From: Nocardioidaceae bacterium
GTDB lineage: Bacteria > Actinomycetota > Actinomycetes > Propionibacteriales > Nocardioidaceae
Direction of reading: 5' to 3'
Length of the DNA stretch: 32,000 nucleotides
Assembly (NCBI GenBank): GCA_017744365.1
Contig: JAGIBL010000001.1
Coordinates: 771,416-803,415 of the forward strand
Part shown: piece by piece, positions 1 through 32,000 of the stretch
Layout: the number at the start of each line of letters is the position of its first letter
How positions within the stretch are numbered: position 1 is the stretch's first letter
The notes under the pieces: model-generated
Databases searched by the model: none
What the model saw: only the letters and a program-made list of their open reading frames with translations
What the model was told of the DNA's origin: nothing
Translations under genes and position numbers: made by a program

Positions 1-791
1 CCTCCCGCCCGCCCGAGCGGACCGCCACCGACCCGGTGCTCACCGTCACCGGGCTGAGCGCCCCGGGCGTGCTGCGCGACGTCACGCTCGACGTCGCGGC
101 CGGCGAGATCGTCGGCGTCGCGGGGCTCGTCGGCTCCGGGCGTACGTCGCTGCTGCGGGCGCTCGCGGGGCTGACCCCTGGCGCCGTGGGCGCCCTCACC
201 GTCGACGGGCGGGTGACCCGGCTGCCACGCTCGGTCCGGGAGGCGCAGCGCCGCGGCATCGCGCTGGTGCCCGAGGACCGCAAGGGCCAGGGGCTGGTGC
301 TCACCGCCTCGGCGCGGGTCAACATCGGGCTCCCGGACCTGCACCGGTCCGCGCGGGCCGGCTGGCTCAGCGGGCGCCGGCTCACCGACCAGGCGGCCGA
401 GGCGGCGCGCGGATTCGGCTTCGACCCGGCCCGGCTCGGCCAGCCGGTCGGCCAGCTCTCCGGCGGCAACCAGCAGAAGGCGCTGCTGGCCCGCTGGATC
501 TACGCCCGGCCGCGGGTGCTGCTCTGCGACGAGCCCACCCGGGGCATCGACATCGGCGCCAAGGAGCAGATCCTCGCCTCGCTGCGCGAGTTCGCCGGCC
601 AGGGCCTGGCGATCGTGCTCGCCTCCTCGGAGTTCGAGGAGCTCGTCGCGGCCTGCGACCGCGTCGTGGTGCTCTCCCGCGGCCGGATCGTCTCGGTCCA
701 GCGCCCGGGCGACGGCACCGTCACCCCCGCGACGCTGCTGCGCGCCGCGTTCGACCATCAACCCTTCGTGGAGGACTCCCATGTCAGCTGA
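1..791 (+). CDS. Sugar-type (CUT2) ABC transporter ATP-binding protein, C-terminal part; the 5' end lies outside the window
   Basis: The frame is open from the window edge to TGA 789-791. The translation shows the second-domain degenerate Walker A GLVGSGRTS, the ABC signature LSGGNQQK and the Walker B LLCDEPTRGID. The 3' end overlaps the next gene by 11 nt. Confidence 0.9.
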   Translation, partial: SRPPERTATDPVLTVTGLSAPGVLRDVTLDVAAGEIVGVAGLVGSGRTSLLRALAGLTPGAVGALTVDGRVTRLPRSVREAQRRGIALVPEDRKGQGLVLTASARVNIGLPDLHRSARAGWLSGRRLTDQAAEAARGFGFDPARLGQPVGQLSGGNQQKALLARWIYARPRVLLCDEPTRGIDIGAKEQILASLREFAGQGLAIVLASSEFEELVAACDRVVVLSRGRIVSVQRPGDGTVTPATLLRAAFDHQPFVEDSHVS

Positions 792-1821
792 CGGAACGAC
801 CACGCTGGAACGTCCGGTCCCGGCCGCTCGCGAGGACGCCCGCCGCAGCGGTCAGCGGCTGCTCGGCGGCCTGGTGAACTCGCCGCTCACCCGGCTCGGC
901 ACGGTCTGGTTCCTGCTCCTCCTCGTGGTGCTCGCCGGACTGCTGTACCCCGGCTTCTACGACAGCGGGAACCTGCGCAACATCCTGTCCCAGAACGCGC
1001 CGATCGGGCTGATCGCGGTCGGGATGACCTTCGCCATGATCGGCGGCGGCTTCGACCTCTCCGTCGGCGCCGTCGCCGCGGTCTCCTCGGTCACCGTCGC
1101 CAAGCTGACCGCCTCCGTCGGCCTGCCCCAGGCGGTCGGCCTGACCCTGCTGGTCGCCGCCGGGCTCGGCCTGCTCAACGGGCTGCTGGTCACCCGGCTC
1201 TCGATCAACCCGTTCGTGGCGACCCTGGGCACCGCCTCCATCTACTCCGGCGCCGCCTACCTGATCTCCGACTCCCAGCCGATCGTGGTCACCGTGCCGC
1301 ACTTCCAGTGGCTCGGGCAGGGCCTGGTCGGCGGCGTCCCGGTCTCGGTCTGGATCCTGGCCGTCGTGTTCGCGATCGGCGCCCTGGCGCTGTGGGGCAC
1401 GGTCTTCGGGCACTGCACCTACGCCGTCGGCGGCAACCGCGAGGCGGCCCGGCTGGCCGGCATCCGGGTCGACCTGGTCCAGGTCGTCGGCTACGTGGTG
1501 GTCGCGCTGATGGCCGGGCTGGCCGGCGTGCTGCTCACCTCCCGGCTCGGCGTCGGCCAGGCCGACGTGGGCAGCGACATGACCCTGGACGCGATCACCA
1601 TCGTGGTCGTCGGCGGCACCTCCCTGTTCGGCGGCGAGGGCTCGGTCTGGCGCACCGGCGTCGGCCTGCTGCTGCTCGGCGTGATCATCAACGTCGCCGA
1701 CTTCCAGGGCTGGAGCGGCCAGCTCGAGTCCATCCTCAAGGGCTGCGTGCTGCTCACCGCCGTCGGCCTCGACGTGCTCACCCGCCGGCTGCGCGCCCGG
1801 GCCGGCGCGGCCTCGACCTGA
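781..1821 (+). CDS. Monosaccharide-type ABC transporter permease (RbsC/AraH-like)
   Basis: The 346-aa protein is strongly hydrophobic and multi-spanning. It has the GGFDLSVGA motif and the YAVGGNREAARLAGI loop typical of this permease family. It is coupled to the upstream ATPase. Confidence 0.9.
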   Translation: MSADGTTTLERPVPAAREDARRSGQRLLGGLVNSPLTRLGTVWFLLLLVVLAGLLYPGFYDSGNLRNILSQNAPIGLIAVGMTFAMIGGGFDLSVGAVAAVSSVTVAKLTASVGLPQAVGLTLLVAAGLGLLNGLLVTRLSINPFVATLGTASIYSGAAYLISDSQPIVVTVPHFQWLGQGLVGGVPVSVWILAVVFAIGALALWGTVFGHCTYAVGGNREAARLAGIRVDLVQVVGYVVVALMAGLAGVLLTSRLGVGQADVGSDMTLDAITIVVVGGTSLFGGEGSVWRTGVGLLLLGVIINVADFQGWSGQLESILKGCVLLTAVGLDVLTRRLRARAGAAST

Positions 1822-1854
1822 CCATCCCCACCCACCGAGAGCGAAGAGAGACTC

Positions 1855-2751
1855 ATGAGCAGCTACCCCGTCGGCAGCGTCACCGTCACCGCGATCAAGG
1901 AGCTGGAGCGCTGGCGGTTCCCGTCCAACCACCTCTACCCGGACCTGACCGAGGAGGCCTTCCAGCTCGCCTGCGACACCTGGGGCGAGGAGGTCACCGA
2001 CCGCGACAGCCACGAGTTGATGCTGGACATCACCTGCTACCTGGTCGAGGCGCCCGGCCGGACGATCCTGGTCGACGCCGGCAACGGCAACGACAAGTGC
2101 CGCCCGGTGATGACCGCGCACCACATGTTCGAGACCGACTTCCTGGACCGGCTCGCCGCGGCCGGGGTCAAGCCCGACGCGGTCGACCTGGTCGTCTCCA
2201 CCCACCTGCACCAGGACCACTGCGGCTGGAACACCCAGCTCGTCGACGGCGCCTGGCAGGTCACCTTCCCGAACGCCGAGCACCTCTTCTCCGCCCGCGA
2301 GCTCGCCCACGTGGCGTCGTACGGGCGCGGCGCGGCGGAGGGCACCCTCGAGCACGACTTCTTCCGCACCTACGAGGACACCGTCGAGCCGGTACTGCTG
2401 GCCGGCCTCGGGCGCACCTTCGAAGACCGCGCCCTGCTGTACGACGACGGCGTCACCACTGTCGCGGCCGAGGTCGTGGGCGGGCACACCCCGGGCCACC
2501 TGGTGGTCACGATCGAGTCCGCGGCCGGCCGCGCGGTGATCAGCGGCGACGTGATCCACCACCCGCTCCAGCTCGCCGACCTGGACCTGCCCCAGGTCGG
2601 CGACGTGGACCCGGCGCGCGCCGCCGCGGTGCGCACCGAGCTGGTCCGCGGCTGCCGGGAGCGGAACACGCTGCTGTTCACCGCGCACTTCCCGCGTCCC
2701 TGCCGGCTCGCCGGCGACGGCTCCGGCGGCACCACCCTGACCTGGGCCTGA
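1855..2751 (+). CDS. MBL-fold metallo-hydrolase
   Basis: The 298-aa protein carries the HxHxDH motif as STHLHQDHCG and later GHTPGH and H/D ligands. The substrate cannot be called. Confidence 0.85.
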   Translation: MSSYPVGSVTVTAIKELERWRFPSNHLYPDLTEEAFQLACDTWGEEVTDRDSHELMLDITCYLVEAPGRTILVDAGNGNDKCRPVMTAHHMFETDFLDRLAAAGVKPDAVDLVVSTHLHQDHCGWNTQLVDGAWQVTFPNAEHLFSARELAHVASYGRGAAEGTLEHDFFRTYEDTVEPVLLAGLGRTFEDRALLYDDGVTTVAAEVVGGHTPGHLVVTIESAAGRAVISGDVIHHPLQLADLDLPQVGDVDPARAAAVRTELVRGCRERNTLLFTAHFPRPCRLAGDGSGGTTLTWA

Positions 2752-2773
2752 GGCCACGGAGGAGGAGAGAGCG

Positions 2774-3691
2774 ATGACCCTGCACCCCGAGGCACGGGCC
2801 CTGCTGGACGCGTTCGCGTCGGTGCCGCCGATCGACTACGACACCATCACCGCGGCCGAGTTCCGGCAGATCTTCGTCCCGCCGCCGCCGGCGCCGGTCC
2901 CGCTGCACGAGGTCACCGACCGGGACCTGCCCACCGCCACCGGGCCGCTCCGGGTGCGGGTCTACCGGCCCGGCCCCGAGGCCGGCCTGCCGGTGACGGC
3001 GTACTTCCACGGCGGCGGATTCGTCATCGGCGACCTGGACATGACCGACGCGATCTGCCGCACCCTGGCCGCCGAGGCGGGCAGCCTGGTCGTCTCGGTG
3101 GACTACCGGCTCGCCCCGGAGGCGCCGTACCCGGCCGGTCTCGACGACTGCCAGGCGGCTGTCGACTGGCTGGCCCGGCACGCCGAGACCCTCGGCGGCG
3201 ACAGCGCCCGACTGGCCGTGGCCGGAGACAGCTCGGGCGGCAACTTCGCCGCGGCGATCGCCCAGCAGTGTGCCCGCGACGGCGTCGCCCTGGCCCACCA
3301 GGTGCTGCTCTACCCGGTGCTCGACCACGAGTTCGGCACGCCGACGTACGAGGCCTACGCGGAGGGCTACCTGCTCACTCGCGACCTGATGCGGTGGTAC
3401 TACCGGCAGTACCTGGCCGGCGGGGGAGACGGCCGCGACCCGCGGGTCTCGCCGCGCCGTGCGGTGCACCTGGCCGAGGTCGCGCCGGCGAGCATCCACA
3501 CCGCCGAGTACGACCCGCTGCGCGCGGAGGCCGAGGGCTACGCCGACGCGCTCGAGGCCGAGGGCGTCCCGGTCGCGCTGCGGCAGTGGCCGGGCCAGCT
3601 GCACGGGTTCCTGCTCCAGGTGGGCAGCAACGACGCCGCCGCCGAGGTCCTCCAGGAGGTGGGCCAGGCGCTGCGGCGGGCCTTCGGCTGA
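2774..3691 (+). CDS. Alpha/beta hydrolase, hormone-sensitive-lipase-type esterase
   Basis: It has the HGGGF oxyanion motif and the GDSSGG nucleophile elbow, with distal D and H (QLHGF). SD GGAGGAGGAGAG lies at 2758-2769. Confidence 0.9.
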   Translation: MTLHPEARALLDAFASVPPIDYDTITAAEFRQIFVPPPPAPVPLHEVTDRDLPTATGPLRVRVYRPGPEAGLPVTAYFHGGGFVIGDLDMTDAICRTLAAEAGSLVVSVDYRLAPEAPYPAGLDDCQAAVDWLARHAETLGGDSARLAVAGDSSGGNFAAAIAQQCARDGVALAHQVLLYPVLDHEFGTPTYEAYAEGYLLTRDLMRWYYRQYLAGGGDGRDPRVSPRRAVHLAEVAPASIHTAEYDPLRAEAEGYADALEAEGVPVALRQWPGQLHGFLLQVGSNDAAAEVLQEVGQALRRAFG

Positions 3692-4464
3692 TGGACGGCG
3701 CCGCTGATCTCGGGGCCGGACCGCTCGGGGCCTGCCTGCGCCGCCAGCGCGAGCGGGTCTCGCCCGCGCTGGTCGGCTCGCCGCGCGCCGGACCACGACG
3801 CCGGGCGGGGCTGCGCCGCAGCGAGGTCGCCGAGCTGGCCGGCATCTCCGAGGGCTACTACGCCAGCATCGAGCAGGGCCGCAGCATCCCGTCCGCCGCC
3901 GTGGTCGAGGTCCTCGTCAACGTGCTGCGCTTCGACCCCGACGAGCGAGCCGCGTTGCTCGCCGCGGTCGACGAGGAGATCATCCGACGCGCCCAGGGAC
4001 GCCGGTCCGCACCGGCGCCCCTGGGCGTTCGCGGTCCCGCGTTCGCCGTCGACCTCGACGGCCGGGTGCTCGCCTGGAACGGCCTGGCCGGGCTGCTGCT
4101 CTGCGACCTGTCCGGCATCGCCGCCCCGGACCGGACCCTGCCGCGACTCCTCGCCGGCGGGCTGGCGGAGCGGCTCGACGACGTGGCCGCCCTGCTCCGT
4201 GCCGGCGCGGACGCGCTCGGCGGACGTCGGCTCGACCGGCTGCTCGGCACCCTGCTGCGCACCGTCCCGGGGTTCGGCCCGGCCTGGGCGGCGGCGAACC
4301 CGAGGGCCGAGGTCTGGCGCGCCTTCCCGTACGGCGACGCCGCCGAGGTTGTGCTGCGCCGGGCCCCGATCGCGGTCGCTCCCGGAGCCGCGTCGCTGTC
4401 CCTGAGCTACGAACCGGCCGGCTCCGAGCTCGCCGAACGAGCGCTCACGCGGCTGGGCCGTTGA
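3691..4464 (+). CDS. XRE-family / MmyB-like transcriptional regulator
   Basis: ATG 3691 overlaps the esterase stop (TGATG). The N-terminus LRRSEVAELAGISEGYYASIEQGR is the MmyB-type HTH signature. The upstream part of ORF 3268..4464 overlaps the esterase in another frame and is Arg/Pro-rich, so I rejected it. Confidence 0.7.
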   Translation: MDGAADLGAGPLGACLRRQRERVSPALVGSPRAGPRRRAGLRRSEVAELAGISEGYYASIEQGRSIPSAAVVEVLVNVLRFDPDERAALLAAVDEEIIRRAQGRRSAPAPLGVRGPAFAVDLDGRVLAWNGLAGLLLCDLSGIAAPDRTLPRLLAGGLAERLDDVAALLRAGADALGGRRLDRLLGTLLRTVPGFGPAWAAANPRAEVWRAFPYGDAAEVVLRRAPIAVAPGAASLSLSYEPAGSELAERALTRLGR

Positions 4465-4467
4465 GCG

Positions 4468-5310
4468 TCAGGCGGTGACGCTGCGGACCGCCGGCAGGTC
4501 CATCGCGGCCAGCCGCTGGAGCTTGGCGTAGGCCTCGGAGTCGGGGGCGGCGGCGTAGACGACGAGCATGTGCTGCTCCTGCCCGGCCACCAGGAACGTC
4601 TCGTACTGCAGCTCGAGCGTGCCGACCAGCGGGTGCGCGAACTCCTTGGCGCCGTGGGTCTTCTCGTGCACCAGGTGCGAGGACCAGAGCTCCTCGAACT
4701 CGGGGCTGCGGCCGCGCAGGTCGCGCACCAGCGCGACCAGGTCGTCCTCGAGCGGCGGGCGCTGGGCGGCCAGCCGCAGGATGCCCACCGTGTCGCGGGC
4801 CGCGCGTTCCCAGTCCACGTGCAAGGTGCGCGCGGCCGGCTCCAGGAAGATGTGCCGGGCCAGGTTCCGCTCGTGGGGTGCCTGCCGGTCGAAGTCGGTG
4901 AGCAGCCGGGACGCCAGGTGGTTGTGCGCCAGCACGAACAGGCCGCGGTTGACCAGCACCGCAGGCAGCGTGCCGATCGCGTCGACCACCGCCTCCAGCC
5001 CGACCCGCAGCGGCGCCGCCTCGGTCGGGCGCAGCGCGCTGGCCGGCTGGGCGAGGTCGCGCAGGTGCGCGGCCTGGGCGCTGTCCAGGCGCAGGGCCCG
5101 GGCGATGCCCTTGAGCACCGAGTCCGACGGGTTCGCCCGGCCCTGCTCGAGCCGGACGTAGTACTCGGTGCTCAGCCCGACCAGCTGGGCGATCTCGGAG
5201 CGGCGCAGGCCGGCGACCCGGCGACGCCCGGTCATCGGCAGGCCGACGTCCTCGGGGCCGGCGGTCGCTCGCAGCGCCTTGAGGTAGGCGCCGAACTCGG
5301 TGCTGCTCAT
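4468..5310 (-). CDS. MmyB-like XRE-family transcriptional regulator
   Basis: The 280-aa protein has the N-terminal FGAYLKALR...GLRRSEIAQLVGLSTEYYVRLEQGR HTH and a C-terminal ligand-binding-type domain. It is divergent from the AKR operon. Confidence 0.9.
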   Translation of the reverse strand: MSSTEFGAYLKALRATAGPEDVGLPMTGRRRVAGLRRSEIAQLVGLSTEYYVRLEQGRANPSDSVLKGIARALRLDSAQAAHLRDLAQPASALRPTEAAPLRVGLEAVVDAIGTLPAVLVNRGLFVLAHNHLASRLLTDFDRQAPHERNLARHIFLEPAARTLHVDWERAARDTVGILRLAAQRPPLEDDLVALVRDLRGRSPEFEELWSSHLVHEKTHGAKEFAHPLVGTLELQYETFLVAGQEQHMLVVYAAAPDSEAYAKLQRLAAMDLPAVRSVTA

Positions 5311-5361
5311 GCTCGGATGCTAGGTCGGCTCCACGCCCGGGTCCACGCCTGCGCGGCCGCG

Positions 5362-5394
5362 ACCCTGGCCCAGCCAGGACCACCCTGGCCAGGG
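5362..5394. promoter_or_regulatory. Paired palindromes in the MmyB-regulator / AKR divergent region
   Basis: ACCCTGGCC is repeated at 5362-5370 and 5382-5390. CCTGG-cccag-CCAGG lies at 5364-5378. A perfect 12-bp palindrome CCCTGGCCAGGG lies at 5383-5394. Confidence 0.3.
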
Positions 5395-5485
5395 GTGGGG
5401 CCGGTTGAGCAGTCCCTCGCGCGCTCGCGCACGCCTACGTTCGTGGCGCGGCCGCACCCGGCGTCCGCTCGACGAACGGAACAGC

Positions 5486-6478
5486 ATGGAGTCACGAACG
5501 ATCGGGCCCGCCGGCCTGACCGTGTCGGCAGTCGGCCTCGGCTGCATGGGGATGAGCGCGTTCTACGGGCCGCGCGACGACGCCGAGTCCACCGCCACCA
5601 TCCGGCGCGCCCTCGACCTCGGGGTCAGCCTGCTCGACACCGCCGACCTGTACGGCCCCTGGACCAACGAGCGGCTGCTCGGCCGGGCGGTCGCGGGCCG
5701 CCGCGACGAGGTGGTGATCGCGACCAAGTGCGGCCAGGAGATCGACGAGCACGGCTCCTGGACCCGGCGGATGAACGGGCGGCCCGACTACGTACGACGT
5801 TGCGTGGACGGCTCGCTGGAACGCCTCGGCGTCGAGACCATCGACCTGTTCTACCTGCACCGGGTCGACCCGGACGTACCGGTCGAGGAGTCCTTCGGCG
5901 CCCTGGGCGAGGCGGTCGCGGCCGGCAAGGTCCGCGCCCTCGGCATCTGCGAGGCTGCCCCGGACACGATCCGGCGCGCGCACGCCATCGCGCCGCTGTC
6001 CGCGGTGCAGACCGAGTACTCGCTGTTCACCCGGGACGTCGAGCACAACGGCGTCCTCGACGTCTGCGCCGAGCTCGGCATCGGCTTCGTCGGCTACGCA
6101 CCGCTGGGCCGGGGCGTGCTGACCGGGCGACTGGGCTCGCTGGACGGTCTCGCCGACGACGACATCCGCCGGGCCTCGCCCCGGTTCCAGGCCGAGAACC
6201 TGGGCCGCAACCTCGCCGTGGTCGAGGAGGTCGGCCGGCTGGCCACCAGCCTCGGCGCCACCCCCGGTCAGCTCGCGCTCGCCTGGCTGCTGGCCCGCGG
6301 GCCCTCGGTGGTGGCCATTCCCGGCACCCGGCGGATCGGCTACCTCGAGGAGAACGCCGCCGCCGCGGACCTGCGTCTCGGCGTCGCCGAGCTGGCCCGC
6401 CTCGACGAGCTCGCCCCGCCCGGTGTCGCCGCCGGGCAGCGCTACACCGACGACTTCCTGCGTACCACGTACCGATGA
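5486..6478 (+). CDS. Aldo/keto reductase
   Basis: It starts at MESRTIGPAGLTVSAVGLGCMGMS and has DTADLYGPW, IDLFYLHRVD and IPGTRR motifs. The earlier ATG at 5405 adds an Arg-rich non-protein-like leader. Confidence 0.9.
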   Translation: MESRTIGPAGLTVSAVGLGCMGMSAFYGPRDDAESTATIRRALDLGVSLLDTADLYGPWTNERLLGRAVAGRRDEVVIATKCGQEIDEHGSWTRRMNGRPDYVRRCVDGSLERLGVETIDLFYLHRVDPDVPVEESFGALGEAVAAGKVRALGICEAAPDTIRRAHAIAPLSAVQTEYSLFTRDVEHNGVLDVCAELGIGFVGYAPLGRGVLTGRLGSLDGLADDDIRRASPRFQAENLGRNLAVVEEVGRLATSLGATPGQLALAWLLARGPSVVAIPGTRRIGYLEENAAAADLRLGVAELARLDELAPPGVAAGQRYTDDFLRTTYR

Positions 6479-7503
6479 GTCCCGAAGGAGAAGTGAGAGT
6501 GCTCGACGTCCACCAGTTCATCAACGGCGCGGACAGCTACGAGGCCGACGTGCTCGACGGGTTCGCCCGCGCGCACGCCGGCCTGGTCCGCTGGAACCGG
6601 GCGCCGTCGTACGTCGTACGCCGGAACCCGGCGCCGGACAAGGTCGCGCTGGTCTCCGGCGGCGGCTCCGGTCACGAGCCGCTGCACTCGGGCTTCGTCG
6701 GCGATGGGATGCTCGACGCCGCGGTGCCCGGGCACGTGTTCACCAGCCCCACCCCGGAGCAGGTCATCGCCGCCACGAAGGCTGTCGCCGGGGACGCCGG
6801 GGCGCTGCTGGTGGTGAAGAACTACACCGGCGACCTCATCAACTTCCGGCTCGCCGCGGAGATCCTGGACGCGTCCGGGGTCCGGGTGCGCTCGGTCGTG
6901 GTCGACGACGACCTGGCCACCGAGACCGACGGCGACGGCGACCCCGGCCGTCGCGGCACCGCCGCCACCCTGGTGGTGGAGAAGGTCTGCGGCGCGGCCG
7001 CCGAGCGCGGCGCCACCCTCGACGAGGTCGCCGACCTGGCCACGCGGGTGGTCGCCCGCAGCCGCAGCCTGGCGGTCTCGTTCAGCGGTGCCCAGCTGCC
7101 CGGCTCCAGCATCCGTTCCTTCGAGGTGCCCGCGGACGAGGTGGAGTTCGGCGTGGGCATCCACGGTGAGCGCGGCACCGCCCGGCATCCGCTGCGGCCG
7201 GTGCGCGAGCTGGTCGCCGAGCTGACCGCGAGGATCTCCGGCGCGCTCGATCTGGCCTCCGGCCACCGGGTGGTCGCGGTGGTCAACGGTCTCGGTGCCA
7301 CCCCGGCCGCCGAGCTCTACCTCGCGTACGGCGAGCTGGCCGGCTGCCTCGAGCGGGCCGGCGTGCGGCTGGCCCGCGGGCTGGTCGGCACCTACGTCAC
7401 CGCCCTGGACATGCGCGGCCTCTCGGTCACCCTGACGGTGGCCGACGAGGAGATCCTGGCGCTGTGGGACGACCCGGTCCGGACGGCGGCGCTGGCATGG
7501 TGA
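6475..7503 (+). CDS. dhaK: Dihydroxyacetone-kinase-type kinase, substrate-binding subunit DhaK
   Basis: It has the VSGGGSGHEP motif, KNYTGD and GVGIHGERG (covalent-His region). ATG 6475 overlaps the AKR stop (ATGA). An alternative start is GTG 6499, 8 nt after GGAG 6487-6490. This is only the last third of the 977-aa track ORF 4570..7503. Confidence 0.85.
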   Translation: MSPEGEVRVLDVHQFINGADSYEADVLDGFARAHAGLVRWNRAPSYVVRRNPAPDKVALVSGGGSGHEPLHSGFVGDGMLDAAVPGHVFTSPTPEQVIAATKAVAGDAGALLVVKNYTGDLINFRLAAEILDASGVRVRSVVVDDDLATETDGDGDPGRRGTAATLVVEKVCGAAAERGATLDEVADLATRVVARSRSLAVSFSGAQLPGSSIRSFEVPADEVEFGVGIHGERGTARHPLRPVRELVAELTARISGALDLASGHRVVAVVNGLGATPAAELYLAYGELAGCLERAGVRLARGLVGTYVTALDMRGLSVTLTVADEEILALWDDPVRTAALAW

Positions 7504-8123
7504 CCCCGGTGCTCACCGCTGCCCAGGCGCACGACTGGATCGTGGCCTTCCGCGACGTGGTGGTCGCGAACGCCGCCGAGCTCTCCGACCTCGACCGGCA
7601 GTCCGGCGACGGCGACTTCGGCACCAACATCACCACGGTGCTGAACGCGGTCGGCGGCCGGCTCGACCCGGGCGAGGACCGCGTCGCGGGGCACTTCGCG
7701 GTGCTGGCCTCGGGGTTCATGAACGGCGGCGGCACCAGCGGTCCGCTGTTCGCGATCTGGTTCCAGGGCTTCGCCGAGGCCTGCTCGACCGGAGCCTCCG
7801 CGGCCCAGCTCGCCGACGGCGCCGAGGCCGGCCTCGCCGGGGTCAGCCGGCTCGGCGGCGCCAAGCCGGGGGACAAGACCATGGTGGACGCGATGAGCCC
7901 GGCCGCGAAGGCGCTCCGGGTCGCGGCCGATCAGCTCGCCGTCCCCGAGGTCGCGCTGGCCGACGCCGCTCAGGCCGCAAGGACCGGGGCGACCGTGACC
8001 GCCTCGTACTCGGCGCGCCGCGGCCGGGCCAGCTACGTGGGCGCGGCCGCCCAGGGGGTGGTCGACCCGGGGGCGCTGGCGGTGGCGCTGTTCTTCGAGT
8101 CGGCCGCCGGTGCCGTCCGATGA
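7497..8123 (+). CDS. dhaL: Dihydroxyacetone-kinase-type kinase, ADP-binding subunit DhaL
   Basis: It has LSDLDRQSGDGDFGTN (DhaL nucleotide/Mg site), GGTSGPLF and GDKTMVDA. The start overlaps the dhaK stop. Confidence 0.85.
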   Translation: MVTPVLTAAQAHDWIVAFRDVVVANAAELSDLDRQSGDGDFGTNITTVLNAVGGRLDPGEDRVAGHFAVLASGFMNGGGTSGPLFAIWFQGFAEACSTGASAAQLADGAEAGLAGVSRLGGAKPGDKTMVDAMSPAAKALRVAADQLAVPEVALADAAQAARTGATVTASYSARRGRASYVGAAAQGVVDPGALAVALFFESAAGAVR

Positions 8124-9055
8124 CCCGGAAGGTCATCCTCACGGTCGCGCCCACCGGCGGGTTCCTGACCAAGGCGCAGACGCCGCACGTGCCGACGCAG
8201 CCGGCCGAGATCGTCGCGGACGTGGTCCGCTGCCACGGCGCCGGGGCCAGCATGGTCGCGCTGCACGCTCGTCGTCCCGACGACCAGGCCACCTGCGACC
8301 CTGCCGTCTACCGGGCGATCAACGAGGGCATCAGGGAGCGCTGCGACATCGTGCTCGGCAACTCGACCGGCGGCGGCTTCGACGGCGACCTGGCGATGCC
8401 CGGCACCGGGTCGCACCGGGAGTCCCGGGTGGAGGAGCGCTCCCGCGGCTGCGAGGGCGGCGCCGAGGTGTGCAGCGTGAACGCGATGACGGTGCTCGGA
8501 CAGACCAGCGGCCCGCCGGTGCTGATGAGCACCACCCGGGAGGAGTCTCGGGCCCTGGTCGCCAAGATGGCCGGACTCGGTGTGAAGCCGGAGTGGGAGG
8601 CGTTCAGCCCGACGCACCTGACCCAGGACATCGCCGCGCTGACCGCCGAGCTTCCCGGCCCGCACTGGGTCAGCCTCTGCTTCGGGCTGGACACGGTGTT
8701 CCAGGGCGCGGTCGGGTTCGACGTACGGACGCTGCAGTTCATGGTCGACCAGCTCCCGCCGAACGCGCTCTTCGGGGTCACCGGCCAGGGCCCGGTCCAG
8801 GTCTCCGCGCTGGCCGCCGCGATCGTGCTCGGCGGGCACGTCAGGGTCGGGATCGAGGACAGCCGCTGGGACGCGCACGGCGAGCTGCGCCCGAACGCCT
8901 GGTTCGTGGCCTGGGCGGTGCGGCTCATCGAGGCGCTCGGCTGCGCGGTGGCCACGCCGGCCGAAGCGCGGGCACTCCTCGGGCTGCCCTTGACGCGGAG
9001 CGGCCGTCAGGAGAACGCTGGGGAGCGTTCGACAACCCCTGTGGGCAGCGGGTAG
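8120..9055 (+). CDS. BKACE-family (DUF849) beta-keto acid cleavage enzyme-like protein
   Basis: The N-terminus KVILTVAPTGG...P.TP.EIA. matches the family, followed by ALHARRPDD and GHVRVGIEDS, the hallmarks of 3-keto-5-aminohexanoate cleavage enzyme relatives. It has an ATGA overlap with dhaL. Confidence 0.8.
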   Translation: MTRKVILTVAPTGGFLTKAQTPHVPTQPAEIVADVVRCHGAGASMVALHARRPDDQATCDPAVYRAINEGIRERCDIVLGNSTGGGFDGDLAMPGTGSHRESRVEERSRGCEGGAEVCSVNAMTVLGQTSGPPVLMSTTREESRALVAKMAGLGVKPEWEAFSPTHLTQDIAALTAELPGPHWVSLCFGLDTVFQGAVGFDVRTLQFMVDQLPPNALFGVTGQGPVQVSALAAAIVLGGHVRVGIEDSRWDAHGELRPNAWFVAWAVRLIEALGCAVATPAEARALLGLPLTRSGRQENAGERSTTPVGSG

Positions 9056-9114
9056 GAGCGCTCGGGCGAGAGGTGACTGGTGCCTACCTTCCACGGAGGT
9101 GCTCCTTGTCCAGA

Positions 9115-9501
9115 ATGCTCACCCGCGCAGCGGCGGTCCTCGCGGCCGTCGTCACCGCCGTCGCGCTCGGCACGGCGCCCGCGCACGCCACCGTCCACGA
9201 GATCGTCGCCCAGTGGTGCTCGGGCCACCCGCACCTGGAGCCCCCGGGCCTCACCGGCGGGAGCCACGCGGACAACTTCGCGCAGCCGCTCAACGCCTCC
9301 GGCTTCATCAGCGGCGTGGTGCCGTTCAAGGACGGGTTCCTGATCCAGTTCAACTTCGACAACCCGAACGCGAAGGTGGTCCCGGTCGGCGAGCCGATCC
9401 CGATCGGCACCCTCAACGGCAAGCCGCTCTACCTGCAGCCGATCGCGCCCGACCCGTCGTTCCCGGCGTTCATGAACTGCCCGAAGCTGGGGACCGTGTA
9501 G
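9115..9501 (+). CDS. Small secreted protein of unknown function
   Basis: The 128-aa protein has a signal peptide MLTRAAAVLAAVVTAVALGTAPAHA followed by T. The mature part has two Cys, one near each end. GGAGG lies at 9096-9100. I recognised no family. Confidence 0.55.
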   Translation: MLTRAAAVLAAVVTAVALGTAPAHATVHEIVAQWCSGHPHLEPPGLTGGSHADNFAQPLNASGFISGVVPFKDGFLIQFNFDNPNAKVVPVGEPIPIGTLNGKPLYLQPIAPDPSFPAFMNCPKLGTV

Positions 9502-10546
9502 CGGCGATCCGGGCGGCCTGCTCCTCGGCGGCGGCCGCGTACATCCGGCGGATCCGGGCCACCCCGAGGTCGTGCTGGTACAGGTGCTCGCCCTGATCGG
9601 CGTCCGGGGCGACGTTCTCGAGCAGGCCTCGGTCCTGCTCGAGAACCTGCCAGTGCTTGGCCTCGAGCCCGGTGCGGTAGAGGAACCGCCACACGTCGCG
9701 CTCCCAGCCGCTCACCTTCCGCGTGCGCCAGTGGAAGACGGCGGTCACGTCCGCGGTCACCGGGGTCGGCATGCCGACGATCCCGAACGGGCCGCCCGGT
9801 CCGGCCTCGGGGCCGTACGGGATCTCCAGGTCGACGTACGCCAGGCCGCTGTGCTCGACGTACTCGACCCAGTCGAAGTTCTGACCGCGCTGGTCGGTCT
9901 TCTCGAAGAAGAAGCCCCGGTCGGTCTCGCGGATCCGGAACCGGGCCGCGGTGTCGCCGCGGTACATCGAGTGCGAGTCGGCGTGCAGGAACGCGCCGTG
10001 CATCGGGTCGAGCACGTTGTCGAGGTAGAAGCGCCACGGCGTGCGCCACTCGGCGAAGCTGACGAAGTCGCTGTGCTCGGGCGCGGAGAGCCGCTCGGGC
10101 ATCACCAGCGGCGGCGCCGCAGAGTCCGGGGTCGCCGGGAACCACGCGAAGATCACCCCGGCGGCCTCGGCGCAGGTCAGCGTCCGGGTGGCCTGCTTGC
10201 CCTCCAGCGCGCAGCCCGGCATGCCCGGCACCCGGACCACGGTGCCGGTGCCGTCGACCTCGACGCCGTGGTACTGGCACTTGACCCGGTCGCCGAGGTG
10301 CTGGCCGACGGACAGCGGCGCGTTGCGGTGCGGGCACCGGTCGGCGAGCACCGAGAGCGCGCCGGTGGCGTCGCGGAAGACCAGCCAGTCCTTGCCCAGC
10401 CGGGTCACCTTGCGCATCTCGCCCGGCCGCACCAGCCGCGAGGGCAGCACCGGGTACCAGCGGTCCCGCAGCCCCGTCGCGCGCAGCTCCTCGACGGTGA
10501 GCTCGCCGGTGTTCCGGCCGGGCGCGTACCAACCCTGGACGGTCAT
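9470..10546 (-). CDS. Rieske [2Fe-2S] non-heme-iron oxygenase, phthalate-family / class IA type monooxygenase or demethylase component
   Basis: The Rieske motif is CPH-x16-CQYH (residues 71-93). The mononuclear iron motif is DPMHGAFLH (D-x2-H-x4-H). At 358 aa it fits single-subunit oxygenases that pair with PDR-type reductases. Confidence 0.9.
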   Translation of the reverse strand: MTVQGWYAPGRNTGELTVEELRATGLRDRWYPVLPSRLVRPGEMRKVTRLGKDWLVFRDATGALSVLADRCPHRNAPLSVGQHLGDRVKCQYHGVEVDGTGTVVRVPGMPGCALEGKQATRTLTCAEAAGVIFAWFPATPDSAAPPLVMPERLSAPEHSDFVSFAEWRTPWRFYLDNVLDPMHGAFLHADSHSMYRGDTAARFRIRETDRGFFFEKTDQRGQNFDWVEYVEHSGLAYVDLEIPYGPEAGPGGPFGIVGMPTPVTADVTAVFHWRTRKVSGWERDVWRFLYRTGLEAKHWQVLEQDRGLLENVAPDADQGEHLYQHDLGVARIRRMYAAAAEEQAARIAATRSPASGSS

Positions 10547-10547
10547 C

Positions 10548-10769
10548 TCAGGCCCCCAGCCGCTGCATCTCGGCGCGGAACGTCTGCTCGTCCCACGGCT
10601 TCCCGTCCGGCGCGGCCGACCCGTGCTCGTTGAGGCCGCGCACCAGCGCGGGCAGCTCGACGTGACCCTCGGCGAAGACCCGCTGGATCAGGCCGGCCAG
10701 CTTCTCCTCGTACGGCGTGGGCGGTTCGTCTCGCGTCTGCACCGCCTCCACGTACAACGGGAAGTCCAT
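10548..10769 (-). CDS. Small (73 aa) hypothetical protein, possibly a recombinase-like HTH-fold accessory protein
   Basis: SD GGAG lies 8 nt upstream. The stop lies 1 nt before the Rieske start. The C-terminal LVRGLNEHGSAAPDGKPWDEQTFRAEMQRLG resembles the LN..G....G..W motif of recombinase-domain helices. Confidence 0.55.
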   Translation of the reverse strand: MDFPLYVEAVQTRDEPPTPYEEKLAGLIQRVFAEGHVELPALVRGLNEHGSAAPDGKPWDEQTFRAEMQRLGA

Positions 10770-10791
10770 GTCGTTGCTCCGTTCACTCTCG

Positions 10792-11286
10792 TTAGGTGTC
10801 GGTGTCGAGGGCGACCAGCCCGTCGACGATGGCGAGGAAGGACGAGGCCCAGGCCGTGAACGAGGCCGGGCGGTGCTCGTGGACCGGCGCCGGCACCCCG
10901 TCGACGACGACGAAGACGCCGTTCGGGATCTGCCCGGCCAGCGTCTGCGCCGCGCTCAGGTCGGTGGCGGGGTCGGGCCGGGCCGCGACCACGAGGGCCG
11001 GCGCCGGCACCCGCGGCAGGTCGGCGGTCACGTCGCCGTACGCGCCGTCCGGTCCGGAGTCGGCGAGCACCAGGCCGCGGACCAGGTCCGGGCGCAGGAG
11101 AGCGACCCGTACGGCGATCACGCCGTCGTTCCCGGTGGCGACCAGGTGAGCCGGCCCGTCCAGGCCCGCGACCACCGACGCCACACGGGTCTCCAGGTCG
11201 TCCCCGGTCACCTCGACCACCCGGGTCGACCAGGAGAGCACGGGCGCGGAGCCTGCGCCGCGCAGCGCGATCACCTCGGGACTCAT
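10792..11286 (-). CDS. Short alpha/beta-hydrolase-fold-like protein (164 aa, no cap domain)
   Basis: SD GGAGGAG lies upstream and the gene ends in TAA. The core order matches the fold: LVATGNDGVIA at the nucleophile elbow, VLADSG, LVVAARPDP and PAPVHEHRP. Confidence 0.55.
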   Translation of the reverse strand: MSPEVIALRGAGSAPVLSWSTRVVEVTGDDLETRVASVVAGLDGPAHLVATGNDGVIAVRVALLRPDLVRGLVLADSGPDGAYGDVTADLPRVPAPALVVAARPDPATDLSAAQTLAGQIPNGVFVVVDGVPAPVHEHRPASFTAWASSFLAIVDGLVALDTDT

Positions 11287-11295
11287 CTCTCCTCC

Positions 11296-12054
11296 TCAGG
11301 CCATCACGAAGCCGCCGTCGACGACCACGGTCTGGCCGGTGACGTAGCGGGCGTCCTCGGAGAGCAGGAACGCGACCACCCCGGCGACGTCGCCGGGGGT
11401 CTGGTCGATGGGTAGCGCGCGGTGCTCGCGGTAGAGCGCGTACCGCTCGGCCGGCACGGACTCGGTGGCCTCGACCCGGGTCAGCCCGGGCGCGACCGCG
11501 TTGACCCGGACGCCGTCGGGTCCGGCGTCGCGAGCCATCCCGCGGGTCAGCGCGATCACCGCGCCCTTGGAGGCGACGTAGTGCGCGAGCCGGGGCGAGC
11601 CGTAGAGGGCGGCGTCCGAGGCCAGGTTGACGATGGCGCCGCGGTGACCGGCCAGCTGGTCGTAGAGCGCGGCGGAGACCAGCCAGGTGCCGCGCACGTT
11701 GACGTCGAGGACCCGGCTGAACGCCTCGTCCGGGATCTGCCAGAAGGGCAGGCCGCCGACCCCGTCGGCCAGGGCGGCGTTGTTGACCAGGCCGTGCGCG
11801 CCGCCCAGGTCCGCCACCGCCGCGGCCAGCGTGGCCACCGAGCCGGGATCGGTCACGTCGGTGTCGACCCGGGTCACCCGCACCCCGGCCGCGCTCAGGT
11901 GCTCGACCCCACGGGCGGCGATCTCGGCACGCAGCTCGGCGACGACCACGTGCGCACCGGCCCGGCCGAGGTGCTCGGCGACGGCCAGCCCGAGGCCGCG
12001 GCCCGCGCCGGTGACCACGTAGGTACGGGGCTCGGGGGAGGAGTGCGTGGACAT
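11296..12054 (-). CDS. SDR-family oxidoreductase
   Basis: It has VTGAGRGLGLA (TGxxxGxG), NNAA and the catalytic YVASK (YxxxK), with a PG..T tail. Confidence 0.9.
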   Translation of the reverse strand: MSTHSSPEPRTYVVTGAGRGLGLAVAEHLGRAGAHVVVAELRAEIAARGVEHLSAAGVRVTRVDTDVTDPGSVATLAAAVADLGGAHGLVNNAALADGVGGLPFWQIPDEAFSRVLDVNVRGTWLVSAALYDQLAGHRGAIVNLASDAALYGSPRLAHYVASKGAVIALTRGMARDAGPDGVRVNAVAPGLTRVEATESVPAERYALYREHRALPIDQTPGDVAGVVAFLLSEDARYVTGQTVVVDGGFVMA

Positions 12055-12066
12055 GGCGGCGTCTTC

Positions 12067-13017
12067 TCAGAGGTCGAGGGTGATCTCGGGGTCGAGGGCG
12101 CGGGAGACGCAGACGAACATCACGTTGCCGGCGTGCTTCTCGGACTCGGTGAGCAGGTAGTCGCGGTGGTCGACCCGGCCGGCGAGCACCTTGGTCTCGC
12201 AGGTGCCGCAGATGCCCTCGGTGCACGAGCTGGGCACGTCGATCCCGGCCTCGGCCAGCGCGGCGAGCGCGGTGCTCCCGGCCGGGACCCGGACCACCCG
12301 GCCCGAGGCCCGGCAGACGATCTCGAAGGGCTGGTCCGGGCCGTCGTGAGCGACCGGGGCGGGCGCCTTGAACCGTTCCAGCCGGAGCGTGCCCGGGTCG
12401 TCGAGCACCGCGGCGACCGCGGCCAGCAGCGGCTCCGGGCCGCAGGCGTAGACGAGGGTGCCCGGCTCGGGACCGGCGAGCAGCGCGGCCAGGTCGGGCG
12501 GGCCGCCGGCCTGGTCGTCGGCGTGCAGCCGGACCCGGTCGGGCCCGAGAGCGAGCAGCTCCTCGGTGAAGGCCATCGAGGCCGCGCTGCGCCCGGCGTA
12601 CAGGAGCTGCCAGTCGGCGCCGCGACGGGCCAGCTCGCGCGCCATCGCCAGGATCGGGGTGATCCCGATGCCACCCGCGACCAGCCGGTAGTGCTCGGCG
12701 GGCTCGAGGGCGAAGCTGTTGCGCGGTCCGGAGACCCGGACCAGGTCGCCCGGCCTGAGCGTGGCGTGCACGTACCGGCTGCCGCCGCGCGAGTCGGCCT
12801 CGTCGAGCACCGCGACGGTCCAGCCGTCGGGGTCCGCCGGGTCGGAGCAGAGCGAGTACTCGCGGGCCAGCCCGTTGGGCAGGTGCACGGTCAGGTGCGC
12901 GCCCGGCTCCCACGACGGCAGTGTGCCGCCCCTGGCGTCGCGGAACCGGACGGCGAGCACGCCGTCGGCTTCCCAGGTGAGCTGGGTGACCCGCACGTCG
13001 TGGCTGGGGGACTCCAT
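12067..13017 (-). CDS. PDR/VanB-type oxygenase reductase (FMN/NAD-binding FNR module plus C-terminal plant-type 2Fe-2S)
   Basis: It has REYSL (RxYS flavin motif), GGIGITP (NAD-binding) and the C-terminal CTEGICGTCETKV...VCVS cluster motif. SD GAAGGAG lies at 13030-13036 on the minus strand. Confidence 0.9.
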   Translation of the reverse strand: MESPSHDVRVTQLTWEADGVLAVRFRDARGGTLPSWEPGAHLTVHLPNGLAREYSLCSDPADPDGWTVAVLDEADSRGGSRYVHATLRPGDLVRVSGPRNSFALEPAEHYRLVAGGIGITPILAMARELARRGADWQLLYAGRSAASMAFTEELLALGPDRVRLHADDQAGGPPDLAALLAGPEPGTLVYACGPEPLLAAVAAVLDDPGTLRLERFKAPAPVAHDGPDQPFEIVCRASGRVVRVPAGSTALAALAEAGIDVPSSCTEGICGTCETKVLAGRVDHRDYLLTESEKHAGNVMFVCVSRALDPEITLDL

Positions 13018-13041
13018 CGAGCGCCTGCGCTCCTTCGCTGA

Positions 13042-13059
13042 TATCTAAGTTCTAAGATA
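13042..13059. promoter_or_regulatory. Operator-like AT-rich pseudo-palindrome / tandem TCTAAG repeat upstream of the Rieske-reductase operon
   Basis: The sequence is TATCTAAGTTCTAAGATA. TCTAAG occurs at 13044-13049 and 13051-13056. Fourteen of 18 positions are self-complementary. It lies 25-40 nt upstream of the minus-strand start at 13017. Confidence 0.35.
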
Positions 13060-13155
13060 GTTTGCCACGATGGCGCGCGGGCCTCGCTCCGTCAATCCCC
13101 GCACGTGTAGATCGATCACCCTTTTCCGCCCTGAGGAACTTCGCGCATCAAAGCC

Positions 13156-13183
13156 TTGACACTAGGCATCTTATATCTAAGGT
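13156..13183 (+). promoter_or_regulatory. Sigma-70-type promoter candidate for module A (TTGACA, 16 nt, TAAGGT)
   Basis: TTGACA lies at 13156-13161. TAAGGT (TANNNT) lies at 13178-13183, 44 nt upstream of ATG 13227. It overlaps the pseudo-palindrome CTTATATCTAAG (13170-13181). Confidence 0.45.
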
Positions 13184-13226
13184 TTCGGCCAATCGTCTCG
13201 GTAGTCGAGTCCGAAGGAGACACCCG

Positions 13227-14414
13227 ATGCGTACCCGAACCCTCAGCGGCGGGCTCGCCCGCGTGACCGGAGCCGTGGCCGTGCTGCTGCTGGCGACCGG
13301 CGCGCTGGCGGCCTGCTCGGAGTCCTCCGACGACAAGCCCAGCACCGGCGGCAGCGGGAGCGGCGACGCCAGCGCGGCGATCGTCGCCGAGGCTCAGCAG
13401 GCCACCGACGCCCTCTTCGACACCGGCAGCGAGACGCCTCCGCCCGCGGACGGGCCGGCCGGGGTCAAGGGCAAGACGGTCTGGGTGGTCTCCTGCGGCC
13501 AGGCGGTCACCGGCTGCTCGCTGCTCACCGACGCGGCCGTGACCGCGAGCAAGCAGATCGGCTGGAAGACCACGCTGTGCGACGGCAACTTCAACGCCGG
13601 CGACCAGTACGGCAAGTGCATCCGGCAGGCGGTCGCGGCCGGCGCCGACGGGATCATCCTCAACTCGGTCGACTGCGTCGCGGTGACCCAGCCGCTCAAG
13701 GAGGCCAAGGCCGCCGGCGTCAAGGTGGCCGCGGTGAACACGTTCCCGTGCGACGGCGCGAACGCCGACCTGGCCACCATGGTGGTGCCCTCCACCGCGA
13801 CGCCGACCATCGACGCCTACGGCCAGGCCGCCGGCAAGGCACAGGCCGACTACCTGATCGCCACGAGCAAGGGCAAGGCGAAGGTGCTCAACTTCCGCTT
13901 CGTCGACAACTTCCTCGCGATCGAGGTGAACAAGGGCTTCGAGGCCGAGATGGCCACCTGCGGCACCTGCTCGGTGAAGAACACCGACATCACCCTGGCC
14001 GACTACGTCAATCCCTCGACGTTCGGGCAGAAGTCCAACGCCGCGCTGCTCTCCGCGCCGGACGCGACCGCGGTGCACGTGCCCTTCGACTCGTTCCTGA
14101 CCAGCGGCGTCGGGCAGGCGATCACCAGCGCCGGCCGGGCCGGCAAGCTCGACTCGATCGGGTTCAACGGCTTCGAGGCCAACCTCAACCTGATCCGCGA
14201 CGGCAAGGGCCAGACCGCCGCGCTGGGCGCCGACCAGGAGTGGGCCGGCTGGGCCGCCGCGGACACGATGAACCGGCTGCTTGCCGGCGCCGAGCCGGTC
14301 GCCGAGGGCATGGGCTTCAAAATGGTCGACGCGGACAAGAACCTGCCCTCCTCGGGCAGCTACCGCAGCGACATCGACTTCAAGGCGGCCTACGAGGCGG
14401 TCTGGTCGAAGTGA
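13227..14414 (+). CDS. ABC transporter substrate-binding lipoprotein, type I PBP (RbsB/LacI-like)
   Basis: SD GAAGGAG at 13213-13219 lies 7 nt before the ATG. It has a signal peptide with lipobox LAAC and a Ser/Gly-rich tether. The upstream 55 codons of the track ORF have no support. Confidence 0.85.
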   Translation: MRTRTLSGGLARVTGAVAVLLLATGALAACSESSDDKPSTGGSGSGDASAAIVAEAQQATDALFDTGSETPPPADGPAGVKGKTVWVVSCGQAVTGCSLLTDAAVTASKQIGWKTTLCDGNFNAGDQYGKCIRQAVAAGADGIILNSVDCVAVTQPLKEAKAAGVKVAAVNTFPCDGANADLATMVVPSTATPTIDAYGQAAGKAQADYLIATSKGKAKVLNFRFVDNFLAIEVNKGFEAEMATCGTCSVKNTDITLADYVNPSTFGQKSNAALLSAPDATAVHVPFDSFLTSGVGQAITSAGRAGKLDSIGFNGFEANLNLIRDGKGQTAALGADQEWAGWAAADTMNRLLAGAEPVAEGMGFKMVDADKNLPSSGSYRSDIDFKAAYEAVWSK

Positions 14415-15973
14415 CCGCGACGACGGTGGACCCGGCCTCGGCGGACGCGGAGGCGCCGGCGCGACTCCGGCTGGCCGGCGTGTCCAAGCGCTACGCCAGC
14501 ACCACGGCGCTGCACGAGGTCGGGCTCACCGTCGGCCGGGGCGAGATCCACGCCCTGCTGGGCGGCAACGGCTCCGGCAAGTCCACCCTCATCAAGATCG
14601 TCGCCGGGGTGGAGCGGGCCGAGCCCGGCGGCTCGCTGCACCAGGGCGACCAGGCCGCCGACCTGACCGGCTGGTCCGCCCGGGCCGCCCGCGAGGCCGG
14701 GATCCGGGTGGTGCACCAGGACATCGGCTACTTCCCGAGCCTGACCGTGGCCGACAACCTGGCCGCCGGCCACGGCTACCCGGTGGGCGCGTTCGGGAAC
14801 GTGCGCGACCGTCGCTGGCGCCGGCACACCGCCGAGGTGCTGGCCCGCTTCGACGTGGACGCGCGCCCGGAGACGCCGATGTCCGCGCTGCGGCCGGCGA
14901 CCCGGACCATGGTCGCCATCGGCCGCGCGCTGCAGGACGTCGACGAGGAGCGCTCGGGCGTGCTCATCCTCGACGAGCCCACCACCGCGCTGCCCCGGGG
15001 CGAGGTGGAGCACCTCTTCGCCGCGCTGCGTCGCTGTGCCGCGGCCGGCCACGCCATCGTCTTCGTCAGCCACCGGCTCTCCGAGGTGCTGGCCCTGTGC
15101 GAGAACGTCACCGTCCTGCGCGACGGCGAGCGGATCACCAGCCGCGCCACTGCGGGCCTCGACGAGCACGACCTCGCCGAGCTCGTCGCCGGCCGCCGGC
15201 TCGCGACCGCCAGCCACGGACGCGAAGCAGTCGCGGACGCGCCCTCGCTGGTGGCCGTCGAGGGCCTCGCCGCCGGCCCGCTGCAGGACGTCAGCCTGCG
15301 GGTCGCCGCCGGGGAGGTGCTCGGCATCGCCGGCCTGCTCGGCTCGGGGCGGAGCACCTTGCTGCGCACGCTCTTCGGCGACGTCGCCCCGGCCGCGGGC
15401 ACGGTCCGGCTCGACGGCGTCCCGGTGGCCTTCCGCAGTCCGCGCCAAGCCGTGCGCGCCGGGATCGCCTACGTGCCCGAGGACCGCGGTGGCGACGCGC
15501 TGTTCGGCTCGATGAGCCTGGACGAGAACCTCGCCGCGGTCGTGGTCGGCGACTACTGGCAGGGCGGCCTGTTGCGCCGGACCCGGCAGCGCCGCGAGTC
15601 CGCGCGGCTGGCCCGCGAGCTCGGCATCAAGACCGCCACCGTCACCCAGTCGCCGAACGAGCTGTCCGGCGGCAACCAGCAGAAGGCCGTGCTCGGTCGC
15701 TGGCTGCGCACCGAGCCGCGGCTGCTGCTGCTGGACAACCCCACCCAGGGCGTCGACGTCGGCGCCCGCGAGGACATCCACCGGCTGCTGCGCGACGCCG
15801 CCGGACGCGGCACCGCGGTCGTGGTGACCAGCGACGACTACGAGGAGCTGGCGCAGGTTTGCGACCGGGTCGTGGTGCTGCGCGAGGGCCGGGTCACCGG
15901 CTCGGTCGCCGCCGCCGACCTGAGCGCGGACCGGATCAGCCGCGAGATCTACGGAGAGCGAGCACCCCGATGA
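14411..15973 (+). CDS. CUT2-type ABC transporter ATP-binding protein (two fused ABC domains)
   Basis: The GTG start overlaps the SBP stop (GTGA). Domain 1 has Walker A GGNGSGKST and Walker B LILDEP. Domain 2 has GLLGSGRST, LSGGNQQK and LLLDNPTQGVD. Confidence 0.9.
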   Translation: MTATTVDPASADAEAPARLRLAGVSKRYASTTALHEVGLTVGRGEIHALLGGNGSGKSTLIKIVAGVERAEPGGSLHQGDQAADLTGWSARAAREAGIRVVHQDIGYFPSLTVADNLAAGHGYPVGAFGNVRDRRWRRHTAEVLARFDVDARPETPMSALRPATRTMVAIGRALQDVDEERSGVLILDEPTTALPRGEVEHLFAALRRCAAAGHAIVFVSHRLSEVLALCENVTVLRDGERITSRATAGLDEHDLAELVAGRRLATASHGREAVADAPSLVAVEGLAAGPLQDVSLRVAAGEVLGIAGLLGSGRSTLLRTLFGDVAPAAGTVRLDGVPVAFRSPRQAVRAGIAYVPEDRGGDALFGSMSLDENLAAVVVGDYWQGGLLRRTRQRRESARLARELGIKTATVTQSPNELSGGNQQKAVLGRWLRTEPRLLLLDNPTQGVDVGAREDIHRLLRDAAGRGTAVVVTSDDYEELAQVCDRVVVLREGRVTGSVAAADLSADRISREIYGERAPR

Positions 15974-16965
15974 CGCAGGCGCAGGCAGAGCGGCCCGACG
16001 GACTGCTGCGGATCACCACGGAGCGGTACGGGCTCGGCGTGCTCCTGGTTGCGGTGGTGGCGGTGTTCAGCACCCTGCCGCGCACCGGCGACCTGTTCGC
16101 CTCGCACGCCAACTTCACCGTGATCCTCGGCGGCGAGGTGCCGCTGTGCGTGATCGCGATCGCCTTCACGCTGCCGCTCGTGGTCGGCCAGCTCGACCTC
16201 AGCATCGCCTCGATCGCCGGGATGGCCTCGATCGCGGGGACCGCGGCGATGTCCCGGTTCGACCAGCCGCTGGTCGTCGCCATCCTCGTCGCGATCCTGT
16301 TCGGCGCGGCCGCCGGTGCCTTCAACGGCTTCCTCATCGCGGTGCTCGGCCTGGACTGCATCATCGTCACCCTCGCGGTGATGACGGTGATCGCCGGCCT
16401 GGTGCAGTGGTACACCGACGGCATCTCCATCAACACCGGCGTCTCCGCGACGCTGACCGACTTCGGCTCGCTGTCCTGGTTCGGGGTGCCGCGGATCGCC
16501 TTCCTGCTGGTGCTCGTGGTCGGGCTGGTCTGGTACGTCGTCGAGAAGACCCCGTTCGGCCGGCACCTGCGGATGATCGGCAGCAACCGGACCGCGGCCC
16601 GGCTGGTCGGCATCCCGGTGGTGTCCACCACGTTCGCGGTCTTCGTGCTCGCCGGGGCACTGGCCGGCGCCGGTGGCATGCTGCTCACCGCCCGGTCCGG
16701 CGGCGCCAACCCGCAGGAGGGCCCGGGCCTGCTGCTCGCGGCGCTGGCCGCGGTCTACCTGGGCGCGACCACGGTGCAGCCGGGCAAGTTCAACGTCGCC
16801 GGCACCGTCGTCGGCGTCTTCTTCCTGGCGCTGGCCGTCAGCGGGCTCACCCTCGCCGGGGTGCCGCCGTTCGTCAGCCAGCTCTTCGACGGCGGCGCCC
16901 TGCTGGTGGCGGTGGTGCTCTCCCGGTTCCTGGGCCGCAACCGCGTCGGCACGGTGGGGACCTGA
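15970..16965 (+). CDS. Monosaccharide-type ABC transporter permease
   Basis: It has an ATGA overlap with the ATPase. The 331-aa protein is multi-spanning and has GQLDLSIAS and MIGSNRTAARLVGI motifs. Confidence 0.9.
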   Translation: MTQAQAERPDGLLRITTERYGLGVLLVAVVAVFSTLPRTGDLFASHANFTVILGGEVPLCVIAIAFTLPLVVGQLDLSIASIAGMASIAGTAAMSRFDQPLVVAILVAILFGAAAGAFNGFLIAVLGLDCIIVTLAVMTVIAGLVQWYTDGISINTGVSATLTDFGSLSWFGVPRIAFLLVLVVGLVWYVVEKTPFGRHLRMIGSNRTAARLVGIPVVSTTFAVFVLAGALAGAGGMLLTARSGGANPQEGPGLLLAALAAVYLGATTVQPGKFNVAGTVVGVFFLALAVSGLTLAGVPPFVSQLFDGGALLVAVVLSRFLGRNRVGTVGT

Positions 16966-17867
16966 TGACGGCGGCCGGTGAAAACATCGTGTTGACGAGT
17001 GAATTCGACGCTCCGTACGCCTACAGCGCGATCACCGAGCGGCCCCACCGGCCGTTCCCCGGGGGCGCCCGGGTGGCGGTCTGGGTCGGCGTCAACGTGG
17101 AGGCCTACGCCTTCGGCCAGCAGGCGCTCAGCGTCGCTCCGCACGGGCCGTTCATCCCGCCCGACGCGATGAGCTACTCCTGGCGCGACTACGGCAGCCG
17201 GGTCGGGATCTTCCGGATGCTCGAGGCGATGAACGCGGCCGGCATCCGCGGCAGCGCGATCACCAACGCCGAGGTGCTGCACCGGTACCCGCCGGTGGTC
17301 GAGGCGATCCGGGCCGCCGGGTGGGACTGGGTCGCGCACGGGCGCAACAACTCGATCCTGCAGACCTCGATGGACCCCGACGCCGAGCGCGCCTACGTCG
17401 CCGAGGTCACCGCGACCTTCACCGAGGTGCTCGGGCTGGCGCCGCGCGGCTGGCTGGGCCCGGCCCGGGTCGCCACCCTGGCCACCAACCAGCTGCTCGC
17501 CGACGCCGGCTACTCCTACGCGCTGGAGTGGAACTGCGACGACCAGCCCTTCGACTTCGACCTCGAGCGCGGCCGGCTCGTCTCGGTGCCCTACTCGACC
17601 GAGGTCAACGACATCATCGCGTTCGTCTTCCGTGGCTCCTCGGGCGCGGAGTTCCGGCAGCTGGTCCTCGACCACGTCGGCACCCTGCGCGCCCAGGGCG
17701 AGCGCTGGCCCTCGGTCCTCGGGCTCAGCGTGCATCCCTTCCTGTGCGGGCAGCCCGCGAAGCTGCCGTACCTGATGGAGGCGCTGGCCGAGGTGGCCGC
17801 GCACCCGGACGTGTGGATGACCACCAGCGACGAGATCGCCGCCTGGTACCGGGAGGAGGGCCGTTGA
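16965..17867 (+). CDS. Polysaccharide-deacetylase-fold protein, PuuE (allantoinase)-like subgroup, copy A
   Basis: It has a TGATG overlap with the permease. It carries YSWRDYGSRVGIFR, the WVAHGRNN, PRGWLGP and VHPFL motifs, and is a clear paralog of 28409..29305. Confidence 0.8.
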   Translation: MTAAGENIVLTSEFDAPYAYSAITERPHRPFPGGARVAVWVGVNVEAYAFGQQALSVAPHGPFIPPDAMSYSWRDYGSRVGIFRMLEAMNAAGIRGSAITNAEVLHRYPPVVEAIRAAGWDWVAHGRNNSILQTSMDPDAERAYVAEVTATFTEVLGLAPRGWLGPARVATLATNQLLADAGYSYALEWNCDDQPFDFDLERGRLVSVPYSTEVNDIIAFVFRGSSGAEFRQLVLDHVGTLRAQGERWPSVLGLSVHPFLCGQPAKLPYLMEALAEVAAHPDVWMTTSDEIAAWYREEGR

Positions 17868-18622
17868 GCGCCTCCTTCGCGGGCCGGCACGCGGTGGTCA
17901 CCGGGGCCGCCAGCGGCATCGGGCGCCGTACGGCGGAAGCACTCGCCGAGCGCGGCGCCACGGTGGCCTGCCTGGACCGCGACGGTGACCGGCTCGAGGA
18001 GGTGGTGGCCGCCCTGGGCGGCGCCGCCACCGGGCACGTCGCCGACGTGACCAGCTCGGCGCAGGTCGACGCCGCCTTCGACGCGGCCGCCGCCACCGCA
18101 TCGCTGGACCTGGTGGTCAACATCGCCGGCGCCGCCTTGATGGGCGCGGTGCACGAGCTCTCCGACGAGGACTGGGCCGACTGCCTGGGCCGGAACCTGA
18201 CCGGCACCTTCTACTGCTGTCGCGCCGCGGTCCGGCACCTCGGCGCGCGCGGCGGGGTGATCGTGAACATGTCGTCCTCGCTGGGCCGGATCGCCGCGCC
18301 GCGGTTCGCGGCCTACAGCGCGGCCAAGGCGGGCGTGCGCGCGCTGACCATGCAGATGGCCCGCGACTACGGCCCGGCGATCCGGGTGAACTCGGTCTCG
18401 CCGGCGGCCACCGACACCCCGGGCGTCCGGTACGCCATCGAGTCCGCTGCGGACCCGGCGGCGGTGGAGGCCGAGATCGCCGGCGGCAACCACATCGCCG
18501 GCCGGCTGGCCACCACCGACGAGGTGGTCGCCGGGATCCTCTTCGCCGCCTCGGCGGAGTCGTCGTTCATGTTCGGCCACGACCTGGTGCTCTGCGGCGG
18601 CCAGACCACGGTCGCGTACTGA
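17864..18622 (+). CDS. SDR-family oxidoreductase
   Basis: The TTG start follows SD GGGAGGAGGG (17851-17860) and overlaps the upstream stop. It has VTGAASGIG, the catalytic YSAAK and SVSPAATDTP. Confidence 0.85.
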   Translation: MSASFAGRHAVVTGAASGIGRRTAEALAERGATVACLDRDGDRLEEVVAALGGAATGHVADVTSSAQVDAAFDAAAATASLDLVVNIAGAALMGAVHELSDEDWADCLGRNLTGTFYCCRAAVRHLGARGGVIVNMSSSLGRIAAPRFAAYSAAKAGVRALTMQMARDYGPAIRVNSVSPAATDTPGVRYAIESAADPAAVEAEIAGGNHIAGRLATTDEVVAGILFAASAESSFMFGHDLVLCGGQTTVAY

Positions 18623-18644
18623 GTCGCGGACGGAGAGGGAAGAG

Positions 18645-19337
18645 ATGCCAGAACCCTGGGACCACCTACTCGGCGAGCGCGACCGGGCCGTCCTCGCGGC
18701 CAGTGGCTACGGGCAGTCCCGCAAGCTCCGGTCGCCGGCCGCGGTGCTGGTCATCGACCTGACGTTCGACTTCCTCGGCGACCGGCCGGAGCCGATCCTG
18801 GAGTCGGTCACCCGGTTCCCGAACAGCTGCGGCGCCGAGGGCTGGGCCGCGGCCGAGCGGCTCGCGCCGGTGCTGGCCGCGGCGCGCGCGAGCGACGTCC
18901 CGGTCCTGTACACCACCCGCAGCACCGAGCACCCGGTGCTGGAGGAGCTGACCTGGGGTGGCAAGCAGACCAACGCCGGCCGCGCGGCGATGGGGGAGAG
19001 CGCGGCGACCGGCTTCCCGCCCGCCATCGCGCCGCAGCCCGGCGACACCGTGATCGAGAAGACCAAGCCGAGCGCGTTCTTCGACACCCCGCTGCGGCAG
19101 TACCTGGTGCTGCTCGGGATCCGGCAGCTCTTCGTCGCCGGCGCCACCACCAGCGGCTGCGTGCGGGCCACCGTCGTGGACGCGTTCTCGCACGGGTTCC
19201 GCACCGCGGTGCTGGCCGACTGCGTCGCGGACCGGATCGAGGCCTCGCACGCGATCGCCCTGTTCGACCTGCAGGCCAAGTACGCCGACCTGACCGACGC
19301 GGCCACGGCGACCGGCGCGCTGGGGGAGGGCCGGTGA
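18645..19337 (+). CDS. Isochorismatase-like cysteine hydrolase, N-carbamoylsarcosine amidase / maleamate amidohydrolase-type (copy 1)
   Basis: The D-K-C triad context is VLVIDLTFDF, KTKPSAFF and GATTSGCVRATVVDA. Confidence 0.85.
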   Translation: MPEPWDHLLGERDRAVLAASGYGQSRKLRSPAAVLVIDLTFDFLGDRPEPILESVTRFPNSCGAEGWAAAERLAPVLAAARASDVPVLYTTRSTEHPVLEELTWGGKQTNAGRAAMGESAATGFPPAIAPQPGDTVIEKTKPSAFFDTPLRQYLVLLGIRQLFVAGATTSGCVRATVVDAFSHGFRTAVLADCVADRIEASHAIALFDLQAKYADLTDAATATGALGEGR

Positions 19338-20332
19338 GCTCCCTCGCGCTCAGCTACGGCGGCCTGCTCTACCTGGACCGGACCCTGCCGCTCTACCTCG
19401 ACCAGGTCCGCCCGGCCGGGATCGACCTGACCTACGTACCGTTCGACTCGCCCGGTGACCTGTTCCGGCGGCAGTGCCAGTACGCGCAGTTCGAGGTCTC
19501 CGAGCTCTCCGCCTCCAGCTACCTGGCGATGCTCAGCCGCGGCGACGACCGGTTCGTGGCGCTGCCGCTGCCGGTCTCCCGGAACTTCCGGCACAGCCAG
19601 GTCTACGTGCACACCGACGCCGGCATCGCCCGTCCCGAGGACCTGCGCGGCCGCCGCGTCGGCATCCTGGAGTACCAGATGACCGCGGCGCTGTGGATCC
19701 GCGGCTTCCTCGCCGACGACCACGGTGTCACCCCCGACCAGGTCGACTGGCACACCGGCGGCCTGGTCGAGCCGGCCTGGGCCGAGCGCCTCGAGCTGGA
19801 CCTTCCCGAGGGGGTGCGGCTGACGCCGATCCCGGCCGGGGCGACGCTGGAGGCGATGCTCGAGGCCGGCGAGCTGGACGCGCTGGTCACCGTGCAGCCG
19901 CCGCAGCGCTTCGGCCAGGTGCCGCAGCTGCGCCGGCTCTTCGAGGACGCGACCGCGGTCGAGCGCGACTACCACCGGCGCACCGGGATCTTCCCGATCA
20001 TGCACCTGGTCGTCGTACGGCGTGACGTCTACGAGCGGCACCGCTGGGTGGCGCTCGCGCTCTACGAGGCCTTCGCGCGGGCCAAGGCGCAGGGGATGGG
20101 GCGGCTGCGCGCGATCACGGGCCTGGCCGTCGGGCTGCCCTTCCTGGCCGCCGCCCTCGCCGAGGTCGACGAGGCCTTCGCCGGCGACGCCTTCCCGTAC
20201 GGCGTCGAGCCGAACCGGCTCACGCTGCAGAAGCTGAGCGACTACGCCTTCGAGCAGGGCATCGCGGCCCGCCGGGTGCCGGTCGAGGAGATGTTCGCCC
20301 CCGAGACCTACCAGGAGCCGATCGCCCTATGA
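19334..20332 (+). CDS. PhtD-like protein (family annotated as 4,5-dihydroxyphthalate decarboxylase; cytosolic periplasmic-binding-protein fold)
   Basis: It has a GTGA overlap and no signal peptide. It carries the motifs FEVSELSASSYL, FVALPLPVSRNFRHSQVYV, LRGRRVGILEYQMTAALWIRG and IFPIMH. Confidence 0.7.
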   Translation: MSSLALSYGGLLYLDRTLPLYLDQVRPAGIDLTYVPFDSPGDLFRRQCQYAQFEVSELSASSYLAMLSRGDDRFVALPLPVSRNFRHSQVYVHTDAGIARPEDLRGRRVGILEYQMTAALWIRGFLADDHGVTPDQVDWHTGGLVEPAWAERLELDLPEGVRLTPIPAGATLEAMLEAGELDALVTVQPPQRFGQVPQLRRLFEDATAVERDYHRRTGIFPIMHLVVVRRDVYERHRWVALALYEAFARAKAQGMGRLRAITGLAVGLPFLAAALAEVDEAFAGDAFPYGVEPNRLTLQKLSDYAFEQGIAARRVPVEEMFAPETYQEPIAL

Positions 20333-21897
20333 GCACGCGCAAGCCGCGGATCGCCGTCGTCGCCGGTCCGACCGCGACGATCCTGAACACCCCGCCGCTC
20401 GTGGCCGGCCCGCTGCGCCCGCAACGGCTCGGCGCCGCGACGACGGTGTGGGTCGAGCACCTGAGCGCGCACCCGATGGAGAGCGACCTCGGCGCCCGGC
20501 AGGCCGGACCCGACGGCTACCTGACCGAGGACGGCTCGGTCAGCCCCGAGCGGACCGCCGAGACCGACGTCGCGGTGGTCGCGGTCAGGCTCGACGCCGG
20601 CGCGCTCTACCCGCTGCCGTACACCCCGCGCCCGGCCGACGGCTGGGAGCCGGGCGGCTGGGACGACCCGCGGCAGACGTTCTTCCCGGACGCCTCCCGG
20701 GCCTACGAGGAGATCGACGCGCTGGTCGAGATGGACGGCCGCGACGGCACCCTGAGCGCCCTGGCCGACTTCGTGCACGTCCGGGTGCTGCCCTCGGCCG
20801 GGCGGACCAGCCCGCCGGACTGCGAGCGCCTCGGCCACGACTACTTCCCGTACTGGCCGCCGCACCGCCGCGGCGAGCCCGACCGCGGCGCCCTGGCCCG
20901 GCTGACCAACGAGCTCGGCGCCCTGCTGGCCGGAGGCGAGGTGGACGCGGTCCAGTACCTCGAGGGCAGCGCCAGCATCGAGGAGTCGCTGTACTGGCTG
21001 GCGCTCACCCTCGACACCGACCGGCCCGTCGTCGGGCACTGCGCCCAGGTGCCGCACCAGGCGCTCGGCTCGGACGGCCCGCGCAACATCGTCGACGGCG
21101 TCCTGTACGTCGCCTCCGGTGCCGCGCTCGACGAGGACGGCCGCGACCGGGTCGGCCCGGTGCTGGTCGCCGACGGCCAGGTCTTCGCCGCCCGCGAGGT
21201 GGCCAAGACCGACGGCCGGTACGGCGGCTACCGCGCGACCGGCGGACTCGGCGGCGTGGTCGGAGCCGTGCACAGCTACCGCGGCGTGCACGTGGACCAC
21301 CTCAGCACCCGGCGGCACACCCGGACCTCCGAGCTGACCGTCGCCCGCCTGCCCGCGCAGGTGCGCCACGTGCACGGCCGGCTCGCGACCGGCCTGCGGG
21401 TCGGCACCACGACCGTGAAGGACGCGGCCGGACGGCTGCGCGAGGACGCGGTGCCGTCCGTGCTGGTGCACAAGTACGGCCGCTACACCGGCGATGCCGG
21501 CACCGACTCGGCCCGCGAGCGGGCGGCGCTGTGGGGCTGGATCGAGGCCTACCTGGACGGCGCCACCCGGCCGCTGGGCATCGTGCTGGAGGGCAACCCG
21601 TCGTACGGGCACGCCGACCCGTGGGAGGAGGCTGTGCTCACCACCGCCCTGCACGCCGGCGTCCCGGTGGTGCGCGCCGGGCGTGGCAACGGGTCCGGCT
21701 TCGTGCGGATCCCGCCGATGCCGTTCGCGGCGGCCAGCAACCTGACCGCGGCCAAGGCCCGGATCCTGCTGACCGCGGCGCTGCTCAAGCTGGGCTCGCT
21801 GGAGCCGGCGGCCGACCCGCGGAACCCGACCGAGGCCGAGCGGCAGCGCACCGCCGACCAGCTCGCCGCCTACCAGGAGCTCTTCGATGAGCACTGA
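20329..21897 (+). CDS. Divergent, enlarged asparaginase/glutaminase-fold protein (522 aa)
   Basis: It has an ATGA overlap. The blocks run in the same order as type II asparaginase: RIAVVAGPTATI, YLEGSASIEESLYWLALTLDTDRPVV, LGSDGPRNIVDGV, REVAKTD, GIVLEGNPSYG and NLTAAKARILLTAAL. Confidence 0.75.
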   Translation: MSTRKPRIAVVAGPTATILNTPPLVAGPLRPQRLGAATTVWVEHLSAHPMESDLGARQAGPDGYLTEDGSVSPERTAETDVAVVAVRLDAGALYPLPYTPRPADGWEPGGWDDPRQTFFPDASRAYEEIDALVEMDGRDGTLSALADFVHVRVLPSAGRTSPPDCERLGHDYFPYWPPHRRGEPDRGALARLTNELGALLAGGEVDAVQYLEGSASIEESLYWLALTLDTDRPVVGHCAQVPHQALGSDGPRNIVDGVLYVASGAALDEDGRDRVGPVLVADGQVFAAREVAKTDGRYGGYRATGGLGGVVGAVHSYRGVHVDHLSTRRHTRTSELTVARLPAQVRHVHGRLATGLRVGTTTVKDAAGRLREDAVPSVLVHKYGRYTGDAGTDSARERAALWGWIEAYLDGATRPLGIVLEGNPSYGHADPWEEAVLTTALHAGVPVVRAGRGNGSGFVRIPPMPFAAASNLTAAKARILLTAALLKLGSLEPAADPRNPTEAERQRTADQLAAYQELFDEH

Positions 21898-21928
21898 GCC
21901 GCGCGGTCGGCGGACCTCAGCCGGTCGC

Positions 21929-22474
21929 TCAGCCGGCCTCTTCGTCGCGGACCCGCTCGGCGAACTCCAGGGACACCTCGAGGCGGGAGAGCAGGGTGGC
22001 CAGCTGCTGCTGCTCGGAGGCGGTCAGCCCGCCGAGCATCTTGTTCTGCTCGGCGAAGTGCCGCTCGACGACGAAGTCGATGCGCTGGTGGCCGGCCTTG
22101 GTGAGCTGGACGTAGACGATCCGGCGGTCCTTGGGGTCGCGCACCCGCTCGACCAGGCCGTCGCGCTCGAGCCGGTCGATGCGCTGGGTCAGGCCGCCGG
22201 TGCTGATGAGCCCGACCTGGGCGAGCTGCCCGGCGGTTCGGCGGTAGTCGGGGGCGCTGCGGCGCAGCGAGGCGAGCACGTCGAAGGCCGCCATGGTCAG
22301 GTCGAACTCGGCAAGCACCTCGCTGACCAGGCCGCTGTAGCGGATGTCGCAGCGGTGCAGCCGGCCGAGCACGCCGATGCTGCTCACGTCGAGCGCGGGA
22401 GCCTCCCGGTTCCACTGCTCGATGATCATGTCGACCAGGTCCGTCGGACGTCGGTGCGAGGTCTTCGGCGCCAT
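21929..22474 (-). CDS. MarR-family transcriptional regulator
   Basis: The winged-helix core is AGQLAQVGLISTGGLTQRIDRLERDGLVERVRDPKDRRIVYVQLT. ATG 22474 lies about 5 nt after GGGAG. An alternative start is GTG 22480, as in the ORF track. Confidence 0.9.
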   Translation of the reverse strand: MAPKTSHRRPTDLVDMIIEQWNREAPALDVSSIGVLGRLHRCDIRYSGLVSEVLAEFDLTMAAFDVLASLRRSAPDYRRTAGQLAQVGLISTGGLTQRIDRLERDGLVERVRDPKDRRIVYVQLTKAGHQRIDFVVERHFAEQNKMLGGLTASEQQQLATLLSRLEVSLEFAERVRDEEAG

Positions 22475-22513
22475 CTCCACTCCCTCAGCTCTAAGTATTC
22501 AACGATGAGGATA

Positions 22514-22531
22514 GTCGCACGCTCGTGCGAC
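22514..22531. promoter_or_regulatory. Perfect inverted repeat GTCGCACG-CT-CGTGCGAC in the marR/permease divergent region
   Basis: I read it directly: 8-bp arms and a 2-nt spacer, 40 nt upstream of marR ATG 22474. Confidence 0.35.
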
Positions 22532-22588
22532 CGCTCACGCCCGATGCTTCGGGACAACGGAATTCCCACAGGGATCGATGGTTCCCCC

Positions 22589-22605
22589 AGTTGCTTCGAC
22601 CTAAG
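22589..22605 (+). promoter_or_regulatory. Conserved 17-nt box AGTTGCTTCGACCTAAG (copy 1)
   Basis: It matches 24832-24848 at 15 of 17 positions. It ends 31 nt before ATG 22636. Confidence 0.4.
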
Positions 22606-22635
22606 AGTTGGAGACCGACGAGTTGGAGGTTGGGC

Positions 22636-23433
22636 ATGAGCATCGACACCCGCAGGCTGGCACGGCGGGCGACCCAGGTGGGCAAGCCGCTGGCGCTGTT
22701 CACGGTGCTGGTCGCGATCTGGCAGGTCGTCGTCGACAAGGGCCTGGTCCCGACCGTCGCCCTCGCCTCGCCGAGCGAGGTCCTCGACTACATCGTCACC
22801 CAGCGCGCCCAGTTGTGGACCAACAGCCAGGCCACGATCAAGGAGATCGTGCTGGCCTTCGCGATCGCCTTCGTGGTGGGCGTGGTGCTGGCCATCCTCA
22901 TCAAGGAGTTCCAGATCCTGCACGACGCGCTGCTGCCGCTGCTGGTGGTCACCCAGCTGGTGCCGTCGGTCGCGATCGCGCCGCTGCTGGTGCTGATCCT
23001 CGGCTTCGGCGACGCTCCCAAGATCGCGACCGCGGCGGTGATCGCGTTCTTCCCGATCCTCATCAACACCGTCGCCGGGCTGGACAACGTGGAGAAGGAG
23101 GCGATCGACCTCACCCGCAGCCTGCGCGCCTCCCGGATCCAGACGCTGCGCTACCTCGAGCTGCCCTCGGCGATCCCCTACATGTTCGCCGGCACCCGGA
23201 TCGGCATCACCCTCAGCGTGATCGGCGCGGTCGTCGGCGAGTTCGTCACCGCCGACAAGGGCCTGGGCTACCTGATCCTGCAGGGCAGCTCGACGCTGGA
23301 CCCCACCCTCGTCTTCGCCTCGCTGGTGGTGCTGGCCGGGATCGGGCTGCTGCTCTTCGGTGCCGTCCGGGTCGTGGAGTACTTCGTCGTCCCGTGGAAC
23401 CGGGCCCCGGCCCAGCGAGGAGGCCGGTCATGA
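22636..23433 (+). CDS. NitT/TauT-family ABC transporter permease
   Basis: ATG 22636 lies 6 nt after GGAGG (22625-22629). The 265-aa protein is a multi-spanning BPD-type membrane protein. The upstream 37 codons of the track ORF lie in AT-rich non-coding DNA. Confidence 0.9.
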   Translation: MSIDTRRLARRATQVGKPLALFTVLVAIWQVVVDKGLVPTVALASPSEVLDYIVTQRAQLWTNSQATIKEIVLAFAIAFVVGVVLAILIKEFQILHDALLPLLVVTQLVPSVAIAPLLVLILGFGDAPKIATAAVIAFFPILINTVAGLDNVEKEAIDLTRSLRASRIQTLRYLELPSAIPYMFAGTRIGITLSVIGAVVGEFVTADKGLGYLILQGSSTLDPTLVFASLVVLAGIGLLLFGAVRVVEYFVVPWNRAPAQRGGRS

Positions 23434-24212
23434 GCGCGCTCATCTCGATCACCGGCGTGGCCAAGCGCTACGCCACCGACCGCGGCGAGGTGGTCGCGGT
23501 CCAGGACGTCGACCTCGAGGTGCGGCAGGGCTCGTTCGTCGCGCTGCTCGGGCCGAGCGGCTGCGGGAAGAGCACGCTGCTGCGGATGGTGGCCGGCCTC
23601 GACGCGCCGAGCGAGGGCCGGATCCTGCTCGACGGCCAGGACGTGGTGGCGCCGACGGCGATGGTCGGCTTCATGTTCCAGCACTCGCTGCTGTTCCCGT
23701 GGCGCTCGGTGATCGAGAACGTGCTGCTGCCGGTCGACATAGCCCGGGGCAAGCGGGCCGAGCACCTGGACCGCGCGCACGCGCTGCTGGCCAGCGTCGG
23801 CCTGGAGGAGTTCGCCCACCACCGCCCGAACGAGCTCTCCGGCGGCATGCAGCAGCGGGCGGCGCTGTGCCGGGCGCTGATCGTCGACCCGCCGGTGCTG
23901 CTGCTCGACGAGCCCTTCGGCGCGCTGGACAGCATCACCCGCGAGGAGCTCAACGACCTGCTGCTGCAGATCTGTCACGAGTCGGGGAAGACCACGCTGC
24001 TGGTCACCCACGACGTCGAGGAGGCCGTCTACCTGGCCGACGAGGTGGTGGTGATGTCGAGCCGGCCCGGGCGGATCTCCGACGTCGTCGGCGTCGAGCT
24101 CGGCTATCCCCGCGACACCGAGACCCGCAACCTGCCCGAGTTCCGGGCGCTGGCGACCCGGCTGCGCAAGGGGCTGGGGATCGCGCACCGGCAGGGGAGG
24201 GCGGCCCGGTGA
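23430..24212 (+). CDS. NitT/TauT-family ABC transporter ATP-binding protein
   Basis: It has an ATGA overlap. It carries GPSGCGKST, LSGGMQQRAALCRAL and LLLDEPFGALD. Confidence 0.9.
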   Translation: MSALISITGVAKRYATDRGEVVAVQDVDLEVRQGSFVALLGPSGCGKSTLLRMVAGLDAPSEGRILLDGQDVVAPTAMVGFMFQHSLLFPWRSVIENVLLPVDIARGKRAEHLDRAHALLASVGLEEFAHHRPNELSGGMQQRAALCRALIVDPPVLLLDEPFGALDSITREELNDLLLQICHESGKTTLLVTHDVEEAVYLADEVVVMSSRPGRISDVVGVELGYPRDTETRNLPEFRALATRLRKGLGIAHRQGRAAR

Positions 24213-24832
24213 CGGAGGCCCTCGTCCCGGCCAGGACCGCGCTGGTGATCGTGGACATGCAGAACGACTTCCTGCATCCCGACGGGGCGCACGGACGCGC
24301 CGGCCTCGACATCGGCGCGGGCCTGGCGCTGCTGCCGGCGCTCAACGACTTCGTCGCGCAGTGCCGCCGGGTGGGCGTGCTCCCGATCTACCTGCAGGAG
24401 GTGCTGACCCGGCACACCAGCATGGCCAACCTGGTCGCGCAGTGGGGCCGCTGGGACACCCTCGTGGTCGAGGGCACCTGGGGCGCGCAGCTGCACGACG
24501 ACCTGGTCCCGCGCGAGCCGGACGAGCCGCTGGTGGTGAAGAGCAACTACGACGGCTTCCAGGACACCGTGCTCGACCTGGTGCTCAAGGCGCACGGGAT
24601 CAGCACGCTGCTCTTCGCCGGCGTCGGCACCAACGTGTGCGTGGAGACGACCGCCCGGCACGCCTACGGGCTGGGCTACCGGGTGGTGACCCTGGAGGAC
24701 CTCTGCGCCGCCTCCAGCGTGCCCGAGCACGAGGCCGCGATCTGGAACCTGGGCACCTACTTCGGCGAGGTACGGCGCAGCGCCGAGATCGTCGCGGACT
24801 GGGCCTTGACACCTCAAGTGACTCATCTCTAA
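24209..24832 (+). CDS. Isochorismatase-like cysteine hydrolase (copy 2, general PncA/RutB/BiuH-like type)
   Basis: It has a GTGA overlap. The D-K-C triad context is LVIVDMQNDF, VVKSNYDGF and GVGTNVCVETTARHA. It ends in TAA, which lies inside the TCTAAG motif. Confidence 0.85.
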   Translation: MTEALVPARTALVIVDMQNDFLHPDGAHGRAGLDIGAGLALLPALNDFVAQCRRVGVLPIYLQEVLTRHTSMANLVAQWGRWDTLVVEGTWGAQLHDDLVPREPDEPLVVKSNYDGFQDTVLDLVLKAHGISTLLFAGVGTNVCVETTARHAYGLGYRVVTLEDLCAASSVPEHEAAIWNLGTYFGEVRRSAEIVADWALTPQVTHL

Positions 24833-24835
24833 GTT
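24806..24835 (+). promoter_or_regulatory. Internal promoter candidate inside module B (TTGACA, 18 nt, TAAGTT)
   Basis: GCCTTGACAC is identical to the 10-mer at 13153-13162. The -10-like TAAGTT at 24830-24835 includes the TAA stop of the upstream gene. Confidence 0.4.
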
Positions 24836-24848
24836 GTTTAGACCTAAG
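24832..24848 (+). promoter_or_regulatory. Conserved 17-nt box AGTTGTTTAGACCTAAG (copy 2)
   Basis: It matches 22589-22605 at 15 of 17 positions. It ends 31 nt before GTG 24879. Confidence 0.4.
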
Positions 24849-24878
24849 TAATTCTCCGAACGAACGAGGGTGACAAGC

Positions 24879-25520
24879 GTGGATCTCATCAAGTCGACCG
24901 TCCTCCCCGAGGGCGCCGAGGAGCTGCAGTCGCTGCACATCGCGGCGCGGGGGCACGTGGCGTTCACGATGCGGGCAGGCAACGTGGTCCGGATCGTCGA
25001 CGTCGAGGGCCAGCAGGTCGCCGACCTGGTCGCCTTCAACCAGACCGACCACACCGAGCGGCTCAACGGCGAGACGACGATGCTGCTCAACGGGACCTAC
25101 AACCCGCGCGAGGGTCACGTGGTCTACAGCGACGACTGCAACCCGATGTTCACGATCATCGACGACAAGGTCGGCCGCAACTACCCGGGCGCACTGATGT
25201 GCTCCCAGGAGATGAACCTGATCCGCTACGGCATCCCGGGCACCGTCAACTGCCGCGACAACCTCACCGACGCGCTGCGTCCCTGGGGGATCGGCATGAA
25301 GGACATCCCCGGCGCCTTCACGCCGTTCATGAACGTGATCCACCACCCCGACGGCCGCGCCGAGATCGCCGAGCCGCCCTCGGCCGCCGGGGACCACATC
25401 GACCTGCGCGCGGAGATGGACCTCCTGGTCGCGATCAGTGCCTGCCCGCAGGAGCGCAACCCGGTCAACGGCTGGAAGCCCAGCTCGCTCGACGTCGTCG
25501 TCTACCACCAGGAGTCCTGA
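24879..25520 (+). CDS. DUF1989 (urea-carboxylase-associated / carboxyguanidine-deiminase family) protein
   Basis: It has VRIVDVEGQQVADLVAF, DHIDLRAEMDLLVAISACPQ and the family-typical C-terminus. GTG 24879 lies 8 nt after GAGGG. An alternative start is GTG 24870, as in the ORF track. Confidence 0.8.
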   Translation: MDLIKSTVLPEGAEELQSLHIAARGHVAFTMRAGNVVRIVDVEGQQVADLVAFNQTDHTERLNGETTMLLNGTYNPREGHVVYSDDCNPMFTIIDDKVGRNYPGALMCSQEMNLIRYGIPGTVNCRDNLTDALRPWGIGMKDIPGAFTPFMNVIHHPDGRAEIAEPPSAAGDHIDLRAEMDLLVAISACPQERNPVNGWKPSSLDVVVYHQES

Positions 25521-26509
25521 TGAAGAGTCCACGGTCACCCCGCCCGCGCTGGTACCTCGTCGCCGCCCTCGCGGCACTCGGGCTCGCGGTCACCGCCTGC
25601 GGTAGCAGCGATCCAGGAGCGAGCGGCAAGGCCGGCAGCACCTCGATCAACTTCAGCCTCGGGTACGGCGCGGACAGCCTGTTCGCCCCGATGTACTACG
25701 CCGAGGGCAAGGGCCTCTACGAGGCCGAGGGCCTCCAGGTGCGCATCCAGCCCAGCGGCGGCACCGCGCAGGTGCTGACCCGGATCGAGGCCGGCCAGGC
25801 CCAGCTGGGCGTCGCCGACTCCAGCTCGGTGATCAAGGCGATCGCCGACCAGGACACCCCCGTGATCATCATCGCGGTGCTGCTCGACCACAGCCCGTCG
25901 GTGACCGCCACCCAGAAGTCCTCCGGCATCACCGACATCGCCGGCCTCAAGGGCAAGAGCCTCGGCGACTCGCCGGCCGGCGGCATGTGGCAGCGCACCC
26001 CGGCCCTCCTCGGCGCCAACGGCCTCACCGTCGCGGACATCAAGCGGGTGCCGATCAACCAGGGCGTGAACTCGGCGCTGCTGGCCGGCAAGGTGGACGC
26101 GGTCAACAACTACGCCGAGACGTTCGCCGGTTCCGCGGACAAGCTGAACCTGATCCCGTGGTTCGAGCAGGGCGTCGACCCGGTCGGTGACGTGCTCATC
26201 GTCAACAAGGACTGGGCGAAGAAGAACCCCGACGCGGTCCGGGCGTTCGTGAAGGCGACCATGACCGGCCTGCAGAAGTCGATCGCCGACCCGGCCACCG
26301 CCGCCGAGGTGCTGGCCAAGGCCGCGCAGTCGACGGATCCGGGCTACTTCAGCGACGGCATCGAGCTGCTCGAGCCGTTCTGGACGACCAGCGGCACCAC
26401 CACCTCCGAGCGCTGGGCCGCGACCCAGGAGCTGAACGTGAAGTACCTCGGGCAGACCAAGACGCTGACCGAGGACCAGATCTTCACCGCGGAGTACCTG
26501 CCGAAGTGA
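25520..26509 (+). CDS. NMT1/THI5-like ABC substrate-binding lipoprotein (NitT/TauT family)
   Basis: It has a TGATG overlap and a signal peptide with lipobox-like AVTAC. The type II PBP pattern includes INFSLGYGADSLFAPMYYA and LKGKSLG. Confidence 0.85.
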   Translation: MKSPRSPRPRWYLVAALAALGLAVTACGSSDPGASGKAGSTSINFSLGYGADSLFAPMYYAEGKGLYEAEGLQVRIQPSGGTAQVLTRIEAGQAQLGVADSSSVIKAIADQDTPVIIIAVLLDHSPSVTATQKSSGITDIAGLKGKSLGDSPAGGMWQRTPALLGANGLTVADIKRVPINQGVNSALLAGKVDAVNNYAETFAGSADKLNLIPWFEQGVDPVGDVLIVNKDWAKKNPDAVRAFVKATMTGLQKSIADPATAAEVLAKAAQSTDPGYFSDGIELLEPFWTTSGTTTSERWAATQELNVKYLGQTKTLTEDQIFTAEYLPK

Positions 26510-27732
26510 CCCTGCTCCGCCACGTCCGCCCGTGGGGCGGCGACCCGGTCGACCTCGAGCTCGAGGCCGGCCGGATCGCCGCCGTCGGGCCGCACCAGCC
26601 CTCCCGGGAGCATCCCGGCGATGACATCGACGGGCGCGGCCGGATCGTGGTGCCGGCCTTCACCGACGCCCATGCGCACCTGGACTCCTCGCTGCTCGGG
26701 CTGCCGTTCCGGCCACACACCGGTGGCCCGGCGATCTGGGACATGGTGCTCAACGACCGCGAGCACTGGCGGGACCCGGCCTGGTCGGTGACCGAGCGGG
26801 CGTCGTACACGCTCGGGCTGATGGTTGCGCACGGCGTGACCCGGGTGCGCACCTACGCGCAGATCGACGTGGACTGCCGGTTGGAGCGCTTCGAGGCGGT
26901 GCAGGCCGCGGTCGCCGAGCACCGCGATCGGTGCGACGCGGTGGTGATCGCCTGCCCTCAGGCCGGGCTGCTCCGCGAACCGGGTGTCGTCGAGCTGATG
27001 GAGGAGGCGCTGCGCCAGGGCGCCGACGTGGTCGGCGGCATCGACCCGAGCATGCTCGACCGCGACCCGGTACGGCACCTCGACGTCGTCTTCGGCCTGG
27101 CCGAGCGATACCAGGTGCCGGTCGACATCCACCTGCACGAGCCCGGGCACCTCGGGGTCTGGACCCTCGGCCTGATCCTGGAGCGGACTCGCGCGCTGGG
27201 GATGCAGGGCCGGGTCACCCTGGCGCACGGCTACGGGCTCGGCGGCGTCGACGCGGCCACCACCGCGCGCCTGGTCGAGGAGCTCGCCGAGCTCGACGTG
27301 GCGATGTCGACGGTCGCGCCGCCCCAGGCGGGCACGGCGCTGCCGCTGCTCGACCTGACCGCCGCCGGCGTGCGGGTCGGGCTCGGCCAGGACGGCCAGC
27401 GCGACTTCTGGACGCCGTACGGCAACGGCGACATGCTCGACCGCACCTGGCAGCTCGCCTTCACCCACGACTTCCGCGACGACGCCCTCCTCGAGCACTG
27501 CCTGGCGGTGGCGACCGTCGGGGGAGCGAGCCTGCTCGACCCGTTGTCGCCGCGCATCGGTGCGCCAGGCAGCCGGTCCGGGGTCGAAGTCGGCGATCCC
27601 GCGGACCTGCTCGTCGTCGACGGCGAGTGCGTCGCCCAGGTCGTGATGGACCGGCCGCGCGACCGGACCGTCCTCAAGGCCGGGGTCGTCGTCGCCGACG
27701 GCCTCGTGCTTCGAAACCACCAACCCGTCTAG
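26506..27732 (+). CDS. Amidohydrolase-superfamily enzyme, cytosine-deaminase-like
   Basis: It has a GTGA overlap. The metal-ligand pattern is FTDAHAHLD, VDIHLHE, VTLAHG and GLGQDGQRD, as in CodA / creatinine deaminase / AtzC relatives. Confidence 0.8.
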   Translation: MTLLRHVRPWGGDPVDLELEAGRIAAVGPHQPSREHPGDDIDGRGRIVVPAFTDAHAHLDSSLLGLPFRPHTGGPAIWDMVLNDREHWRDPAWSVTERASYTLGLMVAHGVTRVRTYAQIDVDCRLERFEAVQAAVAEHRDRCDAVVIACPQAGLLREPGVVELMEEALRQGADVVGGIDPSMLDRDPVRHLDVVFGLAERYQVPVDIHLHEPGHLGVWTLGLILERTRALGMQGRVTLAHGYGLGGVDAATTARLVEELAELDVAMSTVAPPQAGTALPLLDLTAAGVRVGLGQDGQRDFWTPYGNGDMLDRTWQLAFTHDFRDDALLEHCLAVATVGGASLLDPLSPRIGAPGSRSGVEVGDPADLLVVDGECVAQVVMDRPRDRTVLKAGVVVADGLVLRNHQPV

Positions 27733-27743
27733 GAGGAACACCC

Positions 27744-28412
27744 GTGAGTGACGACAGCGCCGAGAGCGCGGATCTCGAGTTCTTCGCCGAGCGCGGCTTC
27801 GGAGTGCCGCTCGGCTTCGGCGACCGGCCCGCGGTGGTCGTGGTCGACCTCATCCGCGGCTTCACCGACCCGACCTGGCCGCTCGGCTCGGACCTGACCG
27901 GCCAGCTGGCGGCGACCTCGGCGCTGCTCGACGCCGCCCACGAGGCCGGGCACCCGGTCTTCCTCACCACCGTCCGGTACGACGACCCGGAGCTGCGCGA
28001 CGCCGGCGTGTGGGGCCTGAAGATGAAGGGCGCCTCCTCGCTGATGGCGGGCACCGGTGGCTCCGACATCGACGAGAGGCTGCCGGTGGTGCCGACCGAC
28101 GTGGTGATCGTCAAGAAGTACGCGTCCTCGTTCTTCGGCACCGACCTGGCCTCCCGGCTGGTCAGCCAGGGCGTCGACACCGTGGTCATCACCGGGGCGA
28201 CCACCAGCGGCTGCGTGCGCGCGACCGCGGTCGACGCCGTCCAGCTCGGGTTCCGGCCCGTCGTCGTACGGGAAGGGGTGGGGGACCGCTCCGCGCGCTC
28301 CCACGAGCAGAGCCTGTTCGACCTGAGCCAGAAGTACGCCGACGTGGTCGGCCTCGACGAGGCCGTCAGTGCCCTCGAGGAACGGGCGCTGCAGGAGAGG
28401 ACGCGGTCATGA
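27744..28412 (+). CDS. Isochorismatase-like cysteine hydrolase, N-carbamoylsarcosine amidase / maleamate amidohydrolase-type (copy 3)
   Basis: SD AGGAGG at 27731-27736 lies 7 nt before the GTG. It has VVVVDLIRGF, VKKYASSFF and GATTSGCVRATAVDA. Confidence 0.85.
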   Translation: MSDDSAESADLEFFAERGFGVPLGFGDRPAVVVVDLIRGFTDPTWPLGSDLTGQLAATSALLDAAHEAGHPVFLTTVRYDDPELRDAGVWGLKMKGASSLMAGTGGSDIDERLPVVPTDVVIVKKYASSFFGTDLASRLVSQGVDTVVITGATTSGCVRATAVDAVQLGFRPVVVREGVGDRSARSHEQSLFDLSQKYADVVGLDEAVSALEERALQERTRS

Positions 28413-29305
28413 GCACGACCCCGCGCGAGCACGACCGCTACGACTACTCCGCGATCGTGGACCGGCCGCGGCTGACCTGGCCCGGCGGCGCCCGGGTCGC
28501 GGTCTGGGTGGTCCCGAACGTCGAGCACTTCCTCTTCGACCGGCCCTCGACGGCGAACACCGCGTTCACGATGGGCCTCTCTCCCGACGTGCTCAACTAC
28601 TCCTGGCGCGACTACGGCGCCCGGGTGGGCTTCTTCCGGATGGCCGAGGTGCTCGAGCGGCACGGCTTCCCGGCCACGGTCGCGCTCAACTCCGACGCCT
28701 GCGAGCGGTACCCGCGGATCATCGAGGAGGGCCGGCGGCTCGGCTGGGAGTGGATGGGCCACGGCACCACCAACTCGCTGCTGGTCGACTACGAGGACGA
28801 GGACGAGGAGCGCGCCTTCGTCGAGGAGGTGCTGAGCACCATCGGCGAGGCCACCGGCACCCGGCCGCGCGGCTGGCTGAGCCCGGCGCTGAGCGAGACC
28901 AACCGGACCCTCGACCTGCTCGCCGAGGCCGGCGTCGACTACACCGGCAACTGGGTCAACGACGAGCAGCCCTACGAGATGCGCGTGACGAGCGGCCGGA
29001 TGCTGGCGCTGCCGTACTCGCAGGAGATCAACGACATCCCGGCGATGCTGGAGCACAAGAAGTCCGGCGAGCAGTTCGGGCAGATGATCCGGGACACCTT
29101 CGACGTGCTCTACGAGGACGGCGCGCGCAGCGGCCGGGTGATGGCGATCTGCGTGCACCCGTTCCTCATCGGGCACCCGCACCGCAGCAAGTACTTCGAG
29201 CAGGCGCTCGCGCACATCGCCGCCCACGACGAGGTCTGGCTGGCCACCGGCAGCCAGATCGCCGACCACTACCGCGCGCAGGTCGCGCAGACGGAGACCC
29301 CGTGA
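28409..29305 (+). CDS. Polysaccharide-deacetylase-fold protein, PuuE (allantoinase)-like subgroup, copy B
   Basis: It has an ATGA overlap. It carries YSWRDYGARVGFFR, WMGHGTTN, PRGWLSP and VHPFLIGHP, and is a paralog of 16965..17867. Confidence 0.8.
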   Translation: MSTTPREHDRYDYSAIVDRPRLTWPGGARVAVWVVPNVEHFLFDRPSTANTAFTMGLSPDVLNYSWRDYGARVGFFRMAEVLERHGFPATVALNSDACERYPRIIEEGRRLGWEWMGHGTTNSLLVDYEDEDEERAFVEEVLSTIGEATGTRPRGWLSPALSETNRTLDLLAEAGVDYTGNWVNDEQPYEMRVTSGRMLALPYSQEINDIPAMLEHKKSGEQFGQMIRDTFDVLYEDGARSGRVMAICVHPFLIGHPHRSKYFEQALAHIAAHDEVWLATGSQIADHYRAQVAQTETP

Positions 29306-29979
29306 GTACGACGACCACCGAGGACGCGACCCTGCGCGAGGAGCTCGCGCTGGCGTGCCGGATCCTCGACGAGCGCGGCCTGACCGAGGCCTACGGGCAC
29401 GTCAGCGCCCGGCTCGACGAGCGGACCATGCTGATCTCGCCACGGGTCGGGCCGGGGGTGGCCGCCTCGGACGCGTTCGTGGTGATGACGCTGGACGGGG
29501 AGCACCTCGGCGGCGGCAGCATCCCGATCGAGTGGCACATCCACGGCTCGGTCTACGCCGCCCGGCCGGACGTCCGCGCGATCATGCGGACGCACTCCTT
29601 CGAGGCCAGCGTGCTGTCGATGGTCGGGGAGCCGGTCCGTACCGCGCACTACCTGGGCAGCCTGGCCGGCGCGGGCGCCCGGGTGCACGAGGTGCCCGAC
29701 CTCATCACCGACGCCGACCGCGGCGCGCACCTGGCCGTCGCCCTGGGGGAGGACAGCGCGCTGCTGCTGCGCGGCAACGGCCAGGTGGTCGTCGGCACGT
29801 CGGTCCCCGAGGCCTGCGTGCGGGCGCTGTACCTGGACGAGGCCGCCCGCCTCCAGCGGGCCGCGCTCAGCACCGGCCGCGACCTGCTCGCCTACACCGC
29901 AGCCGAGGTCGAGCGCTTCGCCCCGACCTGGGCCGACCAGGTCAACATCGACCGCGCCTGGGGCTACTACGCCCGTTGA
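29302..29979 (+). CDS. Class II aldolase/adducin-fold protein (aldolase or decarboxylase)
   Basis: It has a GTGA overlap. It carries EAYGHVSAR and the EWHIHGSVYAARPDVRAIMRTHS pattern (E plus three His zinc ligands). Confidence 0.8.
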   Translation: MSTTTTEDATLREELALACRILDERGLTEAYGHVSARLDERTMLISPRVGPGVAASDAFVVMTLDGEHLGGGSIPIEWHIHGSVYAARPDVRAIMRTHSFEASVLSMVGEPVRTAHYLGSLAGAGARVHEVPDLITDADRGAHLAVALGEDSALLLRGNGQVVVGTSVPEACVRALYLDEAARLQRAALSTGRDLLAYTAAEVERFAPTWADQVNIDRAWGYYAR

Positions 29980-30038
29980 GTAGTCACCCCGTCTCCGTTG
30001 AGTAGTCGCCTCGGCACCCTCGAGCAGTCACTTCGTCC
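29973..30038. repeat. Three tandem 22-bp units (core CCnTyGAGyAGTC) straddling the stop codon of the aldolase-fold gene
   Basis: Unit 1 is ccgttgagtagtcaccccgtct, unit 2 is ccgttgagtagtcgcctcggca and unit 3 is ccctcgagcagtcacttcgtcc. Units 1 and 2 match at 18/22 with a perfect 13-mer. Units 1 and 3 match at 16/22. Confidence 0.6.
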
Positions 30039-30136
30039 CTGCCGACCATCGGGAGAGCGGCCACCGGATCGGCTTCGACACCGACATCACCACCCGGCTC
30101 ATCGTCGCGTCGGCGGGCGGGGACTTCCTCACCTGA
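30002..30136 (+). pseudogene. Start-less coding-like fragment, a possible gene remnant
   Basis: The frame runs from a TGA at 29999-30001 to a TGA at 30134-30136. It has 44 sense codons and no ATG/GTG/TTG/CTG. GC3 is 39/44, and 28/28 over the last 28 codons. It reads ...HRIGFDTDITTRLIVASAGGDFLT. Confidence 0.3.
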
Positions 30137-30150
30137 GCCGCGTGCCATAG

Positions 30151-30178
30151 TCGCTCTCGAACCCTAGGGGAGGAGAGC
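30151..30178 (+). promoter_or_regulatory. Nested palindrome overlapping the mscR Shine-Dalgarno
   Basis: CGCTCTC (30151-30157) pairs with GAGAGCG (30172-30178). They flank the perfect palindrome CCCTAGGG (30161-30168). The element ends 3 nt before ATG 30182. Confidence 0.3.
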
Positions 30179-30181
30179 GTC

Positions 30182-31282
30182 ATGCAGCAGGTGAAGGCCG
30201 TCGTGGCCCTGGAGCGCGGCAAGCCCGTCGAGGTCGTGACCATCAACGTGCCGGACCCGGGTCCGGGCGAGGCGGTCGTGAAGGTGCAGGCCTGCGGGGT
30301 CTGCCACACCGACTTGCACTACCGCGAGGGCGGCATCAACGACGACTTCCCGTTCCTCCTCGGCCACGAGGCCGCGGGCATCGTCGAGGCCGTCGGTCCC
30401 GACGTGACCGGGGTGGCGCCGGGCGACTTCGTGGTGCTCAACTGGCGCGCGGTCTGCGGCGAGTGCCGGGCCTGCAAGCGCGGCGACCTGCAGTACTGCT
30501 TCAACACCCACAACGCGACGCAGCGGATGACGCTCGAGGACGGCACCGAGCTGTCGCCGGCGCTGGGCATCGGGGCGTTCGCTGAGAAGACGCTGGTCGC
30601 CGCCGGGCAGTGCACCAAGGTGGACCCCTCGGCCCGGCCCGCCGCCGCCGGCCTGCTCGGTTGCGGGGTGATGGCGGGCATCGGCGCGGCGATCAACACC
30701 GGCGCCGTACGACGGGGGCGGTCCGTCGCGGTGATCGGCTGCGGCGGTGTCGGGGTGGCCGCGATCGCCGGGTCCGCGCTGGTCGGGGCGAGCCCGATCA
30801 TCGCGGTCGACATCGACGCCAAGAAGCTCGAGACCGCCCGCCGGATGGGGGCGACGCACACGGTCGATTCCTCGCAGACCGACCCGGTGGAGGAGATCAA
30901 GCGCATCTGCGCCACGGTGTACGACGGTGCCGACGGCGCGGACGTGGTGGTCGAGGCGGTCGGCCGTCCGGAGACGTGGAAGCAGGCGTTCTACGCTCGC
31001 GACCTGGCCGGCACCGTGGTCCTGGTCGGGGTGCCCACCCCGGACATGAAGATCCCGGACCTGCCGCTGATCGACGTGTTCGGCCGTGGCGGCGCGCTCA
31101 AGTCCAGCTGGTACGGCGACTGCCTGCCCTCCCGCGACTTCCCGATGCTCGTCGACCTGTACCTCCAGGGCCGGCTGGACCTGGACGCCTTCGTCAGCGA
31201 GGAGATCGGCATCGGCGACGTCGAGGCGGCCTTCGAGCGGATGCATGGCGGCGACGTGCTGCGCAGCGTGGTGGTCCTGTGA
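30182..31282 (+). CDS. mscR: S-(hydroxymethyl)mycothiol dehydrogenase (class III Zn alcohol dehydrogenase)
   Basis: The N-terminus [50 protein letters not shown] is the characteristic signature. It has the structural-zinc [15 protein letters not shown] and GCGGVG. SD GGGGAGGAGAG lies upstream. Confidence 0.85.
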
Positions 31283-31878
31283 GGGATCGTGTCGACCACG
31301 GCGTCACCCGCGGCACCTTCAGCCTGGACGGGCAGACCTTCGACGTCGAGAACAACGTCTGGGTGGTCGGCGACGACACCGAGTGCGTGGTGATCGACGC
31401 CCCGCACGACGTCGACGCGATCCTCGCGGTGGTGGGGGACCGGCGGGTCAAGGCGATCGTGTGCACGCACGCCCACGACGACCACGTCCGGGTCGCGCCG
31501 GCGCTGCGGGAGAAGGTGGTCGCGCCGATCCTGCTGCACCCGGACGACCGGCCGCTGTGGGAGCTCACCCACCCCGACTACCTCTGGGACCTGGACCTGG
31601 AGGACGGGCTGGTGATCGAGGTCGGCCGGACCACCCTGCGGGTGCTGCACACCCCGGGCCACGCGCCCGGCGCGGTCTGCCTGTACGCGGAGGACCTGGG
31701 CTGCGTCTTCACCGGGGACACCTTGTTCCACGGCGGTCCGGGCGCGACCGGGCGGTCGTACTCGGACGCCGACCTCATCGTGGCGTCGATCAAGGAGAAG
31801 CTCTTCGCGCTGCCGGACGAGACCGTCGTGCACACCGGTCACGGCGAGGACACCACCATCGGCGCGGAACGCTTCTAG
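31279..31878 (+). CDS. MBL-fold hydrolase, glyoxalase-II-like, the usual partner of mscR
   Basis: It has a GTGA overlap. It carries CTHAHDDHV (HxHxDH), HTPGHAPG and HTGHG. Confidence 0.85.
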
Positions 31879-31879
31879 C

Positions 31880-32000
31880 TCAGCGGGACAGGTGCCGGGC
31901 CTGGGCGAAGCAGAACAGCCCGTAGCAGGCGATCCCGGCCGCGACCGCGACCAGCAGCGCCGGCCCGAAGGGCTGGTCGCGCACGGTCCGCAGAGTCTCG
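31880..32000 (-). CDS. DUF1206-like membrane protein; only the C-terminal 40 codons and the stop are in the window, the rest of the gene lies beyond the right edge
   Basis: My own minus-strand translation reads ...ETLRTVRDQPFGPALLVAVAAGIACYGLFCFAQARHLSR, then stops (TCA at 31880-31882). It has high GC3 and a C-terminal TM pattern typical of DUF1206 repeats. It is too short for the ORF track. Confidence 0.5.
   Translation of the reverse strand, partial: ETLRTVRDQPFGPALLVAVAAGIACYGLFCFAQARHLSR

Follow-up and report, generated by a model that had tools for sequence, protein, structure and literature searches.

The window analysed here is a stretch of 32,000 nucleotides (32 kb) of DNA from a Nocardioidaceae bacterium. 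It encodes a predicted MarR repressor and, around it, four candidate target operons (Table 1). Operon 1 includes the genes of a Fer2/FNR-type reductase, an SDR, a small alpha/beta-hydrolase-like protein, a 73-aa HTH_62 protein and a Rieske (VanA_C-type) oxygenase. Operon 2 (module A) encodes a sugar-type ABC importer, a polysaccharide-deacetylase-like protein and an SDR, as well as isochorismatase-like, binding-protein-like and asparaginase-fold proteins. Module B is divided between operon 3 (ABC permease, ATPase, isochorismatase-like hydrolase) and operon 4, with genes of a DUF1989 protein, an NMT1-type binding protein, a cytosine-deaminase-like amidohydrolase, isochorismatase-like and polysaccharide-deacetylase-like proteins and a class II aldolase. 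The marR gene is divergent from the permease operon, and the 161-bp gap between them contains the candidate operators O3 and O4.

Table 1. Predicted genes, transcription units, promoters and candidate operators of the window. Fractions are matches to the UrtR operator consensus (of six positions) and to CTNAG-N2-CTNAG (of eight); matrix scores and ranks refer to the foreign-trained matrix.
Feature	Coordinates	Strand	Details
Target operon 1 (Rieske), candidate	9470..13017	-	Orthologues adjoin marR in other genera
Weak overlapping site O1a, TCGCTGATATCTAAGTTC	13035..13052		5/6; 7/8; matrix 10.6
Candidate operator O1b, TATCTAAGTTCTAAGATA	13042..13059		6/6; 8/8; matrix 31.2, genome rank 1
Putative module A promoter	13156..13183	+	-35 TTGACA 13156-13161, 16-nt spacer, -10 TAAGGT 13178-13183 (TANNNT type)
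Candidate operator O2, CATCTTATATCTAAGGTT	13167..13184		4/6; 7/8; matrix 18.7, genome rank 7
Target operon 2 (module A), candidate	13227..21897	+
marR, UrtR-subfamily MarR repressor (predicted)	21929..22474	-	181 aa; Pfam MarR_2/MarR; PDB matches
Candidate operator O3, TCCCTCAGCTCTAAGTAT	22481..22498		5/6; 8/8; matrix 18.5, genome rank 8
Candidate operator O4, TTGCTTCGACCTAAGAGT	22591..22608		5/6; 7/8; matrix 10.2, weakest site
Target operon 3 (module B, first part), candidate	22636..24832	+	Divergent from marR
Putative internal module B promoter	24806..24835	+	-35 TTGACA 24806-24811, 18-nt spacer, -10 TAAGTT 24830-24835
Candidate operator O5, TGACTCATCTCTAAGTTG	24819..24836		5/6; 7/8; matrix 24.7, genome rank 3
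Candidate operator O6/7, TTGTTTAGACCTAAGTAA	24834..24851		5/6; 7/8; matrix 23.8, genome rank 4
Target operon 4 (module B, second part), candidate	24879..29979	+

Two putative promoters precede module A and the second part of module B, and the sequence GCCTTGACAC is identical in both. Promoters of the sigma-70/HrdB type have a -35 box TTGACA, a -10 box TANNNT, a spacer of 16-18 nt and a transcription start 6-8 nt past the -10 box. A scan with the E. coli promoter consensus reported neither TTGACA-16-TAAGGT nor TTGACA-18-TAAGTT.

The hexamer TCTAAG occurs in the window five times and only on the plus strand (starts at 13044, 13051, 13176, 22490 and 24828). CCTAAG starts at 22600 and 24843, and positions 24837-24842 read TTTAGA. 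All these occurrences are exactly where the original prediction had placed them. The trinucleotide TAA was said to be essentially confined to AT-rich patches, and indeed all eight plus-strand copies in the whole window fall into three AT-rich intergenic islands. Two of the three TTA copies are there as well; the third, at 10792, is at the stop codon position of the alpha/beta-hydrolase-like gene. The expected number of TCTAAG, estimated earlier as one or two per 32 kb, is 1.26 in whole-window shuffles, and only one shuffle of 100 had at least five copies. TCTAAG/CTTAGA is found only 45 times in the 4.76-Mb genome (0.3 per 32 kb), and motif matches are absent from the other promoter-bearing gaps of the window, at 5311-5404 and 29980-30181.

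To assess the clustering, the sequences of the three islands (449 bp combined) were shuffled 20,000 times with dinucleotides preserved. Five copies of TCTAAG were observed against a shuffle mean of 0.28, and seven copies of the palindromic 12-mer described below (at most one mismatch) against 0.22; none of the 20,000 shuffles reached either count. Since island-preserving shuffles never reach the observed counts, we reject local AT-richness as the source of the enrichment, and the clustering is non-random, as claimed. In the whole window the degenerate 12-mer shows no excess (9 copies vs 6.8 ± 2.8 in shuffles). The signal is in the placement of the 12-mer, not in its number.

The hexamer itself appears to be a part of a larger element. 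In our assessment each TCTAAG or CCTAAG is probably the better-kept right half of a palindromic candidate operator, of which there are six to seven. The palindrome has the core CTNAG-N2-CTNAG, or T-xx-CT-N8-AG-xx-A in its 18-bp form. Each of the seven CTAAG halves has, 7 bp upstream, a left half that fits CTNAG at three or four of the four specified positions. The published operator consensus of the UrtR proteins (PecS/MftR/HucR) is T6xxC9T10-N8-A19G20xxA23, and the PecO1 operator is TATCTTGACTTCAAGGTA. Within the window only O1b follows this consensus exactly; the other sites match it at four or five of six positions. The left half-sites are degenerate, and O2 fits the consensus at just four positions. 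TCTAAG is recurrent and non-random, as proposed, but the real unit is the palindrome of 12-18 bp. The first T of the hexamer belongs to the spacer and is not a conserved position. Similarly, TTTAGA was described as a separate inverted site; it is present, but as the left half of O6/7, whose right half is CCTAAG.

The candidate operators are located close to starts of genes or on promoters. O1b precedes the reductase start codon (13017, minus strand) by 25 nt and adjoins the reductase SD; O1a is offset from O1b by 7 bp. O2 and O5 span the spacer and -10 box of the putative module A and internal module B promoters, respectively; the TAA stop codon of the isochorismatase-like gene (24830-24832) is inside O5. 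The cores of O4 and O6/7 each end 31 nt ahead of a start codon (the permease ATG at 22636 and the GTG at 24879). O4 repeats the box at 24832-24848 at 15 of 17 positions and also looks like CTTGCTCCTAAGAG of G019, a genome whose MarR is 74% identical to that of the window. O3 immediately precedes the SD and start of marR and is therefore a probable autoregulation site; G019 has a site at 34548 in the same position and orientation. Sites 1a and 1b overlap, and near-duplicate promoter cassettes hold the site pairs 4/7 (22600, 24843) and 2/5 (13176, 24828). Therefore, the seven sites represent fewer than seven independent events. Duplication of the cassettes (GCCTTGACAC twice, the 17-nt box as a 15/17 copy) accounts for part of the recurrence.

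By its sequence the window MarR is a member of the UrtR subfamily. It matches Pfam MarR_2 (E 2.2e-14), and its top PDB matches are MftR (8YLF, E 6.6e-30), PecS (8YLH, 1.5e-27) and HucR (2FBK, 4.5e-13). UrtR proteins have an N-terminal alpha-0 extension with a conserved Trp (W24 of PecS, W20 of HucR). IEQW of the window MarR aligns with LEQW of PecS and VEQW of MftR, the helix being assigned from this alignment. Three DNA-binding arginines, invariant in UrtR proteins (TQR, VER and DRR here), align with those of PecS (THR, IER and DAR; R101, R113 and R121). The recognition-helix core is S-T-G-G vs T/S-S-G-T in UrtR proteins, i.e., the most conserved Ser is replaced by Thr; homologues have T-T-G-G, S-T-G-G or T-S-G-G, all with small residues, as the UrtR family requires. 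In the ligand pocket of UrtR proteins D68, R75 and H142 (PecS numbering) are absolutely conserved (PMC11602129). FDVLASLRR and ERH of the window MarR align with FDMLATLRR and EAH of PecS, so the equivalents of these residues are kept, and the D/R/H pocket is conserved in 24 of 24 aligned homologues. In UrtR proteins urate (or xanthine) weakens the binding of DNA, but here the gene context suggests that the natural ligand may be another N-heterocycle.

Besides the G019 protein, 23 MarR homologues have 52-59% identity to the window MarR. The marR gene is beside reductase/Rieske/SDR genes in Streptomyces, Actinomadura, Spirillospora, Actinoallomurus and Nocardia, and adjoins orthologues of these genes in at least ten other genomes (among the loci are L019, L023, L024, L030-L032, L040 and G019). 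The MarR-Rieske operon link is the ancestral one, modules A and B apparently having been recruited later. In foreign marR loci, exact CTNAGNNCTNAG (CTTAG-N2-CTAAG) occurs 19 times vs 1.25 ± 1.2 in shuffles, and CTWAGNNCTWAG 12 times vs 0.005, although these statistics overstate independence, because the pattern itself served to choose the matrix core and many of the loci are closely related. Nearly all foreign palindromes lie in intergenic DNA, immediately before genes, marR among them. The consensus T of the flank, a position that was not selected in building the matrix, was regained at a frequency of 0.53. The matrix was trained on foreign loci only, with the window and G019 excluded. In a scan of the 4.76-Mb genome the window sites take ranks 1, 3, 4, 7 and 8. 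Within the window all scores above 7 are inside the three islands, and the other intergenic gaps score below 0.

We consider it likely that O1-O6/7 are operators of the UrtR-type MarR encoded between them. Since such a repressor is encoded beside the repeated sites, the four neighbouring operons probably form one MarR regulon. This supports the original suggestion that one repressor, most likely this MarR, controls module A, the Rieske operon and module B together with its internal promoter; UrtR membership, the operator match, synteny in other genera and the top hits of the foreign-trained matrix all point to it. As was also suggested, co-regulation implies that the oxygenase may belong to the same pathway as the modules.

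The regulator may not be a single one, because contig C8 carries a paralogous UrtR protein (G000:C8:247537-248103; 44% identical) with three similar sites of its own. The UrtR-type sites of the window could be occupied mainly or also by this paralogue, or by another regulator of the island, instead of the adjacent MarR. The paralogue has 50-55% identity to the foreign MarR group, about as much as the window MarR; its three sites are tandem matrix matches immediately upstream (genome ranks 5, 6 and 13), and at its locus are orthologues of the cupin and aldehyde dehydrogenase genes found with marR in other genera. We nevertheless regard this explanation as unlikely. O3 adjoins the SD of the window marR, and the orthologue in G019 has an equivalent site; the tree (with long branches and moderate support) puts the window and G019 proteins inside the foreign clade and the C8 paralogue outside; and local regulators as a rule work at neighbouring sites.

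Slightly less likely still is that the hexamer is simply a -10 box (TAAGNT, TANNNT type) of promoters copied with duplicated gene modules, with no shared repressor. It is true that TAAGGT and TAAGTT are 16 and 18 nt past perfect TTGACA boxes, that all hexamers have the orientation of modules A and B, that GCCTTGACAC and the 17-nt box each recur in near-identical form, and that several genomic occurrences of TCTAAGGT outside the window resemble -10 boxes. However, this leaves unexplained the matching left halves upstream of every CTAAG, the presence of O3 in the marR leader and the fit to UrtR operators known from crystal structures. Nor does it account for O1b, a perfect 18-bp palindrome without a -35 box that faces a minus-strand gene, or for CTTAG-N2-CTAAG beside MarR homologues of five other genera before genes of either orientation. 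Moreover, the two readings are compatible, as an operator can overlap a -10 box. Chance accumulation of an AT-rich word, which the base composition (islands of 47-58% GC in a 72% GC genome, with TAA almost excluded from coding DNA) might favour, is effectively refuted by the island shuffles, the genome-wide matrix scan, the lack of the motif in other intergenic gaps and its counts in foreign loci.

If the adjacent MarR is the regulator, its mode of action may be pictured by analogy with PecS, MftR and HucR. In the dimer, each of the two recognition helices would enter a major groove at the outer CT/AG, and the wings would reach into the minor groove at the flanking T/A. Ligand-free MarR would occupy the sites. 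At O2 and O5 it would mask the spacer and -10 box of the two TTGACA promoters; O6/7 and O4 would be bound just downstream, before the start codons, O1 close to where the reductase-Rieske operon has its SD, and O3 beside the marR SD, providing autoregulation. A urate-like N-heterocyclic ligand would enter the W/D/R/H pocket and unwind the start of the recognition helix; the DNA would be released and the four transcription units de-repressed together. The sites, their non-random placement, the subfamily of the protein and the synteny and motif kept in other genera are observed; that the window MarR binds these sites and represses the operons, which ligand it responds to and where transcription starts are inferred.

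PecS/PecO is known from Dickeya, Pectobacterium, Agrobacterium and Vibrio (structures 8YLH/8YLI/8YLJ). The window MarR shares with PecS the subfamily, the alpha-0 Trp, the D/R/H pocket and the three arginines; O1b has the same 18-bp architecture as PecO1, the regulator gene is likewise divergent from a transporter operon, and an intergenic region has several operators. In contrast, PecS acts on virulence genes and on the efflux pump PecM, whereas the candidate targets here, spread over 20 kb and including an internal operon promoter, are a Rieske oxygenase operon and two ABC-importer/amide-hydrolase modules. The half-sites also differ in their inner bases (CTNAG vs CTTGA/TCAAG), as does the recognition core (S-T-G-G vs T-S-G-T). 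The best solved relative is MftR/MftrO of Burkholderia thailandensis (8YLF/8YLG/8YLK/8YLL), which has the same operator consensus (TGTCTCTACGTCAAGATA) and leaves DNA upon binding urate or xanthine. MftR is a broad regulator around the MftP efflux pump, unlike the local catabolic island of an actinomycete described here.

Outside the UrtR proteins, PcaV of Streptomyces coelicolor and CouR of Rhodococcus jostii are MarR repressors encoded beside an aromatic-catabolic operon; their palindromic operators overlap promoters and a pathway intermediate releases the repressor (PMC3616709, PMC4737184). They lack the alpha-0 Trp pocket and have different operator sequences and ligands. The closest functional parallel is the UrtR protein HucR of Deinococcus radiodurans (HucR/hucO; 2FBK, 8YLM), though it is more distant in sequence from the window MarR. 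HucR represses the uricase gene of purine catabolism and itself from a shared intergenic operator, with urate as the inducer (PMC5487221). The logic would be the same, i.e., a catabolic regulon switched by a heterocycle of its pathway, but HucR has one operator and one divergent target, compared with six to seven sites and four transcription units here. The regulon described here would be a well-known kind of switch, a MarR of the urate-sensing type with its neighbouring operons.

The hexamer TCTAAG occurs in the window at the five positions listed in the original prediction (13044, 13051, 13176, 22490 and 24828), on the + strand only, and CCTAAG is likewise present at 22600 and 24843. These sites are confined to three AT-rich intergenic islands (GC content 47-58%) of a 4.76 Mb genome with 72% GC, in which the window is C7:771416-803415. 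The claimed restriction of TAA to the islands also holds: all eight TAA on the + strand of the 32 kb are located there. TTA occurs three times in the window, twice in the islands and once at 10792 as the stop codon of an alpha/beta-hydrolase-like gene. Two promoter-bearing gaps of the same window (5311-5404 and 29980-30181) contain neither TAA/TTA nor the motif.

Genome-wide, there are 45 copies of TCTAAG/CTTAGA, i.e., 0.3 per 32 kb. Several of them have unrelated explanations; the copy at G000:C7:1319992 belongs to the conserved 3' end of 16S rRNA (...CACCTCCTTTCTAAGGAG). We compared the five hexamers in the islands with 20,000 dinucleotide-preserving island shuffles, which gave a mean of 0.28 and never reached 5. 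Thus the clustering is not accounted for by local AT-richness.

Every CTAAG is preceded, 7 bp upstream, by a second pentamer, which fits CTNAG at 3-4 of the 4 specified positions. CTNAG is its own reverse complement, and therefore the unit is a 12-bp palindrome (see the table); the initial T of TCTAAG belongs to its spacer. TTTAGA is indeed present at 24837; rather than a separate inverted element, as originally proposed, it makes up the left half of the site whose CCTAAG is at 24843. With at most one mismatch the 12-mer occurs 7 times in the islands; the shuffles average 0.22, and none of the 20,000 has as many. Across the whole window it is not enriched (9 against 6.8 +/- 2.8 in shuffles), thus the signal is in the placement of sites rather than in their number, and we relied on placement and island-level shuffles. 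A search for inverted repeats with 12-bp arms returned nothing in the islands; the palindromes there have arms of 5-9 bp and were scored by a script.

Palindromic units, putative operators (O1-O6/7) and transcription units of the window
Feature	Coordinates	Strand	Description
12-mer	start 13038		CTGAT-AT-CTAAG
12-mer	start 13045		CTAAG-TT-CTAAG
12-mer	start 13170		CTTAT-AT-CTAAG
12-mer	start 22484		CTCAG-CT-CTAAG
12-mer	start 22594		CTTCG-AC-CTAAG
12-mer	start 24822		CTCAT-CT-CTAAG
12-mer	start 24837		TTTAG-AC-CTAAG
O1	13042-13059		adjoins reductase SD
O2	13167-13184		spans spacer and TAAGGT box, 16 nt after TTGACA (13156)
O3	22481-22498		directly upstream of marR SD
O4	22591-22608		15/17 copy of O6/7
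O5	24819-24836		spans spacer and TAAGTT box, 18 nt after TTGACA (24806)
O6/7	24834-24851		15/17 copy of O4
reductase-Rieske operon	9470-13017	minus	Fer2/FNR-type reductase, SDR, small hydrolase-like, 73-aa HTH_62, Rieske oxygenase with VanA_C-type domain
module A	13227-21897	+	ABC importer plus hydrolases
marR	21929-22474	minus
module B	22636-29979	+	divided at its only real gap, 24833-24878

The best solved relatives of the window MarR are MftR (8YLF, E 6.6e-30), PecS (8YLH, 1.5e-27) and HucR, the three proteins of a structural study on urate-responsive regulators (PMC11602129). In the alignment, the window protein keeps the alpha-0 Trp (PecS W24), the pocket Asp, Arg and His (PecS D68, R75, H142) and the three invariant DNA-binding Arg. 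The sole slight difference is the recognition core, S-T-G-G versus T/S-S-G-T in this urate-responsive subfamily (UrtR). Judged by its sequence, the marR product is a member of the known UrtR kind. The UrtR operator consensus is T6xxC9T10-N8-A19G20xxA23, and the crystallised operators are PecO1 (TATCTTGACTTCAAGGTA) and MftrO (TGTCTCTACGTCAAGATA) (PMC11602129). C9T10 and A19G20 of this consensus are exactly the outer CT and AG of CTNAG-N2-CTNAG. The putative operator O1b (TATCTAAGTTCTAAGATA) fits at 6/6 positions and is the only exact match in the window; the remaining sites fit at 4-5 of 6.

Genes were called from third-position GC, and domains were assigned with Pfam/NCBIfam. O4 and O6/7 share a 17-nt box (22589-22605 and 24832-24848; 15/17 identical) that ends exactly 31 nt before a start codon in both cases (22636 and 24879). 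GCCTTGACAC is identical at two promoters (13153-13162 and 24803-24812), and O5 contains the TAA stop of an isochorismatase-like gene. It seems that cassettes of promoter plus operator were duplicated inside the island. A scan for the E. coli consensus found no promoter, but its threshold is a match to TATAAT at 4/6 positions or more, which makes it uninformative for TANNNT boxes. An RNA-level reading was dropped, as an Rfam scan of the whole window matched no riboswitch or other RNA family.

Two further repeats were observed in the window. The marR/permease gap holds, between O3 and O4, a perfect GC-rich palindrome at 22514-22531 (GTCGCACG-CT-CGTGCGAC, 8+8 bp), which is unique in the 4.76-Mb genome and could be the site of a second regulator or a leader hairpin. 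CCGTTGAGTAGTC is directly repeated across the class II aldolase stop codon (29972-30008; two copies with 20 bp between them) and is unrelated to the CTAAG motif.

Only one of 40 same-genus relatives, G019, has a close marR orthologue (74% identity), which makes footprinting within the genus impossible; therefore we turned to other genera. The G019 marR diverges from an ABC transporter operon; between the two lies CTTGCTCCTAAGAG, which resembles CTTCGACCTAAGAG of the window. CTTAGTCATCAG lies just upstream of the G019 marR start codon, overlapping the ribosome-binding site, and O3 has the same position and orientation. A counterpart of the GC-rich palindrome at 22514-22531 was not noticed in the intergenic sequence of G019. 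A cupin-reductase-...-SDR-...-HTH_62-Rieske cluster is located 2.4 kb from this marR, with CTAAGTATCTTAGGTCTGAG in the gap preceding the cupin gene.

A scan of species genomes yielded 23 homologues from other genera (52-59% identity) in Streptomyces, Spirillospora, Actinomadura, Actinoallomurus, Nocardia, Pseudonocardia and Bailinhaonella. In 7 of the 23, marR adjoins cupin-reductase-(HTH_62)-Rieske-...-SDR and diverges from it, and in other loci the reductase gene is 2-5 kb away. An aldehyde dehydrogenase gene, convergent with marR, is a recurrent neighbour. In Streptomyces and Actinoallomurus (loci L018, L020, L022, L025, L027 and L029) marR diverges from the genes of a three-subunit molybdenum hydroxylase (FAD, 2Fe-2S and MoCo subunits), and genes for XdhC maturation and for an MFS transporter are close by in the Streptomyces loci. 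The arrangement may point to a pathway of N-heterocycle hydroxylation that the same operator would govern. The 73-aa HTH_62 ("recombinase-like HTH") gene (10548-10769, minus strand) is conserved immediately upstream of the Rieske gene across genera (L022, L025, L031 and G019), and its product could be a regulator or an oxygenase accessory.

Exact CTNAGNNCTNAG occurs 19 times in the homologue loci against 1.25 +/- 1.2 in shuffles, and CTWAGNNCTWAG 12 times against 0.005; these counts, drawn from at least five genera, are inflated by kinship among the loci. Almost all of these palindromes lie between genes and immediately precede one (marR among others). Extended, their consensus reads AAATAT-CTTAG-CG-CTAAG-ATATTT. 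At the position three bases ahead of C, which played no part in selection, T has a frequency of 0.53, as the UrtR consensus predicts.

A 24-bp matrix was derived from the foreign sites only, with the window and G019 excluded. Applied to the entire genome, it places sites of the window at ranks 1 (O1b, score 31.2), 3, 4, 7 and 8. The original prediction named as its refutation a motif equally common in coding or unrelated intergenic DNA, and this is not what the scan shows. Ranks 5, 6 and 13 are three tandem operator-like sites (C8:247497-247550) in the 40-bp gap before a paralogous UrtR-type MarR on contig C8 (247537-248103, 44% identical to the window MarR), and rank 2 is 10 kb from this paralogue. 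Its divergent operon (locus 240500-248103) encodes a cupin (70-73% identical) and an aldehyde dehydrogenase (58-60%), orthologues of the marR companions in other genera; therefore the ancestral cluster seems to be split over two loci in this genome. The asparaginase-fold gene of the window was considered as the aldehyde dehydrogenase counterpart and ruled out on the same grounds. Upstream of the window by 15 kb (G000:C7:756264), GTAAGCGCTTAG has a matrix score of 15.8; it follows a TTGAC-type box, immediately precedes a gene start and is possibly a further operator of the window regulator or a related one.

The UrtR family match, the operator consensus, the foreign palindromes and the genome-wide ranks support and sharpen the proposed interpretation of a shared regulon. 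In the most likely reading, a ligand-released MarR dimer would exert classical repression, occluding the promoters at O2 and O5, acting at O1, O3, O4 and O6/7 from positions in the leader or slightly downstream, and regulating its own gene via O3. Less probably, the C8 paralogue might be the binder of the window sites instead; in the tree, which has long branches, it falls outside the foreign clade, while the window and G019 proteins are nested inside. Promoter boxes and cassette duplication alone would account for the strand bias and for two sites, but leave the left halves, O1b, O3 and the foreign palindromes without explanation. Chance accumulation is ruled out by the island shuffles, the matrix ranks and the foreign-locus counts.

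The putative ligand that would release the window MarR is a urate-like heterocycle. None of the Rieske, reductase, MarR and hydrolase genes receives an equivalog name from NCBIfam, and no enzyme reaches an equivalog score. The hydrolases (polysaccharide-deacetylase/PuuE-like, isochorismatase-like, cytosine-deaminase-like and DUF1989), along with xanthine-dehydrogenase-type enzymes in other genera, are compatible with breakdown of a purine-like nitrogen heterocycle.

MAAFDVLA and a recognition core of T/S-T-G-G characterise the actinomycete clade. It is always linked to the reductase/HTH_62/Rieske/SDR set and, by genus, also to the three-subunit molybdenum hydroxylase or the aldehyde dehydrogenase. 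It is conceivable, though we consider it rather doubtful, that this clade senses an N-heterocycle other than urate (e.g., a substituted or methylated purine-like one) and coordinates an undescribed catabolic route. In this genome, the regulon would then have expanded by duplication of a promoter-plus-operator cassette (GCCTTGACAC...CTAAG plus the 17-nt box) ahead of two recently acquired importer/amide-hydrolase modules.

The mode of regulation as such is textbook. With its putative binding sites, this would be an unusually large catabolic regulon of several operons. The hexamer count becomes a testable regulon of one UrtR-type repressor, six to seven putative operators and four transcription units, in which the Rieske oxygenase operon would be joined with two orphan amide/amidine-hydrolase modules. 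UrtR proteins already serve as urate biosensors, and a relative with a different ligand, if true, would be useful beside them. CTTAG-N2-CTAAG offers a way to trace this regulon in Streptomyces, Actinomadura, Nocardia and relatives, and the inducing ligand, once found, would be the most direct clue to the pathway substrate.

Follow-up and report, generated by a model that had tools for sequence, protein, structure and literature searches.

The window analysed here is a 32,000-nucleotide stretch of contig JAGIBL010000001.1 from a Nocardioidaceae bacterium. It contains an eight-gene cluster with an ABC importer and a set of hydrolases, which we refer to as module A, together with a divergently transcribed operon, a regulator gene and a second gene cluster, module B. 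The features are:

9470-13017, - strand: divergent operon (Pfam matches), comprising the next five genes
9470-10546, - strand: Rieske/VanA_C oxygenase (Pfam)
10548-10769, - strand: 73-aa HTH_62-like protein (Pfam)
10792-11286, - strand: small alpha/beta-like protein (Pfam search of the operon)
11296-12054, - strand: SDR (Pfam)
12067-13017, - strand: PDR-type reductase (Pfam)
13038-13049 and 13170-13181, no strand assigned: two copies of a 12-nt box, CT(G/T)ATATCTAAG, found as a repeat
13227-14414, + strand: lipoprotein substrate-binding protein (SBP) of CUT2 type (Pfam Peripla_BP_4, 87 bits)
14411-15973, + strand: fused two-domain ABC ATPase of CUT2 architecture (two ABC_tran domains)
15970-16965, + strand: BPD_transp_2 permease, AraH/RbsC-like (Pfam, 137.8 bits)
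16965-17867, + strand: PuuE-like protein of polysaccharide-deacetylase fold (TIGR03212, 108.6 bits against a cut-off of 424.6)
17864-18622, + strand: classical SDR (Pfam adh_short)
18645-19337, + strand: isochorismatase-like cysteine hydrolase (IHL) of NicF/CSHase type (PDB matches)
19334-20332, + strand: PhtD-like cytosolic protein of PBP fold, homologous to 4,5-dihydroxyphthalate decarboxylase (PDB 9jp7)
20329-21897, + strand: long (522 aa) asparaginase-fold protein (Foldseek fold match)
21929-22480, - strand: MarR-family regulator, convergent with module A and divergent from module B (Pfam)
22525-29979, + strand: module B (Pfam, NCBIfam)

Third-position GC frame plots and inspection of start codons placed the eight co-directional genes of module A on the + strand at 13227-21897, exactly as in a preliminary description made from the letters alone, whose gene list and fold calls also all held in Pfam, NCBIfam, PDB and Foldseek searches. 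Module A is a real operon. Six of its junctions are overlaps of 1-4 nt (GTGA, ATGA, TGATG, TTGA, GTGA and ATGA), and the remaining one is a 22-nt gap containing the ribosome-binding site GGAGAGGGAAG. A sequence scan found no promoter-like sites inside the module and three terminator-like sites where 1.7 were expected, which is chance level. The pair of 12-nt boxes sits in the 209-nt control region between module A and the divergent Rieske operon, and the 9-mer ATATCTAAG occurs in the 4.76-Mb genome in those two places only. The boxes are probably an operator pair.

The first three genes share with the CUT2 monosaccharide importers RbsABC, AraFGH and YtfQRT a three-gene architecture, a fused ATPase, a BPD_transp_2 permease and the Peripla_BP_4 fold. 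The translated SBP carries the lipobox LAAC at Cys30, and the ATPase was best matched by AraG, YtfR and RbsA, at 350-391 bits, each under its equivalog cut-off. In contrast to the monosaccharide systems, however, the partners of this importer are oxygenases and hydrolases and never sugar enzymes, and although the AlphaFold model of the SBP (pLDDT 90.9) matches ribose and glucose binders by fold, its identity to them is 14-21%. The SBP belongs to a rare clade in which near-invariant Cys pairs point to three probable disulfides. This clade comprises 44 relatives at >=32% identity among 5.8 billion proteins, after which search scores fall from 179 to 80 bits, and 300 genomes from the same family yielded no SBP homologue above 42% identity. 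SBP relatives that are 35-42% identical are found within aromatic-acid catabolic clusters of gentisate or FAD-monooxygenase type; in the locus L097, a BKACE gene adjoins an SBP that is 38% identical.

Since no enzyme here reached the equivalog score of a characterised family in NCBIfam, each activity is assigned at the family level only. The PuuE-like protein matched PuuE (3cl6) at 5e-23 and HpPgdA (3qbu) at 5e-4, and an orthologue that is 58% identical occupies the same place, after the permease gene, in L095. By analogy with the fungal cyclic imidase HxnM (PMC9304392), we propose that it is a ring-opening hydrolase of a cyclic amide or imide. The nearest solved structures to the IHL are NicF (3ot4, 7.6e-28), 4l07 and CSHase; the protein retains the triad D38-K139-C172 and the motif GATTSGCVRA, and falls under every IHL equivalog cut-off in NCBIfam, the best being BiuH at 50.8 bits against 370. 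We propose that it acts as a half-amidase. The PhtD-like protein aligns over its full length (residues 14-327) with the solved 4,5-dihydroxyphthalate decarboxylase 9jp7, at E 1e-71 and ~45% identity. The last protein resembles type II asparaginases with a Foldseek TM-score of ~0.77 (target-normalised), and T17, S214, K293 and D249-G250 are invariant in its family. While the asparaginase fold was correctly recognised at the outset, the term "giant" describes what is the rule in this protein's family, which is large and uncharacterised. Nitrile hydratase genes neighbour that family in 13 of 81 loci and amidase-signature genes in 17; it also recurs near amide or peptide binding proteins or amide-uptake genes, and a paralogue in the host genome likewise lies near nitrile hydratase. 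An amide hydrolase is therefore what we propose for this protein as well.

Seven related loci were compared, with SBPs 52-59% identical to that of module A, the truncated L001 being placed by its ATPase. Six independent metagenomic contigs pair the clade's SBPs (in L001, the ATPase) with an oxygenase, the same SDR, a PuuE-like protein, an amidase and often a PhtD-like protein. That a CUT2 importer occurs together with amide hydrolases, which the preliminary description considered unusual, does not seem accidental, as synteny conserved in six other contigs supports. The module A SDR, a PuuE-like gene, the PhtD homologue and a NitT-type ABC importer were each present in five of the seven loci, as was an oxygenase (three Rieske, two 2OG), and an amide hydrolase was present in six (four asparaginase-fold, two amidase-signature). 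By comparison, sugar kinases, isomerases, glycosidases, nucleosidases and phosphorylases were found in none of the seven. The order SDR, IHL, PhtD, asparaginase-fold is kept in L001 and L002 at 57-80% identity; SDR orthologues in the same identity range adjoin the transporter in L001, L002, L090 and L091, and PhtD-like orthologues (59-80% identical) occur in L001, L002, L094 and L095. L001, the closest relative, has no PuuE-like gene between permease and SDR, and L090 and L091 have a 2OG oxygenase beside the SDR and no PhtD. As the gene set varies, with either a Rieske or a 2OG oxygenase and either an asparaginase-fold or an amidase-signature amidase, substrates may differ from locus to locus. 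The close relatives are all uncultured.

The conserved unit extends beyond module A. In L002 and L094, orthologues of the divergent operon (Rieske 60-66%, reductase 50%, SDR 55-56% identical) are neighbours of the CUT2 and PhtD genes, and in L094 the genes for Rieske, PhtD and SBP form one contiguous run; by this gene-neighbourhood evidence the divergent Rieske operon, overlooked previously, is part of the unit. In both loci, the neighbours of the PhtD and CUT2 genes also include genes for an extradiol dioxygenase, hydrolase, cupin, SDR, TPP enzyme, reductase and Rieske protein. The host orthologues of this set (51-74% identical) are on another contig, at C8:242005-247498, and on the same grounds this remote module, also missed earlier, belongs to the unit. 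Module B encodes a NitT/TauT-type ABC importer, two IHLs, DUF1989, a cytosine-deaminase-like amidohydrolase, a second PuuE-like protein and a class II aldolase-type protein, such that the PuuE-like and IHL pair is present twice in the window. Comparative genomics, which had been suggested as a check on whether the two gene strings are conserved together, revealed that pieces of module B travel with module A, adjoining its genes in L001, L002/L003, L090 and L095. The MarR regulator has an orthologue, 84% identical, at the same position in L001.

None of the described pathways matches module A. One of the nearest is the lower nicotinate pathway of Aspergillus nidulans, with the SDR HxnW, the PuuE-related cyclic imidase HxnM, the amidase HxnN and, in its regulon, the 2OG oxygenase HxnY (PMC9304392); it offers a precedent for an SDR, a PuuE-related imidase and an amidase acting in that order. 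Both systems combine an SDR, a ring-opening hydrolase related to PuuE/HpPgdA and an amidase that frees ammonia from a half-amide, and the 2OG oxygenase has its counterpart beside the SDR in L090 and L091. The Hxn system, however, is fungal, is spread over unlinked gene clusters, uses a FAAH-like amidase rather than an IHL or asparaginase-fold enzyme, and lacks an ABC importer, a PhtD-type decarboxylase and a Rieske oxygenase; the likeness seen is one of shared families and logic. The phthalate 4,5-dioxygenase pathway (Rieske oxygenase with PDR reductase, cis-diol dehydrogenase, and the decarboxylase of structure 9jp7) shares an alpha-only phthalate-family Rieske protein with a PDR-type reductase, a dehydrogenase and the decarboxylase. 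In contrast, the Rieske protein here is distant, its dehydrogenase partner is an SDR, and module A adds three amide/imide hydrolases and the CUT2 importer. The maleamate amidohydrolases of bacterial nicotinate and nicotine degradation (NicF/Ami; 3ot4, 4l07) have the same triad and an identical active-site segment and act downstream of a ring-opening step, as proposed for the IHL of module A, whereas the unit here lacks 2,5-dihydroxypyridine dioxygenase (NicX), deformylase (NicD) and maleate isomerase. Compared by description, the lum operon for lumichrome (vitamin B2) catabolism in Nocardioides simplex (Sinha et al. 2025, PMC12746152) is alike in using several hydrolases to strip a cyclic ureide/imide ring before decarboxylation of a heterocycle, and in its Rieske oxygenase, extradiol dioxygenase, cupin, TPP enzyme and transport genes; by description, too, it is set apart by a P450 (LumU), the xanthine-oxidase-type LumJ, a split TPP pair and an alpha/beta Rieske protein, which the present locus lacks.

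On balance, we think it probable, with some reserve, that module A handles uptake and nitrogen release within a wider catabolic system of patchy distribution, whose substrate is a small carboxylated ring compound, not a sugar, with a cyclic amide or imide nitrogen. The most specific plausible substrate would be an aromatic or pyridine-type ortho-dicarboximide or dicarboxamide, or a pyridone- or quinolinone-carboxylate. In the scheme that we infer, both as to the order of steps and as to every substrate, the lipoprotein SBP and CUT2-type transporter would import the ring compound, and the divergently encoded Rieske oxygenase and reductase, with an SDR, would hydroxylate and dehydrogenate it. 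The PuuE-like enzyme would open the ring of a cyclic imide or lactam at a C-N bond, and the amide groups of the half-amide so formed would be cleaved to carboxylates and ammonia by the NicF-type hydrolase and the long asparaginase-fold enzyme. The PhtD homologue would then decarboxylate the hydroxylated (hetero)aromatic acid, and the extradiol dioxygenase, hydrolase, cupin and TPP-enzyme module on the other contig may handle the remaining ring.

The preliminary description had offered two readings of the importer: a glycosylated or polyol-linked amide, ureide or nucleoside-like substrate, or recruitment for a non-sugar one. If the SBP bound the sugar or polyol part of such a conjugate (or of a ribosylated one), the hydrolases would act on the nitrogenous part, and the CUT2 architecture, the ribose-binding-protein fold and the SDR that always accompanies the transporter would be accounted for. 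An operon of dihydroxyacetone-kinase, aldo-keto reductase and BKACE genes upstream in the window, the BKACE gene in L097, and Stadtman's riboflavin route, in which the pyrimidine ring is hydrolysed and the ribityl chain kept (PMC12746152), fit this idea too. We nevertheless regard a sugar conjugate as improbable, and its earlier proposal as unsupported, given the absence of all five sugar- and nucleoside-processing enzyme types from the seven loci, the low identity of the SBP to sugar binders and its rare clade, whose distant members accompany gentisate-type aromatic genes. As that clade is always in oxygenase/hydrolase or aromatic-acid catabolic clusters, the evidence favours a transporter recruited for a non-sugar substrate.

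A narrower form of our preferred interpretation would have a phthalimide/phthalamate-like or pyridine-dicarboximide-like compound, i.e. an aromatic or pyridine ortho-dicarboximide or dicarboxamide, pass from the PuuE-like imidase to the half-amidases (NicF-like IHL and asparaginase-fold), then to the phthalate-family Rieske dioxygenase with its PDR-type reductase, the SDR as diol dehydrogenase and the PhtD-type decarboxylase, yielding a catechol acid. The best solved relatives of the Rieske protein are indeed phthalate 4,5-dioxygenases (7fhr, 1e-18; 7fjl), and the similarity of the PhtD homologue to 9jp7, the NicF-like active-site segment, the repeated PuuE-like and IHL pair and the contiguous genes of L094 all agree with this reading. 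That Rieske match, however, is low-scoring and confined to the N-terminal 170 residues, L090 and L091 depart from the scheme in their oxygenase and in lacking PhtD, and the TPP enzyme is left without a role, making this exact route rather doubtful. The genes might instead be a co-transcribed mosaic of separate modules (importer and SDR; PuuE and IHL; PhtD and asparaginase-fold) serving to obtain nitrogen from a number of unrelated amides. The differing content among relatives and the many unrelated contexts of the asparaginase-fold family would allow this, as would the further PhtD-like and asparaginase-fold paralogues that the host has at other amide-related loci. Such a mosaic seems very unlikely in view of the gene order kept in L001 and L002, the same functional partners retained by a rare SBP clade over seven loci, and the single genome-unique box pair in the shared control region. 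Since this "sugar-type" importer is reliably paired with ring-opening, ammonia-releasing and decarboxylating enzymes, this soil actinobacterium most likely feeds on a nitrogen-containing ring acid and not on a sugar.

As the G+C content of the window is about 73%, genes were called using third-position GC together with start-codon context. The interval 13227-21897 is filled by eight + strand genes (module A), exactly as the preliminary description had it, and the fold assignments made there were all upheld by Pfam, NCBIfam and PDB sequence searches. Six of the junctions in this string are overlaps (GTGA, ATGA, TGATG, TTGA, GTGA and ATGA), and the remaining, seventh junction is a 22-nt gap carrying a ribosome-binding site. 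A consensus scan revealed no promoter-like site within the string, terminator-like sites were no commoner in it than in shuffled sequence, and neither a riboswitch nor any other Rfam family was found in the window. Module A is a real, translationally coupled operon.

Features of module A and its surroundings
9470-13017, - strand: divergent operon encoding a Rieske oxygenase, a 73-aa protein, an SDR and a reductase
13227-21897, + strand: module A, comprising, in order:
binding protein (SBP), a Peripla_BP_4 lipoprotein with lipobox LAAC (PF13407 at 87.1 bits)
ATPase, a fused two-domain ABC ATPase with two ABC_tran stretches
permease, BPD_transp_2 (PF02653 at 137.8 bits)
PuuE-like protein
SDR, of the classical type
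isochorismatase-like hydrolase (IHL)
PhtD-like protein, a 4,5-dihydroxyphthalate decarboxylase homologue
asparaginase-fold protein, 522 aa
21929-22480: MarR gene
22525-29979, + strand: module B, a NitT/TauT-type ABC importer with hydrolases

Module A and the divergent Rieske operon have in common a 209-nt control region, in which a 12-nt box, CT(G/T)ATATCTAAG, is present twice (13038-13049 and 13170-13181, 132 nt apart). The core 9-mer, ATATCTAAG, has no further occurrence in the 4.76-Mb genome. The pair is likely an operator for a local regulator; a MarR gene is present at 21929-22480.

The transporter genes have the CUT2 (ribose/arabinose-type) architecture, in that a single operon encodes a fused two-NBD ATPase, a BPD_transp_2 permease and a Peripla_BP_1/4 binding protein. 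Named sugar importers were rejected for this transporter, since scores against the NCBIfam sugar equivalogs were all under the curated cut-offs (391 against 689 for AraG, and 18 bits against 420 for the best match of the SBP). The ATPase and permease are typical of any CUT2 system, whereas the SBP is not. Only 44 relatives of the SBP at ≥32% identity were found among 5.8 billion proteins, beyond which the score falls from 179 to 80 bits, and a relative more than 42% identical was absent from all 300 genomes sampled within the same family, 29 of them of the same genus. A confident model of the SBP (pLDDT 90.9) matched ribose, glucose and arabinose binders at the level of the fold only, with 14-21% identity; as the fold search gave generic ribose and glucose binders only, it was of no help toward the ligand. 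Cysteines C90, C97, C150, C175, C245 and C248 are invariant or near-invariant in the alignment of the SBP clade, which suggests that the six may form three disulfides, an unusual feature among ribose-binding-protein-like binders.

The loci most closely related to module A, all from uncultured organisms, are metagenomic contigs with the following gene content.

Loci related to module A (percentages are identities to the module A proteins)
L091: SBP 59%; IHL, 2OG oxygenase, SDR, SBP, ATPase, permease, PuuE-like, 567-aa asparaginase-fold
L002/L003: SBP 58%; Rieske block as in L094; CUT2 and PuuE-like genes; SDR, IHL, PhtD, asparaginase-fold; part of module B
L094: SBP 57%; MarR, extradiol dioxygenase, hydrolase, cupin, two SDRs, TPP enzyme, reductase, HTH_62, Rieske, PhtD-like, SBP, ATPase
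L095: SBP 55%; NitT ABC importer, DUF1989, class II aldolase, SBP, ATPase, permease, PuuE-like, amidase, PhtD-like
L090: SBP 52%; class II aldolase, regulator, 2OG oxygenase, SDR, SBP, ATPase, permease, amidase, PuuE-like, amidase, NitT-type ABC importer
L001: SBP not on contig; ATPase 79%, other genes 77-89%; permease, SDR, IHL, PhtD, asparaginase-fold, MarR, module B permease

The importer clade is constantly accompanied by an oxygenase, a particular SDR, a PuuE-like hydrolase and an amide hydrolase. Components of modules A and B are adjacent in the window, L001, L002/L003, L090 and L095, which is the outcome of the comparative-genomics check of joint conservation suggested in the preliminary description. 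At 35-42% identity, the neighbours in the SBP clade are FAD monooxygenases, fumarylacetoacetate-type hydrolases, Amidohydro_2 proteins and aldehyde dehydrogenases, and one such relative lies beside a gentisate-type set on a Streptomyces chartreusis plasmid; searches of plasmids returned distant relatives only. No sugar kinase, isomerase or glycosidase was found in seven loci related to module A. The preliminary description had offered two explanations for an importer of sugar type joined to amide hydrolases, namely that the substrate is a sugar- or polyol-linked amide, ureide or nucleoside-like compound, or that the importer was recruited for a non-sugar substrate. Since the gene neighbourhoods of the SBP relatives are of oxygenases and hydrolases or of aromatic catabolism, recruitment for a non-sugar substrate is favoured. 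The pairing itself, which had been called unusual, is so, and as it recurs across the relatives we consider it conserved and meaningful. The upstream part of the window (1-9055) encodes a further CUT2-like ATPase and permease, along with a protein of metallo-beta-lactamase fold, an esterase of the Abhydrolase_3 family and two regulators of MmyB type; aldo-keto reductase, Dak1, Dak2 and BKACE genes form an operon there. A BKACE gene also adjoins the SBP relative of locus L097, which is 38% identical.

The divergent operon at 9470-13017 extends the unit, as in L002 and L094 its orthologues (50-66% identical) are neighbours of CUT2 and PhtD genes. In the same two loci, genes for an extradiol dioxygenase, a hydrolase, a cupin, an SDR and a TPP enzyme are contiguous with the Rieske genes. 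Orthologues of these (51-74% identical) are encoded elsewhere in the host genome, on contig C8 at 242005-247498 (locus L098, 7006-12499), so that the proposed pathway is divided between two or more loci of this genome. The C8 operon comprises an extradiol dioxygenase, an Asp_DH-like gene, an alpha/beta hydrolase, a cupin, an SDR, a TPP enzyme, an aldehyde dehydrogenase and an FAD monooxygenase, and has its own divergent MarR gene.

None of the module A enzymes reached an NCBIfam equivalog cut-off. The PuuE-like protein scored 108.6 bits against TIGR03212 (allantoinase PuuE), for which the curated cut-off is 424.6, so a true allantoinase was rejected; no urate or allantoate genes were found in the window. 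By sequence it is a member of the PuuE family at the fold or superfamily level only. L001 lacks the PuuE-like gene, and the one in L002 resembles the module B paralogue more closely than the module A copy. We dropped the idea that the module A gene is a lineage-specific extra copy, as a 58%-identical orthologue occupies the same position in L095. In the IHL, residues D38, K139 and C172 align with the Asp-Lys-Cys triads of NicF (3ot4) and 4l07, and the segment GATTSGCVRA, in which the cysteine of the triad lies within T-S-G-C-V, matches the maleamate amidohydrolase NicF. E-values were similar for NicF (7.6e-28) and CSHase (3.5e-25), and the IHL scored 50.8 bits against 370 for BiuH and 45.8 against 378 for RutB.

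The PhtD-like protein belongs to the PhtD/OphC family, with full-length homology to the solved 4,5-dihydroxyphthalate decarboxylase 9jp7 (E = 1e-71; residues 14-327 on 33-345; ~45% identity). We found no published active-site residues of 9jp7 in the literature. The gene lies near a Rieske oxygenase and reductase of the phthalate family, to which these are only distantly related; the best solved relatives of the Rieske protein are phthalate 4,5-dioxygenases, as weak matches. A Rieske oxygenase, a reductase and an SDR are the usual route to a hydroxylated (hetero)aromatic carboxylate, and the presence of a PhtD homologue implies that a hydroxylated aromatic or heteroaromatic carboxylate probably occurs at some stage. 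A second PhtD-like gene, 45% identical, is located on contig C7 at 1000693-1001691. Its operon also encodes a NitT-type ABC importer, an amidase-signature enzyme, an aminotransferase and a DUF6282 protein, giving a further non-phthalate setting for the decarboxylase family.

Type II L-asparaginases (reference models TIGR00520 and PF00710+PF17763) are about 330 aa long, carry catalytic T12, T89-D90 and K162, and score above 314 bits. As the 522-aa protein scored 47.9 bits against TIGR00520, a true L-asparaginase was rejected; it has the same fold and belongs to a different family. Its AlphaFold model (pLDDT 73.9) superposes on both type II asparaginase domains with a target-normalised TM-score of ~0.77, and its ~170 extra residues are placed after the first strand. 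In an alignment of 15 family members, T17 (in GPxxTI), S214 (in EGS), K293 and D249-G250 are invariant, so that the family retains two residues of type II asparaginases, the nucleophile Thr and the Lys, while Thr89 is replaced by S214 and Asp90 by Ala. A length of 522 aa is normal for this long family (510-585 aa), of which 382 clusters were scored and relatives were found in at least 515 species genomes, all ≤48% identical. Within 10 kb of family members at 81 loci, the neighbours vary and are repeatedly of amide-metabolism type: SBP_bac_5 (21), amidase-signature (17), PhzF (16), nitrile hydratase alpha (13), RidA (12) and Peripla_BP_6 (11). We infer that the family consists of amide hydrolases of varied substrates. 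A second such gene in the host genome, 51% identical (contig C12, 338216-339775), adjoins RidA and a nitrile hydratase alpha/beta pair; together with the nitrile hydratase alpha genes at 13 of the 81 loci, this suggests that the family may serve as amidase partner of nitrile hydratases. On a conjugative Agrobacterium vitis plasmid from a grape gall strain (CP146243.1, 133363-135063; locus L111), a long asparaginase-fold gene comes last in a string of genes for a NitT-type ABC importer, a pair of LLM/NtaA-type flavin monooxygenases and a flavin reductase.

The oxygenase, SDR, PuuE-like and amide hydrolase set of the importer clade resembles the lower nicotinate (Hxn) pathway of Aspergillus nidulans (PMC9304392). 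There, a cyclic imide arises when HxnW, an SDR, oxidises a hydroxylactam; ring opening by HxnM, a relative of PuuE and HpPgdA with cyclic imidase activity, gives a half-amide, the amidase HxnN frees ammonia, and the same regulon includes a 2OG oxygenase. If the host belongs to the Nocardioidaceae, the closest characterised multi-hydrolase N-heterocycle pathway within its bacterial family is the lumichrome catabolic (lum) operon of Nocardioides simplex. Its general logic is like that of the proposed module A pathway, with the hydrolytic loss of a cyclic ureide ring and heterocycle decarboxylation, as well as Rieske oxygenase, extradiol dioxygenase, cupin and TPP enzymes (PMC12746152). However, the families that define lum, namely the self-sufficient P450 LumU, the fused molybdenum hydroxylase LumJ, the split TPP decarboxylase LumK/L and the alpha/beta Rieske LumCD, were absent among the window genes and at C8:235000-254900, where the TPP enzyme is a single 545-aa protein. 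Because these defining enzymes are absent, lum membership was rejected; the two were likened by description, as the paper does not give the Lum sequences. In the literature, we found no described pathway combining a dihydroxyphthalate decarboxylase, an isochorismatase and an asparaginase, and none that matched in work on the kynurenate gene cluster.

What is new in module A is how known enzyme families are combined; the kind of system is not new. Judged from its sequences, module A is best read as the probable uptake and nitrogen-release arm of an uncharacterised pathway that degrades a carboxylated ring compound of cyclic-amide type. In such a pathway, the Rieske oxygenase, reductase and SDR would make the hydroxylated carboxylate for the PhtD homologue, the PuuE-type enzyme would act as a cyclic imidase, by likeness to HxnM, the IHL would serve as half-amidase, and the asparaginase-fold enzyme would carry out a second amide hydrolysis. 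We infer that every enzyme would have a role if the substrate were a benzene- or pyridine-ring ortho-dicarboximide or dicarboxamide, or a pyridone- or quinolinone-carboxylate. A more specific proposal, which we consider possible though unlikely, is that the divergent Rieske operon and the remote extradiol/TPP module join module A in an as yet undescribed bacterial route for a carboxylated heteroaromatic of cyclic-imide or lactam type (for example, a pyridine- or benzo-dicarboximide, or else a pyridone- or quinolinone-carboxylate). An importer clade resembling ribose binders would then have changed its ligands to aromatic or N-heterocyclic acids, a PuuE-type enzyme would be the cyclic imidase, and the long asparaginase-fold protein would be a half-amide or amide hydrolase. 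If true, this would be the first assigned function for the long asparaginase-fold family, which is found in more than 500 bacterial species.

As the organism is uncultured, the value of these findings lies in testable hypotheses rather than in a solved function. Automatic annotation would label module A a ribose or sugar transporter operon, while its context points to a small CUT2 SBP clade for aromatic and N-heterocyclic catabolism; this context is both a caution for annotation and a handle toward the ligand. Module A also provides a defined setting for the large family of long asparaginase-fold proteins, a non-phthalate decarboxylase relative and PuuE-like enzymes as candidate bacterial cyclic imidases. 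Pathways of this kind turn the ring nitrogen of vitamins, alkaloids or pesticide residues into soil ammonia.

Follow-up and report, generated by a model that had tools for sequence, protein, structure and literature searches.

A 522-residue protein encoded in the window, the 32,000-nucleotide stretch of DNA analysed here, has the two-domain α/β fold of type II L-asparaginases and carries a remodelled catalytic site that it shares with a large family. On balance, we favour the view that it is a threonine-nucleophile amidohydrolase acting on a carboxamide other than an amino acid. Few amidohydrolases have been studied as closely as the L-asparaginases, which also serve as important drugs; their Thr-Lys-Asp and Thr-Tyr-Glu triads count as hallmarks. 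In the family described here, the fold, the lysine and apparently the first threonine are kept while the triad aspartate and the residues for amino-acid recognition are universally missing, which offers a natural experiment in rebuilding chemistry and specificity. Its current status is that of an enzyme family lacking a characterised member, not of a new kind of system.

The reading frame has a third-codon-position G+C content of 0.96–0.99 over its full length, identifying it as a real coding gene, and its product is cytoplasmic, without a signal peptide. The surrounding operon is rich in amide hydrolases; the gene and its upstream neighbours are as follows.

17864–18622, plus strand: SDR gene upstream of the asparaginase-like gene (Pfam and PDB matches)
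18645–19337, plus strand: NicF/CSHase-like isochorismatase-family hydrolase, upstream (Pfam and PDB matches)
19334–20332, plus strand: 4,5-dihydroxyphthalate-decarboxylase-like (PhtD-like) protein, directly upstream (Pfam and PDB matches)
20329–20332, plus strand: ATGA, the start codon overlapping the stop of the PhtD-like gene (read directly from the sequence)
20329–21897, plus strand: coding sequence of the asparaginase-fold protein, 522 amino acids, stop codon included (open reading frame list and translation)

The ATGA overlap points to translational coupling with the PhtD-like gene, and the run of plus-strand genes ends with the asparaginase-like gene, 31 nt before a marR gene in convergent orientation. 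Both features agree with an earlier sequence-only reading, which had placed it as the last, translationally coupled gene of its module. The CUT2 binding protein of the operon's importer (13062–14414) has weak PDB matches to ribose or sugar binders, and an upstream Rieske oxygenase bears a distant likeness to phthalate 4,5-dioxygenase (E 1e-18). Neither match fixes a substrate.

Profile, sequence and structure searches all recovered the asparaginase fold that the sequence-only reading had proposed. PF00710 matched with an E-value of 4.5e-10 (39.8 bits against a gathering cut-off of 22.5) over profile positions 64–162 only, and PF17763 (Asparaginase_C) scored 20.5 bits, below its cut-off of 34.6. 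The best PDB sequence match was Erwinia asparaginase (E 3e-15), and hhalign aligned residues 202–486 with E. coli AnsB at 98% probability. An AlphaFold model (pLDDT 90.6, pTM 0.91) was compared with the PDB by Foldseek; each of the top 50 matches was a type II asparaginase or glutaminase-asparaginase, with E-values from about 1e-17 to 1e-16 and TM scores of 0.74–0.88 when normalised to these targets. With the type II (class 1) enzymes, among them E. coli AnsB (EcAII) and those of Erwinia/Pectobacterium and Wolinella, the protein shares the fold, a putatively equivalent threonine after strand 1 and Lys162, present as K293. Further common elements are the GxxEE helix after motif 2, a DGP(x)N block, the C-terminal KAR(I/L)LL helix and a terminal F-x-x-aromatic end. 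It differs from them in being cytoplasmic, in its length (522 against 326 residues) and in its placement within specialised operons.

If the protein were a true L-asparaginase or L-glutaminase that has an atypical motif and scavenges nitrogen, its PF00710 score would be accounted for. However, the protein falls far short of the curated type II thresholds, reaching 47.9 bits against 314 for TIGR00520 (E 8.5e-13) and 44.7 against 506 for NF008304. The rest of the genome can be read in either direction: apart from this protein and a paralog, it holds no type I or II asparaginase and no plant-type one, as would suit such an enzyme, but a class 3 asparaginase is encoded elsewhere (E 5.6e-106), making a housekeeping role for the 522-residue protein unnecessary. 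Its family also sits in specialised operons and biosynthetic clusters. Together with the loss of the residues that bind the α-amino group, described below, these points make a true asparaginase improbable in our estimation.

The catalytic motifs lie where they had been read in the translation:

20365–20382, plus strand: GPTATI, residues 13–18, right after β-strand 1 (strand 7–12 in the model)
20464–20475, plus strand: SAHP, residues 46–49, after strand 38–43 (matched by eye to 'NIGSQDM' of AnsB, and by secondary-structure order)
20962–20976, plus strand: EGSAS, residues 212–216, replacing HGTDT (phmmer and hhalign alignments)
21199–21213, plus strand: VAKTD, residues 291–295, with K293 as Lys162 of AnsB and D295 replacing Asn164 (alignments)

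We counted residue conservation over 92 aligned family members. In alignments with the Erwinia, Pectobacterium and E. coli asparaginases, S214 pairs with Thr89 of AnsB and A215 with Asp90, which in classical asparaginases belongs to the catalytic triad. The proposed change of HGTDT to EGSAS, with threonine replaced by serine and the aspartate lost, is thus borne out, and no canonical residue had been overlooked. S214 is kept in 90 members (98%), and the family consensus at this motif is (E/Q)GSPx; position 215 is proline in 82, alanine in 7 and serine in 3, and is acidic in none of the 92. This loss of Asp90 could signal a different chemistry and not a different substrate, an observation that runs against the threonine-nucleophile reading. 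K293 is invariant (92/92), and D295 is found in 88 of 92.

The first motif had been matched to TGGTI with its threonine retained. T17 is indeed invariant (92/92), the position of T15 varying between Thr, Asn, Met, Ala and Gln, and its location after strand 1 together with this invariance marks it as the candidate nucleophile and counterpart of Thr12 in AnsB. A profile alignment of residues 1–60 with the AnsB N terminus gave nothing significant (probability 0.3%), for which reason we infer the equivalence with Thr12 instead of reading it from an alignment; the global hhalign alignment mis-places the AnsB N terminus onto residues 119–194. The span from T17 to S214 is 197 residues, compared with 77 between T12 and T89 of E. 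coli AnsB, in line with the spacing that had been noted.

Between these motifs, SAHP may correspond to the Ser58-Gln59 substrate loop of AnsB, judging by eye and by strand order. H48 is present in all 92 members and S46 in 86, the other six having threonine; on the same by-eye mapping, the presumed Gln59 position is Ala47. In AnsB, the α-amino group of L-asparagine is gripped by Gln59, Asp90 and Glu283 of the neighbouring subunit, and Tyr25 lies in the lid. Glu283 maps into a five-residue gap within a loop, where the alignment is unreliable, as it is for Asn248. A conserved lid tyrosine comparable with Tyr25 was not seen in the family, loop alignments again being uncertain, and lid length ranges from 12 to 37 residues. 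Since Gln59, Asp90 and Glu283 have no counterpart, subject to the uncertainty of the loop alignments, recognition of the α-amino group appears to have been lost. For a true asparaginase, the absence of Asp90 and the deletion of Glu283 are therefore damaging, even though Ser46 could retain the carboxylate-binding role of Ser58.

A protein that keeps the fold only for binding or scaffolding would explain the degenerate HGTDT motif and the failure to reach the curated cut-offs of NCBIfam and Asparaginase_C. The conservation pattern argues against a dead enzyme: T17, H48 and K293 never vary, and S214 and D295 seldom do, in sequences that come from different phyla and share about 45% identity overall. 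The gene also keeps its operonic position among enzymes, and we consider a non-catalytic role very improbable.

The sequence-only reading had put the surplus at about 120 residues; measured against mature AnsB (326 residues), it is about 196, and it is distributed over three places:

20476–20883, plus strand: insertion shared by the whole family, of about 135 residues (about 50–185), after the substrate loop and before the helix that leads to motif 2
21355–21453, plus strand: extra β-hairpin, about residues 343–375, between the N- and C-terminal domains (unaligned in hhalign against AnsB)
21790–21894, plus strand: longer C-terminal segment or helix, residues 488–522, with the family-invariant terminus ...YQxxFD(T/E)H

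The insertion is conserved throughout the family, with P97, P120, R124, E128, R152 and Y175 among its many invariant residues. An inserted domain at about residues 25–195, rich in Pro, Trp, Asp and Glu, had been suggested. The enrichment is real: relative to the rest of the protein, this segment contains 11.1% against 5.7% Pro, 2.3% against 1.1% Trp, 9.4% against 5.7% Asp and 7.0% against 5.1% Glu. Autonomous folding, by contrast, did not hold up. Within the full-length model most of the insert reaches a pLDDT of 81–97, but residues 47–188 predicted alone, with a 48-sequence alignment, gave a pLDDT of 53.8 and a pTM of 0.36, and we dropped the idea of an independent domain because the insert is confident in its full-length context only. 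The hairpin is modelled as strands 344–351 and 355–362. At the C terminus, H522 is invariant and every member ends there; in the global hhalign alignment it lies opposite Tyr326, the last residue of AnsB, with YQELFDEH paired to IQQIFNQY.

The same fold might instead support another chemistry on a pathway intermediate, such as ring-opening of cyclic imides or lactams, hydrolysis of an ester or thioester, or acyl or amide transfer. This would suit the remodelled centre, in which serine stands for threonine, a triad residue is lost in all 92 members and an invariant H48 and a near-invariant D295 are gained, and likewise the large conserved insert, which places invariant Arg, Glu and Tyr residues beside the presumed substrate loop. 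The occurrence of the family in biosynthetic (phenazine) as well as catabolic clusters points the same way. Conversely, nitrile hydratase and similar neighbours suggest a primary amide as substrate, and to our knowledge all characterised asparaginase-fold proteins are amidohydrolases, which leaves us regarding a different chemistry as unlikely.

The family is discrete: its members have 510–585 residues, and species genomes from many phyla contain at least 531 relatives. A cultivable relative comes from Nocardioides ginsengisoli JCM 16930. Homology searching returned 382 matches, with 99–100% query coverage among the 120 matches listed, and 295 clusters at 50% identity (E ≤ 1e-30; about 20 full length). 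A sample of 400 other Actinomycetota genomes yielded no match. The family is thus rare and patchy, yet spread over phyla. All of the family-invariant residues tested are present in the 522-residue protein: T17, R30, Q32, H48, P97, R124, E128, R152, Y175, Y222, W223, K293, S334, K476, R478 and H522. Its own clade is small and long-stemmed, and is associated with a catabolic hydrolase operon. Relative to the family consensus, this clade carries the changes W210Y, P215A, R241V, A296G and P425S; W210Y, P215A, R241V and P425S lie near active-site motifs. It also has the shortest lid loop. The oversized and remodelled features are therefore hallmarks of a large pre-existing family. For the proposal of a specialised amidohydrolase rather than a housekeeping asparaginase, this means that the second half gains from the class 3 enzyme, but that the unusual features do not reflect a specialisation of this protein in particular; what suggests a specialised amidohydrolase is the set of conserved residues and the gene neighbourhoods.

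We compared neighbourhoods over 82 family loci. Recurrent neighbours were RidA (11 loci), amidase-signature (AS)-type amidases (10), Peripla_BP_5/6 (amide-type ABC) importers (8), a nitrile hydratase α-like protein encoded directly downstream (8) and, in 7–8 loci, phenazine clusters that include a PhzH-like asparagine synthase of the carboxamide-forming kind. These nitrile hydratase, RidA, amidase, importer and phenazine settings fit amide hydrolysis. Neighbours vary by clade and none is universal across the 82 loci, which makes guilt by association a weak argument in the clade of the window protein. The module of SDR, isochorismatase, PhtD-like and asparaginase-like genes is kept in the closest relatives only, in the same order at loci L004 and L006 (57% and 77% identity, respectively). 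A general pairing with the PhtD-like gene was considered and rejected: the two genes are direct neighbours in a single clade, that of the window, L004 and L006, and at L003 about 2.5 kb separates them.

The paralog in the same genome is divergent to nitrile hydratase β and α genes and lies upstream of RidA. A nitrile hydratase gene neighbourhood normally houses an amidase, and as both the paralog and one clade of the family adjoin nitrile hydratase genes, their role may be analogous to that of the PF01425 amidases that partner nitrile hydratases. Those amidases have an unrelated fold and unrelated catalytic residues (a Ser-cisSer-Lys triad), and the co-occurrence of both types in 10 of the 82 loci indicates that they are not simply interchangeable.

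The same neighbourhoods bear on whether the protein could be an ammonia donor, hydrolysing glutamine or asparagine to feed a partner enzyme. The precedent is GatD, the asparaginase-fold glutaminase subunit of the archaeal Glu-tRNA(Gln) amidotransferase, which is enlarged, does not serve free asparagine breakdown, keeps Thr/Thr/Asp/Lys and works with GatE; in Streptomyces, moreover, the family gene lies near a PhzH-like amidotransferase. Unlike GatD, the window protein lacks the catalytic aspartate and has no conserved partner: none is shared across clades, and a GatE-like gene was found in none of the 82 loci. The PhzH-like proteins, moreover, have glutaminase domains of their own (GATase_6/7). 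We give an ammonia-donor role very little weight.

Under the threonine-nucleophile reading, T17 would attack the carboxamide carbonyl, with S214 and K293 forming a second catalytic pair and the near-invariant D295 possibly standing in for the lost Asp90. The α-amino group of an amino acid would no longer be recognised, and the large insert and variable lid loop would rebuild the pocket for a different carboxamide, probably carboxylate-bearing and possibly aromatic. In the operon, a nitrogen-containing compound may be imported and converted to an intermediate from which the enzyme frees ammonia, acting alongside the PuuE-like, SDR, NicF-like and PhtD-like enzymes. A more specific proposal, which we advance tentatively as less probable than not, is that the family constitutes a new amidase class on the asparaginase fold. 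Its triad would be rewired to Ser214-Lys293 plus a relocated acid, Asp295, with an insert-and-lid pocket for (hetero)aromatic carboxamides, and the window clade would partner a PhtD-type decarboxylase in a nitrogen-heterocycle or phthalamate-like pathway. Candidate substrates would then be phenazine-carboxamide-type compounds, nitrile hydratase products and carbamoyl-benzoate or carbamoyl-pyridine-carboxylate intermediates. Assigning the substrate would re-annotate soil-bacterial genes now mislabelled 'L-asparaginase' or 'hypothetical' and help to decode two orphan nitrogen-releasing operons in the window.

It would also account for an 'asparaginase of unknown function' described from the phenazine clusters of Streptomyces (Dar et al., eLife 2020, PMC7591250). 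That protein, and the hypothetical protein D1832_RS13670 of the Dermacoccus abyssi dermacozine locus (PMC7143476), appear from their descriptions to belong to the same family as the window protein. Both papers give the family no assigned function, and a literature search on its name, or on its association with nitrile hydratase and amidase, gave no match. The homologs retrieved from Streptomyces, Kribbella and Microbispora are full length and 44–48% identical, lie between DUF488 and PhzF, and adjoin PhzA/B, an O-methyltransferase and the PhzH-like asparagine synthase. Such phenazine-cluster members form their own clade in a biosynthetic context, in contrast to the catabolic setting of the window protein. 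The best match of D1832_RS13670 is an 'asparaginase' of Blastococcus sp. DSM 44205, the organism from which locus L024 derives; NCBI names Blastococcus members of the family 'asparaginase domain-containing protein'.

The open reading frame at 20329-21897 shows the codon-position bias of genuine coding sequence: third-position G+C is 0.96–0.99 along its entire length, in a window of about 73% G+C. It closes a plus-strand run that begins at 13062; sequence and gene order bore out both this terminal position and the coupling to the upstream gene proposed in a sequence-only reading. A gap of 31 nt separates the open reading frame from the end of a convergent marR gene.

Gene features
20329-21897, +, coding sequence of P0001, 522 residues (open reading frame, translation, third-position G+C)
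20329-20332, +, ATGA, the P0001 start codon overlapping the stop of the upstream gene (sequence)

That reading had also assigned P0001 an asparaginase fold with remodelled motifs. It was correct on both counts: profile, sequence and structure searches, including the profile search and structure prediction it had suggested, recovered the fold, and alignments supported the motifs. The Pfam Asparaginase N-terminal domain matched above its gathering score (E = 4.5e-10), the C-terminal domain weakly and below threshold. The NCBIfam type II asparaginase model matched at E = 8.5e-13, yet with 47.9 bits against a curated cut-off of 314. The best solved relatives were the Pectobacterium and Erwinia enzymes (E = 3e-15), and a 92-member family profile matched E. 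coli AnsB with 98% probability across residues 202–486. From the same 92-member alignment, AlphaFold produced a model with pLDDT 90.6 and pTM 0.91, whose top 50 Foldseek matches in the PDB were all type II asparaginases or glutaminase-asparaginases (target-normalised TM 0.74–0.88).

P0001 is one member of a family rather than an isolated case. Searching 5.8 billion proteins returned 382 matches, the best 120 of which were full-length (511–584 residues, 41–78% identity) and mostly unnamed or labelled 'L-asparaginase', 'hypothetical' or 'asparaginase domain-containing protein'. Scanning one genome per species yielded at least 531 relatives, carried by Streptomyces, Kribbella, Blastococcus, Rhodococcus, Nocardioides, many Alphaproteobacteria, Chloroflexota, Binatia and others. 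Even so, carriers are uncommon: no member turned up in a sample of 400 further genomes from the phylum. Clustering at 50% gave about 20 full-length clusters; representatives numbered 295 at E ≤ 1e-30 (mostly fragments) versus 1227 at E ≤ 1e-10, a threshold that presumably begins to admit canonical asparaginases. Our literature search on the family found no characterised member. Apparent members feature in two papers: for one group of Streptomyces phenazine clusters, Dar et al. count an 'asparaginase of unknown function' as a modification gene (PMC7591250), and the Dermacoccus abyssi dermacozine locus holds a 1617-nt hypothetical gene whose best match is a Blastococcus sp. DSM 44205 'asparaginase' (PMC7143476); one of our family loci (L024) comes from that strain.

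The motif strings lie where the sequence-only reading had placed them, with GPTATI at residues 13–18, EGSAS at 212–216 (nt 20962-20976) and VAKTD at 291–295. Alignments confirmed its mapping onto asparaginases and showed that no canonical catalytic residue had been overlooked through misalignment.

Key positions of P0001, with AnsB equivalents by alignment and counts from the 92-sequence family alignment
T15, variable (T/N/M/A/Q)
T17, 92/92
H48, 92/92
E212, AnsB His87
S214, AnsB Thr89; 90/92, Thr in 2
A215, AnsB Asp90; Pro 82, Ala 7, Ser 3 of 92, acidic in none
K293, AnsB Lys162; 92/92
D295, AnsB Asn164; 88/92

Profile similarity to AnsB was not significant over residues 1–60. We infer that T17 is the counterpart of the nucleophilic Thr12 because it is invariant and directly follows strand 1, and because the structures match overall. 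Every family member ends in an invariant His within ...YQxxFD(T)H, which aligned with the C-terminal IQQIFNQY of AnsB. In the putative active site, H48, D295 and H522 may have roles, D295 as a candidate stand-in for the lost triad acid.

The excess over mature AnsB (326 residues) is about 196 residues rather than the 120 first estimated, and falls in three places.

Additional segments of P0001 (model and profile alignment against AnsB)
roughly residues 50–185, large insert of ~135 residues, between the strand-plus-SAHP loop and the helix preceding motif 2
approximately residues 343–375, beta-hairpin between the two domains
residues 488–522, lengthened C-terminal helix

A composition count upheld the reported enrichment of residues 25–195 in Pro, Trp, Asp and Glu; the description of this region as an inserted domain needs correcting. 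The large insert is strongly conserved (invariant P97, P120, R124, E128, R152 and Y175) and confidently modelled within full-length P0001, but reached a pLDDT of only 53.8 when predicted alone. We therefore rejected an independent domain; the insert is read as an elaboration packing on the core, and it may contribute to the active site. The segment following GPTATI, the lowest-confidence part of the model, spans 12 to 37 residues across the family, is shortest in the window clade and corresponds by position to the mobile asparaginase lid. Because the remodelled motif and extra length are common to its members, as conservation and the shared C-terminal end indicate, both are ancestral to the family. 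Within the asparaginase superfamily, P0001 belongs to an uncharacterised branch that is structurally enlarged and catalytically rewired.

Across phyla, and at an overall identity of about 45%, Thr17, Ser214 and Lys293 are strictly conserved, which argues for an active enzyme using the fold's nucleophile-plus-Lys machinery; a non-catalytic protein is very improbable, even with the HGTDT motif degenerate. In AnsB, Gln59, Asp90 and Glu283 hold the alpha-amino group of asparagine. The absence of Asp90 throughout the family and a deletion around Glu283 argue for a substrate other than an alpha-amino acid. If the SAHP loop is taken to be the counterpart of the Ser58–Gln59 loop, a match made by eye, Ala probably occupies the Gln59 position, pointing the same way. 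A true asparaginase or glutaminase is accordingly a rather improbable identity. The source genome (G000) also encodes a class 3 (Rhizobium etli-type, PF06089) asparaginase at G000:C8:519041-519997 (+) (E = 5.6e-106), likely its housekeeping enzyme; no plant-type asparaginase was found there, and the PF00710 profile matched only P0001 and its paralog.

This paralog, P0019 (51% identity; G000:C12:338216-339775 (-), read as L011:9214-10776), lies divergent to nitrile hydratase beta/alpha genes, with RidA and an ABC permease following (neighbours L011:7837-12136). This arrangement resembles a nitrile-to-acid module, with the asparaginase-fold protein standing in for the usual amidase. Also close by are genes for an SBP_bac_3 protein and an aminotransferase, and two MarR genes.

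Gene order of the window operon
CUT2-type ABC importer; PuuE-allantoinase-like hydrolase; SDR; NicF/N-carbamoylsarcosine-amidase-like isochorismatase-family hydrolase; 4,5-dihydroxyphthalate decarboxylase homolog; P0001 gene

The two nearest homologs of P0001 (77% and 57% identity) retain the order SDR, isochorismatase, PhtD-like, asparaginase-like, with the same transporters. The PhtD-like gene overlapping P0001 (19334-20332, +) encodes a close homolog of a solved 4,5-dihydroxyphthalate decarboxylase (PDB 9jp7, E = 1e-71), for which Pfam gave only weak SBP-fold matches (NMT1, Phosphonate-bd). A homolog with 35% identity also occurs at locus L003, ~2.5 kb away from the family member there.

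Neighbourhoods of more distant members differ and follow the family tree. The Streptomyces/Kribbella/Microbispora clade (L016-L028, L040) sits within phenazine clusters, with DUF488 immediately upstream, PhzF immediately downstream, and PhzA/B, an O-methyltransferase, a PhzH-like asparagine synthase, a glyoxalase-fold protein and RidA nearby; its gene fits the phenazine-cluster asparaginase of PMC7591250. Binatia, deltaproteobacterial and Chloroflexota loci (L055, L060, L073, L088, L091 and related; ~3000-10800 in each) share a string of RapZ-like, SAM synthetase (MetK), AdoHcy hydrolase, 198-residue, asparaginase-fold and 357-residue proteins. The 198-residue protein has no Pfam or NCBIfam match; in its C-terminal half the 357-residue protein resembles nitrile hydratase alpha, and this half scores above the NHLP-leader threshold as well. 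Alphaproteobacterial clades adjoin AS-type amidases and peptide- or amide-type ABC importers.

Carboxamide hydrolysis fits these amide-making or -processing neighbours (nitrile hydratase, PhzH-like amide synthase, AS amidases, amide-type importers), and RidA, present at 11 of 82 loci, hints that enamines or imines may be among the products. Given the conserved Thr17, Ser214 and Lys293, the lost amino-group residues and these neighbours, we lean towards a specialised amidohydrolase releasing ammonia from a non-amino-acid intermediate, which makes the 'specialised amidohydrolase' of the sequence-only reading a reasonable, putative assignment. Different chemistry on the same scaffold, for which the rewired motif leaves room, is the foremost rival but unlikely, and an ammonia-donor subunit, even with a PhzH-like synthase nearby in one clade, is very improbable across such varied neighbourhoods.

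For the operon substrate of this putative amidohydrolase, a carbamoyl-substituted aromatic or pyridine carboxylate is an attractive guess because Rieske, PDR reductase, SDRs, PhtD-type decarboxylase and NicF-like and PuuE-like hydrolases co-occur; the class IA Rieske oxygenase bears a distant likeness to phthalate dioxygenase. The CUT2 solute-binding protein (13062-14414, +; 450 residues, ~150 of them ahead of the Peripla_BP_4 domain) matched solved ribose/sugar binders weakly (E = 3e-6), and its ligand is probably no common sugar. The divergent upstream operon (9470-13017, -) encodes the VanA/phthalate-family Rieske oxygenase (best PDB match, a putative phthalate 4,5-dioxygenase, E = 1e-18), a PDR-type reductase, an SDR whose second-best NCBIfam match, under cut-off, is pyridoxal 4-dehydrogenase, and a short alpha/beta-hydrolase fragment-like ORF. 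At locus L004, the homologous module comes with a comparable Rieske-reductase set.

Follow-up and report, generated by a model that had tools for sequence, protein, structure and literature searches.

A nine-gene Nocardioidaceae operon tentatively assigned to import of, and hydrolytic nitrogen release from, a carboxylated N-heterocycle or dicarboxylic imide

Near the end of the analyzed window, a 32,000-nucleotide stretch of DNA from an uncultured Nocardioidaceae bacterium, a soil actinobacterium, nine genes (G1 to G9, together module B; Table 1) form a genuine operon as judged from their overlaps, from which we infer co-transcription. In our tentative reading, to which we assign a probability of roughly 0.45 as a whole, this probably MarR-controlled operon would import a carboxylated N-heterocycle or a dicarboxylic imide and release its nitrogen by hydrolysis, and would have arisen in this lineage by the joining of four modules found apart elsewhere. 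The earlier note on this DNA had stated that the gene set matches no known pathway, and this stands: none of the module B enzymes reaches an NCBIfam equivalog cutoff in profile comparison, and literature searches found no characterized cluster with this gene set. The operon can be viewed as an uncharacterized form of a familiar type of catabolic operon, one that combines nitrogen-releasing hydrolases with an importer.

Operon layout, control and import

The third-codon-position GC plot displays nine consecutive plus-strand coding segments over ~22,560-29,979 (GC3 ~0.92-1.00), and the start and stop analysis joins them by five overlaps of 4 nt (G1/2, G2/3, G5/6, G7/8 and G8/9) and one of 1 nt (G4/5), with gaps of 37 nt at G3/4 and 11 nt at G6/7, the latter containing AGGAGG. 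The nine coupled genes claimed previously are thus borne out with both block ends exact, the block of a close relative (L099) likewise stopping at G9, and Pfam agrees with all nine earlier family calls (E-values 4e-10 to 2e-48), with TIGR03212 marking G8 as PuuE-like. In this genome, of 72% GC, start/stop overlaps are nothing unusual and are found in the upstream operon too (19334/19337 and 20329/20332), so that coupling by itself is not remarkable.

Table 1. Features of module B and its surroundings, in window coordinates.
Feature	Position	Strand	Remarks
Rieske/VanA_C oxygenase, CMD-like protein, SDR, FNR/Fer2 reductase operon	9470..13044	-	divergent
Module A, associated upstream operon	13056..21897	+	orthologues interleaved with those of module B in L006/L007
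Second PuuE-like protein	16980-17867	+	module A
Third isochorismatase-like hydrolase (IHL)	18660-19337	+	module A
4,5-dihydroxyphthalate-decarboxylase homologue	19334-20332	+	module A; 245 bits
Asparaginase-like protein	20329-21897	+	module A
MarR-family regulator	21929..22480	-	Pfam MarR_2/MarR; divergent from G1
Perfect 8+2+8 palindrome, GTCGCACG-CT-CGTGCGAC	22514..22531		inverted-repeat search; candidate operator
G1	22636-23433	+	NitT/TauT-type ABC importer permease
G2	23430-24212	+	ABC importer ATPase
G3	24209-24832	+	isochorismatase-family Cys hydrolase, RutB/BiuH-like
G4	24870-25520	+	lone DUF1989 protein, Zn-Cys3 site
G5	25520-26509	+	NMT1-type lipoprotein substrate-binding protein
G6	26506-27732	+	AtzC/CodA-like amidohydrolase (putative hydrolytic deaminase)
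G7	27744-28412	+	isochorismatase-family Cys hydrolase, PatE/NicF/CSHase clade
G8	28409-29305	+	PuuE-branch polysaccharide-deacetylase-fold hydrolase (putative ring or amide C-N hydrolase)
G9	29302-29979	+	class II aldolase/adducin-fold protein, 'ERHN' subfamily, remodelled metal site

The divergent MarR-family protein is a probable repressor of module B, and the palindrome within the 155-nt MarR/G1 intergenic region may serve as its operator; at two other loci, DUF1989/ABC units likewise have a MarR homologue (41-45% identity) at their side. Among the importer components, G1 (Pfam BPD_transp_1, 2.4e-30) has SaoP, TauC and SsuC as top NCBIfam matches, all below cutoff, and is 64% identical to a permease at locus L006 of a second genome. 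G2 (ABC_tran, 2.3e-35) is 42-43% identical to the phthalate ABC-transporter ATPases of Rhodococcus RHA1 (patDABC) and Arthrobacter keyseri, and G5 (NMT1, 8.5e-39) carries a lipoprotein signal with the lipobox ...LAVTA-C27.

Enzymes and their nearest characterized relatives

G7 is a Pfam Isochorismatase protein with an intact Asp-Lys-Cys triad (D34/K124/C157). Its best solved match, PDB 26st (215 bits), is labelled "N-carbamoylsarcosine amidohydrolase" and corresponds to the Rhodococcus gene directly after patDABC; G7 is 55% identical to the RHA1 IHL in that position. NicF structures follow at 130-162 bits (4l07, 162) and the Arthrobacter CSHase 1nba at 126. PatE, the probable identity of 26st, and the maleamate amidase NicF, the next best match, each have half-derivatives of cis- or ortho-dicarboxylates as substrates. 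It is from its gene position and from a review table, rather than from an accession match, that 26st is very probably PatE, a characterized monoalkyl-phthalate monoesterase outside the alpha/beta-hydrolase class (PMC13040137). The earlier classification of G7 as CSHase/NicF-type is accordingly not retained in its CSHase part: 'CSHase' names are annotation labels on genes within phthalate operons, and both the phthalate-cluster IHL and NicF are nearer.

G8 (Pfam Polysacc_deac_1; TIGR03212 at 148.5 bits, cutoff 424.6) can be aligned along its entire length with structures of PuuE (106-120 bits), the metal-independent allantoinase of deacetylase fold, and only partially with HpPgdA (51 bits), which places it nearer PuuE than the characterized cyclic imide hydrolase/HxnM/HpPgdA type. 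It shares with PuuE the N-x-E, single-His and C-terminal H...IG.P motifs but has no counterpart of the insertion that follows the N-x-E-E motif in PuuE; urate-pathway genes are absent near G8, whose orthologues pair instead with IHLs or amidases and whose family retains 65-72% identity across phyla. G7-G8 pairs 58-68% identical to the present one occur in an Acidobacteriota MAG and a LigAB (protocatechuate-dioxygenase-type) operon, and Microbacterium and Gordonia plasmids carry pairs of 45-53% identity within pht-type clusters; at locus L008 the pair lies directly 3' of an extradiol dioxygenase. As a point against our reading, the G8 orthologue at L006 has no G7 partner in the 15.2 kb of DNA that covers this locus. 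A comparable pairing exists in the lower nicotinate/2,5-dihydroxypyridine pathway, where the N-formylmaleamate deformylase NicD and NicF also perform two successive C-N hydrolyses, the last by an isochorismatase-family Cys hydrolase that has the G7 triad and acts on a cis-dicarboxylate half-amide. NicD, however, has the alpha/beta hydrolase fold whereas G8, the first of the two hydrolases in module B, is of the PuuE/deacetylase fold, and neither the NicX-type dioxygenase nor the maleate isomerase of that pathway is encoded in the window.

G6 (Pfam Amidohydro_1/3) comes close to the PRK05985 cutoff (398.2 bits against 408) and stays far from that of the CodA equivalog (92 against 403). It shares the AtzC/CodA fold with the full metal and catalytic set (HxH/H/H/D+E: H56, H58, H209, H211, E212, H241 and D296, all invariant), and by that chemistry would hydrolytically displace an exocyclic ring amino group, although AtzC (147 bits) and CodA (79-107 bits) are distant from it. 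The closest solved match, PDB 6nbo (245 bits), carries a name only. G3 (Pfam Isochorismatase, 7.6e-43), with its triad likewise intact (D16/K111/C144), scores 106.5 bits against RutB (cutoff 378) and 83 bits against BiuH (cutoff 370), and also matches the biuret hydrolase structure 6xjm; a 59% identical homologue comes after the transporter at L006.

In G4 (Pfam DUF1989, 2.2e-48; UAAP2 at 143.6 bits, cutoff 284.7), C111, C128 and C192 are invariant and correspond to the cysteines that bind Zn in this family (PMC12560246). Fold and cysteines are shared with the characterized DUF1989 proteins, carboxyguanidine deiminase CgdAB (PMC11271267) and the TMAO demethylase Tdm, and the accompanying NitT/TauT transporter with the urea-carboxylase-associated genes. 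CgdAB, by contrast, is a heteromeric pair where module B has a single gene, and G4 lacks the urea carboxylase, allophanate hydrolase and GcvT domain of these systems, its type recurring instead with an ABC importer, a molybdenum hydroxylase and an aldolase-fold protein of the ERHN type. Of 84 loci, 29-37 have NMT1 binding proteins and ABC ATPases near the DUF1989 gene and 20 have a molybdenum hydroxylase large subunit, directly adjacent in four cases, while no urea-carboxylase-like protein is found among the 16 commonest neighbour clusters. DUF1989 genes lie inside ABC operons at six loci (L015-L017, L019-L021), three of which (L017, L020 and L021) have the order binding protein, permease, DUF1989, ATPase, ERHN aldolase, suggesting that G4 and G9 are functional partners. 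In G9 (Pfam Aldolase_II, 4.1e-29), R96-x-H98...N159 replaces HxH...H, a signature common to 50 of the best 150 library representatives. Adducin-fold pyridine-dicarboxylate decarboxylases had been cited earlier, but are not supported as a model for G9, which lacks two of the three metal-binding histidines that those enzymes use.

Genomic context and modular composition

Phthalate clusters (patDABC-patE and pad/pht of Rhodococcus jostii RHA1; ptr/pht of A. keyseri pRE1) resemble the present island in several respects: in them the gene after a NitT/TauT importer encodes an IHL that shares 54-55% identity with G7; they contain class II aldolase-fold decarboxylases, of the same fold as G9; and the island here encodes a Rieske oxygenase of class IA type with a reductase, as well as a homologue of 4,5-dihydroxyphthalate decarboxylase. 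Unlike module B, they lack an AtzC-like deaminase, a DUF1989 protein and a RutB-like IHL, and their PhtC/PadC keep the HxH...H site that G9 has lost. The Rieske oxygenase, 58% identical to one beside the L006 transporter, matches no curated phthalate dioxygenase family, and the window contains no ring-cleavage dioxygenase or protocatechuate genes, likewise a point against our reading.

Module B is also not self-contained. Module A comprises a sugar-type ABC importer, an SDR with the PuuE-like protein, and the IHL, decarboxylase-homologue and asparaginase-like genes, and its orthologues (51-70% identical) are interleaved with those of G1, G2, G3, G5 and G8 and accompanied by Rieske genes in the second genome (L006/L007). 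Conversely, the nine genes are not one conserved pathway unit, and reading them as a single nine-step pathway is supported in part only: G3, G6 and G8 are absent from all 80 DUF1989-anchored loci, G3, G4, G7 and G9 from all 80 G6-anchored loci (one of which has a G8-like match, at 30%), and the complete block recurs only in L099, at 78-94% identity and with G4 to G9 in the same order. Four modules can be distinguished: alpha, the importer (G5, G1, G2) with the Zn-Cys3 DUF1989 protein G4 and the ERHN aldolase-fold G9; beta, the PuuE-branch G8 with the PatE/NicF-type G7, found in phthalate and protocatechuate clusters; gamma, the stand-alone AtzC/CodA-type G6, whose relatives (53-70% identical) are solitary Actinobacteria genes; and delta, the RutB/BiuH-type Cys hydrolase G3.

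A candidate route and its alternatives

Taken together, we propose that the substrate is a cyclic amidine or imide (an N-heterocycle, or else an amidine or imide derived from a cis- or ortho-dicarboxylic acid), and that hydrolysis by itself would set free its nitrogen as ammonia, with no use of ATP or redox cofactors. In the order that we infer, the importer would bring in a small, probably carboxylated, N-containing ring compound; G6 would turn an exocyclic amidine into the oxo (imide/lactam) form with release of NH3; G8 would open the ring to a half-amide; and G7 would hydrolyze this to the dicarboxylate and NH3, with G3 perhaps taking a second amide or ureido group. G4 and G9 may jointly attack another C-N function of the imported compound, and the carbon skeleton could then be taken further by enzymes encoded next to module B, namely the Rieske oxygenase, a dehydrogenase and the 4,5-dihydroxyphthalate-decarboxylase-like protein. 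Stepwise deamination, ring opening and Cys-hydrolase action had been suggested before, and this chemical logic fits the intact catalytic residues of G6, G3 and G7; a hydantoin or creatinine setting is not supported by the contexts of the G7-G8 pair, which are aromatic-acid clusters (pht-type, LigAB).

The alternative that fares best, if still an unlikely one, is that there is no single pathway but a MarR-controlled nitrogen-scavenging toolbox, in which unrelated amide and amidine hydrolases with different substrates share one promoter and one importer. That the modules are distributed independently fits such an arrangement just as well: each is found alone elsewhere, as with some G6 homologues accompanied only by a regulator and a transporter, G8 in Inquilinus and Ensifer, where it has only a LysR regulator beside it, and the DUF1989/ABC unit alone in Blastococcus, and the full block is confined to the one close relative. 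Against it, tight translational coupling spans the module boundaries G5/G6 and G8/G9, L099 retains both order and high identity, a single importer would have to serve five to six enzymes, and module B families repeatedly co-localize with module A and Rieske genes in the second genome.

Less likely than our preferred reading, and improbable overall, is an ATP-independent route for creatinine or another hydantoin-type cyclic ureide, in which G6 would convert creatinine or another cyclic amidine to N-methylhydantoin, G8 would open the ring and G7 would cleave N-carbamoylsarcosine to sarcosine, CO2 and NH3. The order of chemistry is that of the known pathway (creatinine deaminase, ATP-dependent N-methylhydantoin amidohydrolase, N-carbamoylsarcosine amidase), and G6 and G7 belong to the superfamilies of its first and last enzymes; the CodA family includes bifunctional creatinine deaminases, PuuE, to whose branch G8 belongs with shared N-x-E and single-His motifs, opens the hydantoin ring of allantoin, G7 does match 1nba, and a gene 202 nt downstream encodes a mycothiol-dependent formaldehyde dehydrogenase, scoring above its equivalog cutoff, that would suit sarcosine demethylation. 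The ring opener of the known pathway is ATP-dependent, however, whereas the candidate here is the non-homologous, ATP-independent G8; G7 is nearer PatE and NicF than CSHase; the window contains no sarcosine oxidase/dehydrogenase or other sarcosine-utilization, creatinase or glycine-cleavage genes; G6 homologues stand alone in the 80 loci and G7-G8 pairs occur with aromatic-acid genes; and in L099 the gene next to G9 lies on the opposite strand and is not the formaldehyde dehydrogenase.

Least probable of all is an s-triazine, urea-oligomer or guanidine route, in which G6 would deaminate an ammelide-like compound, G8 would replace AtzD, and the IHLs (BiuH/TrtA/GuuH-like) and DUF1989 protein (CgdAB-like) would hydrolyze products of the carboxybiuret, biuret and guanylurea types: AtzC proteins as the best named structural relatives of G6 (147-245 bits), the BiuH and 6xjm matches of G3, the membership of carboxyguanidine deiminase in DUF1989 and the NitT/TauT transporters beside DUF1989 genes speak for it, but the matches are all far below cutoff (BiuH and UAAP2 included), neither AtzD/barbiturase nor allophanate hydrolase, urea carboxylase or a second subunit of DUF1989 type is encoded in the window, and the neighbourhoods point to molybdenum hydroxylases rather than urea-carboxylase-like proteins for DUF1989 and to aromatic-acid clusters for G7-G8.

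Operon layout and control region

Because the window has a GC content of about 72%, gene finding relied on the GC phase at third codon positions and not on plain ORF lists, and it gave nine consecutive coding segments on the plus strand at ~22.56-29.98 kb. Start/stop analysis and Pfam agree with the GC phase, and the nine-gene plus-strand block delimited in the earlier note at 22636-29979 (module B, genes G1 to G9) is thus real. Five of its junctions overlap by 4 nt and one by 1 nt, and a ribosome-binding site lies in each of the two short gaps; start/stop overlaps are frequent in the upstream operon (module A, 13056-21897) too and are therefore not special in themselves. At 72% GC, a composition at which such scans carry little information, a promoter scan of the window returned no promoter-like sites and a terminator scan two terminator-like sites vs. 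1.3 by chance. Taken with the overlaps and short gaps, the latter scan and the gene order of a close relative's locus (L099; the prefix L denotes comparison loci from other genomes) predict that G1 to G9 probably form a single operon. The 155 nt between the MarR gene and G1 contain a perfect 8+2+8 palindrome, and module B is probably a tightly coupled operon under MarR control. Two tandem 15-nt repeats, GACCTAAGAGTTGGA and GACCGACGAGTTGGA, lie directly 5' of the G1 start and overlap the ribosome-binding site, and three tandem 22-nt repeats run from the G9 stop codon (CCGTTGAGTAGTCACCCCGTCT and variants 82% and 73% identical).

Features of the window, by position (IHL, isochorismatase-like hydrolase)
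Feature	Position	Strand	Description
Divergent operon	9470-13044	-	Rieske/VanA_C oxygenase, 167-aa carboxymuconolactone-decarboxylase-like protein, SDR, FNR/Fer2 (DmmA-like) reductase
Second PuuE-like gene	16980-17867	+	module A
332-aa protein gene	19334-20332	+	module A
Asparaginase-like gene	20329-21897	+	module A, 522 aa
MarR gene	21929-22480	divergent from G1	
Palindrome	22514-22531		8+2+8
15-nt repeats	22598-22627		two, tandem
G1	22636-23433	+	BPD_transp_1 permease, Pfam 2.4e-30
G2	23430-24212	+	ABC ATPase, ABC_tran 2.3e-35
G3	24209-24832	+	IHL
G4	24870-25520	+	DUF1989
G5	25520-26509	+	NMT1 binding protein, 8.5e-39
G6	26506-27732	+	Amidohydro_1/3
G7	27744-28412	+	IHL
G8	28409-29305	+	Polysacc_deac_1, PuuE-like
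G9	29302-29979	+	class II aldolase
22-nt repeats	29973-30038		three, tandem
Formaldehyde-detoxification pair	30182-31878	+	S-(hydroxymethyl)mycothiol dehydrogenase, then GloB-like metallo-beta-lactamase-fold hydrolase, 4-nt overlap

Importer and enzymes of module B

G1, G2 and G5 constitute a NitT/TauT-type ABC importer, with NMT1/SsuA-type binding protein, permease and ATPase encoded together (Pfam) and a lipoprotein signal in G5 (lipobox LAVTA-C27); the nearest NCBIfam families, SaoP/TauC/SsuC and SaoA/TauB, all score below their equivalog cutoffs. Three Zn-binding cysteines have been described for the DUF1989 superfamily (PMC12560246), and G4 carries them as C111, C128 and C192, invariant among 25 subfamily members. 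By score it is neither UAAP2 (143.6 bits vs. a cutoff of 284.7) nor UAAP1 (110.7 vs. 205.95). It also differs from CgdAB, where two paralogous DUF1989 subunits are found beside a urea/guanidine carboxylase and allophanate hydrolase, whereas the window has one DUF1989 gene and neither of these partners.

G9 is a non-canonical member of the class II aldolases/decarboxylases with a remodelled metal site: this reads R96-x-H98...N159, with the catalytic Glu equivalent kept as E77 (the ERHN signature), in place of the HxH...H found in Mlr6791 and 8ix6 (a vitamin B6-pathway decarboxylase and an aldolase, respectively), in FucA (whose ligands we take to be H92, H94, H155 and E73) and in every PhtC/PadC-like gene of the fetched loci. 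The HxH...H triad of metal-dependent class II aldolases and decarboxylases such as FucA, the HMPDC decarboxylase and PhtC is therefore lacking in G9. The ERHN signature recurs in the G9 orthologues of L099, L017, L020 and L021, and 50 of the nearest 150 cluster representatives (50% identity, from a library of 1.8 billion proteins) share it; G9 thus belongs to a coherent subfamily whose site has been remodelled and is no decayed copy.

G6 has its closest relatives among AtzC-type proteins (6nbo at 245 bits and AtzC structures at 142-147, with CodA at 79-107) and retains the amidohydrolase metal ligands HxH, H, H and D together with the catalytic Glu (H56, H58, H209, H211, E212, H241 and D296, invariant in 20 family members), while staying under the orthologue-level scores of both the CodA equivalog PRK07583 (92 bits vs. 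403) and the generic subfamily PRK05985 (398.2 vs. 408). Cultured Streptomyces, Arthrobacter and Kribbella frequently carry its closest homologues, each accompanied by no more than a regulator (GntR or AraC) and a transporter. In a search for partner enzymes around G6 homologues the only recurrent neighbours were GntR regulators and MFS or Opp-type transporters, which consequently offer no substrate clue.

Both IHLs keep the Asp-Lys-Cys triad, as D16/K111/C144 in G3 and D34/K124/C157 in G7 (alignment to NicF and 26st). G3 is RutB/BiuH-like but falls below the equivalog cutoffs (RutB 106.5 bits vs. 377.95; BiuH 83 vs. 370). G7, which the earlier note had called CSHase/NicF-type (CSHase, N-carbamoylsarcosine amidase), matches the PDB 26st series best (215 bits), ahead of NicF (162) and the Arthrobacter CSHase 1nba (126). 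The 26st series itself carries the name 'N-carbamoylsarcosine amidohydrolase', a name we no longer took at face value once the protein had been traced to the pat operon of Rhodococcus: its plasmid-borne gene (RHA1, opacus, DK17) comes next after patDABC, which encode the phthalate transporter, in Rhodococcus jostii RHA1 on pRHL2 (L102, 9950-10615), and a homologue with 77% identity follows ptrDABC in Arthrobacter keyseri. A 2026 review tabulates PatE of RHA1 (ABG99214) among characterised enzymes, as a monoalkyl-phthalate monoesterase with no alpha/beta-hydrolase class (PMC13040137), and the 26st protein is very probably this esterase; its deposited name is therefore an annotation label, and the closest characterised relative of G7 is not a bona fide CSHase. 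The substrates of G7's nearest relatives are half-esters or half-amides of ortho- or cis-dicarboxylates. Homologues from A. keyseri, Microbacterium and Gordonia, likewise in phthalate clusters, carry the CSHase label too. Where genes of actinobacterial phthalate clusters, or the PDB series, bear this label, the product is very probably a hydrolase of half-esters or half-amides, so that pathway inference from it is unsafe.

The alignment of G8 with PuuE structures (106-120 bits) spans the whole protein, and G8 shares their N-x-E motif and single His, not the CE4 D-x-D/HxxxH metal triad (G8/PuuE motif pairs VVPNVEH/VLNYEE, MGHG/CSHG and VHPFLIGHP/LHCRLIGRP), and it lies below the PuuE allantoinase cutoff (TIGR03212, 148.5 bits vs. 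424.6). Neither the window nor the ten G8-homologue contexts inspected contain the urate-oxidation genes for HIU hydrolase or OHCU decarboxylase. Orthology to the characterised cyclic imide hydrolase (CIH)/HxnM was considered and rejected on indirect evidence from the CIH-like HpPgdA, whose metal-dependent type (Asp-His-His zinc site) includes the characterised cyclic imide hydrolases: G8 is nearer to PuuE than to HpPgdA (3qbu), which it matches at only 51 bits in two partial stretches. The PuuE-branch family of G8 keeps 65-72% identity across phyla. A second PuuE-like paralogue, missed by Pfam, is found in module A (TIGR03212, 109 bits; ~41-43% identical to the G8 type), and side-by-side paralogue pairs also occur in Burkholderia plantarii (L012) and Arthrobacter crystallopoietes (L013). 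A triad of PuuE-like protein, ~330-aa protein and asparaginase, drawn from the latter locus, was dropped, as the 'hypothetical' protein there is the second PuuE paralogue; the L013 asparaginase has no match to the window's own at at least 50% coverage.

Modular distribution and candidate chemistry

In the close relative (78-94% identity) G4 to G9 are preserved in order, with the next gene on the opposite strand. Beyond this genome the nine genes do not hold together as a set: among 80 G4-anchored loci (one genome per species) G3, G6 and G8 are absent throughout, a G7-like gene occurs once and a transporter in roughly half, and among 80 G6-anchored loci from metagenomes G3, G4, G7 and G9 are never found and a 30% G8-like match appears in one. 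What recurs are smaller modules. An alpha module runs from binding protein through permease, DUF1989 and ATPase to the ERHN aldolase in L017, L020 and L021, and lacks the aldolase in Blastococcus (L015, GCA_054050575.1), L016 and Pusillimonas. A beta module pairs G7 with G8: an Acidobacteriota MAG has it at 58-68% identity, as does a protocatechuate-type cluster in which it comes immediately behind LigB-LigA, and identity falls to 45-53% in the pht-type clusters on Microbacterium and Gordonia plasmids. Elsewhere, G8-like genes accompany an amidase (Aminobacter) or stand alone with a LysR regulator (Inquilinus, Ensifer). G1-G2-G3 are common to the window and L006 (59-65% identity).

A scan of genomes yielded 235 confirmed stretches that code for relatives of the transporter-embedded DUF1989 subfamily. 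Unbiased clustering of the neighbours of 84 G4-type genes returned ABC ATPases at 37 loci, NMT1 binding proteins at 29 and, within 6 kb, the large subunit of a molybdenum-cofactor hydroxylase at 20, directly adjacent or overlapping at 4. To our knowledge such a linkage has no precedent in earlier reports. Molybdenum hydroxylases typically act on N-heteroaromatics, and the neighbourhood therefore ties this DUF1989 subfamily to imported compounds that such enzymes hydroxylate. At L040 (671-3672) the large subunit (Ald_Xan_dh_C, MoCoBD_1, MoCoBD_2) overlaps the DUF1989 gene; others are found at L047, L056, L077 and 16 further loci. In the cultured betaproteobacterium Pusillimonas caeni KCTC 42353 (L019, 10001-10636) the G4 homologue is 80% identical to the actinobacterial one and sits in a unit of binding protein, permease, DUF1989 and ATPase, in which identity drops to 36-48% for the transporter genes; these identities suggest a recent transfer of the DUF1989 gene between phyla.

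No module B enzyme reaches an NCBIfam orthologue cutoff and no characterised equivalent of the gene set was found in the searchable literature, in keeping with the earlier claim that the operon matches no described pathway. All its enzymes come from known superfamilies, and module B is an uncharacterised catabolic operon of an uncultured organism, represented by a Nocardioidaceae MAG; the elements of most interest are narrower than first claimed, namely the transporter-embedded DUF1989 subfamily, its ERHN partner and the conserved PuuE-branch/IHL pair.

For this coupled operon, with its importer, five hydrolases whose catalytic residue sets are intact, remodelled aldolase-fold protein, modular make-up and module contexts, we favour at a probability of about 0.45 a general scheme of import, amidine deamination, ring opening and half-amide hydrolysis, with any single substrate rated far lower. 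The imported compound would be a small carboxylated cyclic amidine or imide, in which G6 would exchange an exocyclic amino or imino function for oxygen before G8 opens the ring; G7 would then hydrolyse the half-amide, G3 may serve a second amide or ureido group, G4 and G9 could jointly act on another C-N function, and the carbon skeleton would pass to the neighbouring oxygenase, dehydrogenase and decarboxylase. The contexts best fit either a dicarboxylic-acid imide of the phthalimide or maleimide type or an amino- or hydroxy-N-heteroaromatic acid.

A serious alternative, if itself an unlikely one, is that module B is a co-regulated toolbox of unrelated hydrolases, as the independent occurrence of its modules elsewhere would allow. 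Rather doubtful is a joint reading in which G4 and G9 would form a previously unrecognised two-component enzyme for a new C-N cleavage on a hydroxylated or deaminated N-heterocycle brought in by the NitT/TauT importer, G8 and G7 a new ATP-independent imide/ureide opening and half-amide hydrolysis, and together an undescribed hydrolytic mineralisation of N-heterocycles. The creatinine/hydantoin route of the earlier note is chemically sound but now improbable: it has lost its main prop, the CSHase label, it comes with neither sarcosine genes nor comparative support, and the mycothiol-dependent formaldehyde dehydrogenase does not follow G9 in L099. Least probable is a triazine, biuret or guanidine route, for which AtzD, allophanate hydrolase and carboxylase are missing and every score is far under its cutoff. 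Were the general scheme of import, deamination, ring opening and half-amide hydrolysis right, it would supply first functions for three widespread groups (transporter-embedded DUF1989 proteins, the ERHN aldolase fold and PuuE-branch hydrolases) and describe a purely hydrolytic, ATP-independent recovery of nitrogen by soil bacteria from cyclic amidines and imides, with natural N-heterocycles and imides from pesticides, phthalimide among them, as candidate substrates.

Putative island and flanking genes

In L006 and L007, orthologues of G8 (82%), G1, G2, G3 and G5 are interleaved with those of module A and the Rieske/VanA_C oxygenase, and module B thus looks like one operon of a ~20-kb island (9470-29979). 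Module A encodes an SDR, an IHL, a 332-aa protein, an asparaginase-like protein, a sugar-type ABC importer and the second PuuE-like protein. The 332-aa protein, whose gene overlaps both neighbours by 4 nt, is a clear homologue of 4,5-dihydroxyphthalate decarboxylase (PDB 9jp7, 245 bits, E 1e-71) with no signal peptide and no Pfam or NCBIfam match. The asparaginase-like protein has a 56% identical orthologue in L006; its Asparaginase_N match spans only residues 191-295, with a long N-terminal region outside it. The window's oxygenase is 58% identical to one beside a module-B-type transporter in L006, and since neither it nor the reductase has an equivalog match among curated families we make no claim of a phthalate dioxygenase.

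Downstream, the formaldehyde-detoxification pair starts 202 nt after G9, and its dehydrogenase passes the equivalog cutoff (653 bits vs. 513). The apparently unrelated left part of the window (1-9055) encodes branched-chain-type ABC components, a metallo-beta-lactamase-fold protein, an Abhydrolase_3 esterase, two MmyB-like regulators, an aldo/keto reductase, the Dak1 and Dak2 dihydroxyacetone kinase subunits and a BKACE beta-keto acid cleavage enzyme.
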